This document shows, piece by piece, positions 1 through 64,000 of a stretch of DNA of 64,000 nt (position 1 is the stretch's first letter; each line of letters begins with the position of its first letter). This DNA comes from Candidatus Zambryskibacteria bacterium RIFCSPLOWO2_02_FULL_51_21. Lineage in GTDB: Bacteria; Patescibacteriota; Minisyncoccia; Phycocordibacterales; Zambryskibacteraceae. The notes beneath the pieces were generated by a model. The model saw nothing but the letters and a program-made list of their open reading frames with translations, was not told where the DNA came from and made no database searches. The translations under genes were made by a program, and so were the position numbers. The stretch is taken from the NCBI GenBank assembly GCA_001824255.1, contig MHWQ01000002.1, positions 393,572 through 457,571 on the forward strand. The letters are read 5' to 3'.

Positions 1-292
1 CGTAACAAGCCTGTACTCCAGGAAGATAAGACCCCAAATGCCATACAGACGGTATTCCAGCCATGTAATTCGAGTACTCAAAAGTGGAGTACGGCGAATA
101 GGTGATAAAACCAGACACAATCGCGGGCCCACCGAGGAAAAGGGGGGTAAACCACACCGCCAAATTGCCAGAGCAAGTGCACGGCACGCTAAAGGTGGAG
201 AGTCCTCCGAACGGCATTGTTACCGCTTTTGCGGAAGAAATCGGGAATAAAAGGAGGAGGAAGAACAAGAGAGACAAGGAAGCTGCTTTCAT
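1..292 (-). CDS. Partial CDS: secreted protein with N-terminal signal peptide (MKAASLSLLFFLLLLFPISSAKA...). C-terminus lies beyond the window start.
   Basis: Reverse-complement translation from ATG at 292..290 reads an open frame to the window edge. It has a hydrophobic signal-peptide-like N-terminus followed by a Cys-containing segment (VPCTCSGN). It is absent from the ORF track because no stop falls inside the window. Confidence 0.35.
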   Translation of the reverse strand, partial: MKAASLSLLFFLLLLFPISSAKAVTMPFGGLSTFSVPCTCSGNLAVWFTPLFLGGPAIVSGFITYSPYSTFEYSNYMAGIPSVWHLGSYLPGVQACY

Positions 293-337
293 ATTCCTAT
301 TATACACAATAAACCCCGTATTTATCTGATACAATTA

Positions 338-1114
338 ATGATTATGAGAGCTAAAATATTATCTGCTCTTTTTCTCTCCTTGATTATGATAGGGGCGGCA
401 TTTTGGTCCAGATTTTTCGACAACAAACCGGCCGCCGGTCTCGCCACTGTTTCAAGTCCAAGCATCACACCAATGAACGATGAGGCTTTTTTGAGTGCCA
501 ATTTCACCGACTCGAGCAGCACTCCGCTCTCGACTACGGATATGCTGTCCAGACAACTTTTTTCCGATTATGCCGACCTTAAGTCCAAAGGCGAAACTTC
601 TTCCGAAAATCTCAATTATCTGGCGGAAAGATATGCGGAAGGCATTATGAACATCAGACCGGCTGCCTCAAAGGTCACTGCCATCGAACAGCTTACGATT
701 ATTCCGGATTCGGCAGAAAACACTTTCAACTACGGCAAGAGTATGATTGCCGCCCGCAGCAAATATGCCGCCTTGGCCAAAGAGGAGAGCGAAGGCGCGG
801 GCGATCTGAATCAAGAAGGTTTCGGCGACTTCATCACGCGAGCCGGAAATTTATACCTCGCTTCGGCGAATGAGCTGTTGAAAATAAAAGTACCCGCATC
901 ACTCGCTAGAAATCACCTGGAGATTATCAATGACTATTTCCAAACCGCCGAAGCCATGAGAACCATCGCGGAATCTTCCGACGACCCGGTAAAAATTTAT
1001 GCCGCCATCCAGACGCAAATCCGGAATGCAAAAAAAGAAGATGAATTGTTCTTAAACATCCAAATCGCCATGTCAGCCGGTGGTATAATTTGGTCAGGCA
1101 ACCTGAATCAATGA
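338..1114 (+). CDS. Hypothetical membrane-anchored protein (N-terminal TM helix, helical extracytoplasmic domain). First gene of the coupled operon.
   Basis: 258-aa ORF with hydrophobic N-terminus ILSALFLSLIMIGAAFW. Its stop overlaps the next start (ATGA at 1111-1114). Confidence 0.5.
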   Translation: MIMRAKILSALFLSLIMIGAAFWSRFFDNKPAAGLATVSSPSITPMNDEAFLSANFTDSSSTPLSTTDMLSRQLFSDYADLKSKGETSSENLNYLAERYAEGIMNIRPAASKVTAIEQLTIIPDSAENTFNYGKSMIAARSKYAALAKEESEGAGDLNQEGFGDFITRAGNLYLASANELLKIKVPASLARNHLEIINDYFQTAEAMRTIAESSDDPVKIYAAIQTQIRNAKKEDELFLNIQIAMSAGGIIWSGNLNQ

Positions 1115-3669
1115 GTTATAAAAAATTTACAGTCCTTATTCTCGCCCTCTCGATATCTTTTCTATCTTTTGCTCCGGTAGTCCGGGCCCAAACCGCGGTA
1201 CCGGTAAGCGACAGCGCCATAAGACAGAAGGAGGTCGGCATTACCGTATTTGGCGTTACCGTTCCCGGCCTAAGTTGGGACTCCATCGCGCTAACGATAG
1301 CAAAATCTACGATTAGCAGGCTCGTAAATTCCACAGTCAAATGGATTAACAACGGCTTCGACGGCAACCCGGCCTACGTAAACAATCCCAAACAATATTT
1401 TACGGATATCGCCGATGGAGAAGCGGGGGAGTTTATCAGAGGAAGCGAGCTCGGCTTGCTCTGTTCGCCATTTCAGGCCAATATCCGGCTTTCTTTGATG
1501 CAGGAATATTACGAGCCCCTGCCTTATCAATGCACCTTGAGCGAAGTTACAAGTAATATTGAAGGATTCTTTGACGATTTCTCGCAAGGTGGCTGGGATG
1601 CATGGTTCTCGATGACGCAGAACCCGACCAATAATCCTTACGGAGCATATCTCAAGGCGAGAATTGACATGGATAGTCGCATCGCAAACGCAATCGGACT
1701 CAAAAATCAGCAATTAGATCGAGGCAGGGGCTTTCTCTCGTTTGAAAAATGCCCATCAGGTTCCTTCGAGGGTACCGATGAGGAGCTCAATAAAGGATGC
1801 TTCAAGACCGGCACTTGGGAAAAGGTGGATGCGACAGTGGTTACGCCGGGAAGCGTGATAGAAACCCAGCTTTCCACCGTATTGGGTACCGGCATAAGAC
1901 AGCTCGAGCTCGCGGACGAGTTCGATGAAATCGTGGGCGCTTTAGTAACCCAATTACTTCAAAAAGTTCTCGGCGGCGGCGGGCTGGCAAGCGGAGCAGG
2001 TACGGGTGATACAGAAAGACCCCCGGGTCAGGAAAGAAGGCCTGTGCCAGTTGATATTGATGGCGACGGCATCATTGACGGCACGGATACTGATGGGAAT
2101 GGGAGCCCTGATATATGTCTCTTCGGCGGTGAAAACGATACGATAGGCCCACCATGTTTAGGCTCGGGAGAATTTGGACCACCGGAAGGCGGTGGAGGAG
2201 GTGACACTTGCTCCGTGAGCGGCCAGCAATACGAAGGCGTGTTAAGGGACGCCGAAGCGCAGGTGGCAAGCGTCAATCCCGAAGTGGCGAGCTTGCTCAA
2301 TCTTGAAGACGCCAATGGCTACAAGGCCAATAGTAAAAGGTTCTTGGATGTGGTAGTGCAAATTCTCGAGGGCCAGGGCTACAATGCCACCACCGATGTT
2401 CTGAACGGACACAATAATCCAAATACGGGCGACGCCATCGCCATCTGGAGAGACGGCGATAGCAATATGGAGCGCTACGACGCCATGCTTGGAGGGAACG
2501 GCAAACCGGTGTCCCAATCGGCTATTGCCGAATTCACGGGCTTCGTGCCTCTGGGCTGCACCACTTCCGGCGGGAGCAAGGAGTGCGGCTGCGACAACGG
2601 TTTGAATAATCCAAGCCCGAGCCCGTCGCCTTCGCCATCTCCCACACCCGCGCCAGTGCCGGGCGGAGCAAGCATTTCTTCCGTCACGCCAAATGTCGCC
2701 CAAGCCGGAGTGACGACCATTACCATCACCGGCACGAATCTCACTAATCAAGTCTCCTTCTATGACGGTACTGGGGCACGCAATACTGTTGTCGGCACCG
2801 TCAACTCCGCCGGAACTCAAACCACGGTCCTTGTCCCGGGCGATTTGCCTATTGGCAATGCCACGGTCAAGATTTACCAAGGCAATCAAGTCTGGTCGAA
2901 CGGCATCTTGATACAAATCAGTAGCCAGGCGGCGCCGGTAACCACCATTCCCACGACGGGGAGTATTGACCTCGGAGCCGGGACCTTCCCGGATACCGCA
3001 TACTTCAACAACAGAATCTATGTCGCTGTCCAGCAGAATGACAAACTTAATCTCTATAACTTCGACAAGAATCTCTCTGACCAGAAAGTAACCGTGATTC
3101 CGTTCTCCGTTGGCCAGGCTTTCCCGCGGCTTATGGTCTGGAATAATATCCTGTGGCTTGCTTTCAGAAATGGCGATAACTCAAGTGGCATAGCGGAATC
3201 AATCAAACTCTGGAGAAGCGACACGCAGGCGATAGAGGAGATTGCCGGCGGCTATGGCAACGACCCGGTCGCTCTCGGCCAGGGTTACATCGCCTGGCAA
3301 ACATTTACAGAACTTAAAATCAAGAGGAGACCTGTTTCCGGCGGAACAATTACGACGCTTGGCAACGCGCTCCCTACCGGTCTCTCGAGAATCTTAGCTG
3401 GTGGAAGCGTCATTTCCATAGACCAGGATAGAAACGCGGTGACATGGGGTTTGCGAGCCTGGTTCGCCGGCGACCTCACAGTGGCCGAAGATATCACTCC
3501 CCATGATGATAATGGGGCGGTCGGAAGATTCAATAATGATTCTTCGACCGAATTCAATCTCTGGGCGGGCCAGAGAACGCATACGCCACACGCGGCAACT
3601 GATGGGCTAGGCAATTACGTAGTCGCGACCTGGGACCCGACGGTGAGGGTGGCCACATTCAAGAAATGA
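1111..3669 (+). CDS. Large secreted protein with signal peptide, Asp/Gly-rich calcium-binding-like repeats, a Pro/Ser linker and an IPT/TIG-like beta-sandwich segment. Putative surface or adhesin protein.
   Basis: MSYKKFTVLILALSISFLSFAPVVRA-QT signal peptide. DIDGDGIIDGTDTDGNGSPD repeat. PSPSPSPSPSPTPAPVP linker followed by ISSVTPNVAQAGVTTITITGTNLTN (IPT/TIG-like). Start chosen at the internal Met so that it overlaps the upstream stop (ATGA). Confidence 0.55.
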   Translation: MSYKKFTVLILALSISFLSFAPVVRAQTAVPVSDSAIRQKEVGITVFGVTVPGLSWDSIALTIAKSTISRLVNSTVKWINNGFDGNPAYVNNPKQYFTDIADGEAGEFIRGSELGLLCSPFQANIRLSLMQEYYEPLPYQCTLSEVTSNIEGFFDDFSQGGWDAWFSMTQNPTNNPYGAYLKARIDMDSRIANAIGLKNQQLDRGRGFLSFEKCPSGSFEGTDEELNKGCFKTGTWEKVDATVVTPGSVIETQLSTVLGTGIRQLELADEFDEIVGALVTQLLQKVLGGGGLASGAGTGDTERPPGQERRPVPVDIDGDGIIDGTDTDGNGSPDICLFGGENDTIGPPCLGSGEFGPPEGGGGGDTCSVSGQQYEGVLRDAEAQVASVNPEVASLLNLEDANGYKANSKRFLDVVVQILEGQGYNATTDVLNGHNNPNTGDAIAIWRDGDSNMERYDAMLGGNGKPVSQSAIAEFTGFVPLGCTTSGGSKECGCDNGLNNPSPSPSPSPSPTPAPVPGGASISSVTPNVAQAGVTTITITGTNLTNQVSFYDGTGARNTVVGTVNSAGTQTTVLVPGDLPIGNATVKIYQGNQVWSNGILIQISSQAAPVTTIPTTGSIDLGAGTFPDTAYFNNRIYVAVQQNDKLNLYNFDKNLSDQKVTVIPFSVGQAFPRLMVWNNILWLAFRNGDNSSGIAESIKLWRSDTQAIEEIAGGYGNDPVALGQGYIAWQTFTELKIKRRPVSGGTITTLGNALPTGLSRILAGGSVISIDQDRNAVTWGLRAWFAGDLTVAEDITPHDDNGAVGRFNNDSSTEFNLWAGQRTHTPHAATDGLGNYVVATWDPTVRVATFKK

Positions 3670-5786
3670 ATCCTTACTTCAAAAAATTAACAGTTTTCCT
3701 TCTTGTACTTAGCTTTGTGTTCGGAGTGAGTGGAATCGTATCTTCTAAAAAAGCTTCCGCTATTAATACGGTTGAGCAGTGCATGGCGGAAATGCTCGCC
3801 GCGGCCAAACAAGCTGGAAAGAATATGACGGAAGATGAGGCTAGGGCAAATTGTCAGAAACTAATCGATGACGCCGTAAAACAAGCAGGCGGAGGAGGAT
3901 CTTTGTTTGATCTTCTCCAGCCCGCGGAATGGGTTGCTAAGGCCGCCGGGGCACTGGCTTCCGGAATACTGCTGCCCTTGGCCGGCTGGCTTACCTGGTT
4001 TAGCGGCATGCTCCTCAACTATGTAATCAAATACACAGTCGTGGACATGAAAGCCAACCTGGACGTTGATGCAGTAAATAATATATGGAAAACAATTCGT
4101 GACCTTGGCAACATGGGGTTCATCTTCGTTCTTCTCTACGCCGCTATTCAAACCATATTGGGTATTGGTAAAAATACTAAAGATTTGATTGTGCGAGTAG
4201 TGGTAGTAGCGATTTTAATAAACTTCAGCTTATTCTTTACGAAATTTGTCATAGACATTGCTAATGTCTTGGCCATTACTCTATATGACGCGGCCGCGCA
4301 CGGGGCATTGGCTGATAATCTCAATAGCGGCCTGGCTAATAGTCTTATGGAGCCGTTGGGGCTCCAATCGATTTGGAACGCCCAAGGAAGCTTAACCGGT
4401 TACACACTTCTCATAGCAGGCGTCATGGGCACGGTTGTGTCTCTTATAGCGGCATTCGTCTTCTTCGCCATCTCCATACTCTTCGTCATCAGATTCGTGG
4501 TTCTCCTCTTCGTACTGGCGCTTTCGCCAATCGCGTTCCTATCATTTGTCCTGCCGGAACTCAAGAAGTACCGCGACCAATGGTGGGGAGCGCTCTCCGG
4601 ACAAGCATTCTTCGCTCCGATTTATTTCCTGCTTACCTGGATTGTCATAGCCATCGCAAGAGGCATCCTAATGCCGCTTAGACCCGGCAGTATGGCAGAC
4701 GTTATCGCGGCGCAAGCGGGAAAGAGTGTGCCTGACCCGAGTTCGGTGGGAATCTTCGTGAACTACGCGATGGTCATAACTCTGCTGATTGCCTCTCTCG
4801 TCATCGCCAAGGAATGGGCCAACAAAGCCGGCGGCGGCATCAACAAACTCACAGGGTGGGCAACTGGCTTCGCCGGGGGAGCGACACTGGGGGCCGCTGG
4901 CAGATTTGGGAGAGGCACTGTGGGTAGAGCAGGTAGTTTATTAACTGAAAACGAGTGGCTTAAAGAAAAGGCGCCGACAAGCAGGATGGCTCGCCTGGCA
5001 CTTGCTACGGGCAAGAAGACTGCTGGGGCAAGCTTCGACCTGCGTGGAACCGGTTTGAGTTCTCAACTGGATGCCGGTAAGGCACAGAAAGGTGGATTTG
5101 CCGCAGATCTTAAGAAAAAAGTTGATACTGAAAAGAAATATGCGGATGAAACCTTCAAGCCATCGGAGTTAATGGTTGCTCAAGCGGAACGAGACCTTGG
5201 CCAAGCCAAAAAGACTGGCACGCCAGCGGACATAGCGGCAGCACAAGCAAAACTGGACAAAATCAATGGAGCCAGCGAAGATACGCTCCGTCAAAGAAAG
5301 ATTAAAGAACTCCGCGCCACAGGAAAGAGTAAAAAGGAGGCAAGAATTCTAGTGGATGAGCAAGAAGATAAATATTTGCAGGAAGTTAACAGACTTACTA
5401 CCAGCGGTATGGGTCAAGAGGACGCCGAGAAAGATGCCCAGAGCAGGGGCTTCGTAACTTTCAAAGCAATCGAGGGTCTGACTAATACCAGAAAAGGAGC
5501 TTACGCCAAGACTGTCGAGGAACAGAAGGTAAAGATACCATTCACACAAAAAGCTATTCCATTTGCTATCACCGGCCGACTCGGAATGTTTGGCCCCGTG
5601 AAGAAAGAAAACAAACTGGCTGCAAATGCCATTAGAAAAAGTATGAAAGAAAAGAAGCCTGGAGAAAAAATTGCAGAGGAGATAGAGAAGCAAGCCAGAG
5701 AATCAAGTGATGAGTCTGGGGCAACGCCCACACCCCCCACCACACCAACAACTCCTCCACCAGCCGCAGGCCCAACAACACCATGA
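3666..5786 (+). CDS. Polytopic inner-membrane protein (at least 6 TM helices) with a long K/E-rich coiled-coil C-terminal tail ending in a Pro/Thr-rich segment. VirB6/TrbL-like putative T4SS channel component.
   Basis: Signal or anchor MNPYFKKLTVFLLVLSFVFGVSG. Multiple long hydrophobic stretches, e.g. LLIAGVMGTVVSLIAAFVFFAISILFVIRFVVLLFVLALSPIAFLSFVL. C-terminal TPTPPTTPTTPPPAAGPTTP. Translationally coupled (ATGA) to both neighbours. Confidence 0.45.
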   Translation: MNPYFKKLTVFLLVLSFVFGVSGIVSSKKASAINTVEQCMAEMLAAAKQAGKNMTEDEARANCQKLIDDAVKQAGGGGSLFDLLQPAEWVAKAAGALASGILLPLAGWLTWFSGMLLNYVIKYTVVDMKANLDVDAVNNIWKTIRDLGNMGFIFVLLYAAIQTILGIGKNTKDLIVRVVVVAILINFSLFFTKFVIDIANVLAITLYDAAAHGALADNLNSGLANSLMEPLGLQSIWNAQGSLTGYTLLIAGVMGTVVSLIAAFVFFAISILFVIRFVVLLFVLALSPIAFLSFVLPELKKYRDQWWGALSGQAFFAPIYFLLTWIVIAIARGILMPLRPGSMADVIAAQAGKSVPDPSSVGIFVNYAMVITLLIASLVIAKEWANKAGGGINKLTGWATGFAGGATLGAAGRFGRGTVGRAGSLLTENEWLKEKAPTSRMARLALATGKKTAGASFDLRGTGLSSQLDAGKAQKGGFAADLKKKVDTEKKYADETFKPSELMVAQAERDLGQAKKTGTPADIAAAQAKLDKINGASEDTLRQRKIKELRATGKSKKEARILVDEQEDKYLQEVNRLTTSGMGQEDAEKDAQSRGFVTFKAIEGLTNTRKGAYAKTVEEQKVKIPFTQKAIPFAITGRLGMFGPVKKENKLAANAIRKSMKEKKPGEKIAEEIEKQARESSDESGATPTPPTTPTTPPPAAGPTTP

Positions 5787-6319
5787 ACGAGCAAGATAAA
5801 TTAATTCAAGAACAGTTCCAAAAGCTCCCGCTAGCGCTGCAGAAGGCGCTCGGAGAGATTCCGTGGAAATCTTTAGTCAATGAAATTGCGCGGCTGCACA
5901 ATTTGAAGCCGGAACAGGTGGAGAGCATCGAGACAGAGACGATGTTTATCCTCTACGGCTTCGAGAGTCCGGACGATTACGTCTCCAATATGGTCCGCGA
6001 AACTGGTATTGCCGAAGATTTGGCGTATGTCATCGCAAACGAAGTAAACGAGAAAATTTTCAAGCCTGTTTCTGTGAAAGTTGAGGAGGCAGGCAAACAA
6101 CAACCAACCTCAACTTCCATTCCCGAACTCAAACCAGAGAATCTGCCGATGGTTGAGAAAGGGGAGATGGTACATGAGGTGCCACACGTAGAAGCACCAA
6201 ATCCCAAATCACAAATTCCAAACAATATCGAAATTCCAAAAGAAGAAAAACCTCCTATCCAACCAGCTAAAAGCGCTTATGTGGGCAGCCAGGACCCTTA
6301 TAGAGAACCACTATCATGA
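5783..6319 (+). CDS. Hypothetical acidic soluble protein inside the T4SS-like operon.
   Basis: 178-aa ORF with ATGA overlaps on both sides. No TM segment. Glu/Asp-rich. Confidence 0.45.
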   Translation: MNEQDKLIQEQFQKLPLALQKALGEIPWKSLVNEIARLHNLKPEQVESIETETMFILYGFESPDDYVSNMVRETGIAEDLAYVIANEVNEKIFKPVSVKVEEAGKQQPTSTSIPELKPENLPMVEKGEMVHEVPHVEAPNPKSQIPNNIEIPKEEKPPIQPAKSAYVGSQDPYREPLS

Positions 6320-6750
6320 GATTCCAAGTACCACAATTTATCGAGGTTGAGGATAAGATTTTCGGGCCTTTGACCTTCAAGCAGTTCGTCTATGTGGCGG
6401 GCGGGGGAGGCATCATCGTCATTTTCTTCGTCCTCCTGCCCAAGTTCATAGCCATCCTTCTCGCTTTACCGATAGCGGCCTTCGCCGGCGCGCTTGCCTT
6501 CTATAAAGTGAACGACAAGCCCTTCATCAATTTCGTCGAATCGTTCTTCAATTATTCGCTAAAGAGCAAGCTTTATATCTGGAAGAAGGAGGATAAGAAG
6601 CCCGAAGCGGGAACCGCCTCCGCTCCGGGCCAGATTGAGCAGGTTCACGTGCCGAAATTGTCCGAATCGAAGCTCCGCGAGCTTACTTGGTCACTTGATA
6701 TAAAGGAAAATAGGAATCCGGTCACGAACGAGCCGGAAAATAAGTTATAA
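6316..6750 (+). CDS. Small two-TM membrane protein, PrgI/VirB3-like, of the kind that usually precedes VirB4 in Gram-positive-type T4SS.
   Basis: 144 aa. Two hydrophobic helices (GGGGIIVIFFVLLPKFIAILLALPIAAFAGALAF). Located immediately upstream of the VirB4-family ATPase. ATGA overlap with the upstream gene. Confidence 0.45.
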   Translation: MRFQVPQFIEVEDKIFGPLTFKQFVYVAGGGGIIVIFFVLLPKFIAILLALPIAAFAGALAFYKVNDKPFINFVESFFNYSLKSKLYIWKKEDKKPEAGTASAPGQIEQVHVPKLSESKLRELTWSLDIKENRNPVTNEPENKL

Positions 6751-6757
6751 TTAGAGA

Positions 6758-7402
6758 ATGGCTGCCTCTTCCAATGCAACTCAGGAGTTCGTGCCCATCA
6801 AGGAGGTGCGCGACGGCATCGTCATTTTGAAGGATGGCGGCATGCGCGCCATACTCCTCTGTTCCTCGCTTAACTTCTCGCTCAAAAGCGATGACGAAAG
6901 GAACGCCATCCTCCTGCAGTTCCAGGACTTCCTCAATTCACTCGACTTCTCGGTGGAAATATTGGTCCAGTCGAGGAAGCTCGACATCAGGCCATACCTG
7001 GCTCTCCTTGAAGAGCAGGAAACGAAGCAGACCAATAACCTTTTGAAGATTCAGGTCAGGGAATACATCCAGTTCGTGAAGAAGTTTACCGAGGACGCAA
7101 ATATCATGACCAAGCACTTCTTCATCGTCATACCCTACAGCCCGGCAATCATTTCCGCGGGAAGAGCTGGCAGCTTCATCACCAAACTCGGCGTTGGTGC
7201 GAGCGGCAGCCAGAGCAAGACCTCGGGCAATGGCAGCTTCGACGAGAATAGAAGCCAGCTTGAGGAGCGGATGTCAGTGGTCGAACAGGGTTTGGTGCGC
7301 ACGGGCATACGTGTGGCGCGGCTTGGCACGGAGGAAGTAATCGAACTTTTCTACAAGGCCTTCAACCCCGGCGAGACCGAGAAGCCGATTAAAATGAAAT
7401 AA
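6758..7402 (+). CDS. VirB4/TrbE/CagE-family ATPase, N-terminal domain fragment (separate ORF from the ATPase body).
   Basis: FVPIKEVRDGIVILKDGGMRAILLCSSLNFSL...FLNSLDFSVEILVQSRKLDI resembles the conserved N-terminus of Gram-positive VirB4 homologues. Ends at TAA one nucleotide before the ATG of the next ORF, which is in a different frame. Confidence 0.55.
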   Translation: MAASSNATQEFVPIKEVRDGIVILKDGGMRAILLCSSLNFSLKSDDERNAILLQFQDFLNSLDFSVEILVQSRKLDIRPYLALLEEQETKQTNNLLKIQVREYIQFVKKFTEDANIMTKHFFIVIPYSPAIISAGRAGSFITKLGVGASGSQSKTSGNGSFDENRSQLEERMSVVEQGLVRTGIRVARLGTEEVIELFYKAFNPGETEKPIKMK

Positions 7403-7403
7403 C

Positions 7404-9296
7404 ATGGGAATTTTTGATTCACTTTTTAAAAAGGAGGCAAAGCGAGAAGATATTTCCTCAATTTTACCTAAGGAAATCTTCGAAGCGGGCGCCCTGGAGC
7501 TCAAAGACATCATCGCTCCCTCAGCTCTGAAGGTCTCGCCCAAGGAAATAAACTTGGGCGAGAAAATCCTGCGCAGCTTCTTCGTCATCTCCTATCCGCG
7601 CTATCTCGCCGAGGGCTGGTTCTCGCCCATTATCAATATGGACAAGGTTTTCGACGTCTCGATCTTCGTCCACCCGATTGAAACCTCGAAAGTACTTCGC
7701 CAGTTCCAGAGGAAGGTGGCCGAAGTGCAGTCCCAGATTCACACCAGGGAAGAAAAGGGCCTGGTGCGCGACCCCATGCTCGATGTGGCCTATCAGGACC
7801 TCGAGAACTTGCGCGACCAGCTCCAGCAGGCGCAGGAGAAGCTTTTCGATGTCGGGCTATATATCACCATCTACGGCGACAGCGCCGACGAACTCGACAA
7901 GGTTGAGAGCGAGATTAAGTCAATACTTGAGGCCAAACTCATTTATGTGAAGCCGGCCCTCTTCCAGCAGGAAGAGGGCTACAAATCAACCCTGCCTTTA
8001 GGCAATGACGAACTGAACGTCCACTCCAAACTCAATTCTTCCCCGCTCTCCTCGCTGTTTCCATTCACCTCCTTCGACCTTACTTCGGACAAAGGCATTC
8101 TCTACGGCATAAACAGGCACAACTCTTCGCTTATTCTCTTCGACCGCTTCTCGCTTGAGAACTACAACTCGGTCACCTTCGCCAAGGCGGGCGCCGGCAA
8201 GTCCTACGCCACCAAGCTTGAGATTCTCCGCACGCTCATGTTTGATACTGAGGTTATCGTCATCGACCCGGAGAAAGAGTACGAGTACATGGCCGAGGCG
8301 ACAGGCGGGCGCTACTTCAACATTTCCCTCAATTCCGAACACCACATCAATCCCTTCGACCTGCCCGTGCCGGGACCGGACGAGAGCGCCGCAAACGTCT
8401 TGCGCTCCACCATCATCAACCTGGTGGGCCTCTTCCGCCTCATGATGGGCGGCCTCACCGCCGAGGAAGACGCCATCATCGACCGCGCCATTACCGAAAC
8501 GTATGCGCTCAAAGACATTACTGCCGATTCCGACTTTAGAAACATCGAGCCACCCTTGATGTCTGACTTCGAGCTGGTGCTCTCCGGCATGGAAGGAGGA
8601 GAATCTCTGGCCCAGCGTCTGTCCAAGTACACCAAGGGCACTTGGGCGGGCTTCATCAACAGGCCTTCAAATGTGGATATCAACAGAAAGTTCGTGGTCT
8701 TCTCGCTCCGCGACATGGAAGATGAGCTTAAGCCCATAGCCATGTACATCGTCACGCACTATATCTGGAACACCATCAGAAAAGAGCTTAAGAAGCGCCT
8801 GCTCGTAATCGACGAGGCCTGGTGGATGATGAAGTCCGACGACACCGCCTCTTTCCTCATGGGTCTCGTCAAGAGAGGTAGGAAATATTACCTGGGTGTT
8901 GCCACTGTTACTCAAGATGTAGGCGACTTCCTCAAATCGCCTTACGGCGTGCCTATCATCACCAACTCCTCAATCCAGATGCTTTTGAAGCAGTCACCAG
9001 CAACGATTGACGAACTGCAAAAAACTTTCAATCTTACCGACGAGGAGAAATATCTTCTTTTGGAATCAGATGTTGGAGAAGGAATCTTCTTCGCCGGACT
9101 CAAACATGTGGCTATAAAGAATATTGCTTCGTACACAGAGCATCAAATTATCACCTCCGACCCAGGTCAGATCCTGGCCATAAAGAAGGCAAAGCAAGAC
9201 GCGGCCGAAGACCAGGATGAAGCGCTCATGGCCCAGCGGGAGAAACTGAAGCAGGCCGCCTTAAATCCAAATGCCGGAGAAAAAGGGACTCAGTAG
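7404..9296 (+). CDS. VirB4/TrbE/CagE-family T4SS ATPase (central and C-terminal ATPase domains).
   Basis: Walker A FAKAGAGKSYATK. VIVIDPEKEYEYMAEATGGRYFNISL. Walker B-like LLVIDEAWWMM. Overall VirB4 domain order. Confidence 0.8.
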   Translation: MGIFDSLFKKEAKREDISSILPKEIFEAGALELKDIIAPSALKVSPKEINLGEKILRSFFVISYPRYLAEGWFSPIINMDKVFDVSIFVHPIETSKVLRQFQRKVAEVQSQIHTREEKGLVRDPMLDVAYQDLENLRDQLQQAQEKLFDVGLYITIYGDSADELDKVESEIKSILEAKLIYVKPALFQQEEGYKSTLPLGNDELNVHSKLNSSPLSSLFPFTSFDLTSDKGILYGINRHNSSLILFDRFSLENYNSVTFAKAGAGKSYATKLEILRTLMFDTEVIVIDPEKEYEYMAEATGGRYFNISLNSEHHINPFDLPVPGPDESAANVLRSTIINLVGLFRLMMGGLTAEEDAIIDRAITETYALKDITADSDFRNIEPPLMSDFELVLSGMEGGESLAQRLSKYTKGTWAGFINRPSNVDINRKFVVFSLRDMEDELKPIAMYIVTHYIWNTIRKELKKRLLVIDEAWWMMKSDDTASFLMGLVKRGRKYYLGVATVTQDVGDFLKSPYGVPIITNSSIQMLLKQSPATIDELQKTFNLTDEEKYLLLESDVGEGIFFAGLKHVAIKNIASYTEHQIITSDPGQILAIKKAKQDAAEDQDEALMAQREKLKQAALNPNAGEKGTQ

Positions 9297-9597
9297 TGCA
9301 ACAATCGGTTTGATGACAGGCGTTGCCTTGTTTTATGACGTGCTTCAAATACTTTTTTCCTGGATGGGGCTCGGGTGGTTCATTATTCCCATTGCGTACG
9401 GCCATTTCTGGCTCTGGTTCAGAATGCGGGGATTGAAGTTTTTTACAACAAAGAGAGCCGTCTGGTTCGGCTTCGGCGTTCCGCTTGAAGCACTTACTGC
9501 CGGCATTTTCCCCAGTATAACCGGCAATGTCTTGCGGTCCGCGATGGATTATAAAATCGAGAAGACTCTCCCGACATCGGGTATAATAAAATCATGA
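9271..9597 (+). CDS. Small hydrophobic membrane protein in the T4SS-like operon.
   Basis: 108 aa with 2-3 hydrophobic helices rich in W/F (GLGWFIIPIAYGHFWLWF). Overlaps the VirB4 stop. Confidence 0.4.
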   Translation: MPEKKGLSSATIGLMTGVALFYDVLQILFSWMGLGWFIIPIAYGHFWLWFRMRGLKFFTTKRAVWFGFGVPLEALTAGIFPSITGNVLRSAMDYKIEKTLPTSGIIKS

Positions 9598-10265
9598 GAA
9601 AACTAGTCTTTCTGTTTTTTATCTACTTATTCTTTTCCACCCCAGCCCTTGCCCAGTCTGTTGATATTCTCTGGCAGGGAACGGGCTACATTCCGCCGTT
9701 TTACGAGGGCAAAATGCTTTGGGCCAAGCAGTCAGTCATTACTCTCGTGGCTATTCCGCAAGGATTGGGTAACCCCGCAAACCTTAATTACAAATGGACT
9801 CGTAACGGCACCGTGCTGGGCAACGTCTCCGGCATTGGCAAAAACTCTCTAACCTTCATGGACGCCGTTTTCTCCAAACCCTACACGATAAAGGTTGAGA
9901 TTGTTGACGGGAATGAAGAGACGCGCGCGGAAGCGACACAGGTCATCGCGGCAAGAGACCCCCTGCTACTGGTCTATGAGAATCACCCCTTGTACGGATA
10001 TCTTTTCAATAAAGAGATTGGGGGTGTCTTCAAAATGAACAAGGAGGAGGCCACCTTCACCGCCTTCCCCTTATTCGCACAGCAAAGAGCGGGGGCTTAT
10101 TCCTGGCGGGCCAATAGCGGAGAGCCTTCCGGCGGCAACACTGTCACTTACCGCGCGCCGGAAGGGGCGAGCGGCGTCTCCAGGGTAAACGTAAGTTTCT
10201 CTGATGGCAACGCGATAATGAGGCCTATCGAGCGCAGTTTCTTGATACAATTTGGCAATGAATAA
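9594..10265 (+). CDS. Secreted protein with cleavable signal peptide. Function unknown.
   Basis: MRKLVFLFFIYLFFSTPALA-QS signal peptide. Overlaps neighbours at both ends. Confidence 0.5.
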   Translation: MRKLVFLFFIYLFFSTPALAQSVDILWQGTGYIPPFYEGKMLWAKQSVITLVAIPQGLGNPANLNYKWTRNGTVLGNVSGIGKNSLTFMDAVFSKPYTIKVEIVDGNEETRAEATQVIAARDPLLLVYENHPLYGYLFNKEIGGVFKMNKEEATFTAFPLFAQQRAGAYSWRANSGEPSGGNTVTYRAPEGASGVSRVNVSFSDGNAIMRPIERSFLIQFGNE

Positions 10266-11139
10266 ACTTATTATTTCTATCTTTTTTCTGGCGCTTGCAG
10301 TTCCCGTCCTTGCCCAGGAAGCCAAGCCGACCGACTACACCATGCTTGCTCCCATACCCCAGCTTGCCACGGAGGGAGAGAAGACAAATGCCGTAACGTA
10401 CGTGACGGGTCTCTTCAAGCTCGCCATAGGTCTCGCCGGAGCGCTCGCGGTGGTGATGATTATCTACGCAGGCATCAAATATATGTCCACGGACGCTTTC
10501 AGCGGCAAGGAGGAGGCCAAAGGCGTCATCGAGAACGCCCTCTGGGGCTTGGGGCTGGCAATAGCCGCCTGGCTCATCCTCTATACCATCAACCCGAAGC
10601 TGGTGGAAATAAAATTCGACATAGCACCGCAGCAAATCGCCACGACCACAACAACGCTTGGTGGGGATCTGCCGGGAGGGGGTTGGGGGGGCGGAGGGGG
10701 AATTCTTCCTGGATATCCGCTTAGCCCAGAACAAGTGGCTGAGAACACGCAAATTAGGGATAAACTTAAAAACAACAAACCCTATCCTGTCTTGGTAAAT
10801 AATGACCCTTGCGCGACAGGAGGGACAATCGGGTGCACAAATGTTGTCGGTCTGCCGGACTCAGCCCTCACTAGTGCTAAAATCCTGGCTAATGCGTGCA
10901 AATGCACAATAACAATCACCGGAGGAACGGAGGGCGGTCATTCCAACCATGGACCAGGGAGGGCAGCTTTCGATCTTTCGCCCATTGGAGCTCTGAATAC
11001 TTTTCTCAGTAAAACTAACCCCCAAGCAGCCTTCCCTAGCAATGGTGCAAAAGTAAGAATCGGAACAACCGTTTACACTTTTGAAACCGCGGGAGCGAAT
11101 GGCAGAGCCACCGCTAACCATTGGCATGTAGAGCTTTGA
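10252..11139 (+). CDS. T4SS pilin-like protein (signal peptide plus two hydrophobic helices, as in CPR and Firmicutes conjugative pilins) with a Gly-rich linker and a roughly 170-aa C-terminal extension domain.
   Basis: MAMNKLIISIFFLALAVPVLA-QEA signal peptide. KLAIGLAGALAVVMIIYAGIKYMST...AKGVIENALWGLGLAIAAWLILYTINPKL matches the pilin-like pattern. GGDLPGGGWGGGGGILPG linker. Confidence 0.5.
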   Translation: MAMNKLIISIFFLALAVPVLAQEAKPTDYTMLAPIPQLATEGEKTNAVTYVTGLFKLAIGLAGALAVVMIIYAGIKYMSTDAFSGKEEAKGVIENALWGLGLAIAAWLILYTINPKLVEIKFDIAPQQIATTTTTLGGDLPGGGWGGGGGILPGYPLSPEQVAENTQIRDKLKNNKPYPVLVNNDPCATGGTIGCTNVVGLPDSALTSAKILANACKCTITITGGTEGGHSNHGPGRAAFDLSPIGALNTFLSKTNPQAAFPSNGAKVRIGTTVYTFETAGANGRATANHWHVEL

Positions 11140-11140
11140 T

Positions 11141-12364
11141 ATGAAAAAAACACTTCTAATCTCCGGCGCGGTCATAGCAATACTGCTTCTTGCCTTCTTT
11201 GCGTGGTTTTTTCTCGGCAGAGACAAGACTGTGCCGGCAGGAGAGGCGGTGATGAATCTTCTGCCATTCGGTTCTGGTGAAAATTTAGGTGAATCAGGAA
11301 TCACGAATCAAGAATCAGGAATAGGAATAACAGTTGGGGAAGAAAAAATTTTTGATGAACAGGGCGTGCCTACATCCAACCTTTTCCGCCTATCCGATGC
11401 ATCAGTGGCCGGTATGATTGCTTTCGCTCGTGGCGGACAGACTGTCGTGCGTTTTGTGGAGAGAGCCACCGGCCATATTTACGAAACCGCGCTGCCTAAA
11501 GATAAGGCCCTGGCGCCGTTGGAAAAAAAGAAAATCTCCATCAACACCCTGCCGAAGGTTTACGAGGCCTACTTCCGCCCGGACGGCAATATGGTGCTCC
11601 TACGGATGCTTGAGGACGGCTCTGATGCGCAAAAGAACCTCGTTTTGAACCTTGCGGCCACCACAAGCACTGCCGTGAATGTGCGCGGGGTGCTCGGCAG
11701 TATCGCGGTGGGGCAGGGAAATACTCTTTTCTATACCGAACTGGGGTCGAAAACGGTTGTCTCCTCTCCCTTCGGCGGTACCGTAAAAACTTTATACTCC
11801 TTTCCTTTTACCGACTGGCGAGTTTCCCCGGCCGGCACCGGCCTTCTCCTGGAGGCTAAACCGAGCGCCGAGGCCCCCGGTTTCGCTTATATTCTAAGCG
11901 CTGCCGGCTCGTTAACCAGAATTCTTGGATCTCTTTCCGGTCTTTCCGCAGTCTCCAATGCCGCGGGGACTTCCGTGCTTTATTCATACAATAACGGCAG
12001 TGAGATAAAACTTTTTGCCAGGAATCTCCGCACCGGCGCGGAAGTCGAAATTTCTCCGGCAACACTCGCCGAGAAATGCGTCTGGTCTGCAAAAGAATCC
12101 TCCAAGGTCTTTTGCGGAGCGCCCAATTCCTCCCCTTCGGCAGATGAGCCCGATGGTTGGTATGCCGGGGCAACACACTTTTCTGACTATATCTGGACTT
12201 CAGATTCTATTACTGAGATTTCAAAACTTCTGGCAAGTCCATTGGATGAATTCGGTATAGACATAGACGTTTACAAACCAATGCTTTCTCCAGCCGAAGA
12301 TTATCTTCTCTTCATCAACAAGCGCGATATGTCCTTGTGGGTTCTTAAACTGCCCGGGGCTTAA
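11141..12364 (+). CDS. Membrane-anchored extracytoplasmic protein, probably beta-rich or propeller-like. Last gene of the operon.
   Basis: N-terminal TM KKTLLISGAVIAILLLAFFAWFFLG. 407 aa. Converges on yidC. Confidence 0.5.
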   Translation: MKKTLLISGAVIAILLLAFFAWFFLGRDKTVPAGEAVMNLLPFGSGENLGESGITNQESGIGITVGEEKIFDEQGVPTSNLFRLSDASVAGMIAFARGGQTVVRFVERATGHIYETALPKDKALAPLEKKKISINTLPKVYEAYFRPDGNMVLLRMLEDGSDAQKNLVLNLAATTSTAVNVRGVLGSIAVGQGNTLFYTELGSKTVVSSPFGGTVKTLYSFPFTDWRVSPAGTGLLLEAKPSAEAPGFAYILSAAGSLTRILGSLSGLSAVSNAAGTSVLYSYNNGSEIKLFARNLRTGAEVEISPATLAEKCVWSAKESSKVFCGAPNSSPSADEPDGWYAGATHFSDYIWTSDSITEISKLLASPLDEFGIDIDVYKPMLSPAEDYLLFINKRDMSLWVLKLPGA

Positions 12365-13061
12365 CCTTTCTCCTAACAAAAAGTTCCTGCCCGATGCTGA
12401 AGAGGTTGGTGGTTAGGAAATACAGACCGATTACTCCGGAAACTTGATAAGAAATAAAAAACATAATGGCTGGAAAAACATATTTCATCTGTTTTTGCAT
12501 GCTTTTCGCCAAATTATCTCCGAAAGAATTCCCCTGGGGTTCCTTCTGGCCTTTGGTAGATACGACAAATTGCAAATAAGTCGAGACGGCTGCCAGAAAC
12601 GCAAGGATAATGCTTTTACCACTTATGTCTATGAGCCCCAGAAAAACAGTGTTAATGCTTAGCGGCGCGGAAACAAAAGAATACAGGAGCGACGCGTTAA
12701 TTGCCGGCAATTTGATGAAAATCTGGTAAAGCGCGAGAATTATTGGAATCTGGATGATTAGAACTAGAATGCCTGAAAAGGGATTAACCCCTTTTTCTTT
12801 ATAGAGAGAGAGGGTGCGGCGAGCCTGTTCCTCCGAATTATCCTTGTACTTCTCTTTAATGGCGGCAAGTTCCGGCGCAATCTCGGCCATTCTCACTTGC
12901 GTCAAAACCGCCTTGCGGGAAAGAGGAAAGAGTACCATGCGCACCAGCACGGTGAGAATCACCACGACAACCCCTGCATCAGCCCAGGGTAGAATCTTGA
13001 AAAGAACTATGAGCGAGTTATAAAGCGGGTCGAAGAAAAAAGCGTGGTAAAGAAAAGACAT
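12345..13061 (-). CDS. yidC: YidC/Oxa1-family membrane protein insertase (short Gram-positive/CPR form).
   Basis: VLFPLSRKAVLTQVRMAEIAPELAAIKEKYKDN...YKEKGVNPFSGILVLIIQIPIILALY is the characteristic YidC core. Conserved rpmH-rnpA-yidC synteny. Confidence 0.85.
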   Translation of the reverse strand: MSFLYHAFFFDPLYNSLIVLFKILPWADAGVVVVILTVLVRMVLFPLSRKAVLTQVRMAEIAPELAAIKEKYKDNSEEQARRTLSLYKEKGVNPFSGILVLIIQIPIILALYQIFIKLPAINASLLYSFVSAPLSINTVFLGLIDISGKSIILAFLAAVSTYLQFVVSTKGQKEPQGNSFGDNLAKSMQKQMKYVFPAIMFFISYQVSGVIGLYFLTTNLFSIGQELFVRRKVKPRAV

Positions 13062-13291
13062 TATATTATTCTAATCAATTCTTCTTCCAATGTCTTGCCT
13101 TTTAATTTTTCAGCGCCCGGCTTTGCTATCAGCAGATACTTTGCTGGTTTTAAAGAAATATTTTTGAGAATCGGGCGGATACGCCGTCTGACGGTATTCC
13201 TTACCACAGCGCTCTTGGAAACTTTTTTGGAGACAGAAATAATTACTTCAACCTTTTCACCGGGCGAAACGCGTAAAGAGAAAAAAGACAT
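13061..13291 (-). CDS. rnpA: Ribonuclease P protein component.
   Basis: Basic 76-aa protein (VRNTVRRRIRPILK). ATG at 13291 overlaps the rpmH stop (ATGA). Canonical position between rpmH and yidC. Confidence 0.8.
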   Translation of the reverse strand: MSFFSLRVSPGEKVEVIISVSKKVSKSAVVRNTVRRRIRPILKNISLKPAKYLLIAKPGAEKLKGKTLEEELIRII

Positions 13292-13425
13292 CAAAGAGCC
13301 AAGCGCGCCCGTCCCTTGCGGCGCCTGTTCCTTATAGTGCGTTTACCGGTGGATGTTTTCTTCCTGGAAAGAAAGCCGTGGGTGCGAGCTCGCTTGCGTT
13401 TCTTCGGGTTGTATGTTCTGGACAT
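13291..13425 (-). CDS. rpmH: 50S ribosomal protein L34.
   Basis: Manual translation of the reverse complement gives [44 protein letters not shown] (44 aa). It is absent from the ORF track because it is under 60 aa. Confidence 0.85.
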
Positions 13426-13522
13426 ATTTTCTTAACAGCTTATTAACATATTATAAACATTTTTTGAGCCGTTAACAAGCTTTCCTGAATATCTAAAAAG
13501 ATATACTGTACACACAAATTTC
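13426..13522. promoter_or_regulatory. rpmH-dnaA divergent intergenic region. AT-rich. Candidate dnaA promoter with a possible degenerate DnaA box.
   Basis: 97 bp between divergent rpmH and dnaA. TTATAAACA (13451-13459) resembles TTATCCACA with 2 mismatches. Confidence 0.3.
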
Positions 13523-14869
13523 ATGACCGACTATAAACAGCTCTGGCAGAAAGTACTCATCGAGATGGAACTGGGGATGTCTAGCGCGAACTTCGCCACT
13601 TGGTTCAAAGATACGAGAATCGTCAAGGAAGAGGGCGGGGTGGTGGTCTTGTCGGTGCCTAATGCCTTCGTTAAAGAGTGGCTTATAACTAAATATCACA
13701 GCGCCATCCTGAGAAGCCTCAGAAATCTTGAAAGTTCGGTCCACGCCATAGAATATGTGGTAAATAAGGAGGAATCGCGCCGCCGTGAGGAGCGCACCGG
13801 CAGAGAAACGGCCAACCGCGAACTGCCATTGCCCGAAATTGAGGTAAATAAGGATGACAACCTTAATCCCCGCTACACCTTCGAGACCTTCGTCATAGGC
13901 CCGTTCAATGAACTGGCCCACGCCGCAGCCCAGGCGGTTATTAAGAAGCCGGGAATCATGTATAACCCGCTCTTTATCTATGGCTCAACCGGCCATGGTA
14001 AAACTCACCTTATCCAGGCAATAGGCAACCACATCAAAACAACCACGCCCGGTAAAAAGGTTTATTACATGACCTCCGAACAATTTGGTCAAGACTGCAT
14101 GAACGCCCTCCAGAACCAGAAAATGAACATTTTCAAAGAGAAATACCGAAAATACGACGTCTTGATAGTTGACGACATTCAATTTTTTTCCGATAAGCAA
14201 AAGTTCCAAGAAGAGCTTTTTCACCTCTTCAACACCCTCTATGACAATAACCGTCAGATTATCTTTTCTTCCGACAAACACCCTCACTTCATTAATGGGC
14301 TTGAGGACCGGCTGAAGTCGCGCCTCTCGGCCGGTATGATTGTCGACATTCCGCCACCGGACAAAGAGTCAAGAATCGCCATTATTTCCGCCAAGGCAAC
14401 CCAGCAGGGCGTAGTCCTTACGCCGGATATTGTGGATTATCTCGCTCATTCCATAAACGGCAACATCCGCGAGCTTGAGGGGGCCGTCAACTCACTCCTC
14501 TGCCAGGCGGAACTTAAGGCTAAGGAAATTACCATGGTTGACGTTAGAAACTACATCAAGAACAACATCAAACCTAAGAGAAGTATCGCGGTAAAGGATG
14601 TGGTGAGAATTATTTCTGACTTCTATAATATAAAAGAGGAGAGTATTTACGAAAAAACCAGGCATAAGGAGGTTATCCGCCCCAGGCAGATCATTATGTA
14701 TATATTGAGAGAAGATTTTAACATCTCCTATCCTTCCATAGGACAGAAATTGGGCGGACGCGACCACACCACCGTCATTCATTCGTGTGAAAAAATAAAA
14801 AATGATATTAAACTTGACCAGACATTGGTGGATGAGGTCAGCCAGATTAGGAACTTAATAACTGTGTAA
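13523..14869 (+). CDS. dnaA: Chromosomal replication initiator protein DnaA.
   Basis: AAA+ Walker A GSTGHGKTHL. Walker B VLIVDDIQF. C-terminal HTH domain (RPRQIIMYILRE...GGRDHTTVIH). Confidence 0.95.
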   Translation: MTDYKQLWQKVLIEMELGMSSANFATWFKDTRIVKEEGGVVVLSVPNAFVKEWLITKYHSAILRSLRNLESSVHAIEYVVNKEESRRREERTGRETANRELPLPEIEVNKDDNLNPRYTFETFVIGPFNELAHAAAQAVIKKPGIMYNPLFIYGSTGHGKTHLIQAIGNHIKTTTPGKKVYYMTSEQFGQDCMNALQNQKMNIFKEKYRKYDVLIVDDIQFFSDKQKFQEELFHLFNTLYDNNRQIIFSSDKHPHFINGLEDRLKSRLSAGMIVDIPPPDKESRIAIISAKATQQGVVLTPDIVDYLAHSINGNIRELEGAVNSLLCQAELKAKEITMVDVRNYIKNNIKPKRSIAVKDVVRIISDFYNIKEESIYEKTRHKEVIRPRQIIMYILREDFNISYPSIGQKLGGRDHTTVIHSCEKIKNDIKLDQTLVDEVSQIRNLITV

Positions 14870-15069
14870 AAGATGTGGAAAAATAATGTGAATAATGTTA
14901 ATAAGATGGTGAGAAATAAGCGACGTAACGGGAGGTGGAAACTTTCATCCTCCAACTCACGGGTTTCTCCACAGGTAGATATTTTAGAGAGTATAAAAAA
15001 CCTTTTAGTCAGGCCATTAAAACGAATCCCCAGTATAAACACCCCTAATAGTAGTAATAAATTTTATAT
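14870..15069. promoter_or_regulatory. Candidate oriC: AT-rich dnaA-dnaN intergenic region with near-consensus DnaA boxes.
   Basis: TTTTCCACA on the minus strand (14875-14883) and TTCTCCACA (14965-14973) each differ from TTATCCACA by 1 nt. Strongly AT-rich 200-bp spacer between dnaA and dnaN. Confidence 0.4.
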
Positions 15070-16176
15070 ATGAAAATAGAAGCTATTAAAGAACAACTTG
15101 AAGGAGCACTCAGTAAGGCTGATAAAATTGCCGGTAAAAATCAAAGTCTCCCTGTTTTGTCCGGGTTTTATATGGATGCCCGGGATAATCTCCTTACTAT
15201 CAAGGCCACTAATCTTGATTTAGGTATTTCCGTAAGTTTGCCGGTGAAGGTTCTTGAGCCGGGTATAGTGGTGGTGCCAGCCCATATTCTCTCCTCCTTC
15301 ATATCTTCACTTTCTTACGATAAAAACACATCTCTTCAGACTAAAGGCCAGGTTTTAGATATCAAAACTAAAACGACAAAAACAAGCATAAAAACGCTCC
15401 CAAGCGAGGAATTTCCGATTATTCCGGAAATAGGCACCGATGGCGTTTTCTCTCTGCCGGCTCGTGATCTGATATTCGGTTTGAGGTCGGTTATTTATGC
15501 TGCCGCGGTTGGCAGTGTTAAGCCAGAACTCTCATCGGTGCTGATTAAACACGAAGGGGAGTTTCTGATTTTTGCCGCCACCGATTCCTTCCGCCTTGCC
15601 GAGAAAAAAATAAAAGTGAAGAAAGTTCCTCACTTCAAACAAATTCTTATCCCGCAGAAAAACGCGTTGGAAATTATCAAAATATTCGACCAAGGGGATG
15701 AGGATATTTCGATTTCGATAGAAGAGCATCAAATGGCGCTGCGTTCCGGCGGAGTTTATGTCACCTCGCGCATTATCGAGGGCAACTTTCCGGACTATCG
15801 GCAGATTATTCCGAAAGAAGTAAACACCACCGCGACGGTCTTGAAGCAGGATTTAATCAATTCACTCAAAACCAGCCTGATTTTCTCAGACTCCTTCAAC
15901 CAGCTTTCCTTAAGACTCGCGCCTAAGGAAAAGAAGTTTGAAATGGAATCAAAAAATTCCTCAATTGGCGAAAGCACTCAAAACATCCAGGTGGCAGCTA
16001 TGGAGGGTAAGGATATTTTCATCAGCGTAAATCATCGCTATTTCACCGACTGCTTCCAGTCCCTAATAACGGACAGCCTCTCCCTCTCTTTCTCCGGAGA
16101 GCAGAAGCCGATTGTCGTTAAGGGTGTCGGTGACCAGAGCTTCCTCTATCTCGTGATGCCTATGAACCAATCATGA
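15070..16176 (+). CDS. dnaN: DNA polymerase III beta sliding clamp.
   Basis: 368 aa, three-domain clamp length. N-terminal MKIEAIKEQLEGALSKADKIAGK pattern. Located immediately after dnaA. Confidence 0.9.
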   Translation: MKIEAIKEQLEGALSKADKIAGKNQSLPVLSGFYMDARDNLLTIKATNLDLGISVSLPVKVLEPGIVVVPAHILSSFISSLSYDKNTSLQTKGQVLDIKTKTTKTSIKTLPSEEFPIIPEIGTDGVFSLPARDLIFGLRSVIYAAAVGSVKPELSSVLIKHEGEFLIFAATDSFRLAEKKIKVKKVPHFKQILIPQKNALEIIKIFDQGDEDISISIEEHQMALRSGGVYVTSRIIEGNFPDYRQIIPKEVNTTATVLKQDLINSLKTSLIFSDSFNQLSLRLAPKEKKFEMESKNSSIGESTQNIQVAAMEGKDIFISVNHRYFTDCFQSLITDSLSLSFSGEQKPIVVKGVGDQSFLYLVMPMNQS

Positions 16177-16415
16177 AAAATCTTTCGAAACTCTTAGAAA
16201 GATTTTCAAACATACTCAACAAAGACACAGAAACAAAGAACACAATAATCAGGATTATAAAAGATAAAACCAATATAGAATTAAAATCAAATCAAATAAA
16301 TCTCAAAAATGGCGTCCTGGAAGTCGAAGCGTCGCCTGTTGTAAAAAACGAAATCAGACTCAAGGAAGATTTATTGAAACAAGAATTAAAAATCTCCAGG
16401 ATTTTGTATAAATAA
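16173..16415 (+). CDS. DUF721/DciA-like small protein, a possible helicase-loader homologue.
   Basis: 80 aa. GVLEVEASPVVKNEIRLKEDLLKQEL resembles the DUF721 core (GVLTVEV-SSAWAQEL-FLK--LL). ATGA overlap with the dnaN stop. The 3' end overlaps the convergent PBP gene. Confidence 0.45.
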   Translation: MKNLSKLLERFSNILNKDTETKNTIIRIIKDKTNIELKSNQINLKNGVLEVEASPVVKNEIRLKEDLLKQELKISRILYK

Positions 16416-18515
16416 AACTGGTTGCTGTATCGGAATCTGCGCGGCTACCCAGCGCCTCACACTATATTCCCAGTGAGGATACTGAGGGTCGTTGGCCGGA
16501 TTTGATGGCGTCGGGCCGCGGGGATTATCCTTCTCCACCCAATAGAGTATTGAATGCGGCTCGCCTCCGACTTCACCCCTCAAAACAGGCTTCAATTCCG
16601 AAGGATTAATCGGCTCGGGCTTCACAAACGACTCCTCGGGCATGTCCGGAAGGACTTTATCTATGAGGTCGCGCCAAAGAGGCGAGACGATAAGACCGGC
16701 AACCTTCTTCTCCATAGGGGAGTTGTCATTATTACCCACCCATGCGCCAATAACCAGGTTTGGGGCATAGCCGATTATCCAGGCATCACGGTAGTCGTTC
16801 GAGGTACCGGTCTTTACCGCTACGTCGCGGTAGGGGACGTACAGGGCCGAATTAGGGCCGTATCCGGGTGTTCTAGCTACGTTGTCGGAAAGAATATCTG
16901 AGACGGTCCTGGCCGTCTCCTCGGGCAAAACCCGCAACGGGAAAAGTTCGCTTCTATCTATGATATTGCCCTTATCATCCTCAACTCTCACTATCGGTGT
17001 GTATTGATTCCTCACTCCGTCATTGGCGAAGACTCCGTAGGCGGACACCATGTCAAGAAGGGAAACTGAGCCGCCTCCGAGAACGAGCGAGAGTCCGTAG
17101 CTGTTCACATCAGTAAGACTCTGAATACCCATCTCTTTCGCGAGCTTGATTGAGTCCCGCACTCCGGCGAGATAAATCGCTTCCACCGCCGGCACGTTGA
17201 TGGACTGTGCCAAAGCATTTCTTATGGTCATCGGGCCGCGGAACTTATCGTCGTAGTTCCCCGGGCTGTAGCACGGGTCCTTGCTCTCAAAATCATCCTC
17301 TGCGCAGGAAGGATTAAATTGGGTTGGCACGTCCCAGAGAATGGTGTCGGCGGTGTAGCCTTTATTGAAAAGAAGCGAATACACGACGGGTTTGAAAGCG
17401 GAGCCAGGCTGCCTCAGGCCCGTGGCGGCGTTGAAGTTGCCGTCGATTTTCTGGTCGAAGTAGTTGCGCGAGCCGGTCATGGCAAGAATCTCGCCGGTCT
17501 TCGGGTCGAGCGCCACAACGGCATTGTTGTTGGCGTTGAATTTCCCCTGATTTATTTCCCCGTATTGTTTGGCGAGCTTCTCCGCTTCCTCCTGAATGTG
17601 ATAATCGAGAGTGGTGATTATTTTGTAGCCGCTGTTCTCCAGCGTACCCTCGCCATACTTCTGGGTCAGCTGTTCAATGACAAAGAAAACGAAATGCGGC
17701 GCGCGTATATTGTCGGTATTTTTCTTTTCGTTGAAAACAACTTTTTCCGAAAGTGCCTTGTCATGCTCTTCCTGAGAAATTAGTCCATTTTTAAGCATTT
17801 CGGCGAGAACCAGGTCTTTCCTCTCACCAAGTTCTTTCTGGTGCGAGCCGTAAGGCGAGTAATAAGTCGGAGCTTTGAGCACCGCCGCGAGATAGGCCGA
17901 TTCGGCAAGCGAGAGGTCGGCCGCGCTTTTGCCGAAGAAGCTATGTGACGCCTCGCCGACGCCGTAAATGGTGCCGCCGTAAGGAATCTCGTTTAAATAA
18001 AGAGTCAGAATCTCGTCTTTGGTAAGCACTTTCTCGAGTTTTATGGCAAGGATAAGCTCCTTTAACTTCCTTGTTGGTGTCTTATCCTTGGTCAGGATGG
18101 AATTTTTGACCACTTGCTGAGTGATGGTGGAGCCGCCCTGGCTGAAGGAGAGGGAAGTAAGATTCACCAAAACGGCACGGACGAATGATGAGAGCACAAA
18201 ACCGTTGTGAGAATAGAAATCTTTGTCCTCGATGGCAATGGTGGCCGATTTAACGTACGGAGAAATTGCTTCGAAGGGCACCTGCTCGCGCCTGACGTCG
18301 CGGCTCATGTCATAAAGGAGAACCTCGCCGGTGCGGTCGTAAATCTTGGTGGACTGGTCGATTTTCCTCTCGCTAATGCTCTCAAGGGCTGGAATCCGGA
18401 GTGAGGCTATCCAGAGGACAAAGAGTCCGCAGACGAAGAGGGCCGCCGCCCCGGCGGCCCAGTAATGGTTCGAATTGCGGAACTTCCTCCAGAAATTCAT
18501 CATTAGAGAACCCAT
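16386..18515 (-). CDS. Class A penicillin-binding protein (bifunctional glycosyltransferase/transpeptidase, PBP1A-like).
   Basis: GT51 motif QGGSTITQQVVKN. Transpeptidase SxxK (PGSAFKP). N-terminal membrane anchor. Confidence 0.9.
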   Translation of the reverse strand: MGSLMMNFWRKFRNSNHYWAAGAAALFVCGLFVLWIASLRIPALESISERKIDQSTKIYDRTGEVLLYDMSRDVRREQVPFEAISPYVKSATIAIEDKDFYSHNGFVLSSFVRAVLVNLTSLSFSQGGSTITQQVVKNSILTKDKTPTRKLKELILAIKLEKVLTKDEILTLYLNEIPYGGTIYGVGEASHSFFGKSAADLSLAESAYLAAVLKAPTYYSPYGSHQKELGERKDLVLAEMLKNGLISQEEHDKALSEKVVFNEKKNTDNIRAPHFVFFVIEQLTQKYGEGTLENSGYKIITTLDYHIQEEAEKLAKQYGEINQGKFNANNNAVVALDPKTGEILAMTGSRNYFDQKIDGNFNAATGLRQPGSAFKPVVYSLLFNKGYTADTILWDVPTQFNPSCAEDDFESKDPCYSPGNYDDKFRGPMTIRNALAQSINVPAVEAIYLAGVRDSIKLAKEMGIQSLTDVNSYGLSLVLGGGSVSLLDMVSAYGVFANDGVRNQYTPIVRVEDDKGNIIDRSELFPLRVLPEETARTVSDILSDNVARTPGYGPNSALYVPYRDVAVKTGTSNDYRDAWIIGYAPNLVIGAWVGNNDNSPMEKKVAGLIVSPLWRDLIDKVLPDMPEESFVKPEPINPSELKPVLRGEVGGEPHSILYWVEKDNPRGPTPSNPANDPQYPHWEYSVRRWVAAQIPIQQPVLFIQNPGDF

Positions 18516-18539
18516 TTTAACATATGTTAAGATACTTTC

Positions 18540-19667
18540 ATGACTATAGACGTAGAAGAACTGCTTTCACGGGGGGTGGAGAAAGTTATACCGCGCGAGC
18601 TGGCAGAAAAGAAGTTGAATTCGGGAGAAAAGCTTCGCATCTATCACGGCGTTGATCCTACTGGCGCCAAGCTTCATCTTGGCCACTCGGTGCCGTTGAG
18701 GAAGCTCAAGGCCTTTGCCGACGCGGGACACGAAGTGATTTTTATTGTGGGAAGCTTTACTGCGATGATTGGCGATCCGACGGGCCGCGACACAATGCGC
18801 TCAGTGCTTACGCGAGAAGAAGTTGAAAAAAATTTCAAAACTTACAAGGAACAAGCGGGGAAAATTCTCGATATTTCAAAAATAAAAGTGCGCTACAACC
18901 ACGAATGGCTTGAGAAGCTGGATTTCAAGGGAATTGTTGACCTCGCTTCAAACTTCACAGTTCAACAGATGCTTCAGCGCGACATGTTCGATAAACGGCT
19001 GAAGGAAAACAAGCCAATCTCCGTGCATGAATTCCTCTACCCGCTGATGGTGGGTTACGACTCCGTCGTCCTTGATGTGGATGGAGAGCTCGGTGGCTCT
19101 GACCAGGAATTCAATATGCTAGCTGGGCGCACGCTTCAGGCGGCATATCATAAGCGTGACAAATTTGTGCTCACCACAAAGCTCATCGAGGGTACCGACG
19201 GGCGTAAGATGAGCAAGACTTATGATAATTCTATCTATCTTGAGGATAGTGCCGAAGAAATGTATGGCAAACTCATGTCTATTCGAGACGAATTAGTCGA
19301 AAAGTATTTTGAATGCCTCACGAGTGTTCCGATGGGTGATGTGATAAACATCCTTTCAAGTCATCCAAAAGACGCTAAGATGCGCCTGTCTTTTGAGATT
19401 ACAAAAATTTATCACGGCGAAGAGGCGGCGAAGAAAGCGCAAGAGAATTTCGAAAAAGCTTTTTCTAAAGGCGGCATTCCGGACGATATAAAAACTGTAA
19501 CGGCTCAAAAGAATGAGCCCTTGGTGGAAATTCTTTTGCGGGAAGGGCTGGTTTCTTCAAAAACGGAATTCAACCGTCTGGAGAAAGATGGTGCCATTGA
19601 AGAAATGGAAAGCGGTGTTTACCGTATAGGCAAACACCGCTTTCTTAGAATAACTAGATCGGATTGA
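18540..19667 (+). CDS. tyrS: Tyrosyl-tRNA synthetase (short form without the C-terminal S4 domain).
   Basis: HIGH-type motif GVDPTGAKLHLGH. KMSKS motif RKMSKTY. 375 aa. Confidence 0.75.
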   Translation: MTIDVEELLSRGVEKVIPRELAEKKLNSGEKLRIYHGVDPTGAKLHLGHSVPLRKLKAFADAGHEVIFIVGSFTAMIGDPTGRDTMRSVLTREEVEKNFKTYKEQAGKILDISKIKVRYNHEWLEKLDFKGIVDLASNFTVQQMLQRDMFDKRLKENKPISVHEFLYPLMVGYDSVVLDVDGELGGSDQEFNMLAGRTLQAAYHKRDKFVLTTKLIEGTDGRKMSKTYDNSIYLEDSAEEMYGKLMSIRDELVEKYFECLTSVPMGDVINILSSHPKDAKMRLSFEITKIYHGEEAAKKAQENFEKAFSKGGIPDDIKTVTAQKNEPLVEILLREGLVSSKTEFNRLEKDGAIEEMESGVYRIGKHRFLRITRSD

Positions 19668-19854
19668 CGTCGTCGAAGGGCTCTTCTTCATCCTCGAGCT
19701 CCTCGTCCTCCAAATCGTCTAGACTCTCCGTCTCTTCCGGATTCAGAAGGTCCTTTTTCTTTTTATCGACGACTTCGTGGTCGAGATCATCGGCGCCCTC
19801 TGTTTCATCCTCAACCGGCTCGTCGGGTTCTTTTAAAATATCTTCGTCTTCCAT
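19654..19854 (-). CDS. Possible small highly acidic protein (66 aa, D/E-rich).
   Basis: Fills the otherwise empty tyrS-ruvC gap. Composition is extremely biased (MEDEDILKEPDEPVEDETEGADD...). Could be a low-complexity artefact. Confidence 0.25.
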   Translation of the reverse strand: MEDEDILKEPDEPVEDETEGADDLDHEVVDKKKKDLLNPEETESLDDLEDEELEDEEEPFDDVNPI

Positions 19855-19893
19855 TTTGGAATAAATTAATTTTAATTTCGAATGACTACAAAT

Positions 19894-20394
19894 TTACCAG
19901 ATATGTTTTTGACTAGCAATATGAGTAATCCCCAGGGCTATGGCATCGAGCTCGTCATCCAGCTTCTTGGCTTTGTCTAGCTTTATTAGCTTTCTCACCA
20001 TACTCTCCACTTGTTTCTTATCAGCCTTACCGTAGCCGGTCACGGCGATTTTGACGGCCTGCGGAGAATATTCATACACCTTAAGTCCGGCCTTAGCTGC
20101 CTCGTATAAGGCCACCCCGCGCGCCTCCGCCACCCTAAGCGCATTGGTGGCGTTCTGGTTGAAGAAAAGCTGTTCTATCGCCAAAGCGTTTGGCTTCCAC
20201 TTCTTGATAATCGCTTCTATCGCGCAGCCGATTTCAAGCAGGCGCTCCTGGTGGGGGATTTTCCGGTTCGTCTCAACGCAACCGGAAAAAAGCACTTTCT
20301 CTCCTTCCACCACAGCAATTCCCAGGCGGTCGAAGCCGGGGTCTATCGCGGCAACTCTATTCCGCGTTGGTGTAGACTTCCTGGACTTCGTCAT
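19894..20394 (-). CDS. ruvC: Holliday junction resolvase RuvC.
   Basis: AIDPGFDRLGIAVVE catalytic N-terminus. 166 aa. The true start may be a downstream GTG, which would avoid overlap with yebC. Confidence 0.9.
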   Translation of the reverse strand: MTKSRKSTPTRNRVAAIDPGFDRLGIAVVEGEKVLFSGCVETNRKIPHQERLLEIGCAIEAIIKKWKPNALAIEQLFFNQNATNALRVAEARGVALYEAAKAGLKVYEYSPQAVKIAVTGYGKADKKQVESMVRKLIKLDKAKKLDDELDAIALGITHIASQKHIW

Positions 20395-20889
20395 TATCTT
20401 CGAGTTCTTCGATTAATTTTTCTAATGCCTTTGAATCTTCCTCGGAAATTTTTACAGTCGTTGTGGGTTGTAAGTTGTTAGTTGTTGGTTCTCGTCTGAA
20501 TGCCCAGGCCGCCGAGCCGGGCGCCGCAAGCGAGAAGCCGTGCTGAGAAAGAATGAATTTTACTTCCTGGGCCGCCTTGTTTCGGTTTGAAGTGAGCGCC
20601 TCGATAATAAGGGCCGAGCCGCCTGGCCCGTAGGCTTCGTAAGTTATATGGTCAAGCTGTTCGGCTTCGGAGCCGGAACCTTTCTTAACCGCGCGCTCGA
20701 TGTTGTCTGCTGGCATGTTGTATTCGCGGGCTTTGTCTATGGCGGCGCGAAGCACGGGCGAATTGACATCGCCCTTAACCTGCCTTGATGCGGTCGAAAT
20801 GAGCCGGGCCATCTTCGAAAACATTTTTGACTTGGCCGCGTCGGTGCCTTCCTTCTTTCTCTTAATCTTAGACCATTTGTTGTGTCCGC

Positions 20890-20893
<4 letters not shown>
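20357..20893 (-). CDS. YebC/PmpR (TACO1) family DNA-binding regulator, C-terminally short.
   Basis: [32 protein letters not shown] is the hallmark YebC N-terminus. 178 aa versus about 240 typical. Confidence 0.7.
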
Positions 20894-21921
<1,028 letters not shown>

Positions 21922-21948
21922 AAAAAACTTTATGTGCTAGACTTGGTC

Positions 21949-21973
21949 CTGAATCTGATGGTATCAGATTCAG
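21949..21973. repeat. Perfect palindromic hairpin: 11-bp stem, 3-nt loop (CTGAATCTGAT GGT ATCAGATTCAG).
   Basis: Read directly. Lies between the pilB-like gene stop and the ruvB start. Shares a TGAT-N3-ATCA core with the hairpins at 43767 and 63674. Confidence 0.6.
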
Positions 21974-21984
21974 AGTTCCAGCCC

Positions 21985-22090
21985 ATAAATCTCTAAGCAA
22001 CGGACAATTTTCTAAGGACATTCTGGCAATCTTTACGATTACTGGAGTTATCCTCGAGAAAGTCGTTTGGCTTTTGCTTAGAGATTTATA
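21985..22090. repeat. Pair of 16-17-bp perfect inverted repeats (ATAAATCTCTAAGCAA ... TTGCTTAGAGATTTAT) flanking 74 bp of noncoding DNA. MITE-like or structured-RNA-like.
   Basis: Left arm 21985-22000 and right arm 22075-22090 are exact reverse complements. Intergenic between pilB-like and ruvB. Confidence 0.5.
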
Positions 22091-22126
22091 GGCTTGAGCG
22101 TCTGGCATCATTATTCACGGTTCTTC

Positions 22127-23803
22127 TCAAACGGCAAGGTCGACAACCCGGCTTAATTCTTCCATACTGGTTACCCCTTTCAGAACCTTGATGACGCCGT
22201 CCTGGGCGAGGGTAAGCATCTTCTGCGGTTTGGCCGCTTCACGGATATCCCGCTCGGAAGGATTTTTTATAACCGCTTTTTCTATCTCGGCGTCTATGAG
22301 AATGGCTTCGTAGACGCCGATACGGCCCTTGTAGCCGAGGCCGTTGCATTCCGGGCAACCGACGGGCGTCCAGTTCTTGTCCTTCTGTACTCCTTCAAGA
22401 TAAATTTTGTCGCTGATTTCCGAAAGAATTTTCTCGACCTTTTCCTTATCGGCTCCTTCAAGCAGCGACTCTTTTTTGCATGATTGGCAGAGCGTTCTCA
22501 CCAGGCGCTGGGCAATGGAGACATTAAGCGCCGAGCTCACGACTTTCGGATTCACGCCGAGGTCGAGGAGGCGGGGGAAGGAGCCCGCCGCGTTATTGGT
22601 GTGGAGGGTTGATAGCACCAGGTGGCCGGTGAGAGCGGCATTTACCGCCACTCCGGCCGTTTCGTCGTCGCGAATTTCTCCCACCATGATGACGTCGGGG
22701 TCTTGGCGCAAGGCGCTTCGCAAACCCTCGGCGAAGGTGTAGCCCTTATCCGGTTCGGTCTGAGTCTGGACGATGCCGGGCAAGTGATACTCGATGGGAT
22801 TCTCGATGGTGATTACTTTGATTTCCGGATTGTAAATTCTTTTGAGGAAAGCATAGAGGGTGGTGGTCTTGCCGGAGCCGGTGGGGCCGGTGGTAAGAAT
22901 CATGCCATTGGGCTTCTTTACTTCCTTGTTTAAAATTTCGAGCAATTTCGGATGAATGCCGAGCTTGTCGAGCTCGACGGCGATGGCATCCGGGTTCAGC
23001 ACGCGGAGAACCACCGATTCGCCGTAAGGGCCGGGCAGAAGGGATGTTCGCACCTCTATCTCGACCTCCGCGAGCTTGATGGAGAAGCGGCCGTCCTGGG
23101 CTTTCTCCTTCAGATTAAGCTTCAATTCGCTTACCAATTTTATTCTCGAGAGCAGAAGTTCGTAAGTCTCTTTGTCGAAACGCAGGATGTCGGTCAGAAC
23201 GCCGTCGAGCCGGTAGCGCAAACGGATGCTCTCCTCCTCCGGTTCCAGGTGGACATCGGAGGCCTTGAGAGAAATCGCGCCGGCGAGAAGTATTTCCAGA
23301 ATTTTGGAAATGCGGTAAGCTCGCTTGAGCGAAAGCACGCTCTCAATCATGGATTTGATATCGGAAAGAGCGCGAACCTTCCTCGTCACCTCGATGATTT
23401 CATCATTTGAGATATCCAGAGCGCCAGATTTTGTTTCGAAAGAATAAGAGAGGTCTTTGTAACGGTCCCAGACCCTCTCGAGACTCTGGTGAGAGGCCAT
23501 GAATATTTCGGGTAGGTAGCCGCGCCGCTTAAGGTCCTCGATGGCCTCAGTGGTTTTCTCGTTTTGGGGCGAGAGGACGGCGATATCAATCTTCTTGTCC
23601 GTGGCGTTGAAGACCGCGAGCCCCGCGGCGCGCGCTTCCGTCTCCTTTATGACCCTAAGCGAGTCGAGGTCTATAGGGTGGATGGACAAGTCTATGTAAG
23701 GGACACCGTGGCGCTCGGCGAGCGCTGCGGCCAGATCCTCCTCTTCTTTCTCCCGCAGAAGTCGCACGCTCTCCTCCTGCTTTTCCTCATCGAATGTAAC
23801 CAT
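22127..23803 (-). CDS. GspE/PilB-family type II secretion / type IV pilus assembly ATPase.
   Basis: Walker A TGPTGSGKTTTLYA. GYKGRIGVYE. Tetracysteine-like CPECNGLGYKGR. N-terminal T2SSE_N-like region. 558 aa. Confidence 0.85.
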   Translation of the reverse strand: MVTFDEEKQEESVRLLREKEEEDLAAALAERHGVPYIDLSIHPIDLDSLRVIKETEARAAGLAVFNATDKKIDIAVLSPQNEKTTEAIEDLKRRGYLPEIFMASHQSLERVWDRYKDLSYSFETKSGALDISNDEIIEVTRKVRALSDIKSMIESVLSLKRAYRISKILEILLAGAISLKASDVHLEPEEESIRLRYRLDGVLTDILRFDKETYELLLSRIKLVSELKLNLKEKAQDGRFSIKLAEVEIEVRTSLLPGPYGESVVLRVLNPDAIAVELDKLGIHPKLLEILNKEVKKPNGMILTTGPTGSGKTTTLYAFLKRIYNPEIKVITIENPIEYHLPGIVQTQTEPDKGYTFAEGLRSALRQDPDVIMVGEIRDDETAGVAVNAALTGHLVLSTLHTNNAAGSFPRLLDLGVNPKVVSSALNVSIAQRLVRTLCQSCKKESLLEGADKEKVEKILSEISDKIYLEGVQKDKNWTPVGCPECNGLGYKGRIGVYEAILIDAEIEKAVIKNPSERDIREAAKPQKMLTLAQDGVIKVLKGVTSMEELSRVVDLAV

Positions 23804-23850
23804 TTGCTCTATTGTACCTTATTATTGTAAGGTTAAAAAAGGAGGCAGTT

Positions 23851-24219
23851 ATGCATAGATTGGCGGTTGCGGCGCTTGCCGCCCTCCTGGCGACAGGTTG
23901 TGCGGTTAAGGGGAGGAAGTTTTACTTCACCCCAGTAGCTGAAGTTGCGGTCATAAACGACTGCCGAGGTGCGGCCACCCTCATCGTCGAGTCAATCGAC
24001 GAAGTGGTGGCCCGCCTCGGCTACGGCGAGCGAGGGCGGGTGATCCTGCCGCGGCCTTATGGAGGAAGCGACGGTCAGATGATACTCACTGTCCGGGGGC
24101 AAAGTATCACCGGCATCTATCTCGGCTCGGACAGCCGGACGTTCTATGTTTACGACCGTTCCCGCCAGGAAGTCTGGCAGGTGCGGTATCTCACGGGAGG
24201 GGCGGGCTGCAGGCGCTAA
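23851..24219 (+). CDS. Putative lipoprotein (lipobox LLATGC).
   Basis: MHRLAVAALAALLATGC signal peptide with lipobox. 122 aa counted from the internal Met at 23851. Confidence 0.45.
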   Translation: MHRLAVAALAALLATGCAVKGRKFYFTPVAEVAVINDCRGAATLIVESIDEVVARLGYGERGRVILPRPYGGSDGQMILTVRGQSITGIYLGSDSRTFYVYDRSRQEVWQVRYLTGGAGCRR

Positions 24220-24263
24220 GGGCGGGCGATTCAATCGCCCGCCCTTTATGTATAATACGGGGC

Positions 24264-24593
24264 ATGAAAGCCACCGTCGTAGCGCTACAGGGGGAACTCG
24301 GCTCGGGCAAGACCACTTTTGCCCAGGCGTTCGGTAAGGTCATGGGGGTAAGGGAATTCATGCCCTCTCCCACGTTTGTAATCATGAAAGTTTACGATAT
24401 AGATTTCCACGGATTTAAAAAACTGATTCACATAGACGCTTACCGTCTGGAGAAAGAGGAAGAGCTCCTGAATCTCGGCTGGGCGAAGATTGCCGAAGAG
24501 CCGGAGAACCTGATTCTTATCGAGTGGCCGGAGAACGTCGAAGGATTGATACCCAAAGACGCGAAAAGAATCCAATTCAAACATGAAAGATAA
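24264..24593 (+). CDS. tsaE: tRNA threonylcarbamoyladenosine biosynthesis protein TsaE (short P-loop form).
   Basis: QGELGSGKTTFAQAFGK P-loop followed by SPTFVIMKVY, characteristic of TsaE/YjeE. Confidence 0.7.
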   Translation: MKATVVALQGELGSGKTTFAQAFGKVMGVREFMPSPTFVIMKVYDIDFHGFKKLIHIDAYRLEKEEELLNLGWAKIAEEPENLILIEWPENVEGLIPKDAKRIQFKHER

Positions 24594-26940
24594 GAAGCGC
24601 TTAATTCTTCTCGATTCCCACGCGATTATCCACCGCGCTTATCACGCGCTGCCGGAATTCAGCGCCTCATCGACTGGCGAGCCAACGGGCGCTCTTTACG
24701 GTTTAGTAGCTATGCTGATAAAAATTGTGAATGAATTGAAGCCGGACTACATCGTGGCCGCTTTCGACGAATCGGGGCCGACCTTCCGGCACGAAGCGGC
24801 GGCGAGTTATAAGGCGGGCCGCAAGGAAAATGAAGCAAACCTGAATCTTCAGCTCGAGCGGGCGAGAGACATTTTCAAAGTCTTTGGCATACCGGTTTAT
24901 TCGCTGCAGGGATTCGAAGCCGACGATATCATCGGTACTATCGTTCATAAATTGAAAATTGAAAATTCTAAATTGGAAATTGTAATTGCTTCCGGCGACA
25001 TGGATACCATGCAGCTTGTAGAAGATAGGAAGGTAATGGTCTACACACTCAAAAAAGGGCTCAACGACACCATTCTTTACGATGAGAAAAAGGTGGTCGA
25101 GAGATTTGGCTTCGAACCGAAGAAACTTATCGATTACAAAGGTCTTCGCGGCGACCCATCGGACAATATCGTTGGTGTAAAGGGAATAGGAGAGAAGGGC
25201 GCGACGTCCTTAATTCAAGAATTCGGCACGATTGAAAATATTTATAAAAACATCAAGAAGGTGAAGCCAGAGAGACTGAAAAAACTTCTGGAGGAAGGAG
25301 AAGAAGAGGCGCTTTTCTCGAAAACGCTTGCCACCATACGTCCAGACGCGCCGATTGATTTCAAATTGCCGAAAGTGTGGAGAGAAAATTTCAAACTAGA
25401 TGACGTGCTCGAACTTTTCAAAACTCTCGGCTTCAGAACTTTGAGCGAGAGAGTGAAGAAGCTGGGCGGTTCCGCGGAAGAATCTTTCAAAAAGCTTTCT
25501 GGTGTCGCCTCTGGCGAGCATGGCCAGGCTGTTTTTCAGGATTCTTCCGCTGCGCCGCTATGTTTGGCACTTTGGGTTATAGATTCAAATATTACCGCAC
25601 CGACGGTTGAAGATGTACTGGATTTTACCAAAGCAAAAGATTTGAAAGAAGCGAAAAAAGTCATCGAAGCGGAGCTTGATAAGAGAAAGGTTAGAAAAGT
25701 TTTCGAAGAAATAGAGAAACCCCTCATTCCTATTGTCGAGAAGATGAACAAAACGGGCATTAAGGTAGACAAAAAAATTCTCGCCGGCCTGGCGGGCAAG
25801 TATCACAAAGAACTTTCCCGTCTGGAGAAGGAAATTTGGAAAGAGGCCGGAGAAGAATTCAATATCAATTCGACCAAGGTTCTCGGCAATATCCTCTTTA
25901 CCAAACTTGCTCTTGCCGGCACGCGGCAGAAGAAAACGCCCGGTGGCGCTCTCTCGACCAGGGAATCCGAGCTTGAGAAGCTCCGCGAGAAGCACAAGAT
26001 TATCGGGCTTATCCTCGATTACCGCGAGCTCTCGAAACTCCTCTCCACTTACATCGACGCCATACCGCCTCTTCTCGACAAGAATTCACGTCTGCACTCA
26101 ACCTTCCTCCAAAACGGCGCCGTCACCGGCAGAATGGCTTCAAACAATCCCAACCTTCAGAATATTCCCAATAAAACCGAGCTTGGCCGGGCTATACGGC
26201 ATGCTTTTATCGCTGAGAAAGGATTTAAGCTCGTTTCTCTCGATTACTCGCAGATAGAGCTCCGCCTAGCGGCCGTCCTTTCTGGCGACCAGAAGCTTAT
26301 CGAGATATTCAAGAAGGGCGAGGATGTTCATGCCGGTGTCGCCTCAAGGGTTTTCAAGGTGAAGCCGGAGGAAGTGGATAAGGCCATGCGCATCAAGGCG
26401 AAGACTATAAACTTCGGCATCCTTTACGGCATGGGGGTGACCGCTTTGCAGAAAAATCTCGGCACCGACAGAAAGGAGGCGCAGGAGTTTTACAATAAAT
26501 ATTTCAGCACTTTCACCGGCCTCGCGGCTTATCTCGACAAGGTCAAGGCCGAGGCGGAGCGCAAGGGGTACACGGAAACTATGTTTGGCCGAAGGCGCTA
26601 CTTCACCGGCTTCCGCTCGCCCCTGCCTTACATCCGCGCTCAGGCCGAGAGGATGGCTATCAACGCGCCGCTCCAGGGTACGCAGGCCGATATCATCAAG
26701 ATTGCCATGAAGAAAATCGATGATTATATAAAGAGGAATGGCGAAAGCGGCAAGGTGAGGCTGCTTCTCCAGGTCCACGACGAGCTGGTGTTTGAAGTTT
26801 CTGAAGAACTGGTAGAGGAGGCGGCCAAAAATTTCAAGAAAATCATGGAGACGGTCATCCCGGAGAGCGAACTTAAGGACGTACCTGTCGTCGCCGAAGC
26901 GCACGCAGGTGATAATTGGGGAGAAATGCAAAAGATATGA
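24583..26940 (+). CDS. polA: DNA polymerase I (5'-3' exonuclease plus polymerase domains).
   Basis: 5'-nuclease N-terminus (LILLDSHAIIHRAYHAL). Pol A motifs (DYSQIELR, KTINFGILYGM, QVHDELVFE). Confidence 0.95.
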   Translation: MKDKKRLILLDSHAIIHRAYHALPEFSASSTGEPTGALYGLVAMLIKIVNELKPDYIVAAFDESGPTFRHEAAASYKAGRKENEANLNLQLERARDIFKVFGIPVYSLQGFEADDIIGTIVHKLKIENSKLEIVIASGDMDTMQLVEDRKVMVYTLKKGLNDTILYDEKKVVERFGFEPKKLIDYKGLRGDPSDNIVGVKGIGEKGATSLIQEFGTIENIYKNIKKVKPERLKKLLEEGEEEALFSKTLATIRPDAPIDFKLPKVWRENFKLDDVLELFKTLGFRTLSERVKKLGGSAEESFKKLSGVASGEHGQAVFQDSSAAPLCLALWVIDSNITAPTVEDVLDFTKAKDLKEAKKVIEAELDKRKVRKVFEEIEKPLIPIVEKMNKTGIKVDKKILAGLAGKYHKELSRLEKEIWKEAGEEFNINSTKVLGNILFTKLALAGTRQKKTPGGALSTRESELEKLREKHKIIGLILDYRELSKLLSTYIDAIPPLLDKNSRLHSTFLQNGAVTGRMASNNPNLQNIPNKTELGRAIRHAFIAEKGFKLVSLDYSQIELRLAAVLSGDQKLIEIFKKGEDVHAGVASRVFKVKPEEVDKAMRIKAKTINFGILYGMGVTALQKNLGTDRKEAQEFYNKYFSTFTGLAAYLDKVKAEAERKGYTETMFGRRRYFTGFRSPLPYIRAQAERMAINAPLQGTQADIIKIAMKKIDDYIKRNGESGKVRLLLQVHDELVFEVSEELVEEAAKNFKKIMETVIPESELKDVPVVAEAHAGDNWGEMQKI
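24949..24987 (+). repeat. Copy 1 of an intragenic AT-rich repeat element (GAAAATTGAAAATTCTAAATTG core) in-frame inside polA. It encodes KIENSKLEI.
   Basis: A 22-nt run is identical to the reverse complement of 41621-41654 in mpg and related to 29054-29086 in fpg. Confidence 0.7.
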
Positions 26941-27353
26941 AAAATTTATTCGGAGAACAGGTAGCGGAAGAAGAAATTTTAGAAGAAAAACCTTTAGAGA
27001 AATCTTCCTCCACTTTTAATATCTTCGCACTGACTGATGCGATTGGCGGGCGTAACAAGAGAGAAGCCTGGATGCTTTATAGAAAAGCACTTGCTTCCGG
27101 ACAGGTGCCTGAAGAAATTTTCTATCGGATATTCTGGCAGGTAAAGACCATGCTCCTCGCTGGTTGCACTAAGTCAGCCGAAGAAGCCGACATGAAGCCA
27201 TTTCCATACAGCAAGGCAAAATCTTTTCTCAAAAACTTCAAACCCAATGAGCTGGAGAAGCTATCCGAAGCTTTGGTCGTCGGCTACCACCAAGCCAGGA
27301 GGGGAGAAGAGGAAATCGAAACCTTCATCGAGAAGACAATTCTAAGTCTGTAA
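26937..27353 (+). CDS. Hypothetical protein (ATGA-coupled to polA).
   Basis: ORF starting MKNLFGEQ overlaps the polA stop. No recognisable motif. Confidence 0.4.
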   Translation: MKNLFGEQVAEEEILEEKPLEKSSSTFNIFALTDAIGGRNKREAWMLYRKALASGQVPEEIFYRIFWQVKTMLLAGCTKSAEEADMKPFPYSKAKSFLKNFKPNELEKLSEALVVGYHQARRGEEEIETFIEKTILSL

Positions 27354-28160
27354 TTCGTAAGCCTCAAGGAGATTTTGGAAAAGAGAGGCGACGGTCATGG
27401 GACCGACGCCGCCGGGGACGGGGGAAATGGCGCGAACTTTCTTTGAAACATTCTTGAAGTCCACATCGCCGACCAGTTTCTCATTCCCGAGAATATTTAT
27501 GCCCACATCTATCACAATCTGATCTCTCGAAACGTGATTCTTGGTAATCAATTCCGGCGAGCCGGCCGCGACGACGAGAATTTCCGCTTGTTTCGTTTCT
27601 CTCTTCAAATCTTTTGTCTGTTTGTGGCAGATTGTGACGGTAGCTTCTCTCTCGAGGAGAGCCAGAGCTATCGGTTTGCCTACAAGCTCAGAGCGGCCGA
27701 CTACAACGGCCTTCTTTCCCGTGATTTTTATTCTGTATTTATCGAGAAGCGCCAGAACTCCCTTCGCCGTTGCGGGCCTGAAATACTTTCCGCCGTCCAC
27801 CCTTTTCTCTTCCGCAATCAATCCTAGGATATTTTGCAAATGTTTCGGCAGAGGCAGCTGGACGATGATGCCATGGACAGAAGAACTTTTGTTGAATTTC
27901 GAAATTTCCGAAATCAGTCTTTGTTCCAGGACGTTTCCCGGGTATTTCTTGTGCTCGACAATCGCACCGATTTTCTCGCCGAAAATCTTTTTGCGCTTTA
28001 TATACTTGTCTGATTCCGGCACGCTGCCGACCTGAACAATAACAAGCTTTGGCTTATGTTTAAGCCGCTTAATCTGCCTCGCCAGGCGGGCCACAATTTC
28101 CGCGTTTAATTTCCTACCGTCTAGAATTATTGTCATGTTTGAGGTATATTTTGGAAGCAT
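27342..28160 (-). CDS. folD: Bifunctional methylenetetrahydrofolate dehydrogenase/cyclohydrolase FolD.
   Basis: KYIKRKKIFGEKIGA. GRSELVGKPIALALL. VIDVGIN. VPGGVGPMTVA motifs. Confidence 0.95.
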   Translation of the reverse strand: MLPKYTSNMTIILDGRKLNAEIVARLARQIKRLKHKPKLVIVQVGSVPESDKYIKRKKIFGEKIGAIVEHKKYPGNVLEQRLISEISKFNKSSSVHGIIVQLPLPKHLQNILGLIAEEKRVDGGKYFRPATAKGVLALLDKYRIKITGKKAVVVGRSELVGKPIALALLEREATVTICHKQTKDLKRETKQAEILVVAAGSPELITKNHVSRDQIVIDVGINILGNEKLVGDVDFKNVSKKVRAISPVPGGVGPMTVASLFQNLLEAYELQT

Positions 28161-28163
28161 TTT

Positions 28164-28236
28164 GCGCCCATAGCTCAGTCGGTAGAGCAGGTCCCTTTTA
28201 AGGACAAGGTCGTTGGTTCGATCCCAACTGGGCGCA
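28164..28236 (+). tRNA. tRNA-Lys (anticodon TTT).
   Basis: Manual cloverleaf: acceptor GCGCCCA/TGGGCGC, anticodon loop CTTTTAA, T-loop GGTTCGATCC. CCA not encoded. Confidence 0.85.
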
Positions 28237-28247
28237 CATTACAACTT

Positions 28248-28652
28248 TTACAGCGGGATGTCGAAAGCGTAGGCCCCGGCGCCGGTGAGGAGGAGAGAAA
28301 TTGAGATTACGAAGAGCAGGAGGTAGAAAGTGATGTCGCGCTTGAGCACCTCCCGCATACTCAGCTCAATGCCAAGCTCAATACCGGTTAGTATTGCGAA
28401 GGCGAGCGCCGCCACTTGCGTCCAGAGGCCGATGAGGAGGAGAAGACCTCCAGCAATCTGAATTATGCCGTAGACCGCCACGAATAAGTCTGCGGGCCTG
28501 AGATACAGAGCCTCAAAGGAGGTTATCCATCTCTGTTTCTCGCTTCGAAACTTAAGAAAGCCGAGGTCTATGAATATGAGCCCCAAGACAAGCCTTAGGA
28601 ACAATGGCGCGAGAATCGAATAGGCGAGCAGGTCTGGGAATGGATTAAGCAT
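28248..28652 (-). CDS. DoxX-family membrane protein.
   Basis: 134 aa, four hydrophobic helices. APLFLRLVLGLIFIDLGFLKF is a typical DoxX N-terminus. Confidence 0.55.
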   Translation of the reverse strand: MLNPFPDLLAYSILAPLFLRLVLGLIFIDLGFLKFRSEKQRWITSFEALYLRPADLFVAVYGIIQIAGGLLLLIGLWTQVAALAFAILTGIELGIELSMREVLKRDITFYLLLFVISISLLLTGAGAYAFDIPL

Positions 28653-28667
28653 GTAATTATTTTAGCA

Positions 28668-29522
28668 TTATTTAAAAAGTTTTTGATGAATGGGGCAAAA
28701 ATGCGCGGAGCGCTCGCCTACCACAATTCTTTTAATAACGCCGCCGTCGTTTTTTCCACAGGATTTTCCCGTGCGTCTGTAAGCTCGGTGGTGGTCTTGG
28801 AACTTTCCGCGCTCTCCCTTAATATTCCTATAATCCGACATCGAGTCTCCGCCGAAGTTGATTCCTGCTTTCAAAACTTCTTTCATCGCGGCAAACATCG
28901 GTTTCATATTCTTGAGCGGAATTTTTCCAACCAAGGAAGTCGGATGTACTCCCGCACGCCACAAAATTTCGTCTGAATAAATATTGCCGATGCCCGCAAT
29001 AAGCGACTGGTCCATGAGAGCTTGCTTGATTTTCGCCTTCGGGCGCTTATGTAATTGAGAATTGAAAATTGAGAATTGAAAATTTTTCTCCAGCGGTTCT
29101 GGACCCAGATGCTCAAGATGGAAACTTTTCTCCAGTTCGCTTGTTTTGGCGAGAGTTACTTTCGCAAACTTTCGGATATCGGAAAGCGCAAGCTCTTTGC
29201 CATTGTCCAGTTTGAATATAAGACGGACATAAGGGTAATCCGGCCGGTCATAGACGAAGTGTCCGGTCATCTTCATATGGACGATTATCGTATAACCGTT
29301 CGAAAGATGGATTAAAACATTTTTTGCCCGCCTTTCGGCTTTCAAAATTTTTTGCCCCGTGACGAGTCTCTTGAATTTTTTAAAGAAGGCCGGGTCTTTG
29401 ATATTGTCTTTGCCCGCGTGGTAAGCGCTCTTGTAAGTAGTCGAAACGCTTTTTACAGCACGGCCTTTTACAGTTTTGTTTAATCCGTTAACTGTTGTTT
29501 GAACCTCGGGCAGTTCAGGCAT
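28668..29522 (-). CDS. mutM: Formamidopyrimidine-DNA glycosylase (Fpg/MutM), with a short AT-rich in-frame insertion.
   Basis: MPELPEVQTT catalytic N-terminus. C-terminal zinc finger (CGKNDGGVIKRIVVGERSAHFCPIHQ). Confidence 0.9.
   Translation of the reverse strand: MPELPEVQTTVNGLNKTVKGRAVKSVSTTYKSAYHAGKDNIKDPAFFKKFKRLVTGQKILKAERRAKNVLIHLSNGYTIIVHMKMTGHFVYDRPDYPYVRLIFKLDNGKELALSDIRKFAKVTLAKTSELEKSFHLEHLGPEPLEKNFQFSIFNSQLHKRPKAKIKQALMDQSLIAGIGNIYSDEILWRAGVHPTSLVGKIPLKNMKPMFAAMKEVLKAGINFGGDSMSDYRNIKGERGKFQDHHRAYRRTGKSCGKNDGGVIKRIVVGERSAHFCPIHQKLFK
29054..29086 (-). repeat. Copy 3 (opposite orientation) of the intragenic AT-rich repeat element inside fpg. It encodes FQFSIFNSQ.
   Basis: AATTGAGAATTGAAAATTGAGAATTGAAAATT. 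Two AATTGAAAATT units with a 3-nt spacer, the reverse-complement arrangement of the mpg copy. Confidence 0.65.
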
Positions 29523-30084
29523 TTAAGTTTTTAAGCGCGGCCTTGACGCGTTCACTGGCGCCCTTCACCTCCTTCGGTACATGCTTGAGCGCTTCGCGTG
29601 CGTCGCGCTCGCTATAGCCGAGAGAGACCAGAGCTTCGAGAGCGTCACCCTCGGTGCGAGTATCAATGCCCTTGTCGGCGTCGCTTACCTTGAGCTTATC
29701 TTTGAGCTCAAGCACTATTTTCTCGGCGTTTTTCCTGCCAATACCCGACACCTTGGTGAGGTAGGAGGTATCGCCGGAAGCGACCGCCTGCCGGAGCATG
29801 GCAGGAGTGGCGACGTTAAGAATGCCTAGGGCGGTCTTCGGCCCAATGCCCGAAATGGTGATGAGAAGCTCGAAAACCCCGAGATTTTCCAGGTTACTGA
29901 AGCCGTATAGGTCGAGCGAGTTTTCCCGCACGGCAAGGTGGGTCCAGAGGAATATAGAGGAAGAAGGGGATGCTTCAAGAGCGGTGTCTGTCGTTACCGC
30001 AACGCGGTAACCCACGCCACCAACGTCAATCACGATGTAATGCAAATCCTTATGGCGAACCGTGCCGGAAAGGCTTGAAATCAT
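29515..30084 (-). CDS. ruvA: Holliday junction DNA helicase RuvA.
   Basis: MISSLSGTV...VIDVGGVGYRV N-terminus. HhH motifs (ISGIGPKTAL). Confidence 0.9.
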   Translation of the reverse strand: MISSLSGTVRHKDLHYIVIDVGGVGYRVAVTTDTALEASPSSSIFLWTHLAVRENSLDLYGFSNLENLGVFELLITISGIGPKTALGILNVATPAMLRQAVASGDTSYLTKVSGIGRKNAEKIVLELKDKLKVSDADKGIDTRTEGDALEALVSLGYSERDAREALKHVPKEVKGASERVKAALKNLNA

Positions 30085-30110
30085 ACATTAACTAGTGTAG
30101 CATCTCCCCA

Positions 30111-30374
30111 ATGGCTATAACACGAGGAGCTAAGAAGGCCCATAGAGCGTCCTTAAAGAAGCGCGTTTTCAACCAGCGCCGGAAGGATGCCGCGGCCAAG
30201 GCCGTAAAATCTCTGAAGAAGCTTGTCGCTGCCGGAGACAAGAAAGCCGCCTCGGCTCTCGTCTCTTCCGTCCAGAAAGCGCTCGACAAGGCCGTCAAGA
30301 CACACGCTCTCGACAGAAATACCGCTTCGCGCAAGCTCTCCCGCCTTTCTAAACTCGTAAAGAAACTCGCGTAG
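30111..30374 (+). CDS. rpsT: 30S ribosomal protein S20.
   Basis: Basic 87-aa protein resembling S20 (AKKAHRASLKKRVFNQRRK...). Confidence 0.85.
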   Translation: MAITRGAKKAHRASLKKRVFNQRRKDAAAKAVKSLKKLVAAGDKKAASALVSSVQKALDKAVKTHALDRNTASRKLSRLSKLVKKLA

Positions 30375-30438
30375 TGTGCTCCCAGTAGGAATCGAACCTA
30401 CATCGTATCCTCCGCAAGGATATATCCTATCCATTGAA
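30367..30438 (-). tRNA. tRNA-Arg, with the anticodon read as GCG (unusual).
   Basis: Reverse-complement folds as acceptor GCTCCCA/TGGGAGC, anticodon stem TATCC/GGATA, loop TTGCGGA, T-loop TTCGATT. The 3' end overlaps the rpsT stop by 8 nt. Confidence 0.65.
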
Positions 30439-30453
30439 CGATGGGAGCGGAAT

Positions 30454-30927
30454 TTAAAAGCCCAAATACTCTAGCACCTTCTCGACGAAGGGCAAAGGAT
30501 GGAATTCTTCTTTCAGAAATTTGGCGAGCGACTGGTCGAGCTGCTCAGCGTCGGCGTTTTTTCCGATTGGCACGATAATGAGCGGCATGAAGAGCTTCTT
30601 AGATTTCAAAATTATTTTTGGGTGTGGGTGTTCAGTATCGAGCCAGTAGGAATCAAGCGTTTCGTACGGATAGCGGACGTGGCCGCGGGTAACTCCCTTT
30701 TCATCTACCGAAGCGTGGATAATTTCCGGCAGTCTGTTGATGAAGAGAGCCAGTGCGAAGACAGCCGTGAGGACCAGAATCGCAAAGATAATATTGCCGA
30801 GGATTACGGCGGTGACGGCGACAGCCAAAGTGACGATGCCCACCGCCCAGAACCAGTCCTGGCTCCGCTCCTTATGCTCGTACTCGCGAGCTTCCCACTC
30901 GATTTTGAAAGTTTCCGGCTTTTTCAC
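30454..30927 (-). CDS. Hypothetical membrane protein (two TM helices).
   Basis: DWFWAVGIVTLAVAVTAVILGNIIFAILVLTAVFALALF hydrophobic pair. 157 aa. Confidence 0.4.
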   Translation of the reverse strand: MKKPETFKIEWEAREYEHKERSQDWFWAVGIVTLAVAVTAVILGNIIFAILVLTAVFALALFINRLPEIIHASVDEKGVTRGHVRYPYETLDSYWLDTEHPHPKIILKSKKLFMPLIIVPIGKNADAEQLDQSLAKFLKEEFHPLPFVEKVLEYLGF

Positions 30928-30932
30928 TGAAA

Positions 30933-31256
30933 TTATTTTACCACGCTTCCGGGCGTCACTTCGCGCGAGGGGTGGAGAAATACCGGCGCCCCATCATCCG
31001 CGCAGAGCATCATACCCTGGCTCTCCATACCCATAATCATTCTGGGTTCAAGATTGGTTATGAAGGGCGCCATTTTCCCCACAAGCGATTCGGGTTCTGG
31101 CACGGCCTTGGCGATGCCCGAGAGAATCTGTCTCGGCTCAGCTTCGCCTAGGTCCACCATAAGCTTAAGAAGTTTTTCCGAACCCGCCACTCTCTCGGCA
31201 GAAATAATCTTGCCCATCCTTATATCGCACTTCAGGAAATCCTCGATGCTTATCAT
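30933..31256 (-). CDS. tRNA-binding protein (CsaA/Trbp111, EMAP-like OB-fold).
   Basis: CDIRMGKIISAERVAGSEKLLKLMVDLGE matches the tRNA-binding OB-fold found at the C-terminus of MetRS and in CsaA. Confidence 0.7.
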   Translation of the reverse strand: MISIEDFLKCDIRMGKIISAERVAGSEKLLKLMVDLGEAEPRQILSGIAKAVPEPESLVGKMAPFITNLEPRMIMGMESQGMMLCADDGAPVFLHPSREVTPGSVVK

Positions 31257-31264
31257 GGATTTAA

Positions 31265-32350
31265 CTATTTGAATTTGAGGAGATAAATCCTGCCGCCGCC
31301 GTCAGTCTGGTCCGTTATAGCATAGGTAATCAGACTCTTGCCGTCCGCAGACCAGCTTGCGTCAGCGGGCCCGAAGGATTTCGCTCCCAGATAATATGAC
31401 CTGGCGCGGGTGTGGAAATCCGTAACCCGCCTCTTATTCTGGCCGTCGATATCCATTACCCAGAGGTCGTTGTGCATAAGTCTGTTACCGGTGCTGGAAG
31501 ACCAAATGAGCTTGCTGCCATTTGGAGAAAGCTGGGCGTGTTCATCCCAATCCTTCGGCGTGCTCGTCAGATTCGTTGTCTTTCCGGTGGCGATATCCAT
31601 GAGGTAGATATCAAGCCCAGTGACTGTTTGGCCATCTGAATTTGAGGAAAATATCAGCTTGCGGTCGTCTTTGGTAAACCCGTGGGTCTCATAAAACTTT
31701 GGACTGCTGCCGGGCTTAAAGCTCTTGATGTTGCTGAGTTTCGGAGTTCCGCTCTGAACCGAGAAGTCCGCCAAGGTGAGCTGCCAGAATCCGAACGTCT
31801 CCCCGGTTTTCAACATTTGCGCCCATGTAATTTTACTGCCGTCATGCGAGAAGTGAGGATGGAGAACGCCGTAGGTGCGCTGGCTTGTCAGATCGAGTAA
31901 CCTCCAGAAAGCGCTTCCGCTGGAATCAGTCACCCACAAATCATTGTTGTATCCCTTGCCTGGGGTCGCGTAGTCCGCTTGTCGGGAGCTTGCCTGGGCT
32001 TGGAACACGATGTAGTTGCCGTTCGGATGCCAGGCGGGGTTGCCCGCGTGGCGTTGCTTAAATTCCGGGCGGGAGCAAGTCAGACAGCGGGCGCTGCCGA
32101 GACTGCTGACATTGTCTGCGACGTAAACATCGTAATACCCGTCGCTGCCGCGCTTGTCGAAAGCAATTTTGCCGGTCCTTTCGCTCCAGTCCAGCCGCCC
32201 GCCGTTTTCCGAAAGCAGCGTATATTCCAATTGTTCCTGTGGAGTATCGGGCAGGCCTATCGGGGACTTATCCCTGTTTCTGGCCGTGCGCAAGAGTAAA
32301 AGAACCGCCAATATAATTAAAACGTAAATGATGGCTCTGTTTCTTCTCAT
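31265..32350 (-). CDS. Secreted TolB-like beta-propeller (PD40/WD40-like repeat) protein.
   Basis: Signal-anchor N-terminus. Repeated DLWVxD...G motifs (DLWVTDSSGSAFW, IYLMDIATGKTT, DLWVMDIDGQNKRR). Confidence 0.55.
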   Translation of the reverse strand: MRRNRAIIYVLIILAVLLLLRTARNRDKSPIGLPDTPQEQLEYTLLSENGGRLDWSERTGKIAFDKRGSDGYYDVYVADNVSSLGSARCLTCSRPEFKQRHAGNPAWHPNGNYIVFQAQASSRQADYATPGKGYNNDLWVTDSSGSAFWRLLDLTSQRTYGVLHPHFSHDGSKITWAQMLKTGETFGFWQLTLADFSVQSGTPKLSNIKSFKPGSSPKFYETHGFTKDDRKLIFSSNSDGQTVTGLDIYLMDIATGKTTNLTSTPKDWDEHAQLSPNGSKLIWSSSTGNRLMHNDLWVMDIDGQNKRRVTDFHTRARSYYLGAKSFGPADASWSADGKSLITYAITDQTDGGGRIYLLKFK

Positions 32351-32454
32351 ATATTGTTGGTTAATTTTATTTAACTCTCGGTAAGAACTAATTAAATATT
32401 AACAAAAATAAGGCTTTTGTCGCCTAATTATACAATAAACCCACAACCATATAA

Positions 32455-33777
32455 CTATTTCGAGATTAGAGTCTGGTATTTTCTGCCAGTCTCAGTAATT
32501 TTTCCTTGTTTTGCGGCCGTGCTCCCTGCCGAAATCATGTTCCCCATCATCTTTGTCCCAGAAATATTTTTGACCTCATTATAATCAAAGTATCCGAAGA
32601 AGAAATTGGACCAAAACGGCGAGACATACTCAAAGTTCCTGCTCTCTCCCAGCAGATAGAGAGTCTCCATAAATTTGGCGTCCAAAGGCTGCCAAAAACT
32701 GTAGGAATCTTTGGCAAACGTGCCGGCTGAAGCCGCCATATTTCCCGTCCTTTCTCCAATTTGCCATTTATAAAGCCATGCTTCATGGACAGCCAGTCGC
32801 TTGCCGTATTTTTTGGCAATATCATCTATGGTCAAAATCCGGTTAAGCAAATCTCCGTCTACTGGGTATATATGGATGTTTAAAAAATCCAGATTTGGAA
32901 GCTGGGTATATCGCTGGGCCCAATTCTGGTAATCTGCCTGCCAATTGCCGAAACCGGCGCCATACTTGATGTTGTCTAATCCTAATTTATCCAATTCCGA
33001 CAAGATGTATTTGACTTCATCAACTGCAGTTTCGATGTTACCAACAGGGAGACTCAGATTGCGCGCCGCGGTTTCGGGCTCATTTGCAACCGTCAGGTAG
33101 GCAGGCCGTAATTCCAAAGCTACAGTTTTGTTCATCTGAGCGGCACGCTGCTTATACGTCTCCACGGTTAAGGTGTCGTAATATTTTTTTACAGGAAGGG
33201 GAGAGAAGTCGGGGAAAATGGGTTGGATTTCAATAGTTACCGACAAGCCCCTGTTTTTTATTTCACCGACAAGTTTTTTATAAAACTCCAAGTACTGGGC
33301 ACTTTTTTCCGGTCCGCGGAAATCGGGATCTAATAAAGGGAAATTTATGTCAATCGTAATCGCTCTGACTCCTAGCTGCTGAAGTCTGTCAACGTAAGTG
33401 ATTGCTGAATTGTAGGTTTCAGCTGAGAGAAGAGTGTCGCCGAGATTTGGATTGGTTGGAGCCAAGGTCGCACTAAATATCACTGAAGATTTATTGCCGC
33501 TCCATTCGCTGCTAAGTTTTCGGTTGAAACTAGTAAGCTTGCCGTCTATCTTGTCATAAAGCGCCTTGTATTCTGGCGGGACATCGCCCACGGCCGTAGT
33601 GGTGGTTAAGCTAGATGGGGTCTTATCTCTATTGAATAATTGCTGGAGAAAATTCTGCTGGCTATCCCTTCGAGCAATTCGAACAACCGCCAAAACGGCT
33701 ATTACCATAAAGGCTATTAGAAGAATTCGTCCTTTTTTTCTTGGTCTATTCAATGTAACCGTTTTCCTTCCTGCCAA
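32455..33777 (-). CDS. Membrane-anchored glycoside hydrolase family 5-like (TIM-barrel) protein.
   Basis: N-terminal TM. LTVANEPE (GH5 NEP catalytic-acid motif). HEAW candidate nucleophile region. Confidence 0.45.
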   Translation of the reverse strand: MAGRKTVTLNRPRKKGRILLIAFMVIAVLAVVRIARRDSQQNFLQQLFNRDKTPSSLTTTTAVGDVPPEYKALYDKIDGKLTSFNRKLSSEWSGNKSSVIFSATLAPTNPNLGDTLLSAETYNSAITYVDRLQQLGVRAITIDINFPLLDPDFRGPEKSAQYLEFYKKLVGEIKNRGLSVTIEIQPIFPDFSPLPVKKYYDTLTVETYKQRAAQMNKTVALELRPAYLTVANEPETAARNLSLPVGNIETAVDEVKYILSELDKLGLDNIKYGAGFGNWQADYQNWAQRYTQLPNLDFLNIHIYPVDGDLLNRILTIDDIAKKYGKRLAVHEAWLYKWQIGERTGNMAASAGTFAKDSYSFWQPLDAKFMETLYLLGESRNFEYVSPFWSNFFFGYFDYNEVKNISGTKMMGNMISAGSTAAKQGKITETGRKYQTLISK

Positions 33778-33958
33778 AAAGCAGGTAGATTACCACGCCC
33801 AGAAAAGGAAATATCAGACAAATAAGCACCCAAAGGATTTTCATCCCGGCAGTTTTCCTGCTACGCAAGATGTCCACCAAAGCCCAAATGAATAAAATGA
33901 GACCCAAGACACCGACCAGTACCTTAATCCAGGCGACTGCGAAAATGGCTTTAATCAT
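33746..33958 (-). CDS. PLD-nuclease N-terminal (PLDc_N) family small membrane protein.
   Basis: 70 aa, two TM. WVLICLIFPFLGVVIYLLFGRK motif. Confidence 0.55.
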   Translation of the reverse strand: MIKAIFAVAWIKVLVGVLGLILFIWALVDILRSRKTAGMKILWVLICLIFPFLGVVIYLLFGRKENGYIE

Positions 33959-34219
33959 ATTTTTTATTAATGTCGTTTAGATTTTCCAAACACCATATAT
34001 TATCCCATACTTTTTAGGGGAGTGCGACAGGTTCTCTTGGCGGGGACGATGCCCGGAACTTTGAACTCAAAGCACGGCTCAAACCCTGCCTTGCCGGCAG
34101 GCAGGTCGAGGATCTTGATAAAAGTATACAGAAACTACGAGCTATCTACAAAGTTCATCCTGAGTGGTTTGAGACGCCAAAACCAAAATCTGATAAGGGG
34201 AAAAATGAACTGACCTATA

Positions 34220-34804
34220 CTATTTCTTAAAAAACTTCTCCTTGACTTCAGCAACACTCATTATCTTTAATTTACCACTCAACTTATTATCTTGGATAAT
34301 TCTCTTTCCTTCTTTCGACAAAAGTTCGTCGTGTGTAATCAAAACTTGGCAATAGCTCGCTCGCGATCCGAGCATTGCCGAAGCTAAATGAATGGCATCC
34401 GGAGCAGAAAGATTTGAGTTAAATGAAATAGCTTGTGCTAATTGCCAATCATCACTGTTTTTCAAAAAGTCATACAGGTCTATATTTTTGTAATCTTGCT
34501 TAAATTCATTAAACCATTCATATACCTTTTCAAAATCTCCACGCCTTAAATCTTTTTTGTCTGTTGCGCGTATTATTTTTCGCATTTCCCATTTTTTCTC
34601 AATCGCTTTATCTATAACAAACAAACTGTCTTTCTTGTAGTCTGCCATTTCCATCGCCAGAAAGGACGAGCTGACACACTTCCACCCCTTATCTTTTAAT
34701 TTACCGAGAACCAAAACTGTCTGGCGGTTACGCCCAGTAAGATAATCCAACGCGATGTTGGTATCAATATAAAACGATTTACTTTTTCTTGTCCCTTTTG
34801 GCAT
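34220..34804 (-). CDS. PIN-domain protein (VapC-like nuclease with C-terminal extension). Putative toxin.
   Basis: FYIDTNIALDYL (first acidic motif). APDAIHLASAML (third acidic motif). THDE near the C-terminus. Confidence 0.5.
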   Translation of the reverse strand: MPKGTRKSKSFYIDTNIALDYLTGRNRQTVLVLGKLKDKGWKCVSSSFLAMEMADYKKDSLFVIDKAIEKKWEMRKIIRATDKKDLRRGDFEKVYEWFNEFKQDYKNIDLYDFLKNSDDWQLAQAISFNSNLSAPDAIHLASAMLGSRASYCQVLITHDELLSKEGKRIIQDNKLSGKLKIMSVAEVKEKFFKK

Positions 34805-34952
34805 AAAATTCTACTTTGACTGGCTTGGTTACTTCCTTATGTCCCTTGAAAGAAACTTTTTCGCCATCTTTTGTGTAAAATTCAACCTTAACAGGTTTGG
34901 ATACCGGTTTTTCGGCAGTGAATTCAACTTTTTGTCGGCGTTGCTTAGACAT
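34779..34952 (-). CDS. Small Lys-rich 57-aa ORF with an internal tandem repeat. It overlaps the PIN gene start and is a putative antitoxin or partner protein.
   Basis: Manual translation: MSKQRRQKVEFTAEKPVSKPVKVEFYTKDGEKVSFKGHKEVTKPVKVEFYAKRDKKK. Duplicated KPVKVEFY motif. Overlaps the downstream ATG by 26 nt in another frame. Below the 60-aa cutoff of the ORF track. Confidence 0.3.
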   Translation of the reverse strand: MSKQRRQKVEFTAEKPVSKPVKVEFYTKDGEKVSFKGHKEVTKPVKVEFYAKRDKKK

Positions 34953-34968
34953 AGAATTATGAAAAAAT

Positions 34969-37260
34969 TTAGATCAATTCGTTAATTTTTTTGTCTTGAT
35001 CTTCGGCTATCTTAGCTACTGCTTGTAAGTGTTTTTCTTTCTCCGATTCCTTTGCGTCCAACTCTTTTATAATCTTCTTCTGAATTTCAACCGATGGCAA
35101 AGGAATTTCAACTATGCGCATTATATCTTTATTTAATGTTTTTCCTTTTGTTGCCCTTTGACTATATGTAGAGTAATCCAATCTGGGCAACAGGTAGTAA
35201 AGATATTTTGTAAGAACTCGGTTATCTTTCGGAACAATGCCTGCTATTGCTTCATTTGTGTAGAGTTCCTTCGCGGTTATAGCCACCTTGCCAATTGTAA
35301 GCTTAAAACTGAAGAGGAGAGTATCTATTGGCAATAATTTAACATTGGATTCTTTTACTCCCTTGTCGGTAATTTTTTCTTCAGTATTAGAAATATACAT
35401 TTGACGATTCATATCCCTGATTTTTACCCACAAATTTTTGCCACCATACAAACTCAAGTCTTTACGAGAGGGAGTCCCACCAATAACGATATCGCAAACC
35501 TCACCTAATTTAACAAAGTCAGTTGTTTTCTTGCCTTGCTTTCGATATTTATCCATCGAAAGTTTATACTTCTCCGCTACAATTTTTTTGAAATCAACCG
35601 AAAATGAATGGTTGGAATTTTCTTTGTCCTTCCAAATTTGCCTTAGCAAAATTAAATCATTTGCCTCAATCGGCGATCTTCCTAATTTGCTTCCTGTTTT
35701 TTTAAAGCCGTCTTCTTGAACATCAAAAAACCAAACATTTTGAGTTTGCCTGCCTTTTTCAAAAATAAGAATGCTTGTCGGTTGTCCGGTATAGGGCTTA
35801 AAGACGAATTCGTGCAACTTAATAACCGCGACAACATTACAGGTTTCTAAGAGGATTTTTCTTATTTTGATATACTCTGAATTTTCATCGAACAACAGAC
35901 CCTCTGGAACAACAACACCGGCAATTCCACCATTATCTAAAGAATCAATAATGTGCTTCAAGAAAACGGGATTTGCGTCCTCGCTGTTAAATCCATAAAA
36001 TGCGCTATAGTCTGTTGTTTGAGAAAAGGGGAAATTTGTTAAAACAACATTGTAATCACCTTTAACTGGATTTTTTAAACTATCCATTTGCTTAATGTTG
36101 TTGTGCCCATCGCCAATGATAATCATATTCATTTTGGCGATTTTGGCTGTGCCAGAGATCTCTCTGCCATATACCGTTTTCTCTTTCAAAATTTGTAGGT
36201 TTTCCTTAGTTTGTTTGCATTTATTCTTGATATGTCTAAATGCTTCAATCAAAAATCCTCCTGTGCCACAAGCAGGATCGTAAATCTTATCTCCAAATTT
36301 TGGATCAACTAGATCAACAATCAACTTAACAATATGTCGTGGCGTGAAGTATTCTCCCAAGTCAGTCCCAACGCTAACCGAATTTTTGAGAAAGTATTCA
36401 AATGCATCACCCTTTATATCAGAGTCAGCATCTAATAATTTCAGGGAAGAAAGCTTATCAACTATTTTCTTTAAGTTCTCGGGGCTTTTTATTAATAAAT
36501 TTTGCTGAAAAACATCTCCGCTGTGGTTATACTTATTAACTAACCTAGGCAAAATAATATTGTTAACATATTCGAGCATTCGATCTGGATCGAGCTTATA
36601 GAAACTTTCCCAACAATACTTTTTTTCAAGTATTCTCTGCTCGCCACTATTTTCTCTATCCTCTTCAATTTCACTAATGAGTTTTAAGAATAAGAGATTA
36701 GAAAATTCAGCAAATCTTTCTATTCCTTCCCTAATGCCTTCTTTACGAAGCAAATCATTTGCCTCAGAGAATATTTTTATAAGCTCTCTCTTGGTGTAAG
36801 TTATTTTTTCCGGAGAATACAATTGAGAGCCATGCTCTAAAAATTTAAGTAATTGTTTTTCCGAAATAAATTCCGTGATGATCTGGTCGTCTAACTTTAA
36901 ATTGCTTTTACTTCGAACATCGTGCGATTCAACAATTGAACCGTCAGTAACAAAAATGATATCCAAACCCAAAGGTTCGGCATAGAGATTAATCGCTTGA
37001 TTCAAGGCCTGCCTAAGGCTTTGCCCACTTCTCTTAGCTTCAATTATTCCTATTGGGTCGTCAGTTCCAGATTTATAAAGAACATAGTCTGGATTCTTGC
37101 CTTTAAATTTTTTATTCTGTTCTGTGGTTTTTGCTCTCTCTGTAAACACATTGCAGTCAGGTGAAGTTTCGTCCGTGTTCCAACCCAAATTAGCAAGAAT
37201 CAAATCAATCTTCTTTCTTGTTGCACTCTCTAATGTTTTGGTAAAAATTGGTGTAGACAT
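34969..37260 (-). CDS. Single-chain restriction-modification enzyme. It has an N-terminal PD-(D/E)xK nuclease, an N6-adenine gamma-class methyltransferase and a C-terminal HsdS-like target-recognition domain (Type IIG/IIB-like).
   Basis: NPDYVLY...IIEAKRSG (PD-ExK). Motif I IYDPACGTGGFLIEA. Motif IV TNFPFS. C-terminal TRD LGEVCDIVIGGTPSRKD...KNLWVKIRDM typical of Type I S subunits. Confidence 0.8.
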   Translation of the reverse strand: MSTPIFTKTLESATRKKIDLILANLGWNTDETSPDCNVFTERAKTTEQNKKFKGKNPDYVLYKSGTDDPIGIIEAKRSGQSLRQALNQAINLYAEPLGLDIIFVTDGSIVESHDVRSKSNLKLDDQIITEFISEKQLLKFLEHGSQLYSPEKITYTKRELIKIFSEANDLLRKEGIREGIERFAEFSNLLFLKLISEIEEDRENSGEQRILEKKYCWESFYKLDPDRMLEYVNNIILPRLVNKYNHSGDVFQQNLLIKSPENLKKIVDKLSSLKLLDADSDIKGDAFEYFLKNSVSVGTDLGEYFTPRHIVKLIVDLVDPKFGDKIYDPACGTGGFLIEAFRHIKNKCKQTKENLQILKEKTVYGREISGTAKIAKMNMIIIGDGHNNIKQMDSLKNPVKGDYNVVLTNFPFSQTTDYSAFYGFNSEDANPVFLKHIIDSLDNGGIAGVVVPEGLLFDENSEYIKIRKILLETCNVVAVIKLHEFVFKPYTGQPTSILIFEKGRQTQNVWFFDVQEDGFKKTGSKLGRSPIEANDLILLRQIWKDKENSNHSFSVDFKKIVAEKYKLSMDKYRKQGKKTTDFVKLGEVCDIVIGGTPSRKDLSLYGGKNLWVKIRDMNRQMYISNTEEKITDKGVKESNVKLLPIDTLLFSFKLTIGKVAITAKELYTNEAIAGIVPKDNRVLTKYLYYLLPRLDYSTYSQRATKGKTLNKDIMRIVEIPLPSVEIQKKIIKELDAKESEKEKHLQAVAKIAEDQDKKINELI

Positions 37261-37346
37261 ATTACCTCTATTGTATCAACTCAAAAAGGATTTGAAAAGG
37301 TGGTTCGTTTTCAGCCCTGTTTTATTAGGGTTCAAAGTTGCCAATC

Positions 37347-37434
37347 TGGCGGAGAGGGTGAGATTCGAACTCACGATACCTTGCGGTATGACGGTTTTCA
37401 AGACCGTTGCCTTAAACCACTCGGCCACCTCTCC
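37347..37434 (-). tRNA. tRNA-Ser (anticodon TGA), class II with long variable arm. CCA encoded.
   Basis: Reverse-complement GGAGAGGTGGCCGAGTGG...ACGGT CTTGAAA ACCGT...CCTCTCCGCCA. Confidence 0.85.
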
Positions 37435-37468
37435 GAAAAGTGATGTTATCACTTTTCGGCAGTCTTAA

Positions 37469-37702
37469 CTATTTCTCCTCCACGACTTCCACTTTGTAAT
37501 TTCGGCTCACCAGGAATAGATAAATGATTTCCAGAATACCCAAGGTGTTAATGATAAGAAGGGCGGCGAACCACCACTTCTGGCGAAGGCCTGCGGCGCG
37601 CCAGAGGGCAAGCCCCTTCCAAGCTATCGTCCATACGATGACGAAGACGATGGCCCAGACCGGGATGCCTACGAGCGCAGCCAATGTATTGATGGATTCC
37701 AT
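37469..37702 (-). CDS. Small two-TM membrane protein.
   Basis: 77 aa. IPVWAIVFVIVWTIAW and WFAALLIINTLGILEIIYLFLV helices. Confidence 0.4.
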   Translation of the reverse strand: MESINTLAALVGIPVWAIVFVIVWTIAWKGLALWRAAGLRQKWWFAALLIINTLGILEIIYLFLVSRNYKVEVVEEK

Positions 37703-37728
37703 GACTTATATTGTACTATATTTAGACA

Positions 37729-38112
37729 ATGAAAGTAATGGCCATAGACTACGGCGAGAAAAGGGTGGGCATCGCCTCGACCGACGAGTCGGGCGGCTTT
37801 GCTCTGCCTCGGAAGACTTTCCCGAACGACGAGAAGTTGCTCGAAAATATCATTCGTTTCAAGACCGAAGAGGGGATAGACAGGGTGGTTATTGGCGAAT
37901 CGAAGAACTATAAGAGCGAAGCGAATCCGGTTATGGAAAAAATCGAGAAATTCCGCTCTGACCTCAGCAAACTGGGAATAGAAACGATTCTTCACCCGGA
38001 AATCCTTACCACCATGGAAGCGAGGCAGATTCAGGGGCAGACGGACATGACCGACGCTTCCGCCGCGGCGCTAATTCTGAAGAGCTATATAGATTCTATA
38101 AATAATTCCTAG
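37729..38112 (+). CDS. ruvX: Putative pre-16S rRNA nuclease / Holliday-junction resolvase-like YqgF (RuvX).
   Basis: MKVMAIDYGEKRVGIASTDESG matches the YqgF N-terminal catalytic motif. Confidence 0.8.
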   Translation: MKVMAIDYGEKRVGIASTDESGGFALPRKTFPNDEKLLENIIRFKTEEGIDRVVIGESKNYKSEANPVMEKIEKFRSDLSKLGIETILHPEILTTMEARQIQGQTDMTDASAAALILKSYIDSINNS

Positions 38113-38131
38113 TGTGATAATATCGAACGAA

Positions 38132-38203
38132 GCCCCTGTAGCTTAATGGATAAAGCAGCGCTCTTCTAAGGCGCTGATGTAGGTTCGATTCCTGCCAGGG
38201 GCA
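38132..38203 (+). tRNA. tRNA-Arg (anticodon TCT).
   Basis: Acceptor GCCCCTG/CAGGGGC. Anticodon stem GCGCT/GGCGC with loop CTTCTAA. T-loop GGTTCGATTCC. Confidence 0.85.
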
Positions 38204-38296
38204 CAAAATATGTTATATTTTGTGCCTGACGGAGCGCGACGGCGCGAGTCAGGGTCGTGCAAGTTTTCAGCAGAAAACTATGCCTGACCACAGAAA

Positions 38297-39010
38297 ATGA
38301 CACATTCTTTAAAAAACAAAGTCGTCTGGATTACCGGAGGTAAAAGGATAGGGCAGGAGATTGCCAAAGCCCTGTCTGAACTAGGAGTGGATTTGGTAGT
38401 AAGCTACCGCTCTTCACGAGAAGAAGCCGAAAAATTTTCCAATGCTTTTGTACTTCAATGCGATGTTACGGATAGAAAAAGTGTGGAAGAAGCCGTGAAT
38501 AAAATAAAAGAGAAATTCGGCAAGCTTGACATCCTGGTGCTTCTCGCCTCAATATTCAAACCTGTAAAATTTGAGGACATATCCGAGAAAGACTGGGACG
38601 CGAACTTCGCCGCGCATGTGAAGGGCACCTTCTGGCCCATACAGCTTGCCTCCCGCATCATGCCTGCCGGTTCGCACGCGGTGACTGTTGCCGACCGCAC
38701 AGCGCTTGGGAAGATTTACCCCGGCTATCTGCCGTATGTTGTGACCAAGTCGGCGGTGGCGGCTCTTACCCGGGCGCTCGCGGTGGAGCTTGGACCGAAA
38801 GGAGTATTCATAAATTCGATCGCTCCCGGTCCGGTCTTGAAGCCCAACGATATAAGCGAAGAGGAATGGCGGGCTATTCGAAAGGAATCAATCATTAAAT
38901 ATCCGCTTACCGACGATGAGGCGGTACAGGAATTCGTTGATACGGTCTTGCGCTTGTGCTCCGTACGCTCATCTGGCAGCGTTTATCCGCTCGATTTTGG
39001 ACATCTTTGA
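38297..39010 (+). CDS. Short-chain dehydrogenase/reductase (SDR) family oxidoreductase.
   Basis: VWITGGKRIGQEIA (TGxxxIG). Catalytic YVVTK (YxxxK). 237 aa. Confidence 0.8.
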   Translation: MTHSLKNKVVWITGGKRIGQEIAKALSELGVDLVVSYRSSREEAEKFSNAFVLQCDVTDRKSVEEAVNKIKEKFGKLDILVLLASIFKPVKFEDISEKDWDANFAAHVKGTFWPIQLASRIMPAGSHAVTVADRTALGKIYPGYLPYVVTKSAVAALTRALAVELGPKGVFINSIAPGPVLKPNDISEEEWRAIRKESIIKYPLTDDEAVQEFVDTVLRLCSVRSSGSVYPLDFGHL

Positions 39011-39014
39011 CTTG

Positions 39015-39098
39015 TGGGCACGAGAGGATTTGAACCTCCAAGTCCGTAAGGACATACGCTCCTGAAGCGTACGCGTATACCAATTCCGCCACGTGCCC
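39015..39098 (-). tRNA. tRNA-Leu (anticodon CAG), class II.
   Basis: Reverse-complement GGGCACG...TACGC TTCAGGA GCGTA...long variable arm...CGTGCCCA. Confidence 0.85.
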
Positions 39099-39137
39099 GT
39101 GCCAAGAGAATACATTATATGATAATATCGTGCCAAC

Positions 39138-39213
39138 GCGGGCTTAGCTCAGTTGGTAGAGCGCTTCATTTACACTGAAGATGTCAGGGGTTCGAGTCCC
39201 TTAGCCCGCACCA
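39138..39213 (+). tRNA. tRNA-Val (anticodon TAC). CCA encoded.
   Basis: GCGGGCTTAGCTCAGTTGGTAGAGCG CTTCA TTTACAC TGAAG ...AGCCCGCACCA. Confidence 0.85.
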
Positions 39214-39893
39214 TGGAAATTCTTTATGAAGATTCCGATATTCTGGTCATTAATAAACCGGCAGGGCTTGTTGTGCATTCCGACGGGCGCACGAAAGAGC
39301 CGAGTGTTTCGGAGTGGTTTGTTGAGAAATATCCGGAGTCAAAAGATGTTGGCGAAAAGATGGGAGAAATAGAAAGACCTGGTGTCGTGCATCGTATAGA
39401 CAGGGAAACTTCCGGCTGTTTGATTCTGGCGAAGACCAAGGAAGGCCACGCCGCGCTCAAAAAGCAGTTTCAAAATCACGAGATTGAGAAAATTTACCAC
39501 GCGTTTGTTTATGGAAATCTGAAGGAAGACAGAGGAACGATAAATTTGAAAATTTCGAGAAGCAAATCCGATTTTAGAAAAAGAGTCTCGGGTAGAGAGG
39601 GGAGAGAAGCTCTGACTTATTTCGAAGTTTTGAAGCGGGGGCCGGAGGTGACACTGGTCGAGGCGAAGCCCAAGACCGGCAGGACACATCAAATCCGTGT
39701 CCATTTCCAAGCGCTTCACCACCCGGTTGTGGCTGATAGTTTGTACGCGCCCTCAAAACCGAAAATTCTAGGCTTCGACCGCTTGGCTCTCCATGCACGA
39801 AAAATCGTCCTTACAAACCTTAAGGGCGAAAAAATCTCAATTGAGGCCCCATATCCGGAAGATTTCCAGAAAGCATTAGACATTATCGGCTGA
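39213..39893 (+). CDS. RluA-family pseudouridine synthase.
   Basis: HRIDRETSGCLILAKT catalytic motif. The real start MEILYEDSDILVINKPAGL lies at the 3' end of tRNA-Val, so the ORF-track start inside the tRNA is rejected. Confidence 0.8.
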   Translation: MEILYEDSDILVINKPAGLVVHSDGRTKEPSVSEWFVEKYPESKDVGEKMGEIERPGVVHRIDRETSGCLILAKTKEGHAALKKQFQNHEIEKIYHAFVYGNLKEDRGTINLKISRSKSDFRKRVSGREGREALTYFEVLKRGPEVTLVEAKPKTGRTHQIRVHFQALHHPVVADSLYAPSKPKILGFDRLALHARKIVLTNLKGEKISIEAPYPEDFQKALDIIG

Positions 39894-39914
39894 TTCTGTT
39901 AGATTGTTGGCCTA

Positions 39915-40304
39915 ATGAATAAGGTAATTAGTCCGGTAAATATAGAAGAGAGGCGGAAGCTCGACCTGCGAGCGGGGGATACCGTCAAGGTCTGGCAGAA
40001 GATTGCCGAGAAGGGCAAGTTCCGTCTCCAGGCCTTCGAAGGTCTGGTCCTCGCGAGAAAGCATGGCACCGAAGCCGGAGCTACTATTACCGTCCGCCGT
40101 GTTGCCTCGGGAGTCGGCGTCGAGAAAATTTTCCCCCTCTACTCTCCCATGGTTGACAAGATTGAGGTTCTGAAGCGCTCGAAAGTCCGCCGGGCCAAGC
40201 TCTACCATGTCCGAGAGAAAGCGGCCAAGGAAATCAGCCGACAGATGAGGAATCTCAGAATGCAAAAAGAGGAAGTTGTGGAAGAAGTAGCAGAAGCGAA
40301 ATAA
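39915..40304 (+). CDS. rplS: 50S ribosomal protein L19.
   Basis: DLRAGDTVKVWQKIAEKGKFRLQAFEGLVLARK is the L19 signature region. Confidence 0.9.
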   Translation: MNKVISPVNIEERRKLDLRAGDTVKVWQKIAEKGKFRLQAFEGLVLARKHGTEAGATITVRRVASGVGVEKIFPLYSPMVDKIEVLKRSKVRRAKLYHVREKAAKEISRQMRNLRMQKEEVVEEVAEAK

Positions 40305-40308
40305 GTTC

Positions 40309-40395
40309 TGGTGCGCGGGAGAGGATTTGAACCTCCACGCCCGTAAGGGCACTACCACCTCAAGGTAGCTTGTCTACCAATTTCAACACCCGCGC
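40309..40395 (-). tRNA. tRNA-Leu (anticodon GAG), class II. CCA encoded.
   Basis: Reverse-complement GCGCGGG...CTACC TTGAGGT GGTAG...long variable arm...CCCGCGCACCA. Confidence 0.85.
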
Positions 40396-40466
40396 GTCGA
40401 GCCCAGAATAACAGGAAATCAAAAGGCTTTCAATTAAGTATTCAAACTGTTATATTTCCCATGCAT

Positions 40467-40538
40467 GGTGCCTATGGTGTAGCAGCAGCACAAGAGCTTG
40501 TGGAGCTCTCAGTCCCGGGGCAGCACCGGGTAGGCACC
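40467..40538. ncRNA. Candidate structured RNA element: 72-nt region closed by an 8-bp GGTGCCTA/TAGGCACC helix with two nested internal hairpins. Class unknown.
   Basis: Read directly. AGAGCT-TGTGG-AGCTCT and CCCGG-GGCAGCA-CCGGG sub-hairpins. Sits in a 180-bp noncoding gap upstream of the 40579 gene. Confidence 0.25.
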
Positions 40539-40578
40539 CCAGAGTTTTGCCGCGACAATAATCTGCTATTATTAAGAC

Positions 40579-41142
40579 ATGGCATTTCATCATAAAGAAC
40601 CCGAGGGGGAACAAGCAGATAGTCATGAGATAGCATTGCAGCTAGACAATTACGACGACCTTTTTTCGGTTTTCGACAACAGGCCTTATTCGAAGAGAGC
40701 GTTGTCGGTCGACTTTCTCGATGAAGTGAGACGCGCCTCGCTAGACAAAAGTGACGAAAAACTGGAACTTGTCATCTCTATGCCGAAAGAACTCAGGAGC
40801 GAAGCCCATGACCAGACCATCAAGGAGCGCTTGTCGGACCACTTCCACAAACACTACAAGAGGCTTCAGGTGGAGAAGAGGAGAATCATGCGGCTCGGCT
40901 TCCTCATGGTCTTTCTCGGTCTCGTATCTATGGTCGGGGCAACTTTTGTTATTTCAAAAAATTCTGACGCCCAGAGCTTCGGCTACTCTTTCCTCCTCAT
41001 TCTTCTCGAGCCGGCGGCATGGTTTCTACTCTGGGAGGGAATGGACCAGATTATTTTCAATTCCCAGAGTCTGAAGCATGACCTGGAATTTTACCGCAAG
41101 ATGTCGCTTTCGCACGAAAGGGTTCATTTCCAGTCTTATTAA
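40579..41142 (+). CDS. Hypothetical protein with a C-terminal pair of TM helices.
   Basis: 187 aa. LGFLMVFLGLVSMVGATFVI and FLLILLEPAAWFLLW helices. Confidence 0.4.
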   Translation: MAFHHKEPEGEQADSHEIALQLDNYDDLFSVFDNRPYSKRALSVDFLDEVRRASLDKSDEKLELVISMPKELRSEAHDQTIKERLSDHFHKHYKRLQVEKRRIMRLGFLMVFLGLVSMVGATFVISKNSDAQSFGYSFLLILLEPAAWFLLWEGMDQIIFNSQSLKHDLEFYRKMSLSHERVHFQSY

Positions 41143-41155
41143 CGTCTAATACAAT

Positions 41156-41557
41156 ATGAAGAAAGGATTCAAAGACAATATTGAGAAATTAACCGTGGGA
41201 AATACCGATTTCCGCCGCGTGCTTTATACCGGTGAGCGCTCGCAACTGGTGCTTATGTCGCTTAGGCCGGGCGAGGAAATTGGCGCCGAAGTGCACGAGG
41301 ATAATGACCAATTCTTCCGCTTCGAGAAGGGACGTGGCAAGGTCATCATTGATAATACAAGCTACGATGTCTCTGACGGCGACGCGGTAGTGGTGCCCCG
41401 CGGCGCCGAACACAACGTTATCAATGCTTCCCAGACAGAAGAGCTCAAGCTCTACACCATCTACTCTCCGCCGCATCACGCCGATGGCATCGTCCGCGCC
41501 ACCAAGGAAGAAGCGGTTCAGAACGAGGCCGAGTTCGATGGAGTTACGACTGAATAA
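41156..41557 (+). CDS. Cupin-domain protein.
   Basis: GEEIGAEVHEDNDQFFRFEKGRGKVII...DGDAVVVPRGAEHNVIN cupin motifs 1 and 2. Confidence 0.7.
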   Translation: MKKGFKDNIEKLTVGNTDFRRVLYTGERSQLVLMSLRPGEEIGAEVHEDNDQFFRFEKGRGKVIIDNTSYDVSDGDAVVVPRGAEHNVINASQTEELKLYTIYSPPHHADGIVRATKEEAVQNEAEFDGVTTE

Positions 41558-42056
41558 AACGATAAGGTTTGTTTGCCCAAATTTTACCAGCATATGCCAC
41601 TCCAACTCTTGGCATACGCAAAATTTTCAATTTAGAATTTTCAATTTTCGAATCAGATTCAATCCACAAACCAGTTTTCTTTCCCAACTTCTTGCCATTC
41701 AAACTTTTATCTATTTTAAAAAACTTTGTTAATCGCGCGGGGCCAGTTATATTTTCCGTACCGCGTATAAGGACGGCGGCGGGGAAATCTTTTCCTTCGG
41801 TCACGATGTTTAGCATCCAATGCATACCGTAGGTAAAATAGACATAAATCGTTCCAGCTTCGGCAAACATCGGGGTATTACGCGGGGTTTTGCCACGCGA
41901 AGAATGGCAGGCTAGGTCGTGCGGGCCGACATATGCTTCCGTCTCGGTGATTTTCCCCCTCCATATCTTGCCGTTAATCTTGCGCACCAGATATTTGCCC
42001 GGAAGCTCGCGGGCCACGGTCAGGGTTTTCCTGTCGAAAAATGAATGAGATAACAT
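41544..42056 (-). CDS. mpg: DNA-3-methyladenine glycosylase (Mpg/AAG family).
   Basis: RKTLTVARELPGKYLVRKINGKIWRGKITETEAYVGPHDLACHSSRGKTPRN is the AAG family core. Start set at MLSHSFF (42056) rather than the upstream ORF-track Met. Confidence 0.8.
   Translation of the reverse strand: MLSHSFFDRKTLTVARELPGKYLVRKINGKIWRGKITETEAYVGPHDLACHSSRGKTPRNTPMFAEAGTIYVYFTYGMHWMLNIVTEGKDFPAAVLIRGTENITGPARLTKFFKIDKSLNGKKLGKKTGLWIESDSKIENSKLKILRMPRVGVAYAGKIWANKPYRFIQS
41621..41654 (-). repeat. Copy 2 of the intragenic AT-rich repeat element inside mpg. It encodes KIENSKLKI.
   Basis: AAATTTTCAATTTAGAATTTTCAATTTTCGAAT on the plus strand. Its reverse complement shares 22 contiguous nt with the polA copy. Confidence 0.7.
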
Positions 42057-42079
42057 CGCCTGGTAGTATAATAAATAAA

Positions 42080-42232
42080 TGGCATTTGAGCTCATCGCTT
42101 TCGATATTGACGGCACATTGACCCAAAGCAAGTCGCCGCTTGAGGATAATCCTCTCATCGACACGGACAAAGTAATAGGCATCGCGACCATGGAAATTTC
42201 CGTGGTTCTGGATGCTCTGTCGTGGTAAGCTT
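42080..42232 (+). pseudogene. Remnant of a HAD-superfamily hydrolase (N-terminal 50 codons only, with motif I).
   Basis: Manual translation MAFELIAFDIDGTLTQSKSPLEDN... carries a perfect hhhDxDGTL HAD motif I at the canonical distance from Met. It terminates after 50 codons directly upstream of the PAP2 gene. Confidence 0.35.
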
Positions 42233-42244
42233 AATGTCACCACA

Positions 42245-42907
42245 ATGTTTCCGAATTGGGCGAAAAACATTCTTTTCCTTCTCGTTTACATGATTTCGGG
42301 ACTTGTCCTGGTAATCATTATCGAGGGCTTGCTTACCGGGAGCGACCTCCAGCCGCTGAACTCCGCTATAGAAGAAGCTATAGTGCGGGTAAGAACGCCA
42401 CTTCTTACGACACTTCTCGTCTGGATTACCAAGATTGGCAATCCCTTCGTTTTCTCCTCCGTGGCGGTGTTTATCTCCATCATGCTTATCGTCAAGAAGA
42501 ACGCTTACGATGCCATGCTCTTCCTAGTCTCGCTCATCGTGGCCGCCATCTCGCTTACGGTGCTGAAAAATATTTTCCAGATTAGCCGTCCCGCTTCCGA
42601 TATTTATCTCGCCGAAGGCTGGAGCTTCCCCTCCGGCCACGCTACCGTGGCGACGGCCTTCTTCTTCCTCTTGGCCTATATTTTTTTCGGGAAGATTAAG
42701 ACCTTGCGCGGCAGGACCATTCTCATACTGGGTTCAATCGCGGGCGCGCTCATCGTCTGTTTCTCGCGGCTCTATCTCGGCGCTCACTGGACGCTTGATG
42801 TTCTGGCGGGCGTGGCCCTAGGGCTCCTCTCGGTCTCCTTCACCATACTCATGTTCAATGTTTTTCTGGAAGAAAATCGGTCTTTGAGAAAGCGTCTGAA
42901 TTTGTGA
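42245..42907 (+). CDS. PAP2-family membrane phosphatase (undecaprenyl-diphosphatase / PgpB-like).
   Basis: PAP2 motifs KNIFQISRP, PSGH, SRLYLGAHWTLD. Six TM helices. Start taken at MFPNWAKN. Confidence 0.75.
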   Translation: MFPNWAKNILFLLVYMISGLVLVIIIEGLLTGSDLQPLNSAIEEAIVRVRTPLLTTLLVWITKIGNPFVFSSVAVFISIMLIVKKNAYDAMLFLVSLIVAAISLTVLKNIFQISRPASDIYLAEGWSFPSGHATVATAFFFLLAYIFFGKIKTLRGRTILILGSIAGALIVCFSRLYLGAHWTLDVLAGVALGLLSVSFTILMFNVFLEENRSLRKRLNL

Positions 42908-42914
42908 TAAACTG

Positions 42915-43721
42915 GTGCGCATGAACACACAAGAAATGAAGAATATTTATAAGTGGGCCTGGATTGTACTTATTATTCTAGCCGTTTTCCTGGGAGTTAA
43001 GACCCTCGCGTCTTTGAAGGATTTGAGAGACACTTCTCCTTCTTACAACACCATCAGCGTATCAGGAGAGGGAGAAGTCATGGCTGTGCCGGACCTGGCG
43101 AGCTTTACCTTCACTGTCTCGGCTGATGCCAATACCGTTGACGCTGCCCAGGAAGCGGTGACCAAAAAGGTTGACGCCATTCTCGCCGAACTGAAGGACT
43201 TGGGTATTGAAGAAAAAGACATTAAAACCACCGACTACTCCGTCTGGCCGAAATATCGTTACGAAACCAGAGCCCTTTATCCCTGCACTCAATACAGCTG
43301 CCCTCCGTCTCCAGGCAATCAAGTCCCCGACGGCTATACCGCAAATCATTCTGTTATGGTAAAAGTGCGCGATACGGAGAATGCGGGCGAAGCGCTCTCG
43401 AGGGCAGGCTCCGCGGGCGCTACCAATCTCTCGGGCATCTCTTTCACCATCGACGACCCGGAGAAACTTAAGTCCGATGCCCGTGCTCTGGCTATCAAGA
43501 ACGCGAGAGAGAAGGCCGAAATTCTTTCCGACGAGCTCGGTGTGCGGCTGGTAAGAGTAGTGAGCTACAGCGACAGCTCGGACGGCGGTGTCGTGCCTTA
43601 TTACCGTGAGGTGTTGGGTATGGGGGGCTCTGATATAAAAGTTGTCCCGCCTACGCCGACCCTTCCTACAGGCGAGAACAAAATCAAGATTAACGTGAAT
43701 GTCACGTACGAGATTCGCTAA
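42915..43721 (+). CDS. SIMPL/DUF541-domain periplasmic protein.
   Basis: N-terminal TM then ISVSGEGEVMAVPDLASFTFTV...AQEAVTKKVDAILAELK typical of DUF541. Confidence 0.7.
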   Translation: MRMNTQEMKNIYKWAWIVLIILAVFLGVKTLASLKDLRDTSPSYNTISVSGEGEVMAVPDLASFTFTVSADANTVDAAQEAVTKKVDAILAELKDLGIEEKDIKTTDYSVWPKYRYETRALYPCTQYSCPPSPGNQVPDGYTANHSVMVKVRDTENAGEALSRAGSAGATNLSGISFTIDDPEKLKSDARALAIKNAREKAEILSDELGVRLVRVVSYSDSSDGGVVPYYREVLGMGGSDIKVVPPTPTLPTGENKIKINVNVTYEIR

Positions 43722-43729
43722 ATCCTGAA

Positions 43730-43800
43730 AAACACCCCGCTTGATATACTTTCGTGAACGTGATAATATCACGTTCACACCCACGAGGGTGTTTTTTCAA
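43730..43800 (+). terminator. Rho-independent-terminator-like structure after the DUF541 gene. It contains a 25-bp perfect palindrome (GTGAACGTGAT AAT ATCACGTTCAC) that may also be an operator upstream of secE-nusG.
   Basis: Stem-loop CACCC-ACGAG-GGGTG followed by TTTTTT. AAAAACACCC/GGGTGTTTTT outer inverted repeat enclosing the palindrome. Confidence 0.45.
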
Positions 43801-43805
43801 AAAAC

Positions 43806-43988
43806 ATGAACAGATTCTTAAATTACGTGAGGGACACCAGAGGCGAGCTCGCGCACGTCTCCTGGCCCACGAGGAAGCAGGCGATGGTTTTTACCGCCAT
43901 CGTGATTGTGGTCTCCATCCTTACCGCGCTTTATCTCGGACTCTTCGACTACATACTCTCGCTTATTCTCCAGAAATTCATTCTGTAA
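43806..43988 (+). CDS. secE: Preprotein translocase subunit SecE.
   Basis: 60 aa, single TM. ELAHVSWPTRKQAMVFTAIVIVVSILTALYLGLFD. Canonical position before nusG. Confidence 0.8.
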   Translation: MNRFLNYVRDTRGELAHVSWPTRKQAMVFTAIVIVVSILTALYLGLFDYILSLILQKFIL

Positions 43989-43992
43989 AAAT

Positions 43993-44538
43993 ATGGCCAA
44001 GCAAACTATCTCCGAAGGCAGGAACTGGTACGTGGTCCACACTTACGCGGGTTACGAGAACGCCGTGATGAGGAACTTGAAGCAGAGGATTGAGTCCTAT
44101 GACATGCAGGACAAGATTTTCAACGTTATCGTGCCGACCGAGAAGAAGGTCAAGATTAAGGCCGGCAAGCGGGTTGAGGAGGAGGAGAAAATCTACCCCG
44201 GCTATATTCTCGTCGAGATGATTGTCACCGACGACTCCTGGTTCGTGGTGAGGAATACACCGAGGGTAACGGGCTTCGTGGGTTCGGGAGTTTATCCCGT
44301 GCCTCTGGAGAAGAAGGAAGTCGAGACTCTCTTTGCCCGTATGAGCGCCGACAGGGTCACGCACCAGATTAATCTCATTGAGAACGATGCCGTGCAGATT
44401 GTCGACGGGCCCTTCAAGGACCTCGAGGGCAAAATCTCGGATATTGACGAAGAGAGAGGCAAGGTCAAGGTTCTGGTCAATATGTTCGGGCGAGAGACAC
44501 CTGTCGAACTCGACTTTTTGCAAGTAAAGAAAATTTAA
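43993..44538 (+). CDS. nusG: Transcription termination/antitermination factor NusG.
   Basis: NWYVVHTYAGYENAV NGN domain. C-terminal KOW (VDGPFKDLEGKISDID). Start at MAKQTI. Confidence 0.9.
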   Translation: MAKQTISEGRNWYVVHTYAGYENAVMRNLKQRIESYDMQDKIFNVIVPTEKKVKIKAGKRVEEEEKIYPGYILVEMIVTDDSWFVVRNTPRVTGFVGSGVYPVPLEKKEVETLFARMSADRVTHQINLIENDAVQIVDGPFKDLEGKISDIDEERGKVKVLVNMFGRETPVELDFLQVKKI

Positions 44539-44556
44539 GGTAATCTAACGACTCAA

Positions 44557-44979
44557 ATGGCAAAGAAAGTAACAAAAGTATTGAAGCTCCAGATCCCCGG
44601 CGGCGCGGCCGTGCCCGGCCAGCAGCTGGGCCCCGTGCTCGGCGCGGCGGGTATTAACATCGGTGAATTTGTTAAGCGCTTCAACGAAGAGACCAAAGAC
44701 CGTCGGGGCGAGACTGTGCCGACGGTGGTCGATGTCTACGAAGACCGCACTTATCATTTGACCTACAAAACCGAGCCGGCCGCCGCCTTGATTCTCAAGG
44801 CTTTGAAAAAGGATAAGGGTTCTGGCACTCCCAATACCTCAAAAATCGGCACTCTCTCCAAGGCGCAGGTCAAAGAAATCGCCGAGAAGAAAATGTCGGA
44901 TTTGAACGCCAACGACGCGGATGCAGCTATGAAAATTATCGCGGGAACAGCGAGGTCAATGGGAGTTGAGGTAAAATAA
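44557..44979 (+). CDS. rplK: 50S ribosomal protein L11.
   Basis: [43 protein letters not shown] matches the L11 N-terminus. Confidence 0.9.
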
Positions 44980-44983
44980 AACC

Positions 44984-45691
44984 ATGAAATCAGGGGGAAA
45001 CTCGCAGCTGGTCAAGAACATCTTGAGCGGCAGTCCGAACTTTGAAGACCGCTATATTTCTGATCGCAATACCCTGGTCTCGGTAGTAAAAATTCTCAAG
45101 GACTCAGGGTACAGAATCGTTCTCACGCAAGGTGTCTATGATTTATTTCATGTCGGGCACAAAAGATATTTAGAAAATGCCAAGAATCACGGAGACATTC
45201 TTATTATAGGAGTCGATACCGATGAACTGACTCGAAGCATAAAAGGGCCAAACCGCCCATTTGATAAACTTGAAGACCGGTTGGAAATTTTGACAAGTTT
45301 GCGGACGGTGGATATCGTTACGACGAGGGGCTTGGGTGAGCATGAATATGACTTGATTAAGCTTGTAAGGCCGGATGTTTTAGTCATGTCCCAGACCACC
45401 ACGACCTTTACAGAAAAAGATAAGCGCAATCTGATAAAATACTGCGGTAGCATAAAGGTTTTGCCCCCTCAGTCCTCCACTTCGACGACGGCCAAGTTGA
45501 GGAAGATGATGGTAAGCGGGGCGGAGCAGCTTTCGATTAAAATATCCAACATTATCAAGGAATTCCTTATCGATATAAAAAATGAAAGCCCTAATAGGAT
45601 ACTTCCCAATCATTCACGCGGGTCATCTGGAAGTTTGCAAAAGGCAAAAGCCGGACAAGCTCTGCGTACTCGGAAAAAGCCTGCTCGCTGA
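44984..45691 (+). CDS. Cytidylyltransferase-fold nucleotidyltransferase resembling RfaE domain II (heptose-1-phosphate adenylyltransferase-like).
   Basis: RIVLTQGVYDLFHVGHKRYLENAKNHGDILIIGVDTDELTRSIKGPNRPFDKLEDRLEILTSLRTVDIV parallels HldE-C (GCFDILHAGHVSYL...RPVNPLEQR). The 3' tail overlaps the next ORF by 110 nt. Confidence 0.6.
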   Translation: MKSGGNSQLVKNILSGSPNFEDRYISDRNTLVSVVKILKDSGYRIVLTQGVYDLFHVGHKRYLENAKNHGDILIIGVDTDELTRSIKGPNRPFDKLEDRLEILTSLRTVDIVTTRGLGEHEYDLIKLVRPDVLVMSQTTTTFTEKDKRNLIKYCGSIKVLPPQSSTSTTAKLRKMMVSGAEQLSIKISNIIKEFLIDIKNESPNRILPNHSRGSSGSLQKAKAGQALRTRKKPAR

Positions 45692-46412
45692 ATTTCCCAT
45701 TTTAGAGCGTGACATTCGCGCACTGTCTCCGGGGCTTGTCAAACTGGAGGCGGACGCGTTGAATTTGGCCCCTAGTGTTTCTATTTTAGAGAAAAACAGC
45801 TTAGACGAACTTTCCGATTTCGAGGAAATCGTTCTTTTCGATGATGAGATAGGCAGAGGATTGTCGGAGAAATATTTGAAAGACAAGAATATTGTATGGG
45901 ACACAGCATTTCTCAGATGGAACAAGATGAATGCCGTTACTCAGAATCCGGTAGATTCAAAACAAATTGTTTCCTCCAGGGATTTCGATAAAAAGATGAT
46001 TGAACTGGCGTATAAGGAAGCGGAGAAAAGCTCTGATTGGTGGAGGCATGTAGGAGCTATTTTAATAAAAGACGGCAAAGTAATCAGCACCCGCTACAAC
46101 AAGCATGCGGTTACGGAAAATACCGCTTATATTGAAGGAGAACCCCGCTCCAATTTCGATGCCGGGAAAGCCATTGCCGATTTGGTAATTTTCGAGCATG
46201 GTGAGGCAACTTTGATAGCAGATTCGGCCAGGAGAGGAGTATCAACCTTGGGTGCGGAAATCTATGTGACCACTTTTCCTTGTCCCAGCTGTGCCATGGC
46301 TATCGCCAATGCGGGTATAAAAAAGGTTTATTACAAAGAAGGCTATTCTCTGCTTGATGCGGAAAAAATACTTAAGAACGCGAATGTCGAGTTGATTTGT
46401 GTCCGAGAGTAA
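45582..46412 (+). CDS. Two-domain protein: N-terminal HxGH nucleotidyltransferase-like segment plus a C-terminal CMP/dCMP-deaminase zinc-binding domain.
   Basis: N-terminal LIGYFPIIHAGHLE. C-terminal EHGEATLIA (H-x-E) ... TFPCPSCAMAIANAGIKKVYY (PCxxC) deaminase zinc ligands. Confidence 0.6.
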   Translation: MKALIGYFPIIHAGHLEVCKRQKPDKLCVLGKSLLAEFPILERDIRALSPGLVKLEADALNLAPSVSILEKNSLDELSDFEEIVLFDDEIGRGLSEKYLKDKNIVWDTAFLRWNKMNAVTQNPVDSKQIVSSRDFDKKMIELAYKEAEKSSDWWRHVGAILIKDGKVISTRYNKHAVTENTAYIEGEPRSNFDAGKAIADLVIFEHGEATLIADSARRGVSTLGAEIYVTTFPCPSCAMAIANAGIKKVYYKEGYSLLDAEKILKNANVELICVRE

Positions 46413-46851
46413 CCAGAATGTTGTCTTTCAAGGTCGCATTCTTTCTTTTTCTAGTTCCTGATATTAAATGAAAATGAATATGGTCCAAAGTTCCTCCCGT
46501 ATAGCTCATATCTCCCGAGCGCACAAATACCGAGGCCCCTTTGATTTTAAAACGTTTTTCTAACCAGGCAATAGTTTTCAATAATTCTTTCCAGGCAGCA
46601 GGGGAGATTCCCGTAATCTTTCTCAGATGCTTTCTGCTGGCTATGAGGTAATGATGGACACTGCCTTCGTACGGATAGTCATTTTTCTTGATATACCAGT
46701 ACCGCCCTTGATAAATGGCGGGACTTGCGCCCACCTTCAAATAATTGTCTTTGCAGAAAAAGCAGCCTATTTCTTTTGCCAGGCGCTTCATCCTTTTGAG
46801 CTGTTCTGGATGACGCGCGTTATCGTTGCGTAATTTGCTTTTTGTTCTCAT
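46372..46851 (-). CDS. HIT-family nucleotide hydrolase/transferase.
   Basis: LDHIHFHLI histidine triad near the C-terminus. N-terminal CFFC. Confidence 0.6.
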   Translation of the reverse strand: MRTKSKLRNDNARHPEQLKRMKRLAKEIGCFFCKDNYLKVGASPAIYQGRYWYIKKNDYPYEGSVHHYLIASRKHLRKITGISPAAWKELLKTIAWLEKRFKIKGASVFVRSGDMSYTGGTLDHIHFHLISGTRKRKNATLKDNILVTLGHKSTRHSRS

Positions 46852-46881
46852 TCTTAATGCGTATTCTTATCGATTTTTGGC

Positions 46882-46913
46882 AAAAAAACAAGCCGGCGCC
46901 TCAGGCGCCGGCT
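46882..46913 (-). terminator. Rho-independent terminator downstream of folA (minus strand).
   Basis: 10-bp GC-rich stem AGCCGGCGCC/GGCGCCGGCT with 4-nt loop, followed on the minus strand by TGTTTTTTTG. Confidence 0.6.
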
Positions 46914-46918
46914 GTAAT

Positions 46919-47413
46919 CTACTTGTGTCTCCACACTTCCCACCGGAAGGAATGCTCGTTTCCGGCATCTTTCGGGTGTCTTTCGCACGAGAGCATCTGC
47001 CACTCGTTTTTATTCCATCGCGGGAAGAACGTGTCTCCAGCGATGATGACATCGACGAGTGTTAAGTACAGGTGCGAAGCGTGCGGCAGGGCCAGGCGAT
47101 AAATCTCTCCTCCGCCAATAACCCAGACATCACGCTTCTTCGACATCTTGACAACTTTTTGGAAATCACCGAGTACAGTCACGCCGAAATCGTCGATGCC
47201 ACTCGGGTTGCGAGTAAGAACGATATTCTCCCGGTTTGGTAGCGGCCGGAATTTCCGGGGCAGAGAGTCGAATGTTTTTCTGCCCATAACAACCGCGCTG
47301 GTTCCCGTTTGCTTCTTGAACCACTTCATGTCATCGGCGAGGCGCCAGGGCAAGGCGCCGCCACTGCCGATAACGCCGTTCTCTGCAACCGCCGCGATGA
47401 TTTTCAAGCTCAT
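46919..47413 (-). CDS. folA: Dihydrofolate reductase.
   Basis: IIAAVAENGVIGSGGALPWRLADDMKWFKKQT...VVMGRKTFDSLP are the DHFR signature segments. Confidence 0.9.
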   Translation of the reverse strand: MSLKIIAAVAENGVIGSGGALPWRLADDMKWFKKQTGTSAVVMGRKTFDSLPRKFRPLPNRENIVLTRNPSGIDDFGVTVLGDFQKVVKMSKKRDVWVIGGGEIYRLALPHASHLYLTLVDVIIAGDTFFPRWNKNEWQMLSCERHPKDAGNEHSFRWEVWRHK

Positions 47414-47417
47414 TTTC

Positions 47418-48371
47418 TTACTCCGTTACCGGGAACTTGATTCCCGGATTTGGGTTGTAATCCTCAATCGCGAAGTGTTCCGGCCGGAAGGCGAGGATGT
47501 CCTTCACCGAAGGATCGATAATCCGCATGGTTGGAAACGCCTTCGGTTCGCGCCCCAAGAGTTCCTCCACCTTCTCGAGCTGGTTCTCGTAGATCTGAGC
47601 GTCGAGGAAATAGTGGACATATCGATGGGGCTTGATGCCGAGTACTTGTGCAACCATAAGAAGGAGCGCAGCGTACTGGATGATGTTCGACACGACGCCT
47701 ACCGGCATGTCGGCAGAACGCTGAACATGCTGGAGGGTAAGCCTGCCGTCGATAATCGTGAACTTGAGGAAGTTGCCATGGCAGGGTGCCACAACCACCT
47801 TCCTCTGAAGCCCGGAGTGCTGAAGCGCGCCGAAGGGAATCCAGGAAGTCACGCAGTGTGTGCTCAGACTCGGGCTCTCCTTCATCCCGCGCACCACATT
47901 GACGAACTGATTGAAGTGGCCGCCATCCGGCATGGGAAACTTGCCGTAGGCGCCGCCGTAGGATGCCCAGCCGAGGTCTCCTGGCTCAAGCCCGAAGATT
48001 GCGCACTTCTCCGCCGTGGTCCATGTGTCCCACCACGGGCAGCCGAATTCGTGAAGTTCCGCGTTTGTTGTCGCTCCGTTCATGAACGCCACAAGTTCGG
48101 CAATCGCCGTCTTCCAGAACGGAATGTTGCGCTCGGTGAGCACGGGGAAGCCGTTCGACAGGTCGTAGACCAGAGGGGGAAGGGACAGATGGGTGATGCG
48201 ACCCATTCCTTTCTGGTATGGGTGTTCGACCCGCTCTCCTTCGTCTCGAATCATCCGAATCAGATTCAGATACTGCCGGTCGGGAGTCCTTTCCGCGTAG
48301 GGCTTGTAGGCTGGTTGCATTTTGCTATCCTTTGTTGATGCCAATGTCCTGTTCCGCTGGTAATATAGCAT
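47418..48371 (-). CDS. thyA: Thymidylate synthase (ThyA, long form).
   Basis: QYLNLIRMIRDEGERV. FPVLTERNIPFWKTAIAELVAFMNG. Active-site VVAPCHGNF. Confidence 0.9.
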   Translation of the reverse strand: MLYYQRNRTLASTKDSKMQPAYKPYAERTPDRQYLNLIRMIRDEGERVEHPYQKGMGRITHLSLPPLVYDLSNGFPVLTERNIPFWKTAIAELVAFMNGATTNAELHEFGCPWWDTWTTAEKCAIFGLEPGDLGWASYGGAYGKFPMPDGGHFNQFVNVVRGMKESPSLSTHCVTSWIPFGALQHSGLQRKVVVAPCHGNFLKFTIIDGRLTLQHVQRSADMPVGVVSNIIQYAALLLMVAQVLGIKPHRYVHYFLDAQIYENQLEKVEELLGREPKAFPTMRIIDPSVKDILAFRPEHFAIEDYNPNPGIKFPVTE

Positions 48372-48390
48372 ATGATAAGGCCTTAACTAG

Positions 48391-49608
48391 ATGAAAGACA
48401 AGGAAATACAAAAACTAATAGAAAAGGAGACTGCGCGGCAGAAAAAGGTCATCAACCTCATCCCTTCGGAAAATTATGTTTCGAAGGATGTGCTGACCGC
48501 CCTGGGTTCCATCTTCGACAACAAATACGCCGAGGGCTATCCGAAGAAAAGATACTACGGCGGCAACACCTTCACCGACGAGCTGGAAATTCTCTGCCAG
48601 AACAGGGCGCGCAAAGCGTTTGGACTATCTGATAAACTCTGGCACGTCAACGTCCAACCCCACTCCGGCTCTCCGGCGAACCTCTCGGTCTATCTAGCGC
48701 TGGTCCCACCGGGCGGGAAGATTATGGGCATGACGCTTACCGCGGGGGGCCACCTCACCCACGGGCAGAAAGTTTCCATAACGGGGAAGATGTGGAACCA
48801 AGTGCCTTACGGCGTGGACCCGAAGACGGAGAAGCTTGATTATCTAGCGCTCAAAAAACTGGCCAGGAAAGAAAAGCCGAATCTTATTGTCGCCGGCTTC
48901 ACCGCTTATCCGCGCGCGGTTGATTTTAAAAAATTCAGGGAGATTGCCGATAGTGTGCGCCTGCCTGCCGGCAGGCAGGGGGCGTTCCTCATGGTCGATA
49001 TGTCTCATGTGGCGGGGCTTGTCGCTGGTAAGGCCTACAACTCGCCCTTCCTGTACGCCGATGTTGTCACTACAACCACGCACAAGACTCTCCGGGGTCC
49101 GAGAAGCGCAATTATTTTCTCCAGGAAGGGCAAAAAACTTGGCGATAAAGAAATTTGCGTGCTTATAGACAAAGCCATTTTCCCCGGTCTTCAAGGCGGG
49201 CCTCACATGGGGCAGATTGCGGGCGTGGCAGTGTGCTTGAAAGAGGCCGCAGCTCCGGCTTTCAAGAAATACGCCAAGCAAGTGGTGAAGAATTGCCAAG
49301 CTTTGGCAAAAGAGCTCGGGAAACTCGGCTGGAGGATTGTCTCCGGCGGTACAGAGTCGAACCTTCTCCTCGTTGATACCTGGATGAGTGGCAAGGGATT
49401 GCCTGGCAAAGAGGCGGAAGCGAAGCTTGAGAAGGCCGGAATTATCGTCAACAAGAACACCATCCCCGGCGAGACGCGCTCACCCTTTGACCCCTCGGGA
49501 ATCCGTCTGGGAGCAGGGGCGGAAACCACTCGCGGCAGGAAGGAGAAAGATATGATAAAGATTGCCCGAAAAATTGATACAATATTGAGGAATGGAACTA
49601 AGGGTTAA
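48391..49608 (+). CDS. glyA: Serine hydroxymethyltransferase.
   Basis: INLIPSENYVS. GYPKKRYYGG. TTTTHKTLRGPR (PLP lysine region). Confidence 0.95.
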   Translation: MKDKEIQKLIEKETARQKKVINLIPSENYVSKDVLTALGSIFDNKYAEGYPKKRYYGGNTFTDELEILCQNRARKAFGLSDKLWHVNVQPHSGSPANLSVYLALVPPGGKIMGMTLTAGGHLTHGQKVSITGKMWNQVPYGVDPKTEKLDYLALKKLARKEKPNLIVAGFTAYPRAVDFKKFREIADSVRLPAGRQGAFLMVDMSHVAGLVAGKAYNSPFLYADVVTTTTHKTLRGPRSAIIFSRKGKKLGDKEICVLIDKAIFPGLQGGPHMGQIAGVAVCLKEAAAPAFKKYAKQVVKNCQALAKELGKLGWRIVSGGTESNLLLVDTWMSGKGLPGKEAEAKLEKAGIIVNKNTIPGETRSPFDPSGIRLGAGAETTRGRKEKDMIKIARKIDTILRNGTKG

Positions 49609-50014
49609 AAAAGCGGATCCAGAGGCCAAATTACCGGCTTACGCTCACTCAAACGATGCTGGAATGGATTTGTACTCTCTTGAGGAGGTCGAAGTGCCGC
49701 CTGGAGAATCCAGAAGAATCAGAAGCGGAGTGACTATGGAAATTCCTGAGGGTTATGTGGGTCTCTGCTGGGACAAAAGCGGGCTCTCGATGAATCATGG
49801 CATCAAAGTTCTGGCGGGGGTAATTGATTCCGGATTCAGAGGGGAATTGGTCATGGCGGTCATAAATCTTGGCAAAGAGGCATACACTTTCAAGAAAGGC
49901 GACAAGGTCATGCAGATGCTCATGCAGAAGGTAGAGCAAGTTGAAATTACTGAAGTAAATGAATTATCGGATAGCGCGAGAGGAGAAAAAGGTTTCGGCA
50001 GCACAGGAAAATGA
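49592..50014 (+). CDS. dut: dUTP diphosphatase.
   Basis: AYAHSNDAGMDLYS. GVIDSGFRGEL dUTPase motifs. Confidence 0.9.
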   Translation: MELRVKKADPEAKLPAYAHSNDAGMDLYSLEEVEVPPGESRRIRSGVTMEIPEGYVGLCWDKSGLSMNHGIKVLAGVIDSGFRGELVMAVINLGKEAYTFKKGDKVMQMLMQKVEQVEITEVNELSDSARGEKGFGSTGK

Positions 50015-51549
50015 TTAAAAAAGATATTGAAAAAATTCTCGGAAGGGAGATAAACTTGGTTCATCCCAAGGATTTTCGAAACGGCGATTATACCTTGATT
50101 GCCGATGAGAAGACGGCGCAAGAAGATTTCGAAAGGCTGGAGAATAATAAGCCGGAATGCATTTCAAAAATAGAATTCATCAAGCCGAGATTCATCAATA
50201 TCTATCTATCCAAAGAATTTTTCGCAGAAAGCCTGAAAGAGATTGTAGAAAAAGGCGAGAATTTTGGTCGAAGCGAACACGCCAGGGGATTCAAGGTGAT
50301 GGTTGAGCATACTCAGCCGAATCCTTTCAAGCAATTCCACATCGGCCACATGATGAACAATGCTATCGGCGAAGCGGTGGCAAGAATCATCAAATGGAAC
50401 GGCGCTGAGGTAAAGACGGCAAGTTACCATGGCGACATAGGCATGCATGTGGCCAAGGCGCTCTGGAAAGGGGATTATGCTCTGGGCTCAAAAGCTTTTG
50501 AAGAAGATGCGCAAGCCAAGGCTGAAATACAAGAGCTTAATAAAAAAATTTACGATAAATCAGATCCGGCACTAAACAAGAAATACGAAGAAGGCCGCAA
50601 GAAATCGCTTGAAGAATTTGGCCAGATTTATGAAAGATTAGGCAGTAAATTCGATTTTAATTTTTTCGAAAGCGAGGCTGCTCCTGTAGGCAAGGAGATT
50701 GTGCTTGAAAATATGCAAAACCTGCCTGCCGGTAGGCAGGTATTTGAAGAAAGCGAAGGAGCAACTGTCTTTAAGGGCGAGAAATACGGGCTTCACACCA
50801 GAGTTTTCCTCAATTCCGACAAAATTCCAACGTATGAAGCCAAGGAAGTTGGTTTGGCGAAAATTAAGAAGGAGAAATACGCCTTCGACCAATCAGTGAC
50901 AATTACGGCCAACGAACAAGATGCGTTTTTCTACGTCGTCGAGGCGGCCATAGGCGAAGTATTCCTGGAACTTAAGGGTAAGCTGAAGCACTTATCGCAC
51001 GGCATGCTGCGCCTGCCCTCCGGCAAAATGTCTTCGAGGACGGGAGATGTCATCACCGCCGAAGCTTTGATTGAGGAAGTTAAGACAAGAACCAAGGGCG
51101 ATGAGCAAGTGGCCATAGCCGCTATAAAATATATGATTCTTCGCCAGTCGATAGGCAATGACATCGTCTTCGATTTCGAAAAGTCCGTTTCGACCGAAGG
51201 AGATTCCGGAGTTTATCTCCAGTACGCGCATGCCAGAGCCAATTCAATACTCGAGAAGGCGGGCAGGAAGGGGAACGCGACAGGCGAAAGCGGAGAAACA
51301 AGAGAAATAGAAAGAATGCTTTATCGCTTCCCGGAAATTGTCGAGAGAGCGGGCAAGGAATACGCGCCGAACTATATTACTACATACCTTACCGAGCTTG
51401 CCTCGAGCTTCAACAACTTCTACGCGCACGAACAAGTTATCTCGGATGAGCCGGAGTCGGCCTACCGCCTGGCTATCGTCGAAGCTTTCTCAATCGTGAT
51501 GAAGAATGGTCTCAATATTCTTGGTATTGCGGCGCCTGAGAAGATGTAA
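50011..51549 (+). CDS. argS: Arginyl-tRNA synthetase (short form lacking the N-terminal Add domain).
   Basis: HIGH motif PFKQFHIGHMMN. ArgRS anticodon-binding signature GVYLQYAHARANSILEK. Confidence 0.85.
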   Translation: MIKKDIEKILGREINLVHPKDFRNGDYTLIADEKTAQEDFERLENNKPECISKIEFIKPRFINIYLSKEFFAESLKEIVEKGENFGRSEHARGFKVMVEHTQPNPFKQFHIGHMMNNAIGEAVARIIKWNGAEVKTASYHGDIGMHVAKALWKGDYALGSKAFEEDAQAKAEIQELNKKIYDKSDPALNKKYEEGRKKSLEEFGQIYERLGSKFDFNFFESEAAPVGKEIVLENMQNLPAGRQVFEESEGATVFKGEKYGLHTRVFLNSDKIPTYEAKEVGLAKIKKEKYAFDQSVTITANEQDAFFYVVEAAIGEVFLELKGKLKHLSHGMLRLPSGKMSSRTGDVITAEALIEEVKTRTKGDEQVAIAAIKYMILRQSIGNDIVFDFEKSVSTEGDSGVYLQYAHARANSILEKAGRKGNATGESGETREIERMLYRFPEIVERAGKEYAPNYITTYLTELASSFNNFYAHEQVISDEPESAYRLAIVEAFSIVMKNGLNILGIAAPEKM

Positions 51550-51590
51550 TAGGGTATTTGGTAGACCACAGACTTCCAAAGGAGACATAG

Positions 51591-52148
51591 GTGATATTCA
51601 TCATTTCCGGCCCGTCCGGAGTGGGTAAAACGAGCATTGACAACGCGCTCCAGGTTCTGAGGCCCTCCTTTCACCGCCCGGTCTCATGCACCACGCGCTC
51701 CCGCAAAAGAGGTGAAGTCAATGGCAAGGACTATCACTTCTTGTCGAGAGACAACTTCGTGCAGATGATAGAGAAGGGTCTCTTCGCCGAGTATGCCGAG
51801 GTGTATGGCAACTTCTACGGCACACTCGGAATTGACCTCATGTTGAGAGGCTGTGATGCCGTCATCGTTCTGGTGATTGACGTGCAAGGCATGAGACAGG
51901 TCAAAGCCAAACACAAGAACGTCGTCTCAATCTTCATCCTACCCCCCACCTTTGAGGCGCTTGAGGCCCGCATCCGCGAACGCAGCAGAGAAGAGACGGA
52001 AGAAGAGATTGCCACGTGGCTCGAAACCGCCCGGCAAGAACTCTCTTGCGCCAGCGAGTACAGTCATCAGATTGTGAACGACGATTTGATGACCACCGTG
52101 CGGGCTATCCTTGATGTTCTCGACGGGAAGGATTCTATCGCTTTGTGA
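51591..52148 (+). CDS. gmk: Guanylate kinase.
   Basis: P-loop ISGPSGVGKTS. CTTRSRKRGEVNGKDYHFLSRDNF. Confidence 0.9.
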   Translation: MIFIISGPSGVGKTSIDNALQVLRPSFHRPVSCTTRSRKRGEVNGKDYHFLSRDNFVQMIEKGLFAEYAEVYGNFYGTLGIDLMLRGCDAVIVLVIDVQGMRQVKAKHKNVVSIFILPPTFEALEARIRERSREETEEEIATWLETARQELSCASEYSHQIVNDDLMTTVRAILDVLDGKDSIAL

Positions 52149-52230
52149 ACCGTTGTTCGGGCGCGCGCTCTACGGAGCGCGCGCCTTTTGTTTTGGAAAG
52201 GTCTCTTAAAGTGCTAAAATTAGCCAATCT

Positions 52231-55200
52231 ATGACTGGAAAGTCCGACAGAGCCAAGAAGGAGGAGGAAATCCTCAAATTCTGGCAAGACAACAAGATTT
52301 TCGAAAAAAGCCTGGAGAAAGACGCTCCGAAAGGCGAATTCGTGTTCTACGACGGACCGCCCTTCGCCACAGGCCTGCCTCATTACGGGCATATTCTTCC
52401 CGGCACCATCAAGGACGTTATCCCGCGCTACAAGACCATGAGGGGCTTCCGAGTGCCGCGTCGCTGGGGCTGGGATTGCCATGGTTTGCCCATAGAGAAT
52501 CTGGTCGAGAAGGAGCTTGGCCTTGAAACAAAGAAGGATATAGAGAAATTCGGCATTGCTGAATTCAACGAGCGGGCCAAGGCGAGCGTCTTGCGCTACG
52601 AGAGCGAATGGAAAGAGATTATACCGCGCACCGGACGATGGATAGATATGGACAACCCGTACAAGTCGATGGATGCGAGCTACACGCAGTCAGTCTGGTG
52701 GTCCTTCAAGAATCTTTTCGACAAAGGGCTTATTTACCAAGGGTTTAAGTCCATGCACCTTTGCCCACGCTGCGAGACCACACTCTCGAATTTCGAGGTG
52801 AATCAGGGCTACAAAGATATTACCGATATTTCCGTCACCGTAGAGTTTCCGCTCATCGATGAACCGAACAAATTCATTCTCGCCTGGACCACCACACCCT
52901 GGACTTTACCGGGCAACGCCGCCTTGGCGATAAATCCGGAGCTCCAATATGTAGAGACGGAAGGGGAAGTGCCGGGCCATATCTATATCGTTGCGAAATC
53001 GAGAGTCGAAAAAGTTTTTGGCGGCAAATATAAGATTTTGCGCGAATTCTCCGGCAAGGAATTGATTGGAAAGAAATATAAAACACTTTTTGATTATTAC
53101 CAGACCGAGGGCCTGGTATATGGGGCCGAGTTTGTCCAGGCGGAAGAGGGAACCGGCATAGTGCATATCGCTCCGGCATTCGGCGAGGAAGACTACGAGC
53201 TCTCGCTCAAGGAGAAAATTCCCTTCATCCAGCACATCGGCACCGATGGCCGCTTCAAGCCGGAGGTGAGAGATTTTGCCGGTGAGCCGGTCAAGCCCAA
53301 GGATGACCACCAGCGCACGGATATTCTCATCATCAAGCACCTGGCCGCGAAAGGGCTCCTATTCTCGAAAGAAAAAATTATTCACAGCTACCCGCATTGC
53401 TGGCGATGCGATACGCCCCTTTTGAACTACGCTTCCTCCTCGTGGTTTGTGAAGGTAGCCGATATCAAGGATAAACTTGTCGCCAATAATCAAAAGGTTA
53501 AGTGGGTGCCGGAAGATATACGCGACGGGCGCTTCGGCAAGTGGCTCGAGGGCGCGCGTGACTGGGCTATTTCGCGCTCGCGCTTCTGGGGGACGACCTT
53601 GCCCGTCTGGCAGACTGCCGACGAAAAGAAGGAAATTGTCATAGATTCTGTCGAGACTCTTAAGAAGCACGCGAAAAAATCCGGCAACAGGTATTTTCTC
53701 ATGCGGCACGCAGAAGCAATCGACAATGCCAAGCACGTGCTCGACCCAAAGGGTGATCCGAATAATCACCTAACCGAAAAAGGCAGGGAAGAGGCTCTTG
53801 CCTCGGCCCGGGAACTCAAGGGGAGAAAAATAGACGCAATCATCACGTCGCCCTTCCTCCGCACGCGCGAGACAGCGGAGATAGTCAGGAAGGAACTCGG
53901 CTTTCCTGAAGGTTCTGTCGTCGTGGATGACCGTTTGCACGAATACAACGAGCCGGACGTGGATTTTGTGCGCCGCCGCGCGGGGGAATTTATCTTCGAA
54001 ACGGAAAAGCGCTACGCCGGCAAGAATATTCTTATCCTTTCTCACGGCAATCCGTTGTGGGTTTTGGAGAAAATCGTCTCGCACCAGCCAAGCAATGATT
54101 TTTCGAGCAAGGTAATTATGAATACTGCGGAAGTCAGAGAGTTGGAATTTGTTCCGTTCCCTCACAACAAAAACTTCGAGCTAGACCTGCATAGGCCGTA
54201 TATAGATGAAATCGTGCTGGAAAAAGACGGGGAAGAATACCGCCGCGTGCCGGAGGTGTTCGATACCTGGTATGACTCGGGCTCGGTGCCCTTCGCCTCG
54301 CGCGCGGCTTTTGATTCCCGGCCTGCCGACTTTATCGCCGAAGGGCTGGACCAGACTCGCGGCTGGTTCTACACCATGGCCGTTCTTGGCACGGCTCTGT
54401 TCAACGAGATACCATATCGGCAGGTGGTGGTAAACGGCCTGGTCCTCGCCGAAGACGGCAAGAAGATGTCCAAACGGCTCAAGAATTATCCGGAGCTTAC
54501 CGATGTTCTCGATAAATACGGCGCCGATGCCTTGCGCTATTACCTCATGTCTTCGCAGGCGGTACGCGCTGAGGACATTGCCTTTTCTGAGAAGAGTTTG
54601 GATGAAGTAATGAAGAAAAACATTTCCCGTCTCGAAAATGTCGTGGGGTTCTATGAACTTTATGCCAAAGAGAGTGCACCTCTTCAAGATTTACCCCAAC
54701 ACATACTGGATAAATGGATTGATTTGAAACTTAATAATCTGGTTAGAAGCATTACGGACGGTCTTGAAAGATACGAGATAGACCGCGCTAGCCGCCCCAT
54801 CGCCGATTTTATCGATGACCTTTCCACCTGGTACCTGCGGCGTTCCCGCACTCGTCCCGAAGCGCTTCCAAAACTTAGGGAAATACTGATTGAGTTTTCG
54901 AAACTCATGGCCCCCTTCATGCCGTTTATGGCTGAGGATATTTATCAGAGACTCAAGGCGGACGGCGGGAAAGAAAGCGTCCATCTTGAGGCTTGGCCTA
55001 TCCCTCCTCCTGCCAAGGGGGAGAAGGAGGGGGTCTTGGATAATATGTCAGAAACCAGAAGAATCGTGACGCTCGCGCTTGAAGCGCGGCAGAAGGCCAA
55101 TATCAAGGTGAGGCAACCTCTGGCGAGGCTCGAGATAAGAACCGACGCGCTTTCTCCGGAATATCTCGAAATAATAAAAGATGAATTGAATGTGAAAAAA

Positions 55201-55437
55201 GTTGAAATCAATAATGCCCTTGAGAGCGACGTGCTTCTCGATACCAATCTCACGCCGGAACTTATAGAAGAGGGGAAGGTGCGCGATGCTATCCGCGTGG
55301 TTCAGGATTGGCGCAAAGAAAAGGGATTAAAACCGGGGGAAAAAGCAACTTACCCGACAGATGACGAATCTATCCTAAAGCACAAAGAAGAAATAGAGAA
55401 AGCCACAAACGTTGAGTTATCACATTTACACAACTAA
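52231..55437 (+). CDS. ileS: Isoleucyl-tRNA synthetase carrying an in-frame histidine-phosphatase (PGAM-like) domain insertion.
   Basis: HIGH motif PPFATGLPHYGHIL. Editing-domain marker WTTTPWTLPGN. KMSKS motif KMSKRL. Insert residues NRYFLMRHAEA...SPFLRTRETAEIV...ILILSHGNPL located between the WAISRSRFWG and DLHRPYID/DTWYDSGS core segments. Confidence 0.95.
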   Translation: MTGKSDRAKKEEEILKFWQDNKIFEKSLEKDAPKGEFVFYDGPPFATGLPHYGHILPGTIKDVIPRYKTMRGFRVPRRWGWDCHGLPIENLVEKELGLETKKDIEKFGIAEFNERAKASVLRYESEWKEIIPRTGRWIDMDNPYKSMDASYTQSVWWSFKNLFDKGLIYQGFKSMHLCPRCETTLSNFEVNQGYKDITDISVTVEFPLIDEPNKFILAWTTTPWTLPGNAALAINPELQYVETEGEVPGHIYIVAKSRVEKVFGGKYKILREFSGKELIGKKYKTLFDYYQTEGLVYGAEFVQAEEGTGIVHIAPAFGEEDYELSLKEKIPFIQHIGTDGRFKPEVRDFAGEPVKPKDDHQRTDILIIKHLAAKGLLFSKEKIIHSYPHCWRCDTPLLNYASSSWFVKVADIKDKLVANNQKVKWVPEDIRDGRFGKWLEGARDWAISRSRFWGTTLPVWQTADEKKEIVIDSVETLKKHAKKSGNRYFLMRHAEAIDNAKHVLDPKGDPNNHLTEKGREEALASARELKGRKIDAIITSPFLRTRETAEIVRKELGFPEGSVVVDDRLHEYNEPDVDFVRRRAGEFIFETEKRYAGKNILILSHGNPLWVLEKIVSHQPSNDFSSKVIMNTAEVRELEFVPFPHNKNFELDLHRPYIDEIVLEKDGEEYRRVPEVFDTWYDSGSVPFASRAAFDSRPADFIAEGLDQTRGWFYTMAVLGTALFNEIPYRQVVVNGLVLAEDGKKMSKRLKNYPELTDVLDKYGADALRYYLMSSQAVRAEDIAFSEKSLDEVMKKNISRLENVVGFYELYAKESAPLQDLPQHILDKWIDLKLNNLVRSITDGLERYEIDRASRPIADFIDDLSTWYLRRSRTRPEALPKLREILIEFSKLMAPFMPFMAEDIYQRLKADGGKESVHLEAWPIPPPAKGEKEGVLDNMSETRRIVTLALEARQKANIKVRQPLARLEIRTDALSPEYLEIIKDELNVKKVEINNALESDVLLDTNLTPELIEEGKVRDAIRVVQDWRKEKGLKPGEKATYPTDDESILKHKEEIEKATNVELSHLHN

Positions 55438-55876
55438 AGGAATTATCCTCTCGGCGCAGGCGAAAGGGGAGGCTGACCGGCTTTACTCCATTCTCACCAG
55501 AGATTTCGGACTCATACGGGCGCACGCTATTGGCGTGAGGAAGAGCGCTTCGAAACTCCGCGGAGCGCTCGAGCCGGTGTCTCTCTCGAGCGTTTCTCTC
55601 GTCCGCGGCAAGGAATACTGGCGACTGACTTCGGCCGAAGTTATAAAGAGGTTTAAGAAATCAAAGCCGCTTTTCCTCCTCGAACAGCTTGTTGCCGGCG
55701 AAGCAACGCATCCCGAGCTCTTCGATGCGGTAGAAAAATATTTAGAATTAGACGAAACAACCCTAGTCGCGCAAATTCTCTTCCACCTCGGCTATCTCAA
55801 GAAGTCCGACCTCAATTTACCTGAAAAAGAGCTGATTAAAGCGATTAACGCCGGCCTTGAAGCCAGCATGTTATAA
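55412..55876 (+). CDS. recO: RecO-like protein (N-terminal OB-fold domain only, 154 aa).
   Basis: GIILSAQAKGEADRLYSILTRDFGLIRAHAIGVRKSASKLRGALEPVSLSSVSLVRGKEYWRLTSAEVI matches the RecO_N domain pattern. Confidence 0.55.
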   Translation: MSYHIYTTKGIILSAQAKGEADRLYSILTRDFGLIRAHAIGVRKSASKLRGALEPVSLSSVSLVRGKEYWRLTSAEVIKRFKKSKPLFLLEQLVAGEATHPELFDAVEKYLELDETTLVAQILFHLGYLKKSDLNLPEKELIKAINAGLEASML

Positions 55877-55888
55877 TAAAAGGTCGGT

Positions 55889-57826
55889 TTGTCCGTCAAA
55901 ATCTCTATGGATGAAGAAAATCAGGGAAAAGTGGAAAAGCTCGACGAGGCGCTCTACTCGCGCACCCGCTACCACGACCCTCTGGGGAAGCGCTCTCCCG
56001 TGCGGCAAGAAGAATCACCCGAAGTGAGAGAGAAGTGGCAATCGCCCGAACTCAATGAACTCCTGACCCATGAGCGCGAAGCGCCGCAAATCAATCCCAT
56101 GATGAAGAAATTCTTCGCTTTCGCCCTTTTCTTCTTCCTGGCGACCATTATCGTCGCGGGGGTAATATTCCTCGGCGGGTCAAATTTCATCTCCTCGAAA
56201 AATGTTGATATAGAAATACTCGGCCCCGCGAATGTCTCCGCCGGCGAAACCCTCGAGCTTGGGGTAACCGTCAAGAACGGCAACAACACCGACCTCGAAC
56301 TCGCCAATCTCTCCGTCCAGTATCCAACGGGAGCGAGAGAGGCGGCGGATACTTCGAAAAGCATCACCTTCACTAAGAAGGAACTTGGCGTAATCAAGGC
56401 GGGAGACGAAGCCGCGGAAAACGTGCGCATGGTGCTTATCGGCACCGTGGGAGAGGTCAAGGAAATCAAATTCTCGGTCGAGTACAAGGTCAAGGGTTCA
56501 AACGCCACCTTCTACAAAGACAAGGTCTATGAAGTATCCATTGGCAGCGCGCCGATGACTCTCAAGGTTCTAAGCCCGGCTTCCATAACATCCGGCGACA
56601 CCTTCACCACGAAAGTTACTCTCAAGCTCGGCTCGGCCGAGACGCTCAAGAACGTGATGTTACGCGCGGAGTATCCTTACGGCTATAGTGTCTCATCCGC
56701 GTCGCCGGCCGCCGCGTATGAGAACAATGTCTGGTCGCTCGGTGATTTCTCCCCGGGCACGGAGAAGACGGTCGAAATCAAAGGCAGGCTGGTCGGGGAG
56801 AATCAAGACGAGAGAACCTTCCGCTTCTATGCCGGTGTCTCGGATAACGGCAGCATTACTCCTAATTTTAAATCAGTTCTCGTCGCGACGCTTGAGACTG
56901 TCGCCATCGAGCGTCCGTCCATCGCTCTGGTGGCAAGCTTCAACGGCGAAGTGTCTCAGACTTACGTGGCGCCGGCGGGAAAGGAGATTTCCTCTTCCGT
57001 TCGCTATCAGAACAATCTGCCGGAAAAGCTAGTAAATCCGCGCCTCGAAGTGGTTTTCTCCGGCGTGGCGCTTGATAAGGCTTCTGTCCGGCCACAACAG
57101 GGCGGTTTCTATGATTCCGGGAAGAATTCTATTGTCTGGAATATTTTAAACTCCGCCGGCGGTTCGGAGCTTCTGCCGGGCCAGGCGGGCACGGTTAATT
57201 TCTCTTTCTCATCCTTGCCGGAAAACACCCTGCCCTCCGGCAGCCGGGAGATAACGTTGAAGATGTCTCTCGGCGGGACGCCGCCCGGCGGCCAGGCCAT
57301 ATCGGTCACGGAATCAAGCTTCGTGAAAATCGCTTCGCAAGTAACGCTTGCTTCTAGAGTTCTTTATTCCACAGGGCCTTTCAATAACAGCGGCCCCATA
57401 CCGCCGAAAGTTGAAACAAAAACGACTTATACCGTCGTCTGGAACGCGGGCAATACCAGAAATGACGTCACCGATGCCAAGGTGACAGCCAAACTCGGTC
57501 CGGGAGTAACCTGGCTTGCTTCACACAGCGTCTTGAGCGAGCCGATATCGTACGACAGCGGTTCGAACACCGTTACCTGGGACTTGGGCAACCTCTCCGC
57601 CGGTTCCGGCTTCTCGACTTCGGGCAGGGAAGTCGCCTTCCAGGTGGCTCTCACACCCTCGCTTTCTCAGCTGGGCACGGCGCCGACCCTCGTGACGGGG
57701 GCGGTCTTCTCGGGCCGCGAAACCGATAGCGGCAACGTGATATCGGTCGTCAACCAGCCGCTTACCACGCGGATGCCGTATGACCCTACATTTATCCAGG
57801 GAGATGATATAGTGGTGAAGAAATGA
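55889..57826 (+). CDS. Large single-pass membrane protein with an extracytoplasmic beta-rich (DUF11/CARDB-like) domain.
   Basis: Cytoplasmic 70-aa head, TM FFAFALFFFLATIIVAGVIFLGG, then about 560 aa of Thr/Ser/Val-rich repeats. Confidence 0.45.
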   Translation: MSVKISMDEENQGKVEKLDEALYSRTRYHDPLGKRSPVRQEESPEVREKWQSPELNELLTHEREAPQINPMMKKFFAFALFFFLATIIVAGVIFLGGSNFISSKNVDIEILGPANVSAGETLELGVTVKNGNNTDLELANLSVQYPTGAREAADTSKSITFTKKELGVIKAGDEAAENVRMVLIGTVGEVKEIKFSVEYKVKGSNATFYKDKVYEVSIGSAPMTLKVLSPASITSGDTFTTKVTLKLGSAETLKNVMLRAEYPYGYSVSSASPAAAYENNVWSLGDFSPGTEKTVEIKGRLVGENQDERTFRFYAGVSDNGSITPNFKSVLVATLETVAIERPSIALVASFNGEVSQTYVAPAGKEISSSVRYQNNLPEKLVNPRLEVVFSGVALDKASVRPQQGGFYDSGKNSIVWNILNSAGGSELLPGQAGTVNFSFSSLPENTLPSGSREITLKMSLGGTPPGGQAISVTESSFVKIASQVTLASRVLYSTGPFNNSGPIPPKVETKTTYTVVWNAGNTRNDVTDAKVTAKLGPGVTWLASHSVLSEPISYDSGSNTVTWDLGNLSAGSGFSTSGREVAFQVALTPSLSQLGTAPTLVTGAVFSGRETDSGNVISVVNQPLTTRMPYDPTFIQGDDIVVKK

Positions 57827-59127
57827 CCGAGAAAAACGGCGATTTAATGGAAAAAATAGTCTCGCTTTGCAAGCGGAGAGGGTTTATATTCCAGGGCTCG
57901 GAGATTTACGGCGGGCTGGCTGGTACATGGGATTTCGGTCCTTACGGGGCTGAACTTGCTTATCGAATAAAAGATTTATGGTGGAGCCGTTTTGTGCGCT
58001 CGCGCGATGATGTGTACGGCATTTCAAGTTCAATCATTATGCCTGAGGCGGTGTGGCAGGCAAGCGGGCATCTGAAGAATTTCACCGACCCTATCGTTGA
58101 GTGTAAGAAGTGTCACCACCGCTTTCGAGCTGACCATTTGAAAGATAAGAAGAAGTGCCCGGATTGCGGAGGGGAATTGGGTGAAGAAAAAACTTTCAAT
58201 CTCATGTTTCCGGTCGAAACCGGTTCAACAAGCGGAGGAACAGCAACTGCCTATCTTCGCGGAGAGCTGGCTCAAGGAATGTTCGTCAATTTCAAGAATA
58301 TCATTGACACCTTCCATCCGGATATTCCATTCGGCATAGCCCAAGTGGGCAAAGCATTCAGAAATGAGATTTCTCCAAGAGATTTTATATATAGAGTTAG
58401 GGAATTCGAGATCGCCGAGTTCGAATATTTCGTCAAAGAATCAGATTGGGAGAAATACTTCGAATATTGGAAAAAAGAAATGAGGGAATGGTTAGAAGAA
58501 ATTGGAATTAATCCGAAAAACGTTAGAGAAAATGATTTGACTGAAAAAGAAAGGGCTCATTACTCGAAGCGAACAATAGATTTCGAATACCAAGGGCCGA
58601 TAGGAGATATGGAAATACAAGCAATAGCTTATCGAACAGATTATGACCTCAAAAACCATATTGAAGGCTCGGGAATGGATTTGAGTTTCAGGGATGAAGT
58701 AGCAAATGAGAAATTTATTCCTCATGTTATTGAGCCTACTTTCGGTGTCGGGCGCTTGTTACTGGCGGTTCTGCTTGAGGCCTACACCGAAGACGAGCTG
58801 GGAGGGGAGAAGAGAGTTTATTTGAAACTGAACAAAAATATTGCGCCTGTGCGCGCTGCAGTCTTCCCGCTTCTCAAAAACAAGCCGGAACTTGTCGCCA
58901 AAGCGCGGGAAATTTACGCCAATCTCAAGAAAGAAATTCCCAATATTGAATTCGACGATAATGGCAATATCGGCAAGCGCTACAGGAGACAGGATGAGAT
59001 CGGCACGCCCTACTGTATTACCATTGACTTCGATACTCTTGAGAGCGGTACTGTAACCTTGCGAGACAGAGACACGGGGAATCAAGAAAGGGTAACAATA
59101 GAAGATTTGAAAGAAAAGATACTCTAA
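57823..59127 (+). CDS. glyQS: Glycyl-tRNA synthetase (alpha2 homodimeric type).
   Basis: LCKRRGFIFQGSEIYGGLAGTWDFGPYG class II motif 1 region. FRNEISPR motif 2. 434 aa. Confidence 0.9.
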   Translation: MTEKNGDLMEKIVSLCKRRGFIFQGSEIYGGLAGTWDFGPYGAELAYRIKDLWWSRFVRSRDDVYGISSSIIMPEAVWQASGHLKNFTDPIVECKKCHHRFRADHLKDKKKCPDCGGELGEEKTFNLMFPVETGSTSGGTATAYLRGELAQGMFVNFKNIIDTFHPDIPFGIAQVGKAFRNEISPRDFIYRVREFEIAEFEYFVKESDWEKYFEYWKKEMREWLEEIGINPKNVRENDLTEKERAHYSKRTIDFEYQGPIGDMEIQAIAYRTDYDLKNHIEGSGMDLSFRDEVANEKFIPHVIEPTFGVGRLLLAVLLEAYTEDELGGEKRVYLKLNKNIAPVRAAVFPLLKNKPELVAKAREIYANLKKEIPNIEFDDNGNIGKRYRRQDEIGTPYCITIDFDTLESGTVTLRDRDTGNQERVTIEDLKEKIL

Positions 59128-59145
59128 GGTAGTCTAAGCTTCTAA

Positions 59146-60417
59146 ATGAAGTATAAAAAGCACACTCTTCCGAACGGGCTTCGTGTTATCTTCGCACCGG
59201 CCAAGGGCAATCCGGCCGTAATGGTCTTGGTTATGGTGGAGACAGGCTCGAACTATGAGACAAAGGCAGAAAACGGCCTTTCGCATTTCCTCGAACATAT
59301 GTGCTTCAAGGGGACGACCATGAGACCCAAAGCCAAGGATATTTCCAAAGAACTTGATTCTTTGGGAGCGCAGAACAACGCTTTCACTGGCGATGAATAT
59401 ACGGGCTATTATGCCAAGGCCGCCAAGAAGCACTTTGCGAAACTGTTCGAAATCATTTCCGACCTCTATCTCAATCCAACCCTGCCTGCCGCAGATCTTG
59501 AGAAAGAGAGAGGAGTTATCCTTGAGGAAATAGCGATGTATGAAGATTTGCCGCAGAGGTATGTCTGGCAGGTCCTCGAGGGTCTTATGTATGGTGACAC
59601 GCCAGCTGGCCGGCCGATTCTCGGTCCGAGAGAGAATATAAAGAAATTCACGCGCCAAGATTTTGTCGATTACCGCAACGCGCACTACGTGGCGCCGAAG
59701 ACTATTGTTGTGGTCGCGGGAGACGTGAGTGAGACCTCCGTGCTTAAGGAGACCAGGAAACACTTCAAGGATATCCCGAAAGGCAAGAAAGTTTCCAAGC
59801 TACCGGTCAAAGAGAGGCAAAGTCATCCCGGACTGGAAATTCACAAGAAGAAGACCGACCAATGCCACATGGTTATGGCTTTCCGCACTTATGGCGCCAA
59901 TGATAAAAGATCTCCCGCTGCTACTGTATTGGCCGAGATTCTAGGCAAGGGTATGTCCTCCCGGCTCTTTACAAGGCTTCGTGATGAAATGGGGGCTTGT
60001 TACTACGTGCGCGCCAGTCACGACCAATACACAGACCATGGGGTGTTCACTATCGCGACAGGCATTAACGTTTCGCGGACCAAGGAGGTGGTCGAGGTTC
60101 TTTTGGAGGAGTGCAAAAAGCTCGCCACAACCCCTGTTTCCCAGGAGGAGCTTGATAAGGCCAAAGAACATCACATCGGTCATTTATACATGAATCTTGA
60201 GACGACTGACGCCTTGGCCGAGTTCTATGCCGGCGAGGAGATTGCCACCGGCAAGCCGAAGGCGCCGCAGGAGATCGAGGCGGAAATCAGGAAAATAAAT
60301 GCCAAAGATGTTATGAAAATTGCCAAAAATCTATTCACCAATAAGAACTTAAATCTGGCCATTGTCGGCAATATTGCCGACCAGAAGCCGGTGAAAAAAG
60401 TTCTAACCTTCAAATAG
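59146..60417 (+). CDS. M16-family (insulinase/pitrilysin-like) zinc peptidase.
   Basis: Inverted zinc motif HFLEHMCFKGT (HxxEH). 423 aa. Confidence 0.85.
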   Translation: MKYKKHTLPNGLRVIFAPAKGNPAVMVLVMVETGSNYETKAENGLSHFLEHMCFKGTTMRPKAKDISKELDSLGAQNNAFTGDEYTGYYAKAAKKHFAKLFEIISDLYLNPTLPAADLEKERGVILEEIAMYEDLPQRYVWQVLEGLMYGDTPAGRPILGPRENIKKFTRQDFVDYRNAHYVAPKTIVVVAGDVSETSVLKETRKHFKDIPKGKKVSKLPVKERQSHPGLEIHKKKTDQCHMVMAFRTYGANDKRSPAATVLAEILGKGMSSRLFTRLRDEMGACYYVRASHDQYTDHGVFTIATGINVSRTKEVVEVLLEECKKLATTPVSQEELDKAKEHHIGHLYMNLETTDALAEFYAGEEIATGKPKAPQEIEAEIRKINAKDVMKIAKNLFTNKNLNLAIVGNIADQKPVKKVLTFK

Positions 60418-60436
60418 CCCGTAACGGGCACCCTAG

Positions 60437-61498
60437 GTGTGCTATATTAGACCCATGGAAAAGATTTCTATCACCACCGCAAGCTGGGTCAGAGGGGCGA
60501 TTGTAGTAGGCCTGGCTTACGCCGCCTACCGGATAAGCGACTTCATCCTGGTCGTGATTGCTTCGATTATCATTGCCTCAGCCATAGAGCCGGTCACGCA
60601 ATGGGCGAGGAGGAGGAATCTGCCGCGCCTCCTGGCGGTCATCTCGGTTTACGTCATATCCGCCTTGTTTTTCGCCGTCTTTTTCTACTTTCTCCTCCTG
60701 CCGCTTATGGGCGAAATCTCGAGCTTCATCCGGACTCTAACTGTTTACTCCAACTCTATCGTGAACAACAACGTGCTTTCGAGCATGTTCGAAACCCAGG
60801 ACATCTTCGGCGCAATCGATACCAGAGGCCTCCTCTCCGACCTCAATTCTTATCTCAATGATTTTTCCAAGTTTCTGTCGCAGGGCGTCTTCACGACGGC
60901 CTCCACTATCTTCGGCGGCGTAGTGAGCTTCATCATCATGATCGTGCTCTCGTTCTATCTCGCTGTGCAGGAAGACGGTATCGCCAAGTTCTTGCGTATC
61001 ATTGTTCCCCAGCGGCATGAGGATTACGCCGTGAGTCTCTGGCGCCGTTCACAGAAAAAAATCGGCTATTGGATGCAGGGCCAGCTCGCGCTCGCGGTGC
61101 TCATCATGGTTCTGGTCTTTGCCGGCCTTCTCATCATTGGGGTTCCGCACGCGCTACTCCTCGCCTTCGTGGCCGGAGTGCTCGAACTCATACCGCTCTT
61201 CGGTCCAGTGCTGGCGGCTATACCCGCTATCTTCATCGCTTATACGTCCGGCGGCATGACGATGGCGCTTATTGTTGCCCTTCTTTATCTAGTGGTTCAG
61301 CAGCTTGAGAATCACGTCATTTATCCTCTGGTAGTCAAGAAAATCGTCGGCGTGCCGGCCATAGTTTCGATTCTGGCAATTGTCATAGGCGGAGAGCTGG
61401 CTGGTTTCCTCGGCATTATCATATCGGTGCCGGTGGCCGCCGTGATTATGGAATTTATAAACGATTTGGAAGCGAGAAAGAATGTCCCTCAGCAATAA
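60437..61498 (+). CDS. AI-2E family transporter (PerM/UPF0118).
   Basis: 353 aa, about 8 TM helices. Characteristic LIPLFGPVLAAIPAIFIAY and VIYPLVVKKIVGVPAIVSILAIVIGGELAGFLGIIISVP segments. Confidence 0.8.
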   Translation: MCYIRPMEKISITTASWVRGAIVVGLAYAAYRISDFILVVIASIIIASAIEPVTQWARRRNLPRLLAVISVYVISALFFAVFFYFLLLPLMGEISSFIRTLTVYSNSIVNNNVLSSMFETQDIFGAIDTRGLLSDLNSYLNDFSKFLSQGVFTTASTIFGGVVSFIIMIVLSFYLAVQEDGIAKFLRIIVPQRHEDYAVSLWRRSQKKIGYWMQGQLALAVLIMVLVFAGLLIIGVPHALLLAFVAGVLELIPLFGPVLAAIPAIFIAYTSGGMTMALIVALLYLVVQQLENHVIYPLVVKKIVGVPAIVSILAIVIGGELAGFLGIIISVPVAAVIMEFINDLEARKNVPQQ

Positions 61499-62924
61499 AA
61501 ATTTCTACATCACCACGACGATTCCGTACGTGAATGCAGACCCGCATATCGGATTTGCGTTGGAACTCGTCCAGGCTGATATTATTGCCCGCGCTCAAGA
61601 GCTGTGGGGCAGGGAAGTATTTTTTACCACAGGCACCGACGAACACGGGCAGAAAGTGGCTGAAGCAGCCAAGAAAGAAGGTAAAGATACCCAGGCATAC
61701 GTTGATGAATATGCTGAAAAGTTTAAAACTCTTAAAGATAAGCTGGGTCTCCATCCCAGCATTCACTTCGTACGTACCACCGATCCTGTCCATATCGAAG
61801 CGGCGCAGAAGATGTGGAAACTCTGTGAGAAAGATATTTATAAGAAGAAGTACAAGGGTCTATACTGCGTCGGGGATGAAGCGTTTGTAAAAGAAACGGA
61901 CCTAGTAGACGGGAAGTGCCCCAATCACCCCAACATGGAGCTTCAGGAAATTGAGGAGGAGAACTATTTTTTCAACCTCGGTAATTACAAGGCAAAGGTT
62001 AGGGAATATCTGGAAAAAGATAAAAGAGTCATTCCTGAATGGCGTCGGAACGAGGCGTTGATTGCCTTGGCAGGTATGGAGGATGTCAGCATTTCACGAG
62101 AGGCCAAACGTCTTTCGTGGGGTGTGCCAGTACCAGGAGATGATGAGCAGGTTATGTACGTTTGGTTCGAAGCTCTCACGAACTACATCTCAACTCTTGG
62201 TTGGCCCAACGATCCAGAAGGAAACTTCAAGAAATTCTGGGAAGAGGGCGAGACGCTTCAGGTGGCGGGCAAAGACCAGGTCAAGTTCCAGTCGATTATC
62301 TGGCAGGCGATGCTGTTCTCTGCTGGTATTAAAAATACCGATACTGTTATGTACCATGGCTTCATTAACTCTGGCGGGCAGAAGATGAGTAAGTCACTTG
62401 GCAACGTTATTCACCCCGACGCGCTTCTTGCTGAATACGGTATTGATGCCGTGCGTTATTATCTATTGCGACATATTTCTCCCTTTGATGATAGTGATAT
62501 GACAGCCGAATCCTTTCACGAGGCTTATGAGGCTAATTTAGTTAATGGTTTAGGAAATTTAGTCTCAAGGGTTCTTACAATGGCCGACAATTATGATATG
62601 TCCACTCTAGAACCGGTAATACACGAACCAGTAAAGATTCCAGCTTTTGAATTCTTGAAAAAATTTGAATTTAAAAGGTACATGGATAACATATGGGAGA
62701 AAATCCAAACAACGGATAAAAAAATACAAGAAAAAGAGCCTTACAAAGTCTATAAAACTGATAAAGAAGAGGCAATTAGAATTGTGTCTGACTTATGTGT
62801 GGACCTTTCAATTATTGCGTATTTACTTAAGCCAGTGATGCCGCATACGTCTGAAGTAATTTTTGATTTATTAAGAAACCCTCCCAAGAAACCTGAGCCT
62901 CTTTTTCCTCGACTCAATGCCTAA
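61482..62924 (+). CDS. metG: Methionyl-tRNA synthetase (core form without the C-terminal tRNA-binding domain).
   Basis: FYITTTIPYVNADPHIGFALE (HIGH region). KMSKSLGN. Confidence 0.9.
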   Translation: MSLSNKNFYITTTIPYVNADPHIGFALELVQADIIARAQELWGREVFFTTGTDEHGQKVAEAAKKEGKDTQAYVDEYAEKFKTLKDKLGLHPSIHFVRTTDPVHIEAAQKMWKLCEKDIYKKKYKGLYCVGDEAFVKETDLVDGKCPNHPNMELQEIEEENYFFNLGNYKAKVREYLEKDKRVIPEWRRNEALIALAGMEDVSISREAKRLSWGVPVPGDDEQVMYVWFEALTNYISTLGWPNDPEGNFKKFWEEGETLQVAGKDQVKFQSIIWQAMLFSAGIKNTDTVMYHGFINSGGQKMSKSLGNVIHPDALLAEYGIDAVRYYLLRHISPFDDSDMTAESFHEAYEANLVNGLGNLVSRVLTMADNYDMSTLEPVIHEPVKIPAFEFLKKFEFKRYMDNIWEKIQTTDKKIQEKEPYKVYKTDKEEAIRIVSDLCVDLSIIAYLLKPVMPHTSEVIFDLLRNPPKKPEPLFPRLNA

Positions 62925-63681
62925 ATACTTCGACATACACTCTCATCTCAATTTTCTGGATTATGAGAAAGATTGGGACGAGGTTATAGCCCGCATGAGA
63001 GGGGCGGGAACGCACACCATCGTAGTCGGCACGGATTACGAGTCTTCGAAGAAGGCGGTGGAGCTTGCCGATAAATATCCGGAAATTTATGCTTGTATTG
63101 GAGTCCATCCGGTGGACAACCCAAGCCAAGTTTTTGAGAAAGAGAAATTCGAAGAGCTGGCAAAACACTCTAAGGTCATCGCGATAGGGGAATGCGGCAT
63201 GGATTTTTTCCACCAAGACAAAACACAAGACTTCGAAAGGCAGAAAAAGCTTTTCGAGACCCAGATTGAATTCGCGCTGGAGCACGGCAAACCAGTCATG
63301 GTCCATGCCCGCGATTCCTATGCAGAAATTCTCGAAATTATCGGGAATTACCCGAATCTACGAGGCAACATCCATTTCTTCGCCGGAACGCTCGATGAAG
63401 CCAGACGCTTCATCGAGCGGGGCTTCACCCTCTCCTTCACCGGAGTTATAACCTTCGTTGGGGCCTATGACGAGATTATAAAGTCGGTGCCCTTGGAGTC
63501 GATTATGACCGAGACGGATGCCCCCTTCGTTGCTCCGGTGCCTTACAGGGGCAAGAGGAACGAGCCAAGCTACGTCAAGGAGGTTGTGAAGCGGATTGCC
63601 GAGATAAGAGGTGAGGATTTTGAGACCGTCCGCCAAACCCTTGTCGAGAATGCCTTGCGTATGATAATGTATGAATCCTGA
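62917..63681 (+). CDS. tatD: TatD-family metal-dependent DNase.
   Basis: YFDIHSHLNF. IAIGECGMDF. VMVHARD. ETDAPF motifs. Confidence 0.9.
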   Translation: MPKYFDIHSHLNFLDYEKDWDEVIARMRGAGTHTIVVGTDYESSKKAVELADKYPEIYACIGVHPVDNPSQVFEKEKFEELAKHSKVIAIGECGMDFFHQDKTQDFERQKKLFETQIEFALEHGKPVMVHARDSYAEILEIIGNYPNLRGNIHFFAGTLDEARRFIERGFTLSFTGVITFVGAYDEIIKSVPLESIMTETDAPFVAPVPYRGKRNEPSYVKEVVKRIAEIRGEDFETVRQTLVENALRMIMYES

Positions 63682-63696
63682 TAACATCAGGATTCA
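63674..63696. repeat. Perfect palindromic hairpin (GAATCCTGAT AAC ATCAGGATTC) overlapping the tatD stop codon.
   Basis: 10-bp stem and 3-nt loop read directly. Same TGAT-N3-ATCA core as the hairpins at 21949 and 43767. Confidence 0.55.
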
Positions 63697-63699
63697 TAC

Positions 63700-64000
63700 A
63701 TGCAAGTTTACGAGCTAGGATACCTAATATTGCCGAGCATCCCGGAAGACGGGCTATCGGGCGTTGTGGAGAAAATTAAGGGCATTATCGGGAAGGGGGG
63801 TGGCCAGGAACTCGACTCCGAGTCGCCGGTGAGACAGGACCTTGCCTATACCATGGGTAAGACCATTGGCGCCAGCCGCTACGTGGTAAATGACGCTTAT
63901 ATCGGCTGGGTGAAGTTTGAAGCAGAACCGGACGCCACTGCGGCTATAAAAGAGGGGGTCGAAAAGGTAGATGAAGTTCTCCGCCTTCTCATAATCAAGG
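63700..64000 (+). CDS. rpsF: 30S ribosomal protein S6 (partial, 3' end beyond the window).
   Basis: MQVYELGYLILPSIPEDG...RQDLAYTMGKTIGASRYVVN matches the S6 pattern (R..LAY.I). Confidence 0.75.
   Translation, partial: MQVYELGYLILPSIPEDGLSGVVEKIKGIIGKGGGQELDSESPVRQDLAYTMGKTIGASRYVVNDAYIGWVKFEAEPDATAAIKEGVEKVDEVLRLLIIK

What the first reader, a model, noticed from the sequence alone, without database searches (positions are those of the whole stretch)
1..12364. Origin-proximal operon encoding a type IV secretion / conjugation-like apparatus together with secreted proteins
Twelve co-directional genes run from 338 to 12364, and the first five junctions are ATGA stop/start overlaps. The operon combines a VirB4-family ATPase, a VirB6/TrbL-like polytopic membrane protein with a long coiled-coil tail, a PrgI/VirB3-like two-helix protein directly upstream of VirB4, and a pilin-like protein. 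It also includes at least five proteins with signal peptides or anchors, one being an 850-aa Ca-binding-repeat/IPT protein. No relaxase, coupling protein (VirD4) or integrase is visible in the window. The block sits immediately beside rpmH-rnpA-yidC and dnaA. This suggests a chromosomally fixed secretion or cell-contact machine rather than a transferable element. In an ultra-small genome that is a large investment and a candidate host-interaction system.
Basis: partly seen in the sequence, partly recalled or inferred. Interest (0 to 1): 0.8.

Follow-up and report, generated by a model that had tools for sequence, protein, structure and literature searches.

The report
Known Patescibacteria type IV secretion operon
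This is the chromosomal, non-conjugative type IV secretion gene cluster that sits beside the replication origin in many ultra-small Patescibacteria; it was described in 2023 and 2025, so the finding is real but not new, apart from a pilin-like protein fused to a probable cell-wall-cutting enzyme.

Summary
Twelve co-directional genes (338-12364) lie about 2.5 kb from rpmH-rnpA-yidC, dnaA, a DnaA-box cluster and dnaN.

Profile searches identify:
- a VirB4 ATPase of the Gram-positive CD1110 family
- a separate TrsD-like ORF matching the VirB4 N-terminus
- PrgI/VirB3
- a PF18895 VirB2-like pilin

A structure model supports VirB6 for 3666-5786.

No relaxase, coupling protein or integrase occurs in the window or in the 10 kb upstream. 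The window comes from a public 2016 Zambryskibacteria-type MAG (GCA_001823795.1).

The whole cluster and its housekeeping neighbours keep the same order in about 60 related species. VirB4 is the most conserved gene in the block (mean 82% identity, against 65% for DnaA). It is therefore a fixed core-genome machine, not a mobile element.

All of this, including the position near dnaA, was published by Wang et al. 2023 and Quinonero-Coronel et al. 2025. Verdict: already known.

Added details:
- The pilin carries a C-terminal Hedgehog/DD-peptidase-type (LAS) zinc-peptidase-like domain.
- In related genomes the extension at that position differs: a second Hedgehog-like family in 15 loci and unrelated sequences in the rest, some with hydrolase motifs by eye.
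- The 852-aa secreted protein has a conserved N-domain and a swappable adhesin-like C-terminus.

The parts
2..292 (-). Start of a small divergent gene for a secreted Cys-rich protein. Its full length is 123 aa from the ATG and it ends before ksgA. It may be an accessory of the cluster.
   Evidence: Translation shows a signal peptide. The full ORF is in L082:9584-9997. It is conserved, divergent and upstream of g01 in 15 related loci, with the pattern PFGG..PCTCS..PGVQAC. It has no Pfam hit. Three of four gene callers did not call it.
338..1114 (+). g01: 258-aa protein with an N-terminal membrane anchor. Function unknown.
   Evidence: ORF. Hydrophobic segment at residues 1-27. No Pfam or NCBIfam hit. 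Found in only 19 of 80 related loci, at about 29% identity.
1111..3669 (+). g02: 852-aa secreted protein. A conserved N-terminal domain (about residues 30-300) belongs to the cluster. The C-terminus is a species-variable adhesin-like part with two DxDxDG motifs, a Pro/Ser linker and an IPT/TIG-like segment.
   Evidence: Only residues about 30-300 align across loci (alignment A6). The N-domain family has 593 hits. Many are N-domain only (about 284 aa); others add InlB B-repeat, SdrD_B, or surface Ig-like plus F5/8-type-C modules. IPT/TIG E 0.015. DxDxDG at 315 and 326. No PDB sequence hit.
3666..5786 (+). g03: VirB6-like polytopic membrane protein. It has a cleavable signal, about 7 transmembrane segments within residues 90-385, and a 236-residue Lys/Ala/Glu-rich tail ending in a Pro/Thr stretch.
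   Evidence: AlphaFold model pLDDT 79. The top six PDB matches are all R388 TrwI/VirB6 chains. TrbL hits 3 of 44 orthologues, best E 2.7e-4. The transmembrane core is conserved and the tail is variable. Tail composition.
5783..6319 (+). g04: 178-aa soluble protein. Function unknown.
   Evidence: No transmembrane segment. No family hit. The N-terminal ~100 residues are conserved in 37 loci.
6316..6750 (+). g05: PrgI-family (VirB3-like) two-helix membrane protein.
   Evidence: Pfam PrgI E 1e-12, 48.8 bits against a cut-off of 27. Hydrophobic hairpin at residues 21-65. Present in 79 of 80 loci at mean 57% identity.
6758..7402 (+). g06: TrsD-like protein, a free-standing equivalent of the VirB4 N-terminal domain.
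   Evidence: NCBIfam VirB4_plasma residues 100-233, E 2e-11; TrsD E 9e-6; CD1110 positions 2-119. Precomputed PF26593 TraC-like. A separate ORF in 79 of 80 loci at 65% identity.
7404..9296 (+). g07: VirB4 ATPase of the MPF-FATA (CD1110) type, with Walker A (AKAGAGKS) and Walker B (LLVIDE) intact.
   Evidence: NCBIfam conju_CD1110 E 1e-111, above cut-off. Pfam P-loop_TraG E 2.6e-24. Walker B found by pattern; Walker A read from the translation. 78-91% identity in 80 species genomes. dN 0.07-0.09, the lowest in the neighbourhood.
9271..9597 (+). g08: 108-aa small membrane protein. Function unknown.
   Evidence: Hydrophobic segments. No family hit. Detectable in 16 loci.
9594..10265 (+). g09: 223-aa secreted protein, probably two Ig-like domains.
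   Evidence: Signal peptide. The orthologue profile hits phage T4 Hoc Ig-like domains, E 0.0016, in two stretches. Weak Big_9 hit. Present in 75 loci.
10258..11139 (+). g10: fusion protein. It consists of a signal peptide, a VirB2-like pilin helical hairpin (residues 45-111), a Gly-rich linker, and a C-terminal LAS (Hedgehog/DD-peptidase-type) zinc-peptidase-like domain (residues about 150-293). The invariant residues are H231, D239 and H288-W289(-H290).
   Evidence: PF18895 above cut-off. AlphaFold pLDDT is 96-98 in the C-domain. Invariant H/D/HW. With the C-domain profile, 17 of the 20 PDB hits (top hit included) are Hedgehog N-domains with the H and D of the Hedgehog motif aligned, E about 0.3-1.0. 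Peptidase_M15_4 E 7e-4 and VanY hits in individual members. The sister cluster A9 hits Sonic hedgehog at E 3e-5, and A8 against A9 by hhalign gives E 2e-4. 569 family representatives; 131 of 144 checked also carry the pilin domain.
11141..12364 (+). g11: 407-aa protein with an N-terminal anchor and a conserved extracellular domain (invariant C313, C325 and several Trp). Function unknown.
   Evidence: Full-length conservation in 66 loci. No Pfam or PDB sequence hit. In L039 the same domain is fused behind a pilin-like module.
12345..13425 (-). Context: yidC, rnpA and rpmH, convergent with the end of the operon.
   Evidence: 60KD_IMP E 2e-41. Ribonuclease_P E 8e-12. L34-like 44-aa ORF.
13523..16176 (+). 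Context: dnaA, a probable oriC (DnaA-box-like cluster at 14874-14973) and dnaN.
   Evidence: Cumulative GC-skew minimum at 14-18 kb.

Best explanation
[quoted passage not shown] It derives from the conjugation machinery of monoderm bacteria (MPF-FATA class) but has no relaxase or coupling protein in the cluster.

Shown here:
- The parts list is TrsD, VirB4, PrgI/VirB3, a VirB6-like channel protein, and a VirB2-like pilin fused to a LAS-type zinc-peptidase-like domain.
- Five further exported or anchored proteins accompany them. Two look adhesin-like: g02 has a variable C-terminus and g09 has Ig-like repeats.
- The operon is fixed next to oriC and is under very strong purifying selection.

Inferred mechanism:
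1. Sec exports the pilin fusion, VirB6 and the surface proteins.
2. PrgI and VirB6 form the membrane platform on which the TrsD/VirB4 ATPase docks.
3. VirB4 powers extraction and assembly of the pilin-like subunit into a short stalk or pilus.
4. The attached peptidase cuts peptide links in peptidoglycan (the cell's own wall, the host's wall, or both), so that the structure can cross the wall.
5. g02, g09 and g11 hold the host surface.
6. The resulting conduit serves the epibiotic or parasitic lifestyle.

Direction of transport is not settled by sequence. The cluster lacks a coupling protein, as do the uptake systems ComB and Ced, and these organisms need host nucleotides. I therefore lean to uptake of host macromolecules (about 45%) over export of Sec-delivered proteins or effectors (about 35%).
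For: - Component identification.
- No relaxase, T4CP or integrase in 74 kb.
- More than 592 species genomes encode a close VirB4 relative, and the best 80 are Paceibacteria-type MAGs at 78-91% identity.
- Gene order g02-g11 plus yidC/dnaA/dnaN/PBP is conserved in about 60 of them.
- VirB4 dN is 0.07-0.09, against 0.09-0.14 for DnaA and 0.15-0.22 for DnaN and YidC, with synonymous sites saturated.
- GC content matches the rest of the window.
- Literature: the same system, its MPF-FATA ancestry, TrsD, PrgI, VirB6, PF18895 pilins, absence of relaxase, and proximity to dnaA/dnaN/rnpA/rpmH/ksgA in Paceibacteria are described in PMC12102498.
- T4SS genes and pilins are essential for epibiotic growth of Southlakia epibionticum, while comEC is not (PMC10633639; PMC12857230).
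- Tubular structures interpreted as possible T4SS pili were seen at a parasite-host interface (bioRxiv 10.64898/2026.06.21.733656).
Against: - No experiment exists for any Paceibacteria system.
- The host, the substrate and the direction of transport are all unknown.
- A coupling protein could be encoded elsewhere in the genome. PMC12102498 reports VirD4 homologues far from virB4 in many genomes, and only 74 kb of this genome could be inspected.
- VirB6 rests on modest scores (TM-score 0.44 on the target length, E 2.4e-3).
- The peptidase assignment for this particular protein rests on sub-threshold hits, conserved residues and transitive homology. Fold searches with the two-domain model were uninformative.
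- No VirB8-like component was identified.
- Five products (g01, g04, g08, g11 and the g02 N-domain) have no assigned role.
Confidence: 0.85

Rival explanations
1. The machine exports proteins. Sec-delivered effectors, hydrolases or adhesins are pushed out or displayed by the T4SS, as in the coupling-protein-less Bordetella Ptl system, in order to manipulate or lyse the host.
For: Six of the twelve products carry Sec signals or anchors. A wall-hydrolase-like domain and adhesin-like modules are encoded in the operon. Wang et al. suggest protein export or another non-DNA role.
Against: No candidate toxin or effector with a recognisable secretion signal is present. The exported proteins may simply be structural or accessory parts. 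Nothing in the sequence fixes the direction of transport.
Confidence: 0.35
2. It is an integrated conjugative element, or its remnant, that happens to lie near the origin.
For: The VirB4, TrsD and PrgI families come from Gram-positive and mycoplasma conjugative elements.
Against: There is no relaxase, T4CP, integrase or flanking tRNA in the window or 10 kb upstream. GC content is native. Position and neighbours are identical in about 60 species. VirB4 evolves more slowly than DnaA.
Confidence: 0.03
3. It is only a surface-organelle or envelope-biogenesis machine. VirB4 assembles a pilin-anchored hydrolase/adhesin fibre used for attachment or for remodelling the cell's own wall, and no substrate passes through a channel.
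For: The pilin-like module is fused to enzymes or other extracellular domains. No coupling protein is present. The VirB6 match is modest.
Against: A conserved VirB6-like polytopic protein and PrgI accompany VirB4 in all relatives. These form the translocation channel in characterised systems (established knowledge; PMC12857230).
Confidence: 0.12

Closest known systems
Patescibacteria (CPR) T4SS clade as defined by Quinonero-Coronel et al. 2025 (PMC12102498). Its experimentally studied example is Southlakia epibionticum SEML1_0006-0019 (Wang et al. 2023, PMC10633639).
   Same: The shared features are an MPF-FATA-type VirB4, an adjacent TrsD, PrgI/VirB3, VirB6, a PF18895 VirB2-like pilin, no relaxase, a chromosomal location next to dnaA/dnaN/rnpA/rpmH/ksgA, and a monoderm-type parts list.
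   Different: There is a single pilin gene here instead of the arrays of 2-11 divergent pilins reported as especially abundant in Saccharimonadia and Microgenomatia. The pilin is fused to a LAS-type peptidase-like domain, whereas S. epibionticum has separate peptidase and lysozyme genes downstream of virB4. No experimental data exist for this class.
Gram-positive conjugative T4SSs of the MPF-FATA class (pGO1/pSK41 TrsC-TrsD-TrsE; C. difficile CTn CD1110; pCF10 Prg).
   Same: VirB4 passes the CD1110 family cut-off. The TrsD/VirB4 split is as in pGO1. There is a PrgI-family VirB3. A cell-wall hydrolase is associated with the channel, and there are no outer-membrane core components.
   Different: There is no relaxase, coupling protein or oriT-type context. 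A VirB2-like pilin is present, which Gram-positive systems lack. The hydrolase is a LAS-type peptidase fused to the pilin rather than an SLT plus CHAP VirB1-like protein. The cluster is fixed in the core genome.
Coupling-protein-less T4SSs: Helicobacter ComB and archaeal Ced (DNA uptake), and Bordetella Ptl (toxin export).
   Same: A VirB4-driven apparatus without VirD4 in the cluster. It is not used for conjugation.
   Different: There is no sequence-level membership. The CedB hit (E 2.5e-9) covers only the shared ATPase core. In Saccharibacteria, ComEC-dependent competence is separable from T4SS essentiality.
Hedgehog/DD-peptidase (LAS, MEROPS M15) zinc peptidases, including the bacterial Hedgehog-like M15A peptidoglycan peptidases (Roelink 2018, PMC6027127).
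   Same: The C-domain of g10 and of its sister cluster shares the T-E...H-x(6-7)-D...H-x-H pattern. The profile alignment places its invariant His and Asp on the H and D of the Sonic hedgehog 'SLHYEGRAVD' motif, which I identify from memory as zinc ligands.
   Different: The domain is fused behind a T4SS pilin-like hairpin. Scores for the window's own subfamily are below significance, and no activity has been shown.

Membership tests
Type IV secretion system, MPF-FATA class | VirB4-family ATPase of the FATA clade | tested here: met
   NCBIfam conju_CD1110 E 1e-111, 374 bits against a cut-off of 325. Also VirB4_plasma, TraC and VirB4_CagE. Walker A and Walker B are intact. No phylogeny was computed.
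Type IV secretion system, MPF-FATA class | VirB3-like protein (PrgI/TrsC) next to VirB4 | tested here: met
   Pfam PrgI E 1e-12, above cut-off. It lies two genes upstream of VirB4.
Type IV secretion system, MPF-FATA class | VirB6-like polytopic channel protein (PrgH/TrbL) | tested here: met
   The model's top six PDB hits are all R388 VirB6 chains, best E 2.4e-3, prob 0.94-1.0, TM 0.44. TrbL hits 3 of 44 orthologues. The window protein itself has no direct Pfam hit. Support is moderate.
Type IV secretion system, MPF-FATA class | VirB8-like (NTF2-fold) component (PrgL/TcpC/TraM) | tested here: inconclusive
   No sequence hit for any product.
Type IV secretion system, MPF-FATA class | Cell-wall hydrolase (VirB1 function) | tested here: inconclusive
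   The g10 C-domain is a LAS-type peptidase candidate. A LysM-Peptidase_M23 gene lies 4 kb upstream. Neither is a VirB1/TrsG/CD419 homologue by the profiles available, and no activity is known.
Conjugative element (ICE or plasmid T4SS) | Relaxase and type IV coupling protein | tested here: not met
   None among the ORFs scanned (nearly all ORFs of 100 aa or more in the 64-kb window; a few gap ORFs were not scanned) or among the called genes 10 kb upstream. The rest of the genome could not be inspected.
Conjugative element (ICE or plasmid T4SS) | Integrase, att repeats or tRNA boundary, foreign composition, patchy distribution | tested here: not met
   There is no integrase. The nearest tRNA is at 28 kb. 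GC is 0.48-0.54, like the rest of the window. Synteny is conserved in about 60 species.
Patescibacteria T4SS clade (PMC12102498) | VirB4 with adjacent TrsD, PrgI and a PF18895 pilin, no relaxase, in a Patescibacteria chromosome near dnaA/dnaN/rnpA/rpmH/ksgA | tested here: met
   The source is GCA_001823795.1, and the closest VirB4s come from Zambryskibacteria, Taylorbacteria and Parcubacteria MAGs. Placement in the published VirB4 tree was not recomputed.
VirB2/TrbC-type T4SS pilin | Signal peptide followed by a two-helix hydrophobic hairpin; match to a pilin profile | tested here: met
   PF18895 31.8 bits against 26.6; 12 of 13 orthologues match. The model shows helices 45-77 and 81-111. Polymerisation into a pilus is not testable here.
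LAS / Hedgehog-DD-peptidase fold (MEROPS M15-like) | H-x(n)-D and H-x-H zinc/catalytic residues on an alpha/beta sandwich; significant profile or fold match | tested here: inconclusive
   Residues H231, D239 and H288-W-H290 are conserved. With the C-domain profile, 17 of the 20 PDB hits are Hedgehog N-domains, but at E about 0.3-1.0. Peptidase_M15_4 E 7e-4 in 2 of 21 members. The sister family A9 is significant (E 3e-5) and is linked to A8 at hhalign E 2e-4, prob 47%. The fold search was uninformative because the helical hairpin dominated.

The most novel reading that the evidence does not exclude
The 'pilin' gene of this T4SS may be a modular carrier. It would have a conserved VirB2-like hairpin, which enters the pilus or stalk or anchors at its base, joined to an interchangeable extracellular head.

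In this genome the head is a Hedgehog/DD-peptidase-type zinc-peptidase-like domain. In sister species the head at the same position is a second Hedgehog-like family, domains that by eye look like M15, 3D, CHAP/NlpC, SLT or HExxH types, or the g11-type domain.

Together with the swappable adhesin modules on g02, this would make the apparatus an enzyme-armed drill whose cutting and binding heads are exchanged to match the host's wall chemistry. The heads would then act as host-range determinants for Paceibacteria.
Probability: 0.3. Interest if true: 0.6.

Novelty: already known. Interest (0 to 1): 0.3.

Why it matters
The system itself matters. It is thought to be central to how ultra-small, biosynthetically poor Patescibacteria live on host cells, and it is essential in the one species tested. 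That significance, however, is already recognised in the literature.

This window adds three things:
- It is a clean Paceibacteria example in which VirB4 evolves more slowly than DnaA.
- It shows that the pilin-like protein carries a probable peptidoglycan peptidase whose domain differs between species.
- It shows a secreted partner protein with exchangeable adhesin modules.

These details give concrete, testable handles for studying how the machine breaches a wall and recognises a host: zinc-site mutants, and correlation of head type with host wall type.

Tried and rejected
2. Sequence and profile searches of the PDB gave nothing for g10 as a single sequence, full-length g02, the g02 N-domain, g11, or the L080 C-terminus. 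The full-length g03 profile hit only low-complexity coiled-coil proteins through its charged tail.
3. Pfam and NCBIfam gave no hit for g01, g04, g08, g11 or the small upstream ORF.
4. The precomputed PF19590 label on some g03 homologues was not reproduced at E <= 0.01.
5. A DUF4141 hit on one g02 homologue (E 6.5e-6, below cut-off) was not pursued.
6. Promoter and terminator consensus scans were no richer than shuffled sequence. They therefore say nothing about operon boundaries.
7. dN/dS ratios could not be computed for most gene pairs, because synonymous sites are saturated even against the closest relatives. Only dN values were compared.
8. I read the hydrolase types of several other pilin C-termini (classical M15 in L080, 3D in L077, CHAP/NlpC and SLT in L031, HExxH in L007) by eye from motifs. 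They are not confirmed by any profile.
9. The ICE and pseudogene readings were considered and rejected, as set out under rival explanations.

Full report
**Observation**

Twelve ORFs on the + strand run from 338 to 12364. ATGA overlaps join the first five genes, at 1111, 3666, 5783 and 6316. That makes four junctions, not five. Another ATGA overlap lies at 9594, and the remaining junctions are gaps of 1-7 nt or short overlaps.

Six products begin with a hydrophobic signal or anchor segment, and two more are small membrane proteins.

Downstream, convergent with the operon, lie yidC, rnpA and rpmH on the minus strand. Then come dnaA, three DnaA-box-like sites at 14874-14973, and dnaN. The cumulative GC-skew minimum falls at 14-18 kb. 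The block is therefore about 2.5 kb from the probable origin.

Positions 1-292 are not the tail of an upstream gene. They hold the start of a small divergent minus-strand gene for a 123-aa secreted, Cys-rich protein.

**Components**

- **7404-9296, VirB4.** It matches the NCBIfam CD1110 family of VirB4-like conjugal ATPases at E 1e-111, 374 bits against a cut-off of 325. Weaker hits go to the mycoplasma-ICE VirB4, TraC and VirB4/CagE. Its best Pfam hit is 'P-loop_TraG'. From memory, that model covers the Bacteroides TraG, a VirB4 homologue and not the coupling protein.
- **6758-7402, TrsD-like.** This product aligns to the N-terminal 100-230 residues of VirB4 proteins and to TrsD (PF26593 TraC-like). 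VirB4 is thus split as in staphylococcal pGO1. The split is present in 79 of 80 relatives, so it is not an assembly error.
- **6316-6750, PrgI.** A VirB3-like protein, E 1e-12.
- **10258-11139, pilin.** It matches PF18895 T4SS_pilin above the cut-off.
- **3666-5786, VirB6-like.** The window protein has no Pfam hit, but 3 of 44 orthologues hit TrbL. An AlphaFold model of residues 1-490 has pLDDT 79. Its six best PDB matches are all TrwI/VirB6 chains of the R388 T4SS. I accept VirB6-like at moderate strength.
- **Tail of the VirB6-like protein.** The 236-residue tail is Lys/Ala/Glu-rich and ends in a Pro/Thr stretch. 'Coiled coil' is plausible but was not tested.

**What is absent**

Pfam scans of nearly all ORFs of about 100 aa or more in the window found only housekeeping genes. 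Apart from these there is a PilB-type ATPase and a fused restriction-modification enzyme in a low-GC patch. A few gap ORFs were not scanned.

An exact-protein look-up placed the window in NCBI GCA_001823795.1 (contig MHVS01000005.1, 283.6 kb) and in about 20 other metagenome contigs.

The 10 kb upstream encode an H+-pyrophosphatase, NusA, S15, a ComM-like ATPase, a LysM-Peptidase_M23 protein, a UvrD-type helicase and KsgA. No relaxase, VirD4-type coupling protein or integrase is present anywhere in these 74 kb.

**Comparative evidence**

A back-translated search of one genome per species found at least 592 close VirB4 relatives. The best 80 are Zambryskibacteria, Taylorbacteria, Parcubacteria or Paceibacterota MAGs at 78-91% amino-acid identity.

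In about 60 of them the order g02-g11, then yidC(-), dnaA, dnaN and a class A PBP(-), is the same as in the window.

Mean identities to the window proteins:

| Protein | Mean identity |
|---|---|
| VirB4 | 82% |
| TrsD | 65% |
| DnaA | 65% |
| PrgI | 57% |
| YidC, DnaN | 50% |
| pilin (g10) | 40% |
| g02 | 38% |
| VirB6-like (g03), g09 | 34% |
| g11 | 32% |

Against the five nearest relatives, synonymous sites are saturated. VirB4 has the lowest non-synonymous distance of any gene in the block: dN 0.07-0.09, against 0.09-0.14 for DnaA.

This is the signature of a fixed, strongly constrained core-genome machine. It is not the signature of a mobile element or a decaying remnant.

**Prior knowledge**

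Quinonero-Coronel et al. 2025 (PMC12102498) describe this system across Patescibacteria. They report:
- a distinct VirB4 clade related to MPF-FATA
- abundant TrsD, PrgI and VirB6
- PF18895 VirB2-like pilins near virB4
- almost no relaxases, and VirD4 homologues mostly far from virB4
- in Paceibacteria and Microgenomatia, proximity to dnaA, dnaN, rnpA, rpmH and ksgA

Wang et al. 2023 (PMC10633639) showed by Tn-seq that the T4SS and its pilins are essential for epibiotic growth of Southlakia epibionticum. A 2025 review (PMC12857230) lists these systems as a new branch of the T4SS superfamily.

**Added detail 1: the pilin is a fusion**

The g10 model has pLDDT 84 overall. It shows a signal peptide, a two-helix hairpin (residues 45-111), a disordered Gly-rich linker, and a compact alpha/beta domain (residues about 150-293, pLDDT 96-98).

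- Across 70 homologues H231 and D239 are invariant and H288-W289 are kept in at least 90%; in the 13- and 21-sequence alignments all four are invariant. H290 is nearly invariant.
- A profile of this domain retrieves mainly Hedgehog N-terminal domains from the PDB (17 of 20 hits), with the H and D of the Hedgehog 'SLHYEGRAVD' motif aligned. I identify these from memory as zinc ligands. The E-values are only about 0.3-1.0.
- Individual members hit Peptidase_M15_4 (E 7e-4) and VanY.

In related genomes the pilin module at the syntenic position is conserved but its C-terminal extension differs:
- 15 loci have the window's type.
- 15 loci have a second family. Its profile hits Sonic hedgehog significantly (E 3e-5; 25 of 26 hits are Hedgehog proteins), and it aligns to the window's type at hhalign E 2e-4, probability 47%.
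- Others carry sequences that by eye look like classical M15, 3D, CHAP/NlpC, SLT or HExxH domains, coiled coils, or the g11-type domain. These by-eye calls are not confirmed by any profile.

An exhaustive search found 569 cluster representatives of the window's C-domain. Of 144 checked, 131 also contain the pilin module.

I conclude, at about 70-80% confidence, that g10 is a pilin-anchored LAS-type zinc peptidase that fills the VirB1 (wall-opening) role. The main text of the 2025 paper does not mention such fusions. [quoted passage not shown]

**Added detail 2: g02 and g09**

Only residues about 30-300 of g02 are conserved. Many family members consist of this domain alone. Others append InlB B-repeat, SdrD-B, or surface Ig-like plus discoidin modules. 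The window's protein has two DxDxDG motifs, a Pro/Ser linker, a weak IPT/TIG segment and about 250 further residues.

The g09 orthologue profile weakly matches the Ig-like domains of phage T4 Hoc (E 0.0016).

These features fit surface-exposed binding proteins whose variable parts could recognise hosts. This is inference.

**Mechanism**

*Shown:* the parts list, its conservation, and the lack of conjugation genes nearby.

*Inferred:* Sec-exported pilin fusion, VirB6 and PrgI form the membrane platform. TrsD/VirB4 energises assembly of a short stalk or pilus. The peptidase opens peptidoglycan; the organism has its own wall, as shown by the PBP1 gene at 16386-18515. The surface proteins bind the host, and a conduit forms.

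*Direction:* open. I lean to uptake of host macromolecules, by analogy with the coupling-protein-less ComB and Ced systems and because of the nucleotide auxotrophy of these bacteria. Export of Sec-delivered proteins is nearly as likely.

**Verdict**

The feature is real and was correctly interpreted, but it is already known. The pilin-peptidase fusion with differing heads between species, and the extreme conservation of VirB4, are modest new details worth a specialist's attention. They do not change the category.

Noticed in passing
window 52231-55437 (+): The isoleucyl-tRNA synthetase (1068 aa) contains an inserted histidine-phosphatase-superfamily segment. His_Phos_1 matches residues 489-573 at E 5e-22, and the RH(A)E..N motif 'LMRHAEAIDN' is present.
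   Followed up: partly
window 34969-37260 (-), within the low-GC patch 34-38 kb: A single 763-aa polypeptide combines HSDR_N, HsdM_N, N6_Mtase and Methylase_S domains, i.e. a fused restriction-modification enzyme. GC here is 0.37-0.40 against about 0.50 elsewhere, and the gene lies next to tRNA-Ser (37347-37434). It is probably a horizontally acquired islet.
   Followed up: no
window 22127-23803 (-): A PilB/T2SSE-type ATPase with an MshEN domain (E 2e-116), i.e. a type IV pilus motor, is encoded 10 kb from the T4SS. In Saccharibacteria both machines are needed for epibiotic growth.
   Followed up: no
window 2-292 (-); full ORF L082:9587-9955 (-): A small (123 aa) secreted Cys-rich protein gene is divergent from the operon. 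It is conserved in at least 15 related loci, has no family match, and was missed by three of four gene callers.
   Followed up: partly
window 338-12364 relative to 14874-14973: The 12-kb operon is transcribed towards the probable oriC, which lies between dnaA and dnaN. It is therefore head-on to the leftward replication fork. The same arrangement is kept in about 60 species.
   Followed up: partly
L081/L082 5809-6789 (-), about 4 kb upstream of window position 1: A LysM-LysM-Peptidase_M23 protein is encoded three genes upstream of the operon, separated from it by uvrD/pcrA and ksgA. It may be a second wall hydrolase associated with the T4SS, as the 2025 paper reports for Paceibacteria.
   Followed up: no
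L039:5354-7021 (+): In one relative, the g11-type extracellular domain is fused behind a pilin-like module (PF18895 E 0.01). This links g11 to the same 'pilin carrier' theme as g10.
   Followed up: partly

Follow-up and report, generated by a model that had tools for sequence, protein, structure and literature searches.

Two adjacent genes encode a VirB4-family ATPase in a type IV secretion operon near dnaA of a Zambryskibacteria bacterium

The window, which is the whole 64,000-nt stretch of Candidatus Zambryskibacteria bacterium DNA analysed here, carries a chromosomal, dnaA-proximal type IV secretion system (T4SS) operon of a Parcubacteria/Paceibacteria bacterium. The features of the operon and of its surroundings are listed in Table 1. 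Two adjacent open reading frames, ORF1 and ORF2, encode a TrsD-like protein and the body of a VirB4 ATPase, respectively. The operon is directly followed by yidC, dnaA and dnaN (12345-16176), which places it in a chromosomal, origin-proximal context; the fused-type locus L085 has the same type of context. The nearest relatives are all MAGs of Patescibacteria, the closest ones being Zambryskibacteria and Paceibacteria.

Table 1. Coordinates of the genes and motifs of the T4SS operon and its neighbours in the window
Feature	Position	Strand	Basis
Polytopic membrane protein, 706 aa, Pro/Thr-rich C-terminal tail	3666..5786	+	seven hydrophobic segments
PrgI-family (VirB3-like) small membrane protein, directly 5′ of ORF1	6316..6750	+	PF12666
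ORF1, TrsD-like protein, 214 aa	6758..7402	+	NCBIfam matches, homologues, AF2 model
Junction AAA TAA C ATG (ORF1 stop, 1-nt spacer, ORF2 start)	7397..7406	+	
ORF2, VirB4 body, CD1110 family, 630 aa	7404..9296	+	NF045971, PF19044, PF12846, PF01935
ORF2 N-terminal leader, 27 residues (MGIFDSLFKKEAKRED...)	7404..7484	+	conserved in 79 split species
Walker A in ORF2, AKAGAGKS	8181..8204	+	motif search
Walker B in ORF2, RLLVIDEAW	8796..8822	+	motif search
295-aa protein, N-terminal T4SS pilin-like domain, same operon	10252..11139	+	PF18895
yidC	12345-13061	-	Pfam 60KD_IMP
dnaA	13523-14869	+	Pfam Bac_DnaA
dnaN	15070-16176	+	Pfam DNA_pol3_beta

The PrgI-like protein has two hydrophobic segments and matches the Pfam family PrgI at 48.8 bits (cut-off 27; E-value 1e-12). 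The 706-residue membrane protein has no match in Pfam or NCBIfam; going by position and topology only, it may be VirB6-like, and the gene at the same position in L085 gave a weak match to TrbL_3. In the 295-residue protein, the T4SS_pilin match has an E-value of 1.6e-7; a second match, to the Mbov_0395 pilin-like family (E-value 2e-4), is under the family cut-off. On visual inspection, the C-terminal half of this protein has a peptidase-like H..H..D / HWH pattern; the assignment as a peptidase motif was dropped, with zero Pfam matches even at E-values up to 1. No relaxase domain was detected among the neighbouring ORFs scanned. Scanning of positions 1-13500 for promoters and terminators gave counts no higher than those of shuffled sequence, and nothing at the ORF1/ORF2 junction.

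The junction has exactly the coordinates and geometry given in the preliminary description. The TAA stop codon of ORF1 (7400-7402) is followed by a single C (7403) and by the ATG of ORF2 (7404), and the frame of ORF2 is +1 relative to that of ORF1. One in-frame TGA is present in the ORF2 frame at 7395-7397, and the junction is located in an A-rich stretch, AAAATGAAATAA. The remaining junctions of the operon are as tight as this one.

ORF2 matches NF045971, the NCBIfam model of the 'VirB4-like conjugal transfer ATPase, CD1110 family', which is of the MPF-FATA type; the score of 374.2 bits (E-value 1.3e-111) exceeds the curated threshold of 325 bits. The match covers positions 183-736 of the 752 in the model; by itself, ORF2 is devoid of the VirB4 N-terminal start and begins at about position 183. 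It contains the Pfam domains P-loop_TraG, AAA_10 and DUF87, and both Walker motifs are found in the ATPase body, where they had been placed before. Against the PDB, ORF2 matches VirB4 (4AG5, E-value 2e-39) and TrwK (E-value 3e-8); residues 115-551 align with residues 290-735 of TrwK. Judged from these alignments, ORF2 retains the second half of the N-terminal region together with the P-loop ATPase domain. Residues 28-598 of ORF2 align with residues 225-796 of P0230, one fused VirB4, with 56% identity. The 27-residue leader is located outside this alignment and is without counterpart in the fused orthologues; in it, the motif M-[GS]-[ILF]-F-D-x-L precedes a stretch rich in K. The TrsE protein of plasmid pSK41 begins with MIMAFLKKKKQE, which is similar to the leader.

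ORF1, which contains the peptides FVPIKEVRDGIVILKDGG and FSVEILVQSRKLDI quoted earlier, was matched by three profile models. NF045971 is matched at positions 2-119 (E-value 1.5e-5) and the mycoplasma VirB4 model at positions 100-233 (E-value 2e-11); in NF041427, the TrsD/TraD model, positions 15-142 of 201 align with ORF1 residues 8-125 (E-value 8.9e-6, 25.7 bits versus a curated cut-off of 200). Residues 1-214 of the fused VirB4 P0230 align with residues 1-209 of ORF1 with 39% identity and an E-value of 2e-49. A sequence-only search of the PDB and our local Pfam-A library both returned no match for ORF1. The family PF26593 ('TraC-like') is not listed by the local Pfam-A copy, in which neither ORF1 nor the P0230 N-terminus gave a match; in precomputed annotation, each of the 120 nearest homologues of ORF1, with identities of up to 98%, carries it, as does the N-terminus of fused VirB4 proteins.

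The AF2 model of ORF1 predicts a soluble α/β fold with one disordered loop at residues 132-156. When compared to the PDB by Foldseek, the top 14 matches were all TrwK/VirB4, whereas the next-best fold had an E-value of ∼0.1; the predicted fold matches the N-terminal part of TrwK/VirB4 only. Both AF2 models, of ORF1 and of the fused orthologue, are of only moderate confidence (pLDDT 75 and 71). In VirB4 terms, ORF1 is equivalent to the N-terminal region up to residue ∼215, which makes up about half of the sequence ahead of the ATPase domain. The preliminary description had suggested a separately expressed N-terminal membrane-interaction domain; the N-terminal origin stands, but ORF1 is not the whole domain and contains no membrane segment (maximum hydropathy 1.28). 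It had also allowed that the 214-residue protein might align to a different family; the matches to VirB4/TrsD models in NCBIfam, the TrwK/VirB4 fold and the identity to the fused orthologue were found instead.

ORF1 has at least 7,961 homologues, the best 120 of which are all stand-alone proteins of 210-225 residues (75-98% identity). At 50% identity there are 2,478 clusters; among the best 150 of these, almost all are stand-alone. Some members of the family, 300-440 residues in size, bear P/Q/T-rich disordered C-terminal tails of 100-230 residues. The order of secondary-structure elements in ORF1 resembles that of the first ∼200 residues of ORF2, suggesting a duplicated subdomain; this reading is unsupported, because hhalign of the two family profiles gave a probability of 0.4% over 8 aligned columns.

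Together, ORF1 and ORF2 form a collinear and complementary cover of a monoderm-type VirB4. That one VirB4-family ATPase is split over the two ORFs, as first proposed, is borne out by NF045971, different parts of which are matched by the two proteins. The predicted model of the fused orthologue aligns with full-length TrwK/VirB4 over 800-870 columns (E-value 9e-27, TM 0.63). For comparison, we used 80 species-representative genomes, 78 of which have both genes; with the window, this gives 79 species. The break is at the same homologous point in 78/78 genomes, and both the stop of ORF1 and the start of ORF2 (M-G/S-I-F-D) are conserved across the split species. Spacer lengths lie between -4 and 523 nt, with relative frames 0, +1 and +2 all represented; the spacer is 5 nt or shorter in 56 of the 79 species, and in six species a whole gene is inserted within it. 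The pN values are 0.13-0.17 for ORF1 and 0.07-0.085 for ORF2, with pS saturated at 0.7-0.95; both ORFs are under purifying selection, and the rate of evolution is roughly two times higher in the ORF1 family than in ORF2.

Fused VirB4 orthologues of ∼790 residues occur in Colwellbacteria at the same dnaA-proximal locus. P0289, a 600-residue 'short' VirB4 of the fused clade, owes its size to a scaffold gap of N that deletes the middle of the N-terminal domain; since it is an assembly artefact, it provides no evidence for recurrent fission. The two-gene layout is also present on plasmids of Bacillota and of haloarchaea. In a neighbour-joining tree of N-terminal domains, which is crude and built on capped distances, the fused domains were nested among the stand-alone ones with the full data, and 161 of 200 bootstrap replicates placed them inside three or more nesting groups.

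Of the three options that the preliminary description had left open, the comparative data support the genuine two-subunit arrangement. A single virB4 of ∼800 residues, broken by an indel introduced in assembly or sequencing or by a frameshift that recently made it a pseudogene, would be in keeping with the A-rich junction, with the fused orthologues of a related lineage and with the P0289 precedent. Nevertheless, a single continuous ORF, which had been proposed as something to look for in related genomes, is absent from all 78 relatives; these independent genomes break alike while their stop codons, spacers and frames differ. Many independent assemblies together provide more than 100 stand-alone homologues of ORF1 that are nearly full-length, ORF2 owns a conserved leader that the fused proteins lack, and purifying selection acts on both ORFs. 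We regard a broken single gene as having practically no chance of being correct. Programmed +1 frameshifting or stop read-through at AAA-TAA-C, yielding a fused VirB4 besides or in place of two proteins, would fit the +1 frame, the 1-nt distance and the C after the stop codon, which gives the site a loose likeness to a prfB-type shift site. Against this, the TGA in the ORF2 frame leaves one codon for any shift, and re-pairing of tRNA-Lys from AAA to AAU is unfavourable. Moreover, a recoding site is rejected because frame and spacing vary among the orthologues, six of which have an inserted gene at this point; such recoding is very improbable.

It is similarly hard to believe that ORF1 has no relationship to VirB4 and represents another family, encoded upstream of a naturally short VirB4. 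The missing matches in local Pfam-A and in the PDB sequence search would agree with such a view, as would NCBIfam scores that are all well under the curated cut-offs. However, three independent VirB4/TrsD models match the same region of ORF1 collinearly, the similarity to the fused VirB4 N-terminus is strong, precomputed annotation places PF26593 on the stand-alone homologues and on the fused N-termini, and the fold search with the predicted model yields TrwK/VirB4 only. Taken together, these observations make us highly confident that ORF1 and ORF2 are genuine, separately translated T4SS genes, ORF1 being the counterpart of TrsD/TraD and ORF2 the rest of VirB4.

The arrangement resembles that of the staphylococcal plasmids pSK41 and pGO1, in which TrsD and TrsE share the order of the window: a VirB3-like protein, a soluble protein of ∼220 residues and a VirB4-like ATPase of ∼630-670 residues. 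In pSK41, the order is trsC (VirB3-like), trsD (227 aa) and trsE (672 aa). ORF2 residues 8-572 align with TrsE residues 5-616 (E-value 6e-33), so the ATPase bodies begin at the same homologous point. In the hhalign comparison of the ORF1 family profile with pSK41 TrsD, the match was weak (E-value 3e-4, 167 collinear columns, probability 39%); this and the low NF041427 score indicate that the homology to TrsD proper is remote. By these profile comparisons, ORF1 is a remote homologue of TrsD/TraD that falls outside the narrow NF041427 subfamily model. The TraD and TraE proteins of pIP501 are likened to ORF1 and ORF2 through the name of this model, 'TrsD/TraD family'. The split is old and kept by selection, at the same homologous point as the boundary between TrsD and TrsE of pSK41. 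Different from the window system, which is chromosomal and adjoins dnaA, the pSK41-type systems belong to conjugative plasmids with a relaxase and a coupling protein.

Patescibacteria are considered to have co-opted their T4SS for life as epibionts. In these bacteria, 2,272 TrsD homologues have been reported, 1,664 of which adjoin virB4 (Quinonero-Coronel et al. 2025, PMC12102498). TrsD homologues beside virB4 are the commonest T4SS component in the phylum and often lie near dnaA; they are remotely homologous to the VirB4 N-terminus, are essential in Southlakia epibionticum, and have been found away from virB4 in Gracilibacteria (PMC12102498). The window fits this type of system, with its TrsD homologue and virB4, PrgI/VirB3, VirB6-like protein and VirB2-like pilin near dnaA/dnaN, and nothing essential differs. 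The passages on fusions found in the text of that report concern VirB3-VirB4 only, with nothing on a TrsD-VirB4 fusion (PMC12102498). VirB3-VirB4 fusions, which are known from some conjugative systems (PMC12102498), indicate that the gene boundaries near the VirB4 N-terminus are plastic in evolution. They go in the opposite direction, being fusion rather than fission, and the PrgI/VirB3 gene of the window is separate.

Compared to single-chain VirB4 proteins (TrwK of R388, the CD1110-family proteins of CTn2-like ICEs and the Colwellbacteria proteins), ORF1 and ORF2 have the same domains in the same order, with both Walker motifs intact. The difference is that one polypeptide is replaced by two, of which ORF2 has the additional leader. 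Nor is the break at the boundary between the N- and C-terminal domains; it cuts through the N-terminal region, past residue ∼215. In a VirB4 dimer, the two protomers are linked through their N-terminal domains, which also make contacts with VirB3 and VirB8 (PMC12857230). We propose that the two products associate non-covalently and thereby rebuild a VirB4 protomer. By analogy to the R388 structure, the TrsD-like subunit would contribute the surface through which VirB4 protomers are connected to each other and touch VirB3; the VirB3 partner would here be the PrgI-like protein encoded immediately upstream, and ORF2, with its predicted ATPase motifs, would supply ATP hydrolysis. The 1-nt spacing of stop and start probably couples translation of ORF1 and ORF2; such coupling would tend to yield both proteins in similar quantities.

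ORF1 may also have become more than a detached protomer domain, namely a descendant of the VirB4 N-terminus that now acts as an accessory or adaptor subunit in its own right. Such a subunit might differ in stoichiometry, have a role in regulation or assembly, or carry lineage-specific tails. The faster evolution of ORF1, the tailed homologues and the non-adjacency in Gracilibacteria could mean some functional independence from the ATPase, and the junction accommodates 70-520 nt of inserted sequence, by which translation of the two genes would be uncoupled. On the other hand, the fused orthologues at the dnaA-proximal locus indicate that the domain can work within one polypeptide, the predominance of junctions of 5 nt or shorter fits co-expression, and the predicted fused model superposes with full-length TrwK. 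An accessory subunit is, on balance, an unlikely description of ORF1.

Still somewhat less probable is that the split is functionally meaningful rather than neutral. If so, the cell could tune the free subunit separately from the ATPase, in its amount or in its partners (PrgI/VirB3 and VirB8-like proteins). The conserved M-G-I-F-D-x-L leader would make ORF2 dock where the covalent link is missing, and the fused genes of the Colwellbacteria type would be secondary re-fusions. Such a split, if true, would provide a natural split-versus-fused experiment on the building of VirB4 dimers and hexamers in an essential, non-conjugative T4SS.

As two separately encoded parts of VirB4, ORF1 and ORF2 are real and of a kind already known (TrsD and TrsE; PMC12102498), and the arrangement is ordinary for Patescibacteria. 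The window is a further instance of a very common layout and by itself opens no new question. For annotation, the 214-residue ORF should be named a TrsD-like VirB4 N-terminal-domain protein instead of a hypothetical protein, and the pair should escape the flag of a frameshifted pseudogene. The Patescibacteria T4SS draws interest as a system that Southlakia needs in order to grow as an epibiont and that has no obvious role in conjugation, and the availability of fused and split orthologues could aid the design of experiments on TrsD.

The ATPase body of the VirB4 is encoded by ORF2. It scored 374 bits (E 1e-111) against the NCBIfam model NF045971 ('VirB4-like conjugal transfer ATPase, CD1110 family'), above the curated cut-off of 325 bits, and by sequence it is identified as a VirB4; of the 752 positions of the model, it covers only 183–736. 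Its Pfam domains are P-loop_TraG, AAA_10 and DUF87. ORF2 matches 4AG5, the solved VirB4 of Thermoanaerobacter (E 2e-39), and also TrwK, the VirB4 of R388 (TrwK 290–735 to ORF2 residues 115–551). Both Walker motifs were located in ORF2, where the preliminary description had placed them; its coordinates and geometry for the two ORFs match the sequence exactly, and the peptides it quoted are found in ORF1.

ORF1, the TrsD-like protein, has no match in the local Pfam copy. Among the NCBIfam models, it matches NF045971 at positions 2–119 (E 1.5e-5), the mycoplasma VirB4 model at positions 100–233 (E 2e-11) and the 'TrsD/TraD family' model at positions 15–142 (E 9e-6). Because of these model positions, ORF1 and ORF2 form a collinear, non-overlapping cover of one VirB4; judged by these matches, ORF1 supplies the N-terminus missing from ORF2. 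The AlphaFold2 model of ORF1 has a mean pLDDT of 75 and one disordered loop (residues 132–156). In the PDB, its 14 best matches (E 5e-4 to 8e-3, TM 0.42–0.48) are without exception TrwK/VirB4 chains from R388, the next-best fold having an E of ∼0.1. The preliminary description spoke of an N-terminal membrane-interaction domain; hydropathy analysis detected no hydrophobic segment in either ORF1 or ORF2, and ORF1, rather than a membrane domain as such, is a soluble α/β domain that corresponds to about one half, the N-terminal one, of the pre-ATPase region.

Features of the window, and junction spacers in loci from related genomes
Feature	Coordinates	Strand	Remarks
859-aa protein	1090-3669		operon gene; sub-threshold Ig-like TIG, E 0.015
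706-aa protein	3666-5786		seven hydrophobic segments; VirB6-like by position and topology only
178-aa protein	5783-6319		operon gene without family, between 706-aa protein and PrgI
PrgI-family, VirB3-like protein	6316-6750		E 1e-12; two TM segments
ORF1	6758-7402	+	214 aa; TAA stop 7400-7402
ORF2	7404-9296	+	630 aa; ATG start; +1 frame relative to ORF1
ORF2 leader	7404-7484	+	ORF2 residues 1-27, MGIFDSLFKKEAKRED...
Walker A	8181-8204	+	AKAGAGKS, in ORF2
Walker B	8796-8822	+	RLLVIDEAW, in ORF2
223-aa protein	9594-10265		operon gene; sub-threshold Ig-like Big_9, E 0.026
T4SS-pilin-like protein	10252-11139		PF18895
407-aa protein	11141-12364		operon gene
yidC (minus strand), dnaA, dnaN	12345-16176		directly downstream of T4SS operon
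Long inserts	L026:4643-5094, L039:4640-5061, L060:4637-5101, L067:4616-5075, L074:4315-4757, L062:4619-5142
Shorter spacers	L041:1614-1729, L073:4625-4727, L015:4646-4731, L045:4637-4709

The preliminary description had left open whether the split reflects a sequencing error, a frameshift or pseudogene, or a genuine two-subunit VirB4. In the window, a single base (C, 7403) separates the ORF1 stop from the ORF2 ATG, and due to a TGA at 7395–7397 in the ORF2 frame, the two reading frames have essentially no open overlap. Neighbouring genes of the operon overlap by 4–26 nt or stand 1–7 nt apart; the 1-nt spacing is typical of it. A promoter/terminator scan gave no signal standing out. We compared the locus in 80 genomes, each representing one species, most of them Zambryskibacteria and Paceibacteria. 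Both genes are present in 78 loci (the remaining two are cut by a contig end), and in every one of these the split falls at one homologous point, with ORF1 ending in EKPIK-x-x-stop and ORF2 starting with M-[G/S]-[I/L/F]-F-D. Conservation does not extend from the split point to the junction itself: ORF1 stops with TAA, TAG or TGA, and the relative frame is 0, +1 or +2. With the window included (79 cases), the spacers are -4, -1, 1, 2, 3, 4, 5, 6, 9 ... 115 nt, and 421–523 nt in six genomes; 56 are ≤5 nt, 13 are 6–50 nt and 10 are >50 nt. The split point is shared while stop, spacer and frame vary, which rules out a sequencing indel, pseudogenisation in the recent past and a conserved programmed frameshift.

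Compared to ten relatives, synonymous sites are saturated (pS 0.70–0.95), and the nonsynonymous difference is 0.13–0.17 for ORF1 and 0.07–0.085 for ORF2; both genes are under selection. Of the options left open, the genuine two-subunit one is right, and those of an error and of a frameshift are refuted. A protein collection clustered at 90% contains at least 7,961 homologues of ORF1; the best 120 of these come from many independent assemblies of Patescibacteria/Parcubacteria, and every one is a stand-alone protein of 210–225 aa (75–98% identity). An exhaustive search of 50%-identity representatives gave 2,478 clusters, and nearly all of the best 150 are stand-alone (∼195–260 aa). Some homologues reach 300–440 aa, solely through P/Q/T-rich disordered C-terminal tails. 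In six of them (P0159, P0167, P0182, P0185, P0198 and P0229; 380–440 aa), the Pro/Gln/Thr/Ala-rich, apparently disordered tails are 150–230 residues in length; such tails would be impossible if the TrsD-like domain had to run on into the ATPase.

Fused proteins also exist. P0230, a 797-aa orthologue from a Patescibacteria metagenome-assembled genome (MAG), aligns through residues 1–214 with ORF1 residues 1–209 (39% identity, E 2e-49) and through residues 225–796 with ORF2 residues 28–598 (56% identity); at the sequence level, this confirms the mapping of both ORFs onto one VirB4, with the break inside a linker of ∼10 residues. Structure prediction is in agreement, the fused-orthologue model (pLDDT 71) matching full-length TrwK over 800–870 columns (E 9e-27, TM 0.63). 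In more than 100 proteins of ∼780–805 aa (P0230, P0271–P0389), a whole lineage in which several members bear the NCBI label Candidatus Colwellbacteria, the TrsD-like domain (PF26593, 'TraC-like') and the VirB4 body form one polypeptide. One locus of the fused type (L085:3453-5852) has the same dnaA-proximal gene context (PrgI, VirB4, ... yidC, rnpA, rpmH, dnaA, dnaN), which shows the fused and split forms to be orthologous. Neighbour joining of the TrsD-like domain, a crude and simple method applied to 212 columns, nests the fused domains inside stand-alone ones; the full data give 16 nesting splits, and 161 of the 200 bootstrap replicates have three or more. The outgroups, pSK41, Pontibacillus and Haladaptatus, are all split and come together as one clade in only 90 of the 200 replicates. 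The tree hints that the TrsD-VirB4 fusion arose secondarily. In the text of PMC12102498, 'fused' and 'fusion' refer only to VirB3-VirB4 fusions, with nothing on TrsD-VirB4. P0289 (L084:1282-1700), a 600-aa 'short' VirB4 of the fused clade, is a gene-calling artefact: a scaffold gap, filled with N, has taken out the central part of its N-terminal domain. In MAGs, a short VirB4 call needs checking before it counts as a split form.

The split arrangement is already known from the pGO1/pSK41 subclass of monoderm type IV secretion systems (T4SS) and specifically from Patescibacteria. The staphylococcal plasmid pSK41 has the order trsC (VirB3-like), trsD (227 aa, 'TrsD/TraD family conjugative transfer protein') and trsE (672 aa, DUF87 ATPase). 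TrsE 5–616 aligns with ORF2 residues 8–572 (E 6e-33), so the starts of the two ATPase bodies are homologous. Between the profile of the ORF1 family and TrsD there is a weak collinear alignment (167 columns, E 3e-4, probability 39%), and ORF1 reaches 25.7 bits against the TrsD/TraD model, far under the curated cut-off of 200; by these scores, ORF1 is a remote TrsD/TraD homologue outside that narrow subfamily. Tblastn of plasmids located the two-gene layout also in Bacillota and on haloarchaeal plasmids; in Pontibacillus, the order is pilin-like, 779-aa, 116-aa, 274-aa ORF1 homologue and 621-aa CD1110-family VirB4. The survey of Quinonero-Coronel et al. 2025 (PMC12102498) gives 1,664 virB4-associated Patescibacteria TrsD homologues, lists that of Southlakia epibionticum as essential and describes T4SS clusters as often near dnaA and dnaN; the window is a textbook case of the Patescibacteria T4SS described there.

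Two separately encoded, conserved proteins thus jointly cover a VirB4. In the R388 structure, VirB4 N-terminal domains link dimer protomers and touch VirB3 and VirB8 (PMC12857230). The ORF1 product may bind the ORF2 product non-covalently, rebuilding the protomer, and could offer the surface that faces the PrgI/VirB3-like protein, whose gene directly precedes ORF1; with stop and start only 1 nt apart, translational coupling and similar dosage would be favoured. The 27-residue ORF2 leader (M-[GS]-[ILF]-F-D-x-L, then a K-rich stretch) is kept in all 79 split species, window included, and has no counterpart in the linker of the fused orthologues; TrsE starts with the similar MIMAFLKKKKQE. Speculatively, the leader may substitute for the covalent link, as a candidate docking peptide for the TrsD-like subunit.

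In 10 of the 79 species, the spacer is a discrete insert between long imperfect inverted repeats. A 23S_rRNA_IVP (PF05635) ORF for a four-helix bundle is present in five inserts (E 1e-26 to 2e-38 in the three that were scanned) and a PDDEXK_3 (PF13366) ORF (E 5e-19) in one, and the other four are hairpins without ORF. Intervening-sequence-like hairpin elements seem to have landed at this junction repeatedly; the junction of the window carries none of these inserts.

ORF1 and ORF2 sit in a co-directional operon, and small membrane and secreted proteins are encoded after ORF2. With yidC, dnaA and dnaN directly downstream, the T4SS is chromosomal and origin-proximal, as reported for many Patescibacteria clusters. 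The 859-, 178-, 223- and 407-aa proteins have no significant Pfam/NCBIfam match beyond the sub-threshold TIG and Big_9; they are candidates for surface or cell-wall parts of the T4SS. Near the C-terminus of the pilin-like protein (last ∼155 residues, 10666–11139), GGHSNHGPGRAAFD ... ANHWHVE gives, by eye only, the impression of a zinc peptidase signature (H-x-x-x-D / H-x-H); Pfam gave nothing even at E up to 1.

Follow-up and report, generated by a model that had tools for sequence, protein, structure and literature searches.

The window considered here is a 64 kb stretch from a Candidatus Zambryskibacteria genome (Patescibacteria or CPR, a tiny groundwater bacterium), in which three genes for replication or repair enzymes each contain a short A/T-rich tandem array. 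Pfam domains confirm the host genes named in the original prediction, and the features are as follows:

24583..26940, plus strand: polA, 785 aa, 5'-nuclease and family A polymerase (Pfam DNA_pol_A and 5'-3' exonuclease)
24949..24987, plus strand: heptamer array in polA, a solo arm, AAATTGA AAATTGA AAATTCT AAATTGG AAATTGT AATTG
28668..29522, minus strand: fpg, 284 aa (Pfam Fapy_DNA_glyco and H2TH)
29053..29086, repeat forward on the plus strand, gene on the minus strand: heptamer array in fpg, (AATTGAGAATTGAA) x2.3
41544..42056, minus strand: mpg, 170 aa (Pfam Pur_DNA_glyco)
41620..41654, minus strand: heptamer array in mpg, a solo arm, GAAAATT GAAAATT CTAAATT GAAAATT TTG

The start of mpg is placed at the methionine used by orthologues and public annotations, the mechanical ORF extending to 42191. 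The arrays, which amount to 3 per 64 kb or about 1 per 20 kb, lie at residue 123 of 785 in polA, 147 of 284 in fpg and 136 of 170 in mpg. As had been predicted, all three frames stay open. The polA array encodes KLKIENSKLEIVI, that is, residues 123-135 of Pol I, within the 5'-nuclease domain between the EADD and GDMD motifs, and includes the peptide KIENSKLEI; the mpg array encodes SKIENSKLKIL, with KIENSKLKI as its core; and the fpg array is read as NFQFSIFNSQ.

Examination of the three copies bears out the coordinates, strings and 22-nt identity that first drew attention to them. The 22-mer GAAAATTGAAAATTCTAAATTG occurs exactly twice in the window, at 24954-24975 (plus strand) and 41628-41649 (minus strand), and none of 100 dinucleotide-preserving shuffles reproduced this match, which extends to 27 of 28 nt (96% identity over 28 nt) between polA and mpg. 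The fpg copy has the reverse-complement arrangement that had been claimed for it, positions 29057-29086 being 87% complementary to mpg across 30 nt. Tandem Repeats Finder detects a period of 7 at all three sites (24949-24982, 4.9 copies; 29053-29084, 4.6 copies; 41622-41649, 4.0 copies) and additionally reports the fpg array as a perfect 14-nt repeat of 2.3 copies; perfect units number just 2-2.7 per window tract. The string AATTGAAAATT, allowing at most one mismatch, has 11 matches in the window against 4.4 expected, and 9 of the 11 fall within the three sites. The copies are A/T-rich 7-nt (and 14-nt) tandem arrays with the unit consensus AAAATTG, a frequent stop-free variant being AAAATTG-AAAATTN-TAAATTG-AAAATT. 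Other heptamer arrays, with different units, are also present in ORFs of the window.

The identity between polA and mpg sits at the DNA level: given the codon usage of this genome (GC3 0.57), the probability that two KIENSKL-encoding genes would use the same codons is P ~9e-4. As the original prediction had held, the resemblance is not ordinary drift; nor is it a shared peptide, and it reflects a DNA-level repeat family that occurs in both orientations and is read in frame. In contrast, the near-palindromic character ascribed to the unit has no structural counterpart in the window copies, whose folding energies (-2.0 to -3.3 kcal/mol) equal those of shuffled sequence, ruling out a hairpin or palindrome at these sites. 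The antisense pairing that had been thought conceivable would be thermodynamically possible, duplexes between the fpg mRNA and those of polA or mpg being predicted at -25.5 to -27.8 kcal/mol, a trivial consequence of the copies being complementary.

Comparison with orthologues reveals where these arrays lie in the proteins and how often they change. They had been pictured as lineage-specific insertions of 9-12 aa, but the alignments yield much smaller net differences relative to element-free orthologues: +1 aa in polA, where the EADD-GDMD spacing is 30 aa against a 29-aa baseline; +2 aa in mpg, where the loop has 15 aa against 13; and 0 aa in fpg. In the predicted structure of Mpg, the array forms a loop joining strands 130-133 and 145-148, and the element is the lowest-confidence block of the model. 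The fpg array is not a loop insertion at all; it overlies a predicted conserved helix (150-157), in a region of constant length across 109 of 109 orthologues, with F148 invariant and F153 and Q156 near-invariant. The presence/absence polymorphism anticipated from the sequence, on the other hand, is borne out, as relatives differ at the same polA and mpg sites. Among 120 polA orthologues, the loop is in the baseline state in 82, contains a heptamer array in 21, a hairpin 'KGRT' element in 11 and something else in 6, and on a neighbour-joining tree the heptamer state must have changed at least 12 times. In mpg the corresponding states across 119 orthologues are baseline (45), heptamer (39) and other inserts (33). 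Scanning metagenomes for mpg loci yielded orthologues that were for the most part distant and free of the element, and these inform the baseline, not the close comparisons. Pairs of polA about 94% identical outside the loop have different elements within it, and a pair 91% identical in DNA has its indels confined to the loop. In other lineages, heptamer arrays with different units occupy the polA and mpg loops.

Beyond the window, a 27-nt core of the repeat, AAAATTGAAAATNNTAAATTGRAAATT, is found at no fewer than 120 loci in species-representative genomes, with unrelated flanks; the arrays of the family range from 21 to 63 nt among loci. Among the matches listed, most are labelled CPR (many classes) or Saprospiraceae/Bacteroidota, and a few lie on Nitrospirae or Planctomycetota contigs of 57-64% GC, in which the core is an A/T island; several taxon labels among the third-party MAGs could be erroneous. 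More than 10 copies of the core are present in a single Saprospiraceae MAG. Long ORFs contain 30 of the 121 matches listed and the remaining ~90 are intergenic, the intragenic window copies thereby belonging to a minority class within the family. The intergenic copies listed mostly have their 3' end -2 to +30 nt from a gene boundary, and in 35 same-strand (+,+) pairs the copy stands upstream of the next gene's start, in most cases by 30 nt or less. Coding copies are mostly read in the KIENxKLKI or NFQFxIFNFQ frame, with several minus-strand copies in a neighbouring open frame, and they have the variant unit because an array of perfect AAAATTG units has a TGA in each of its forward frames. As the search pattern imposed this variant, the census is skewed, and arrays of perfect units occur as well. 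A phage origin was considered and set aside, just 2 matches being found in 2.9 million viral contigs, both in giant-virus bins. Likewise, the core does not fit a sigma-70 promoter, the TTGAAA-to-TAAATT spacing being ~11 nt as counted by eye.

The coding hosts elsewhere, as confirmed by Pfam, are diverse, among them a class-I aminoacyl-tRNA synthetase, CCA-adding enzyme, glycosyltransferase, PrmC, Fmt, TsaD, a MiaB-like enzyme and amylase. Fpg, RecO or UvrD account for 5 of the 30 coding matches among those listed, and there may be a mild bias toward DNA-metabolism genes. With such hosts, and about three quarters of the copies lying between genes, the suggestion that DNA-metabolism enzymes are a specific target does not survive, and the finding does not point to a DNA-repair-specific system. 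The distribution also bears on whether KIENSKL[EK]I is itself a selected short linear peptide, such as an interaction tag of repair enzymes. Although the same peptide appears in polA and mpg and recurs in orthologues, such selection is already contradicted and we consider it extremely improbable: the fpg copy lies on the opposite strand and yields an unrelated peptide, the codon identity far exceeds what the peptide requires, most copies are non-coding, the middle residue of KIENxKL is unconstrained, being S, C, F, Y, R or W, and there are orthologues without the motif or with unrelated inserts.

In other CPR genomes, full copies of the element occupy intergenic spacers as imperfect palindromes of 110-150 nt whose two terminal arms are (CAATTTT)n and (AAAATTG)n, and oppositely oriented arrays stand 30-140 nt apart at dozens of loci. 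These palindromic regions fold at -20 to -41 kcal/mol, have common inner blocks (e.g. AAACAATGATTTAATG and CATTGAAAATT) and adjoin gene boundaries with their outer ends. The extended arm sequence also occurs within ORFs, and non-heptamer inner blocks of the arms are common to intergenic and intragenic copies from different genomes. In one case, the L013 glycosyltransferase, a full element appeared to be in frame; the DNA instead places the full palindrome just upstream of the gene, which contains the extended arm only, with nested G+C hairpins. No full palindrome is present in the 64-kb window, where nhmmer matches the terminal arm only, at the three sites, and it is from other genomes that the tie between these solo arms and full elements is drawn. 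The MITE/REP-like nature originally suggested is upheld to the extent that palindromic full-length forms exist in those genomes, but the window copies do not fold.

Assigned to known classes of repeats, the family resembles MITE/RPE-like elements, whose inverted ends enclose roughly 100-300 bp, in having a multi-copy consensus, terminal inverted repeats (in other genomes only) and in-frame copies in unrelated genes; the window copies are single arms, not bounded by terminal inverted repeats. It resembles the STRR heptamers of cyanobacteria, which are comparable dispersed heptameric repeats, in its 7-nt tandem unit at many loci, its copy-number variation and its mainly intergenic position near ORF ends. 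It departs from the REP/BIME class, extragenic G+C-rich hairpins of 20-40 nt associated with a RAYT transposase, in being A/T-only and in the absence of a fold in solo copies. By eye, the ends of about 12 full elements display no consistent target-site duplication, the AATT termini obscuring short duplications; neither an empty/filled pair of a full element nor a partner transposase with matching ends was found in CPR, and mobility there is accordingly putative. A transposase between distant array pairs was sought and rejected, as such pairs enclose ordinary housekeeping genes. An IS4-like transposase flanked by arrays was seen once, in a Bacteroidetes MAG only.

In light of the above, we propose that the arrays probably represent a dispersed RPE/MITE-like repeat with heptamer-repeat arms, which is tolerated at permissive coding sites, slips in length and is selfish or neutral DNA rather than a protein tag. 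The three window sites would be solo arms of a dispersed A/T-only family of 7-nt units, and the intragenic arms would descend from, or have been copied from, the palindromic elements; the copying could be served by transposition in trans or by short-patch templated repair or conversion. Selection would act on intragenic copies as a filter: they would persist only in a stop-free frame (KIENxKL[KE]I in the forward direction; NFQFxIFNxQ or a neighbouring frame in the reverse) and only at sites tolerating such residues. In polA and mpg such a site would be a Lys/Ile-rich surface loop, and in fpg a helix in which the codons of the conserved F, F and Q are compatible with the repeat from the outset. 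Once in place, the arrays would change through slipped-strand mispairing and be overwritten by other mini-repeats, with frameshift hot spots as a side effect. The net change of 0 to +2 aa suits simple insertion poorly, so that later trimming or a replacement-type event would be needed.

Two slippage alleles are seen on a near-clonal contig, ERZ27254767 k141_175123, which over ~37 kb differs from the window by 1 SNP and two indels, in polA and mpg:

24949..24955, plus strand: 7-nt unit AAATTGA of polA without counterpart in k141_175123 (polA -7 nt)
41622..41635, minus strand: two units of mpg, 14 nt, CTAAATTGAAAATT (gene strand), absent from k141_175123 (mpg -14 nt)

These are whole-unit changes in copy number among close relatives, a single unit having gone from polA and a pair from mpg. 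In k141_175123 the former shifts the frame and splits polA into ORFs of 131 aa and 646 aa, and the latter shifts the frame of mpg to give a 152-aa product ending in FAYAKSWSGICW. An assembly artefact is unlikely, by reasoning alone, because the repeated words are at most 19 nt, below any de Bruijn k-mer, and the junction k-mers must exist in the reads. By exact-sequence lookup in a protein collection, 12 contigs have the 785-aa form of polA and one has the 646-aa form; for mpg, the 170-aa form is found on 13 and the 152-aa form on one; both shifted forms are on one and the same contig. A second near-clonal pair has unchanged array lengths.

Given that the sites are tandem 7-nt repeats with slippage alleles in polA and mpg, slippage might by itself have made the arrays on the spot from A/T-rich Lys, Ile, Asn and Phe codons, their likeness being convergence on a favoured heptamer with no copying between loci. 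Such local birth is compatible with the different-unit heptamer arrays in window ORFs and at the polA and mpg loops elsewhere, with the coexistence of perfect and variant arrays and with the dispersed heptameric SSRs near ORF ends in Xanthomonas and Nostoc (PMC4692102). Nevertheless, we judge it rather unlikely: polA and mpg have the same imperfect 28-mer, CT variant unit included; at least 120 loci have the same imperfect 27-mer; the inner non-heptamer blocks are common to intergenic and intragenic copies across genomes; and little proto-repeat that could have expanded is present in polA of P0004 (CTGAAAAAGGACAAAAATACGGAAATC), which is free of the element.

The same two alleles might also be taken as contingency loci, that is, selected phase-variation switches of the polA 5'-nuclease, Mpg and perhaps Fpg, which by losing or regaining 7-nt units would confer a reversible, heritable on/off mutator state on mismatch-repair-poor, host-dependent bacteria. 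As in the contingency loci of Haemophilus, Neisseria and Helicobacter, the repeats are intragenic, tandem and of a unit length that is not a multiple of 3; furthermore, the sole two indels in ~37 kb are both frame-shifting, and 3 of 3 window copies are in repair or replication genes. Were such switching real, losing the flap nuclease of Pol I would in itself make repeats less stable, which would account for the polA and mpg shifts occurring together on one contig. We hold this to be distinctly improbable in view of the 12-13 contigs with intact forms against the single contig with both shifted ones, the lack of + alleles and of independent ON/OFF combinations by exact-sequence lookup, and the other near-clonal pair without length change. 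Moreover, unlike the long perfect tracts of phase-variable loci, which allow high switching rates and usually lie near the 5' end or in the promoter, the window tracts are short and imperfect (polA has just 2 perfect units), that of mpg being near the C-terminus and that of fpg in a conserved helix, positions atypical of switches. The targets are housekeeping enzymes instead of surface or restriction genes, one variant contig was found, and the same arrays occur in many non-repair genes and mostly between genes.

It is also conceivable, if doubtful, that the core is kept as a functional nucleic-acid signal (a binding site of a nucleoid protein or a regulator, a DNA uptake sequence, a translation-leader or terminator hairpin, or an RNA-RNA pairing element) and accumulates where coding constraints allow. 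Its conservation across phyla amid unrelated flanks, its A/T-island character in genomes of 57-64% GC, the regular intergenic placement with the 3' end -2 to +30 nt from a gene boundary and 35 (+,+) pairs, and the predicted fpg-polA/mpg mRNA duplexes of about -25 to -28 kcal/mol would all accord with such a signal. Against it stand the occurrence in both orientations and widely differing contexts, the lack of a known binding factor, a density of 3 per 64 kb compared with about 1 per kb for uptake sequences, and the fast gain, loss and replacement at orthologous sites, which argues against a site-specific function of the intragenic copies. Rfam gives tRNAs only in the window and nothing at five loci with full elements. 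The uptake sequences of Neisseriaceae and Pasteurellaceae (PMC2817400, PMC2397512) are akin to the CPR family in being DNA-level repeats that occur in both orientations and occupy, in particular frames, permissive protein segments of low conservation, as described for Haemophilus and Neisseria (PMC2817400), and a bias toward genome-maintenance genes has been reported for those of Neisseria. They are, however, 9-12 nt long, lineage-specific and not tandem, whereas the CPR family has a tandem core of 27-30 nt, a density of ~1 per 20 kb and long palindromes as full copies.

Among known systems, the preferred explanation of a dispersed, tolerated repeat has its nearest precedent in the Rickettsia palindromic elements (RPEs), a classic case of MITE-like repeats read in frame (Ogata et al. 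2000, as summarised in PMC10969869). RPEs share with the CPR family multi-copy palindromes of ~100-150 bp in the small, gene-dense genome of a host-dependent bacterium, locations both between genes and in frame at fold-tolerated sites of unrelated housekeeping genes, and the want of a known mobilising enzyme. RPEs are ~50-aa insertions, whereas the window copies are ~30-nt solo arms with a net 0 to +2 aa; the CPR arms are A/T-only 7-nt tandem arrays that slip in length; the core is found in many CPR classes and also in some other phyla; and several mini-repeat families swap at the same loop. The dispersed heptameric SSRs GGGAATC of Xanthomonas and GGGGAYT of Nostoc (PMC4692102) similarly have a 7-nt unit at many loci per genome, typically about 4 units, with inverted pairs and positions near ORF starts and stops. 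They are rich in G (candidates for G-quadruplexes), depleted from coding regions and restricted to a genus, in contrast to the A/T-only CPR family with its in-frame copies in conserved genes and a core common across phyla.

A literature search by sequence string and topic returned nothing relevant to CPR, and no description of CPR mini-repeats in surface loops of housekeeping proteins was found in the open-access literature. If our proposal is correct, CPR/Patescibacteria would carry at least one, and apparently several, mini-repeat families in the surface loops of conserved housekeeping proteins, where they are quickly replaced, with implications for 1) the evolution of loops in essential proteins of reduced genomes; 2) the alignment and phylogeny of marker proteins; 3) the calling of genes and pseudogenes in MAGs, since real genes are split by 7-nt slippage; and 4) the origin of dispersed heptameric repeats in bacteria.

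The repeat with the 7-nt unit AAAATTG forms tandem arrays of period 7 at all three of its sites in the window, the array in fpg being also a perfect 14-nt repeat. Pfam assigns the host genes to Pol I, Fpg and methylpurine glycosylase, and their reading frames are open, in agreement with the original prediction. The three copies are:

24954-24975, plus strand: GAAAATTGAAAATTCTAAATTG in polA
29057-29086: array in fpg; over 30 nt it is 87% complementary to that in mpg
41628-41649, minus strand: GAAAATTGAAAATTCTAAATTG in mpg

GAAAATTGAAAATTCTAAATTG occurs exactly twice in the window and the fpg copy lies in the complementary arrangement, so that the positions and strings first reported are correct. 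None of 100 shuffles yielded a match like the shared 22-mer, which sequence comparison extends to 28 nt with a single mismatch. Given the codon usage of this genome (GC3 0.57), the probability that two KIENSKL-encoding genes would choose the same codons by chance is ~9e-4, which indicates that the identity resides in the DNA rather than in the peptide; a shared peptide motif is accordingly a highly improbable explanation. An alternative is a functional signal at the level of DNA or RNA, such as the antisense pairing first proposed (predicted duplex energies -25 to -28 kcal/mol); we consider this unlikely. With folding energies of -2.0 to -3.3 kcal/mol the individual copies do not differ from shuffled sequence, and hence their earlier description as palindromic does not hold.

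The best orthologue matches come from Candidatus Zambryskibacteria and other Parcubacteria, and the alignment of orthologues that had been proposed as a check reveals a patchy distribution. The EADD-GDMD segment of polA has 29 aa in most orthologues (e.g. EKLKKDKNTEIII) versus 30 aa in the window; among 120 orthologues 82 have the baseline segment, 21 KIENxKLEI, 11 a "KGRT...GSTL" insert and 6 other inserts. The segment is of baseline length in the Pol I of E. coli and Taq, and the heptamer state is therefore derived. In mpg (119 orthologues), a 13-aa baseline loop is seen in 45, KIENxKLKI within a 15-aa loop in 39, and other recurring inserts of 16-24 aa in 33. The length of the fpg region is constant in 109 of 109 orthologues, with NFQFxxFxxQ in 56 and related sequences such as VFKFEVFKSQV in the rest. 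The net change is thus +1 aa in polA, +2 in mpg and 0 in fpg, so the supposed 9-12 aa loop insertion was wrong in detail. In AlphaFold models the mpg element occupies a loop between two strands, the block of lowest confidence, and the fpg element lies on helix 150-157, where F148 is invariant and F153 and Q156 are near-invariant.

A scan for AAAATTGAAAATNNTAAATTGRAAATT across one genome per species recovered at least 120 loci, a census biased toward variant-unit copies, since the pattern forced the variant unit; perfect (AAAATTG)n runs also exist outside the scanned motif. By record title, about half of the matches listed are from many classes of CPR and about a third from Saprospiraceae and other Bacteroidota (more than 10 copies being in a single MAG), and among the remainder are contigs of Nitrospirae and Planctomycetota with 57-64% GC; some of these third-party labels are doubtful, as a locus labelled Bdellovibrionales (L114) has the flanks of one labelled Moraniibacteriota (L057). 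Viral contigs have almost no copies. Flanks are unrelated between loci and conservation is limited to ATTG plus the 27-mer; birth of microsatellites in place is, in our estimation, an improbable origin for the arrays. Thirty of the 121 matches listed lie well within long ORFs, read mostly as KIENxKLKI or NFQFxIFNFQ, with several minus-strand copies in a neighboring open frame. Perfect (AAAATTG)n has TGA in every forward frame, which accounts for the variant unit in coding copies. Their hosts by Pfam include class-I aminoacyl-tRNA synthetase, CCA-adding enzyme, GT4 glycosyltransferase, PrmC, several methyltransferases, RecO (twice), Fmt (twice), TsaD, UvrD, a MiaB-like enzyme and amylase, among others, and inspection added two more Fpg genes with the array at the site used in the window. 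Given this diversity, DNA-metabolism genes are not a specific target, although their share (5 of the 30 coding matches listed) is somewhat high.

In most of the matches listed, intergenic copies end 3' at -2 to +30 nt from the neighboring gene and leave a spacer of ~90-150 nt on the other side. A looser search explained this regularity: at dozens of loci a (CAATTTT)n array and an oppositely oriented (AAAATTG)n array are 30-140 nt apart. The paired arrays form imperfect palindromes of 110-150 nt, which have termini AATTTTCAATT...AATTGAAAATT, share AAACAATGATTTAATG and CATTGAAAATTnnTTG as inner blocks, and fold at -20 to -41 kcal/mol. Inverted pairing is likewise present at the G+C-rich Nitrospirae and Planctomycetota loci, and one ORF contains an extended arm with an inner block, the full palindrome of that locus lying just upstream of the gene. 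When 14 full elements were searched against the window, they matched the three known sites only, and only by the terminal 30-48 nt of an arm, so that the window copies are solo arms of a palindromic family. The MITE/REP-like interpretation is borne out in part for the family, whose full elements elsewhere are palindromic, and not for the window copies themselves. By eye, no consistent target-site duplication was apparent at about a dozen full elements, where the AATT termini would obscure short ones; we found no transposase partner in CPR and no matching Rfam family. In Bacteroidota MAGs (L006, L007, L019, L021, L055, L099) the array sits within longer repeated flanks, and at L007 1057-2995, from a Bacteroidetes MAG, arrays lie on both sides of an IS4-like DDE transposase gene, which could be an autonomous partner or a preferred target.

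Together, the best-supported reading, which we regard as fairly probable, is that of a dispersed DNA repeat, RPE/MITE-like, with arms resembling heptameric simple-sequence repeats. Among the closest known systems, Rickettsia palindromic elements (PMC10969869) and MITEs resemble it in architecture and in-frame presence in genes, and the dispersed heptameric repeats of Xanthomonas and Nostoc (PMC4692102) in arm make-up and behavior; DNA uptake sequences (PMC2817400) are comparable in the logic of settling in permissive sites. Such an element would persist in genes only in stop-free frames and at tolerant sites; it turns over fast and creates frameshift hazards. Our literature searches found no description of this combination: the arms are A/T-only heptamers, conserved housekeeping genes contain solo arms, many classes of CPR have the core in common, and other mini-repeats replace the element at the same loops.

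The window sequence is also present in several Rifle aquifer assemblies. The ENA contig ERZ27254767 k141_175123 aligns to window 14993-52056; over these ~37 kb the differences are one SNP, one AAATTGA unit missing from polA and two units missing from mpg. Its polA is split into two ORFs (131 and 646 aa), and its mpg product has 152 aa and an incorrect tail. Other assemblies are identical over 10-19 kb or one SNP apart. By exact-sequence lookup, the intact product is on 12 contigs for polA, 13 for mpg and 17 for fpg, and each shifted product is on one. Another near-clonal pair, from a related species, had no indels. No position seen is more mutable than the heptamer arrays, and reversible switching is not evident in the data; that the arrays are a selected mutator switch is very unlikely.

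At the same loops, the dispersed repeat is exchanged for others. On a neighbor-joining polA tree with the loop masked, the 21 heptamer-bearing genes require at least 12 state changes, versus ~20 for shuffled labels. Different elements occupy polA pairs ~94% identical outside the loop; in one such pair (DNA 91% identical over 2349 nt, indels in the loop only) AAATTGAAAATTGAAAATTGTAAA in one is replaced by GCAAAAGGTCGAACC in the other, followed by TTGGAAATT in both. In the closest relative of the window polA (87% identity), a perfect inverted repeat of 13 nt, AAGGCAAGACCTT...AAGGTCTTGCCTT, precedes TAAATTGGAAATT, the right-hand end of the heptamer array. G+C-rich palindromes are also nested within heptamer arrays of other polA and mpg genes. 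The polA and mpg loops are hot spots for the gain and loss of several mini-repeat families. A hairpin mini-element (13-nt perfect inverted repeat, loop of ~10 nt, read as KGRTFKDSQGSTL or QGKTFKDSQGLAF) occurs at these loops in other Parcubacteria:

polA: orthologues P0001, P0002, P0038, P0074, P0077, P0102, P0108, P0119
mpg: orthologue P0235
L210 (contig of the closest relative): 6001-8361

Its one-arm short forms (KGRTLE) look like slippage derivatives. The mpg orthologues P0131-P0232 show at least four further recurring loop inserts, PTSLKLRRAKVKI, SPSPKASAHRRKI, AAPAVASSEGGKTKLKI and SDLSARKGGSANPSGGKI, which probably translate other G+C-rich repeat families. L210 also bears, at 862-1707, a reverse-transcriptase (RVT_1) gene beside a YebC-RuvB block; this RVT_1 gene is missing from the equivalent region of the window.

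Other features of the window are:

48960-48979, 50721-50740, 34086-34105, 57229-57248: second mini-repeat family, 20-nt G+C palindrome CCTGCCTGCCGGCAGGCAGG
11291-11328, 6197-6222, 20467-20490: other 7-nt tandem arrays within ORFs
338-12364: conjugation/type IV secretion-like cluster (PrgI, TraC-like, TraG/VirB4-type ATPase, weak T4SS pilin match)
34969-37260: 763-aa single-chain restriction-modification-type protein (weak HSDR_N match, N6_Mtase and Methylase_S domains)
45582-51549: compact nucleotide-salvage/thymidylate block (dCMP deaminase, HIT protein, DHFR, ThyA, SHMT, dUTPase, ArgRS)

The CCTGCCTGCCGGCAGGCAGG palindrome gives in-frame LPAGRQ in both SHMT and arginyl-tRNA synthetase; a third ORF has a degenerate form (LPSGSR), and one copy is intergenic. 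In other lineages the same PAGR-type sequence is nested in the polA and mpg heptamer arrays. In the other ORF arrays, (GAATCAG)n gives the peptide ESGITNQESGIGI, (CCAAATC)n gives PNPKSQIPN, and (GTTGTTA)n, in the YebC-like gene, gives EPTTNNLQP; of the 22 rows in the tandem-repeat output for the window, 8 have period 7. The conjugation-like cluster adjoins yidC-rnpA-rpmH, dnaA (13523-14869) and dnaN (15070-16176), and thus lies beside the likely replication origin. The restriction-modification-type gene lies in a low-GC island (34-38 kb, GC 0.37-0.40 versus ~0.49 elsewhere), which suggests horizontal acquisition. Over 19.3 kb, GCA_001823795.1 (L124) differs from the window by a single G-to-T at 10014 in ORF 9594-10265, where its gene calls are two short genes (140 and 76 aa) versus one 223-aa gene.
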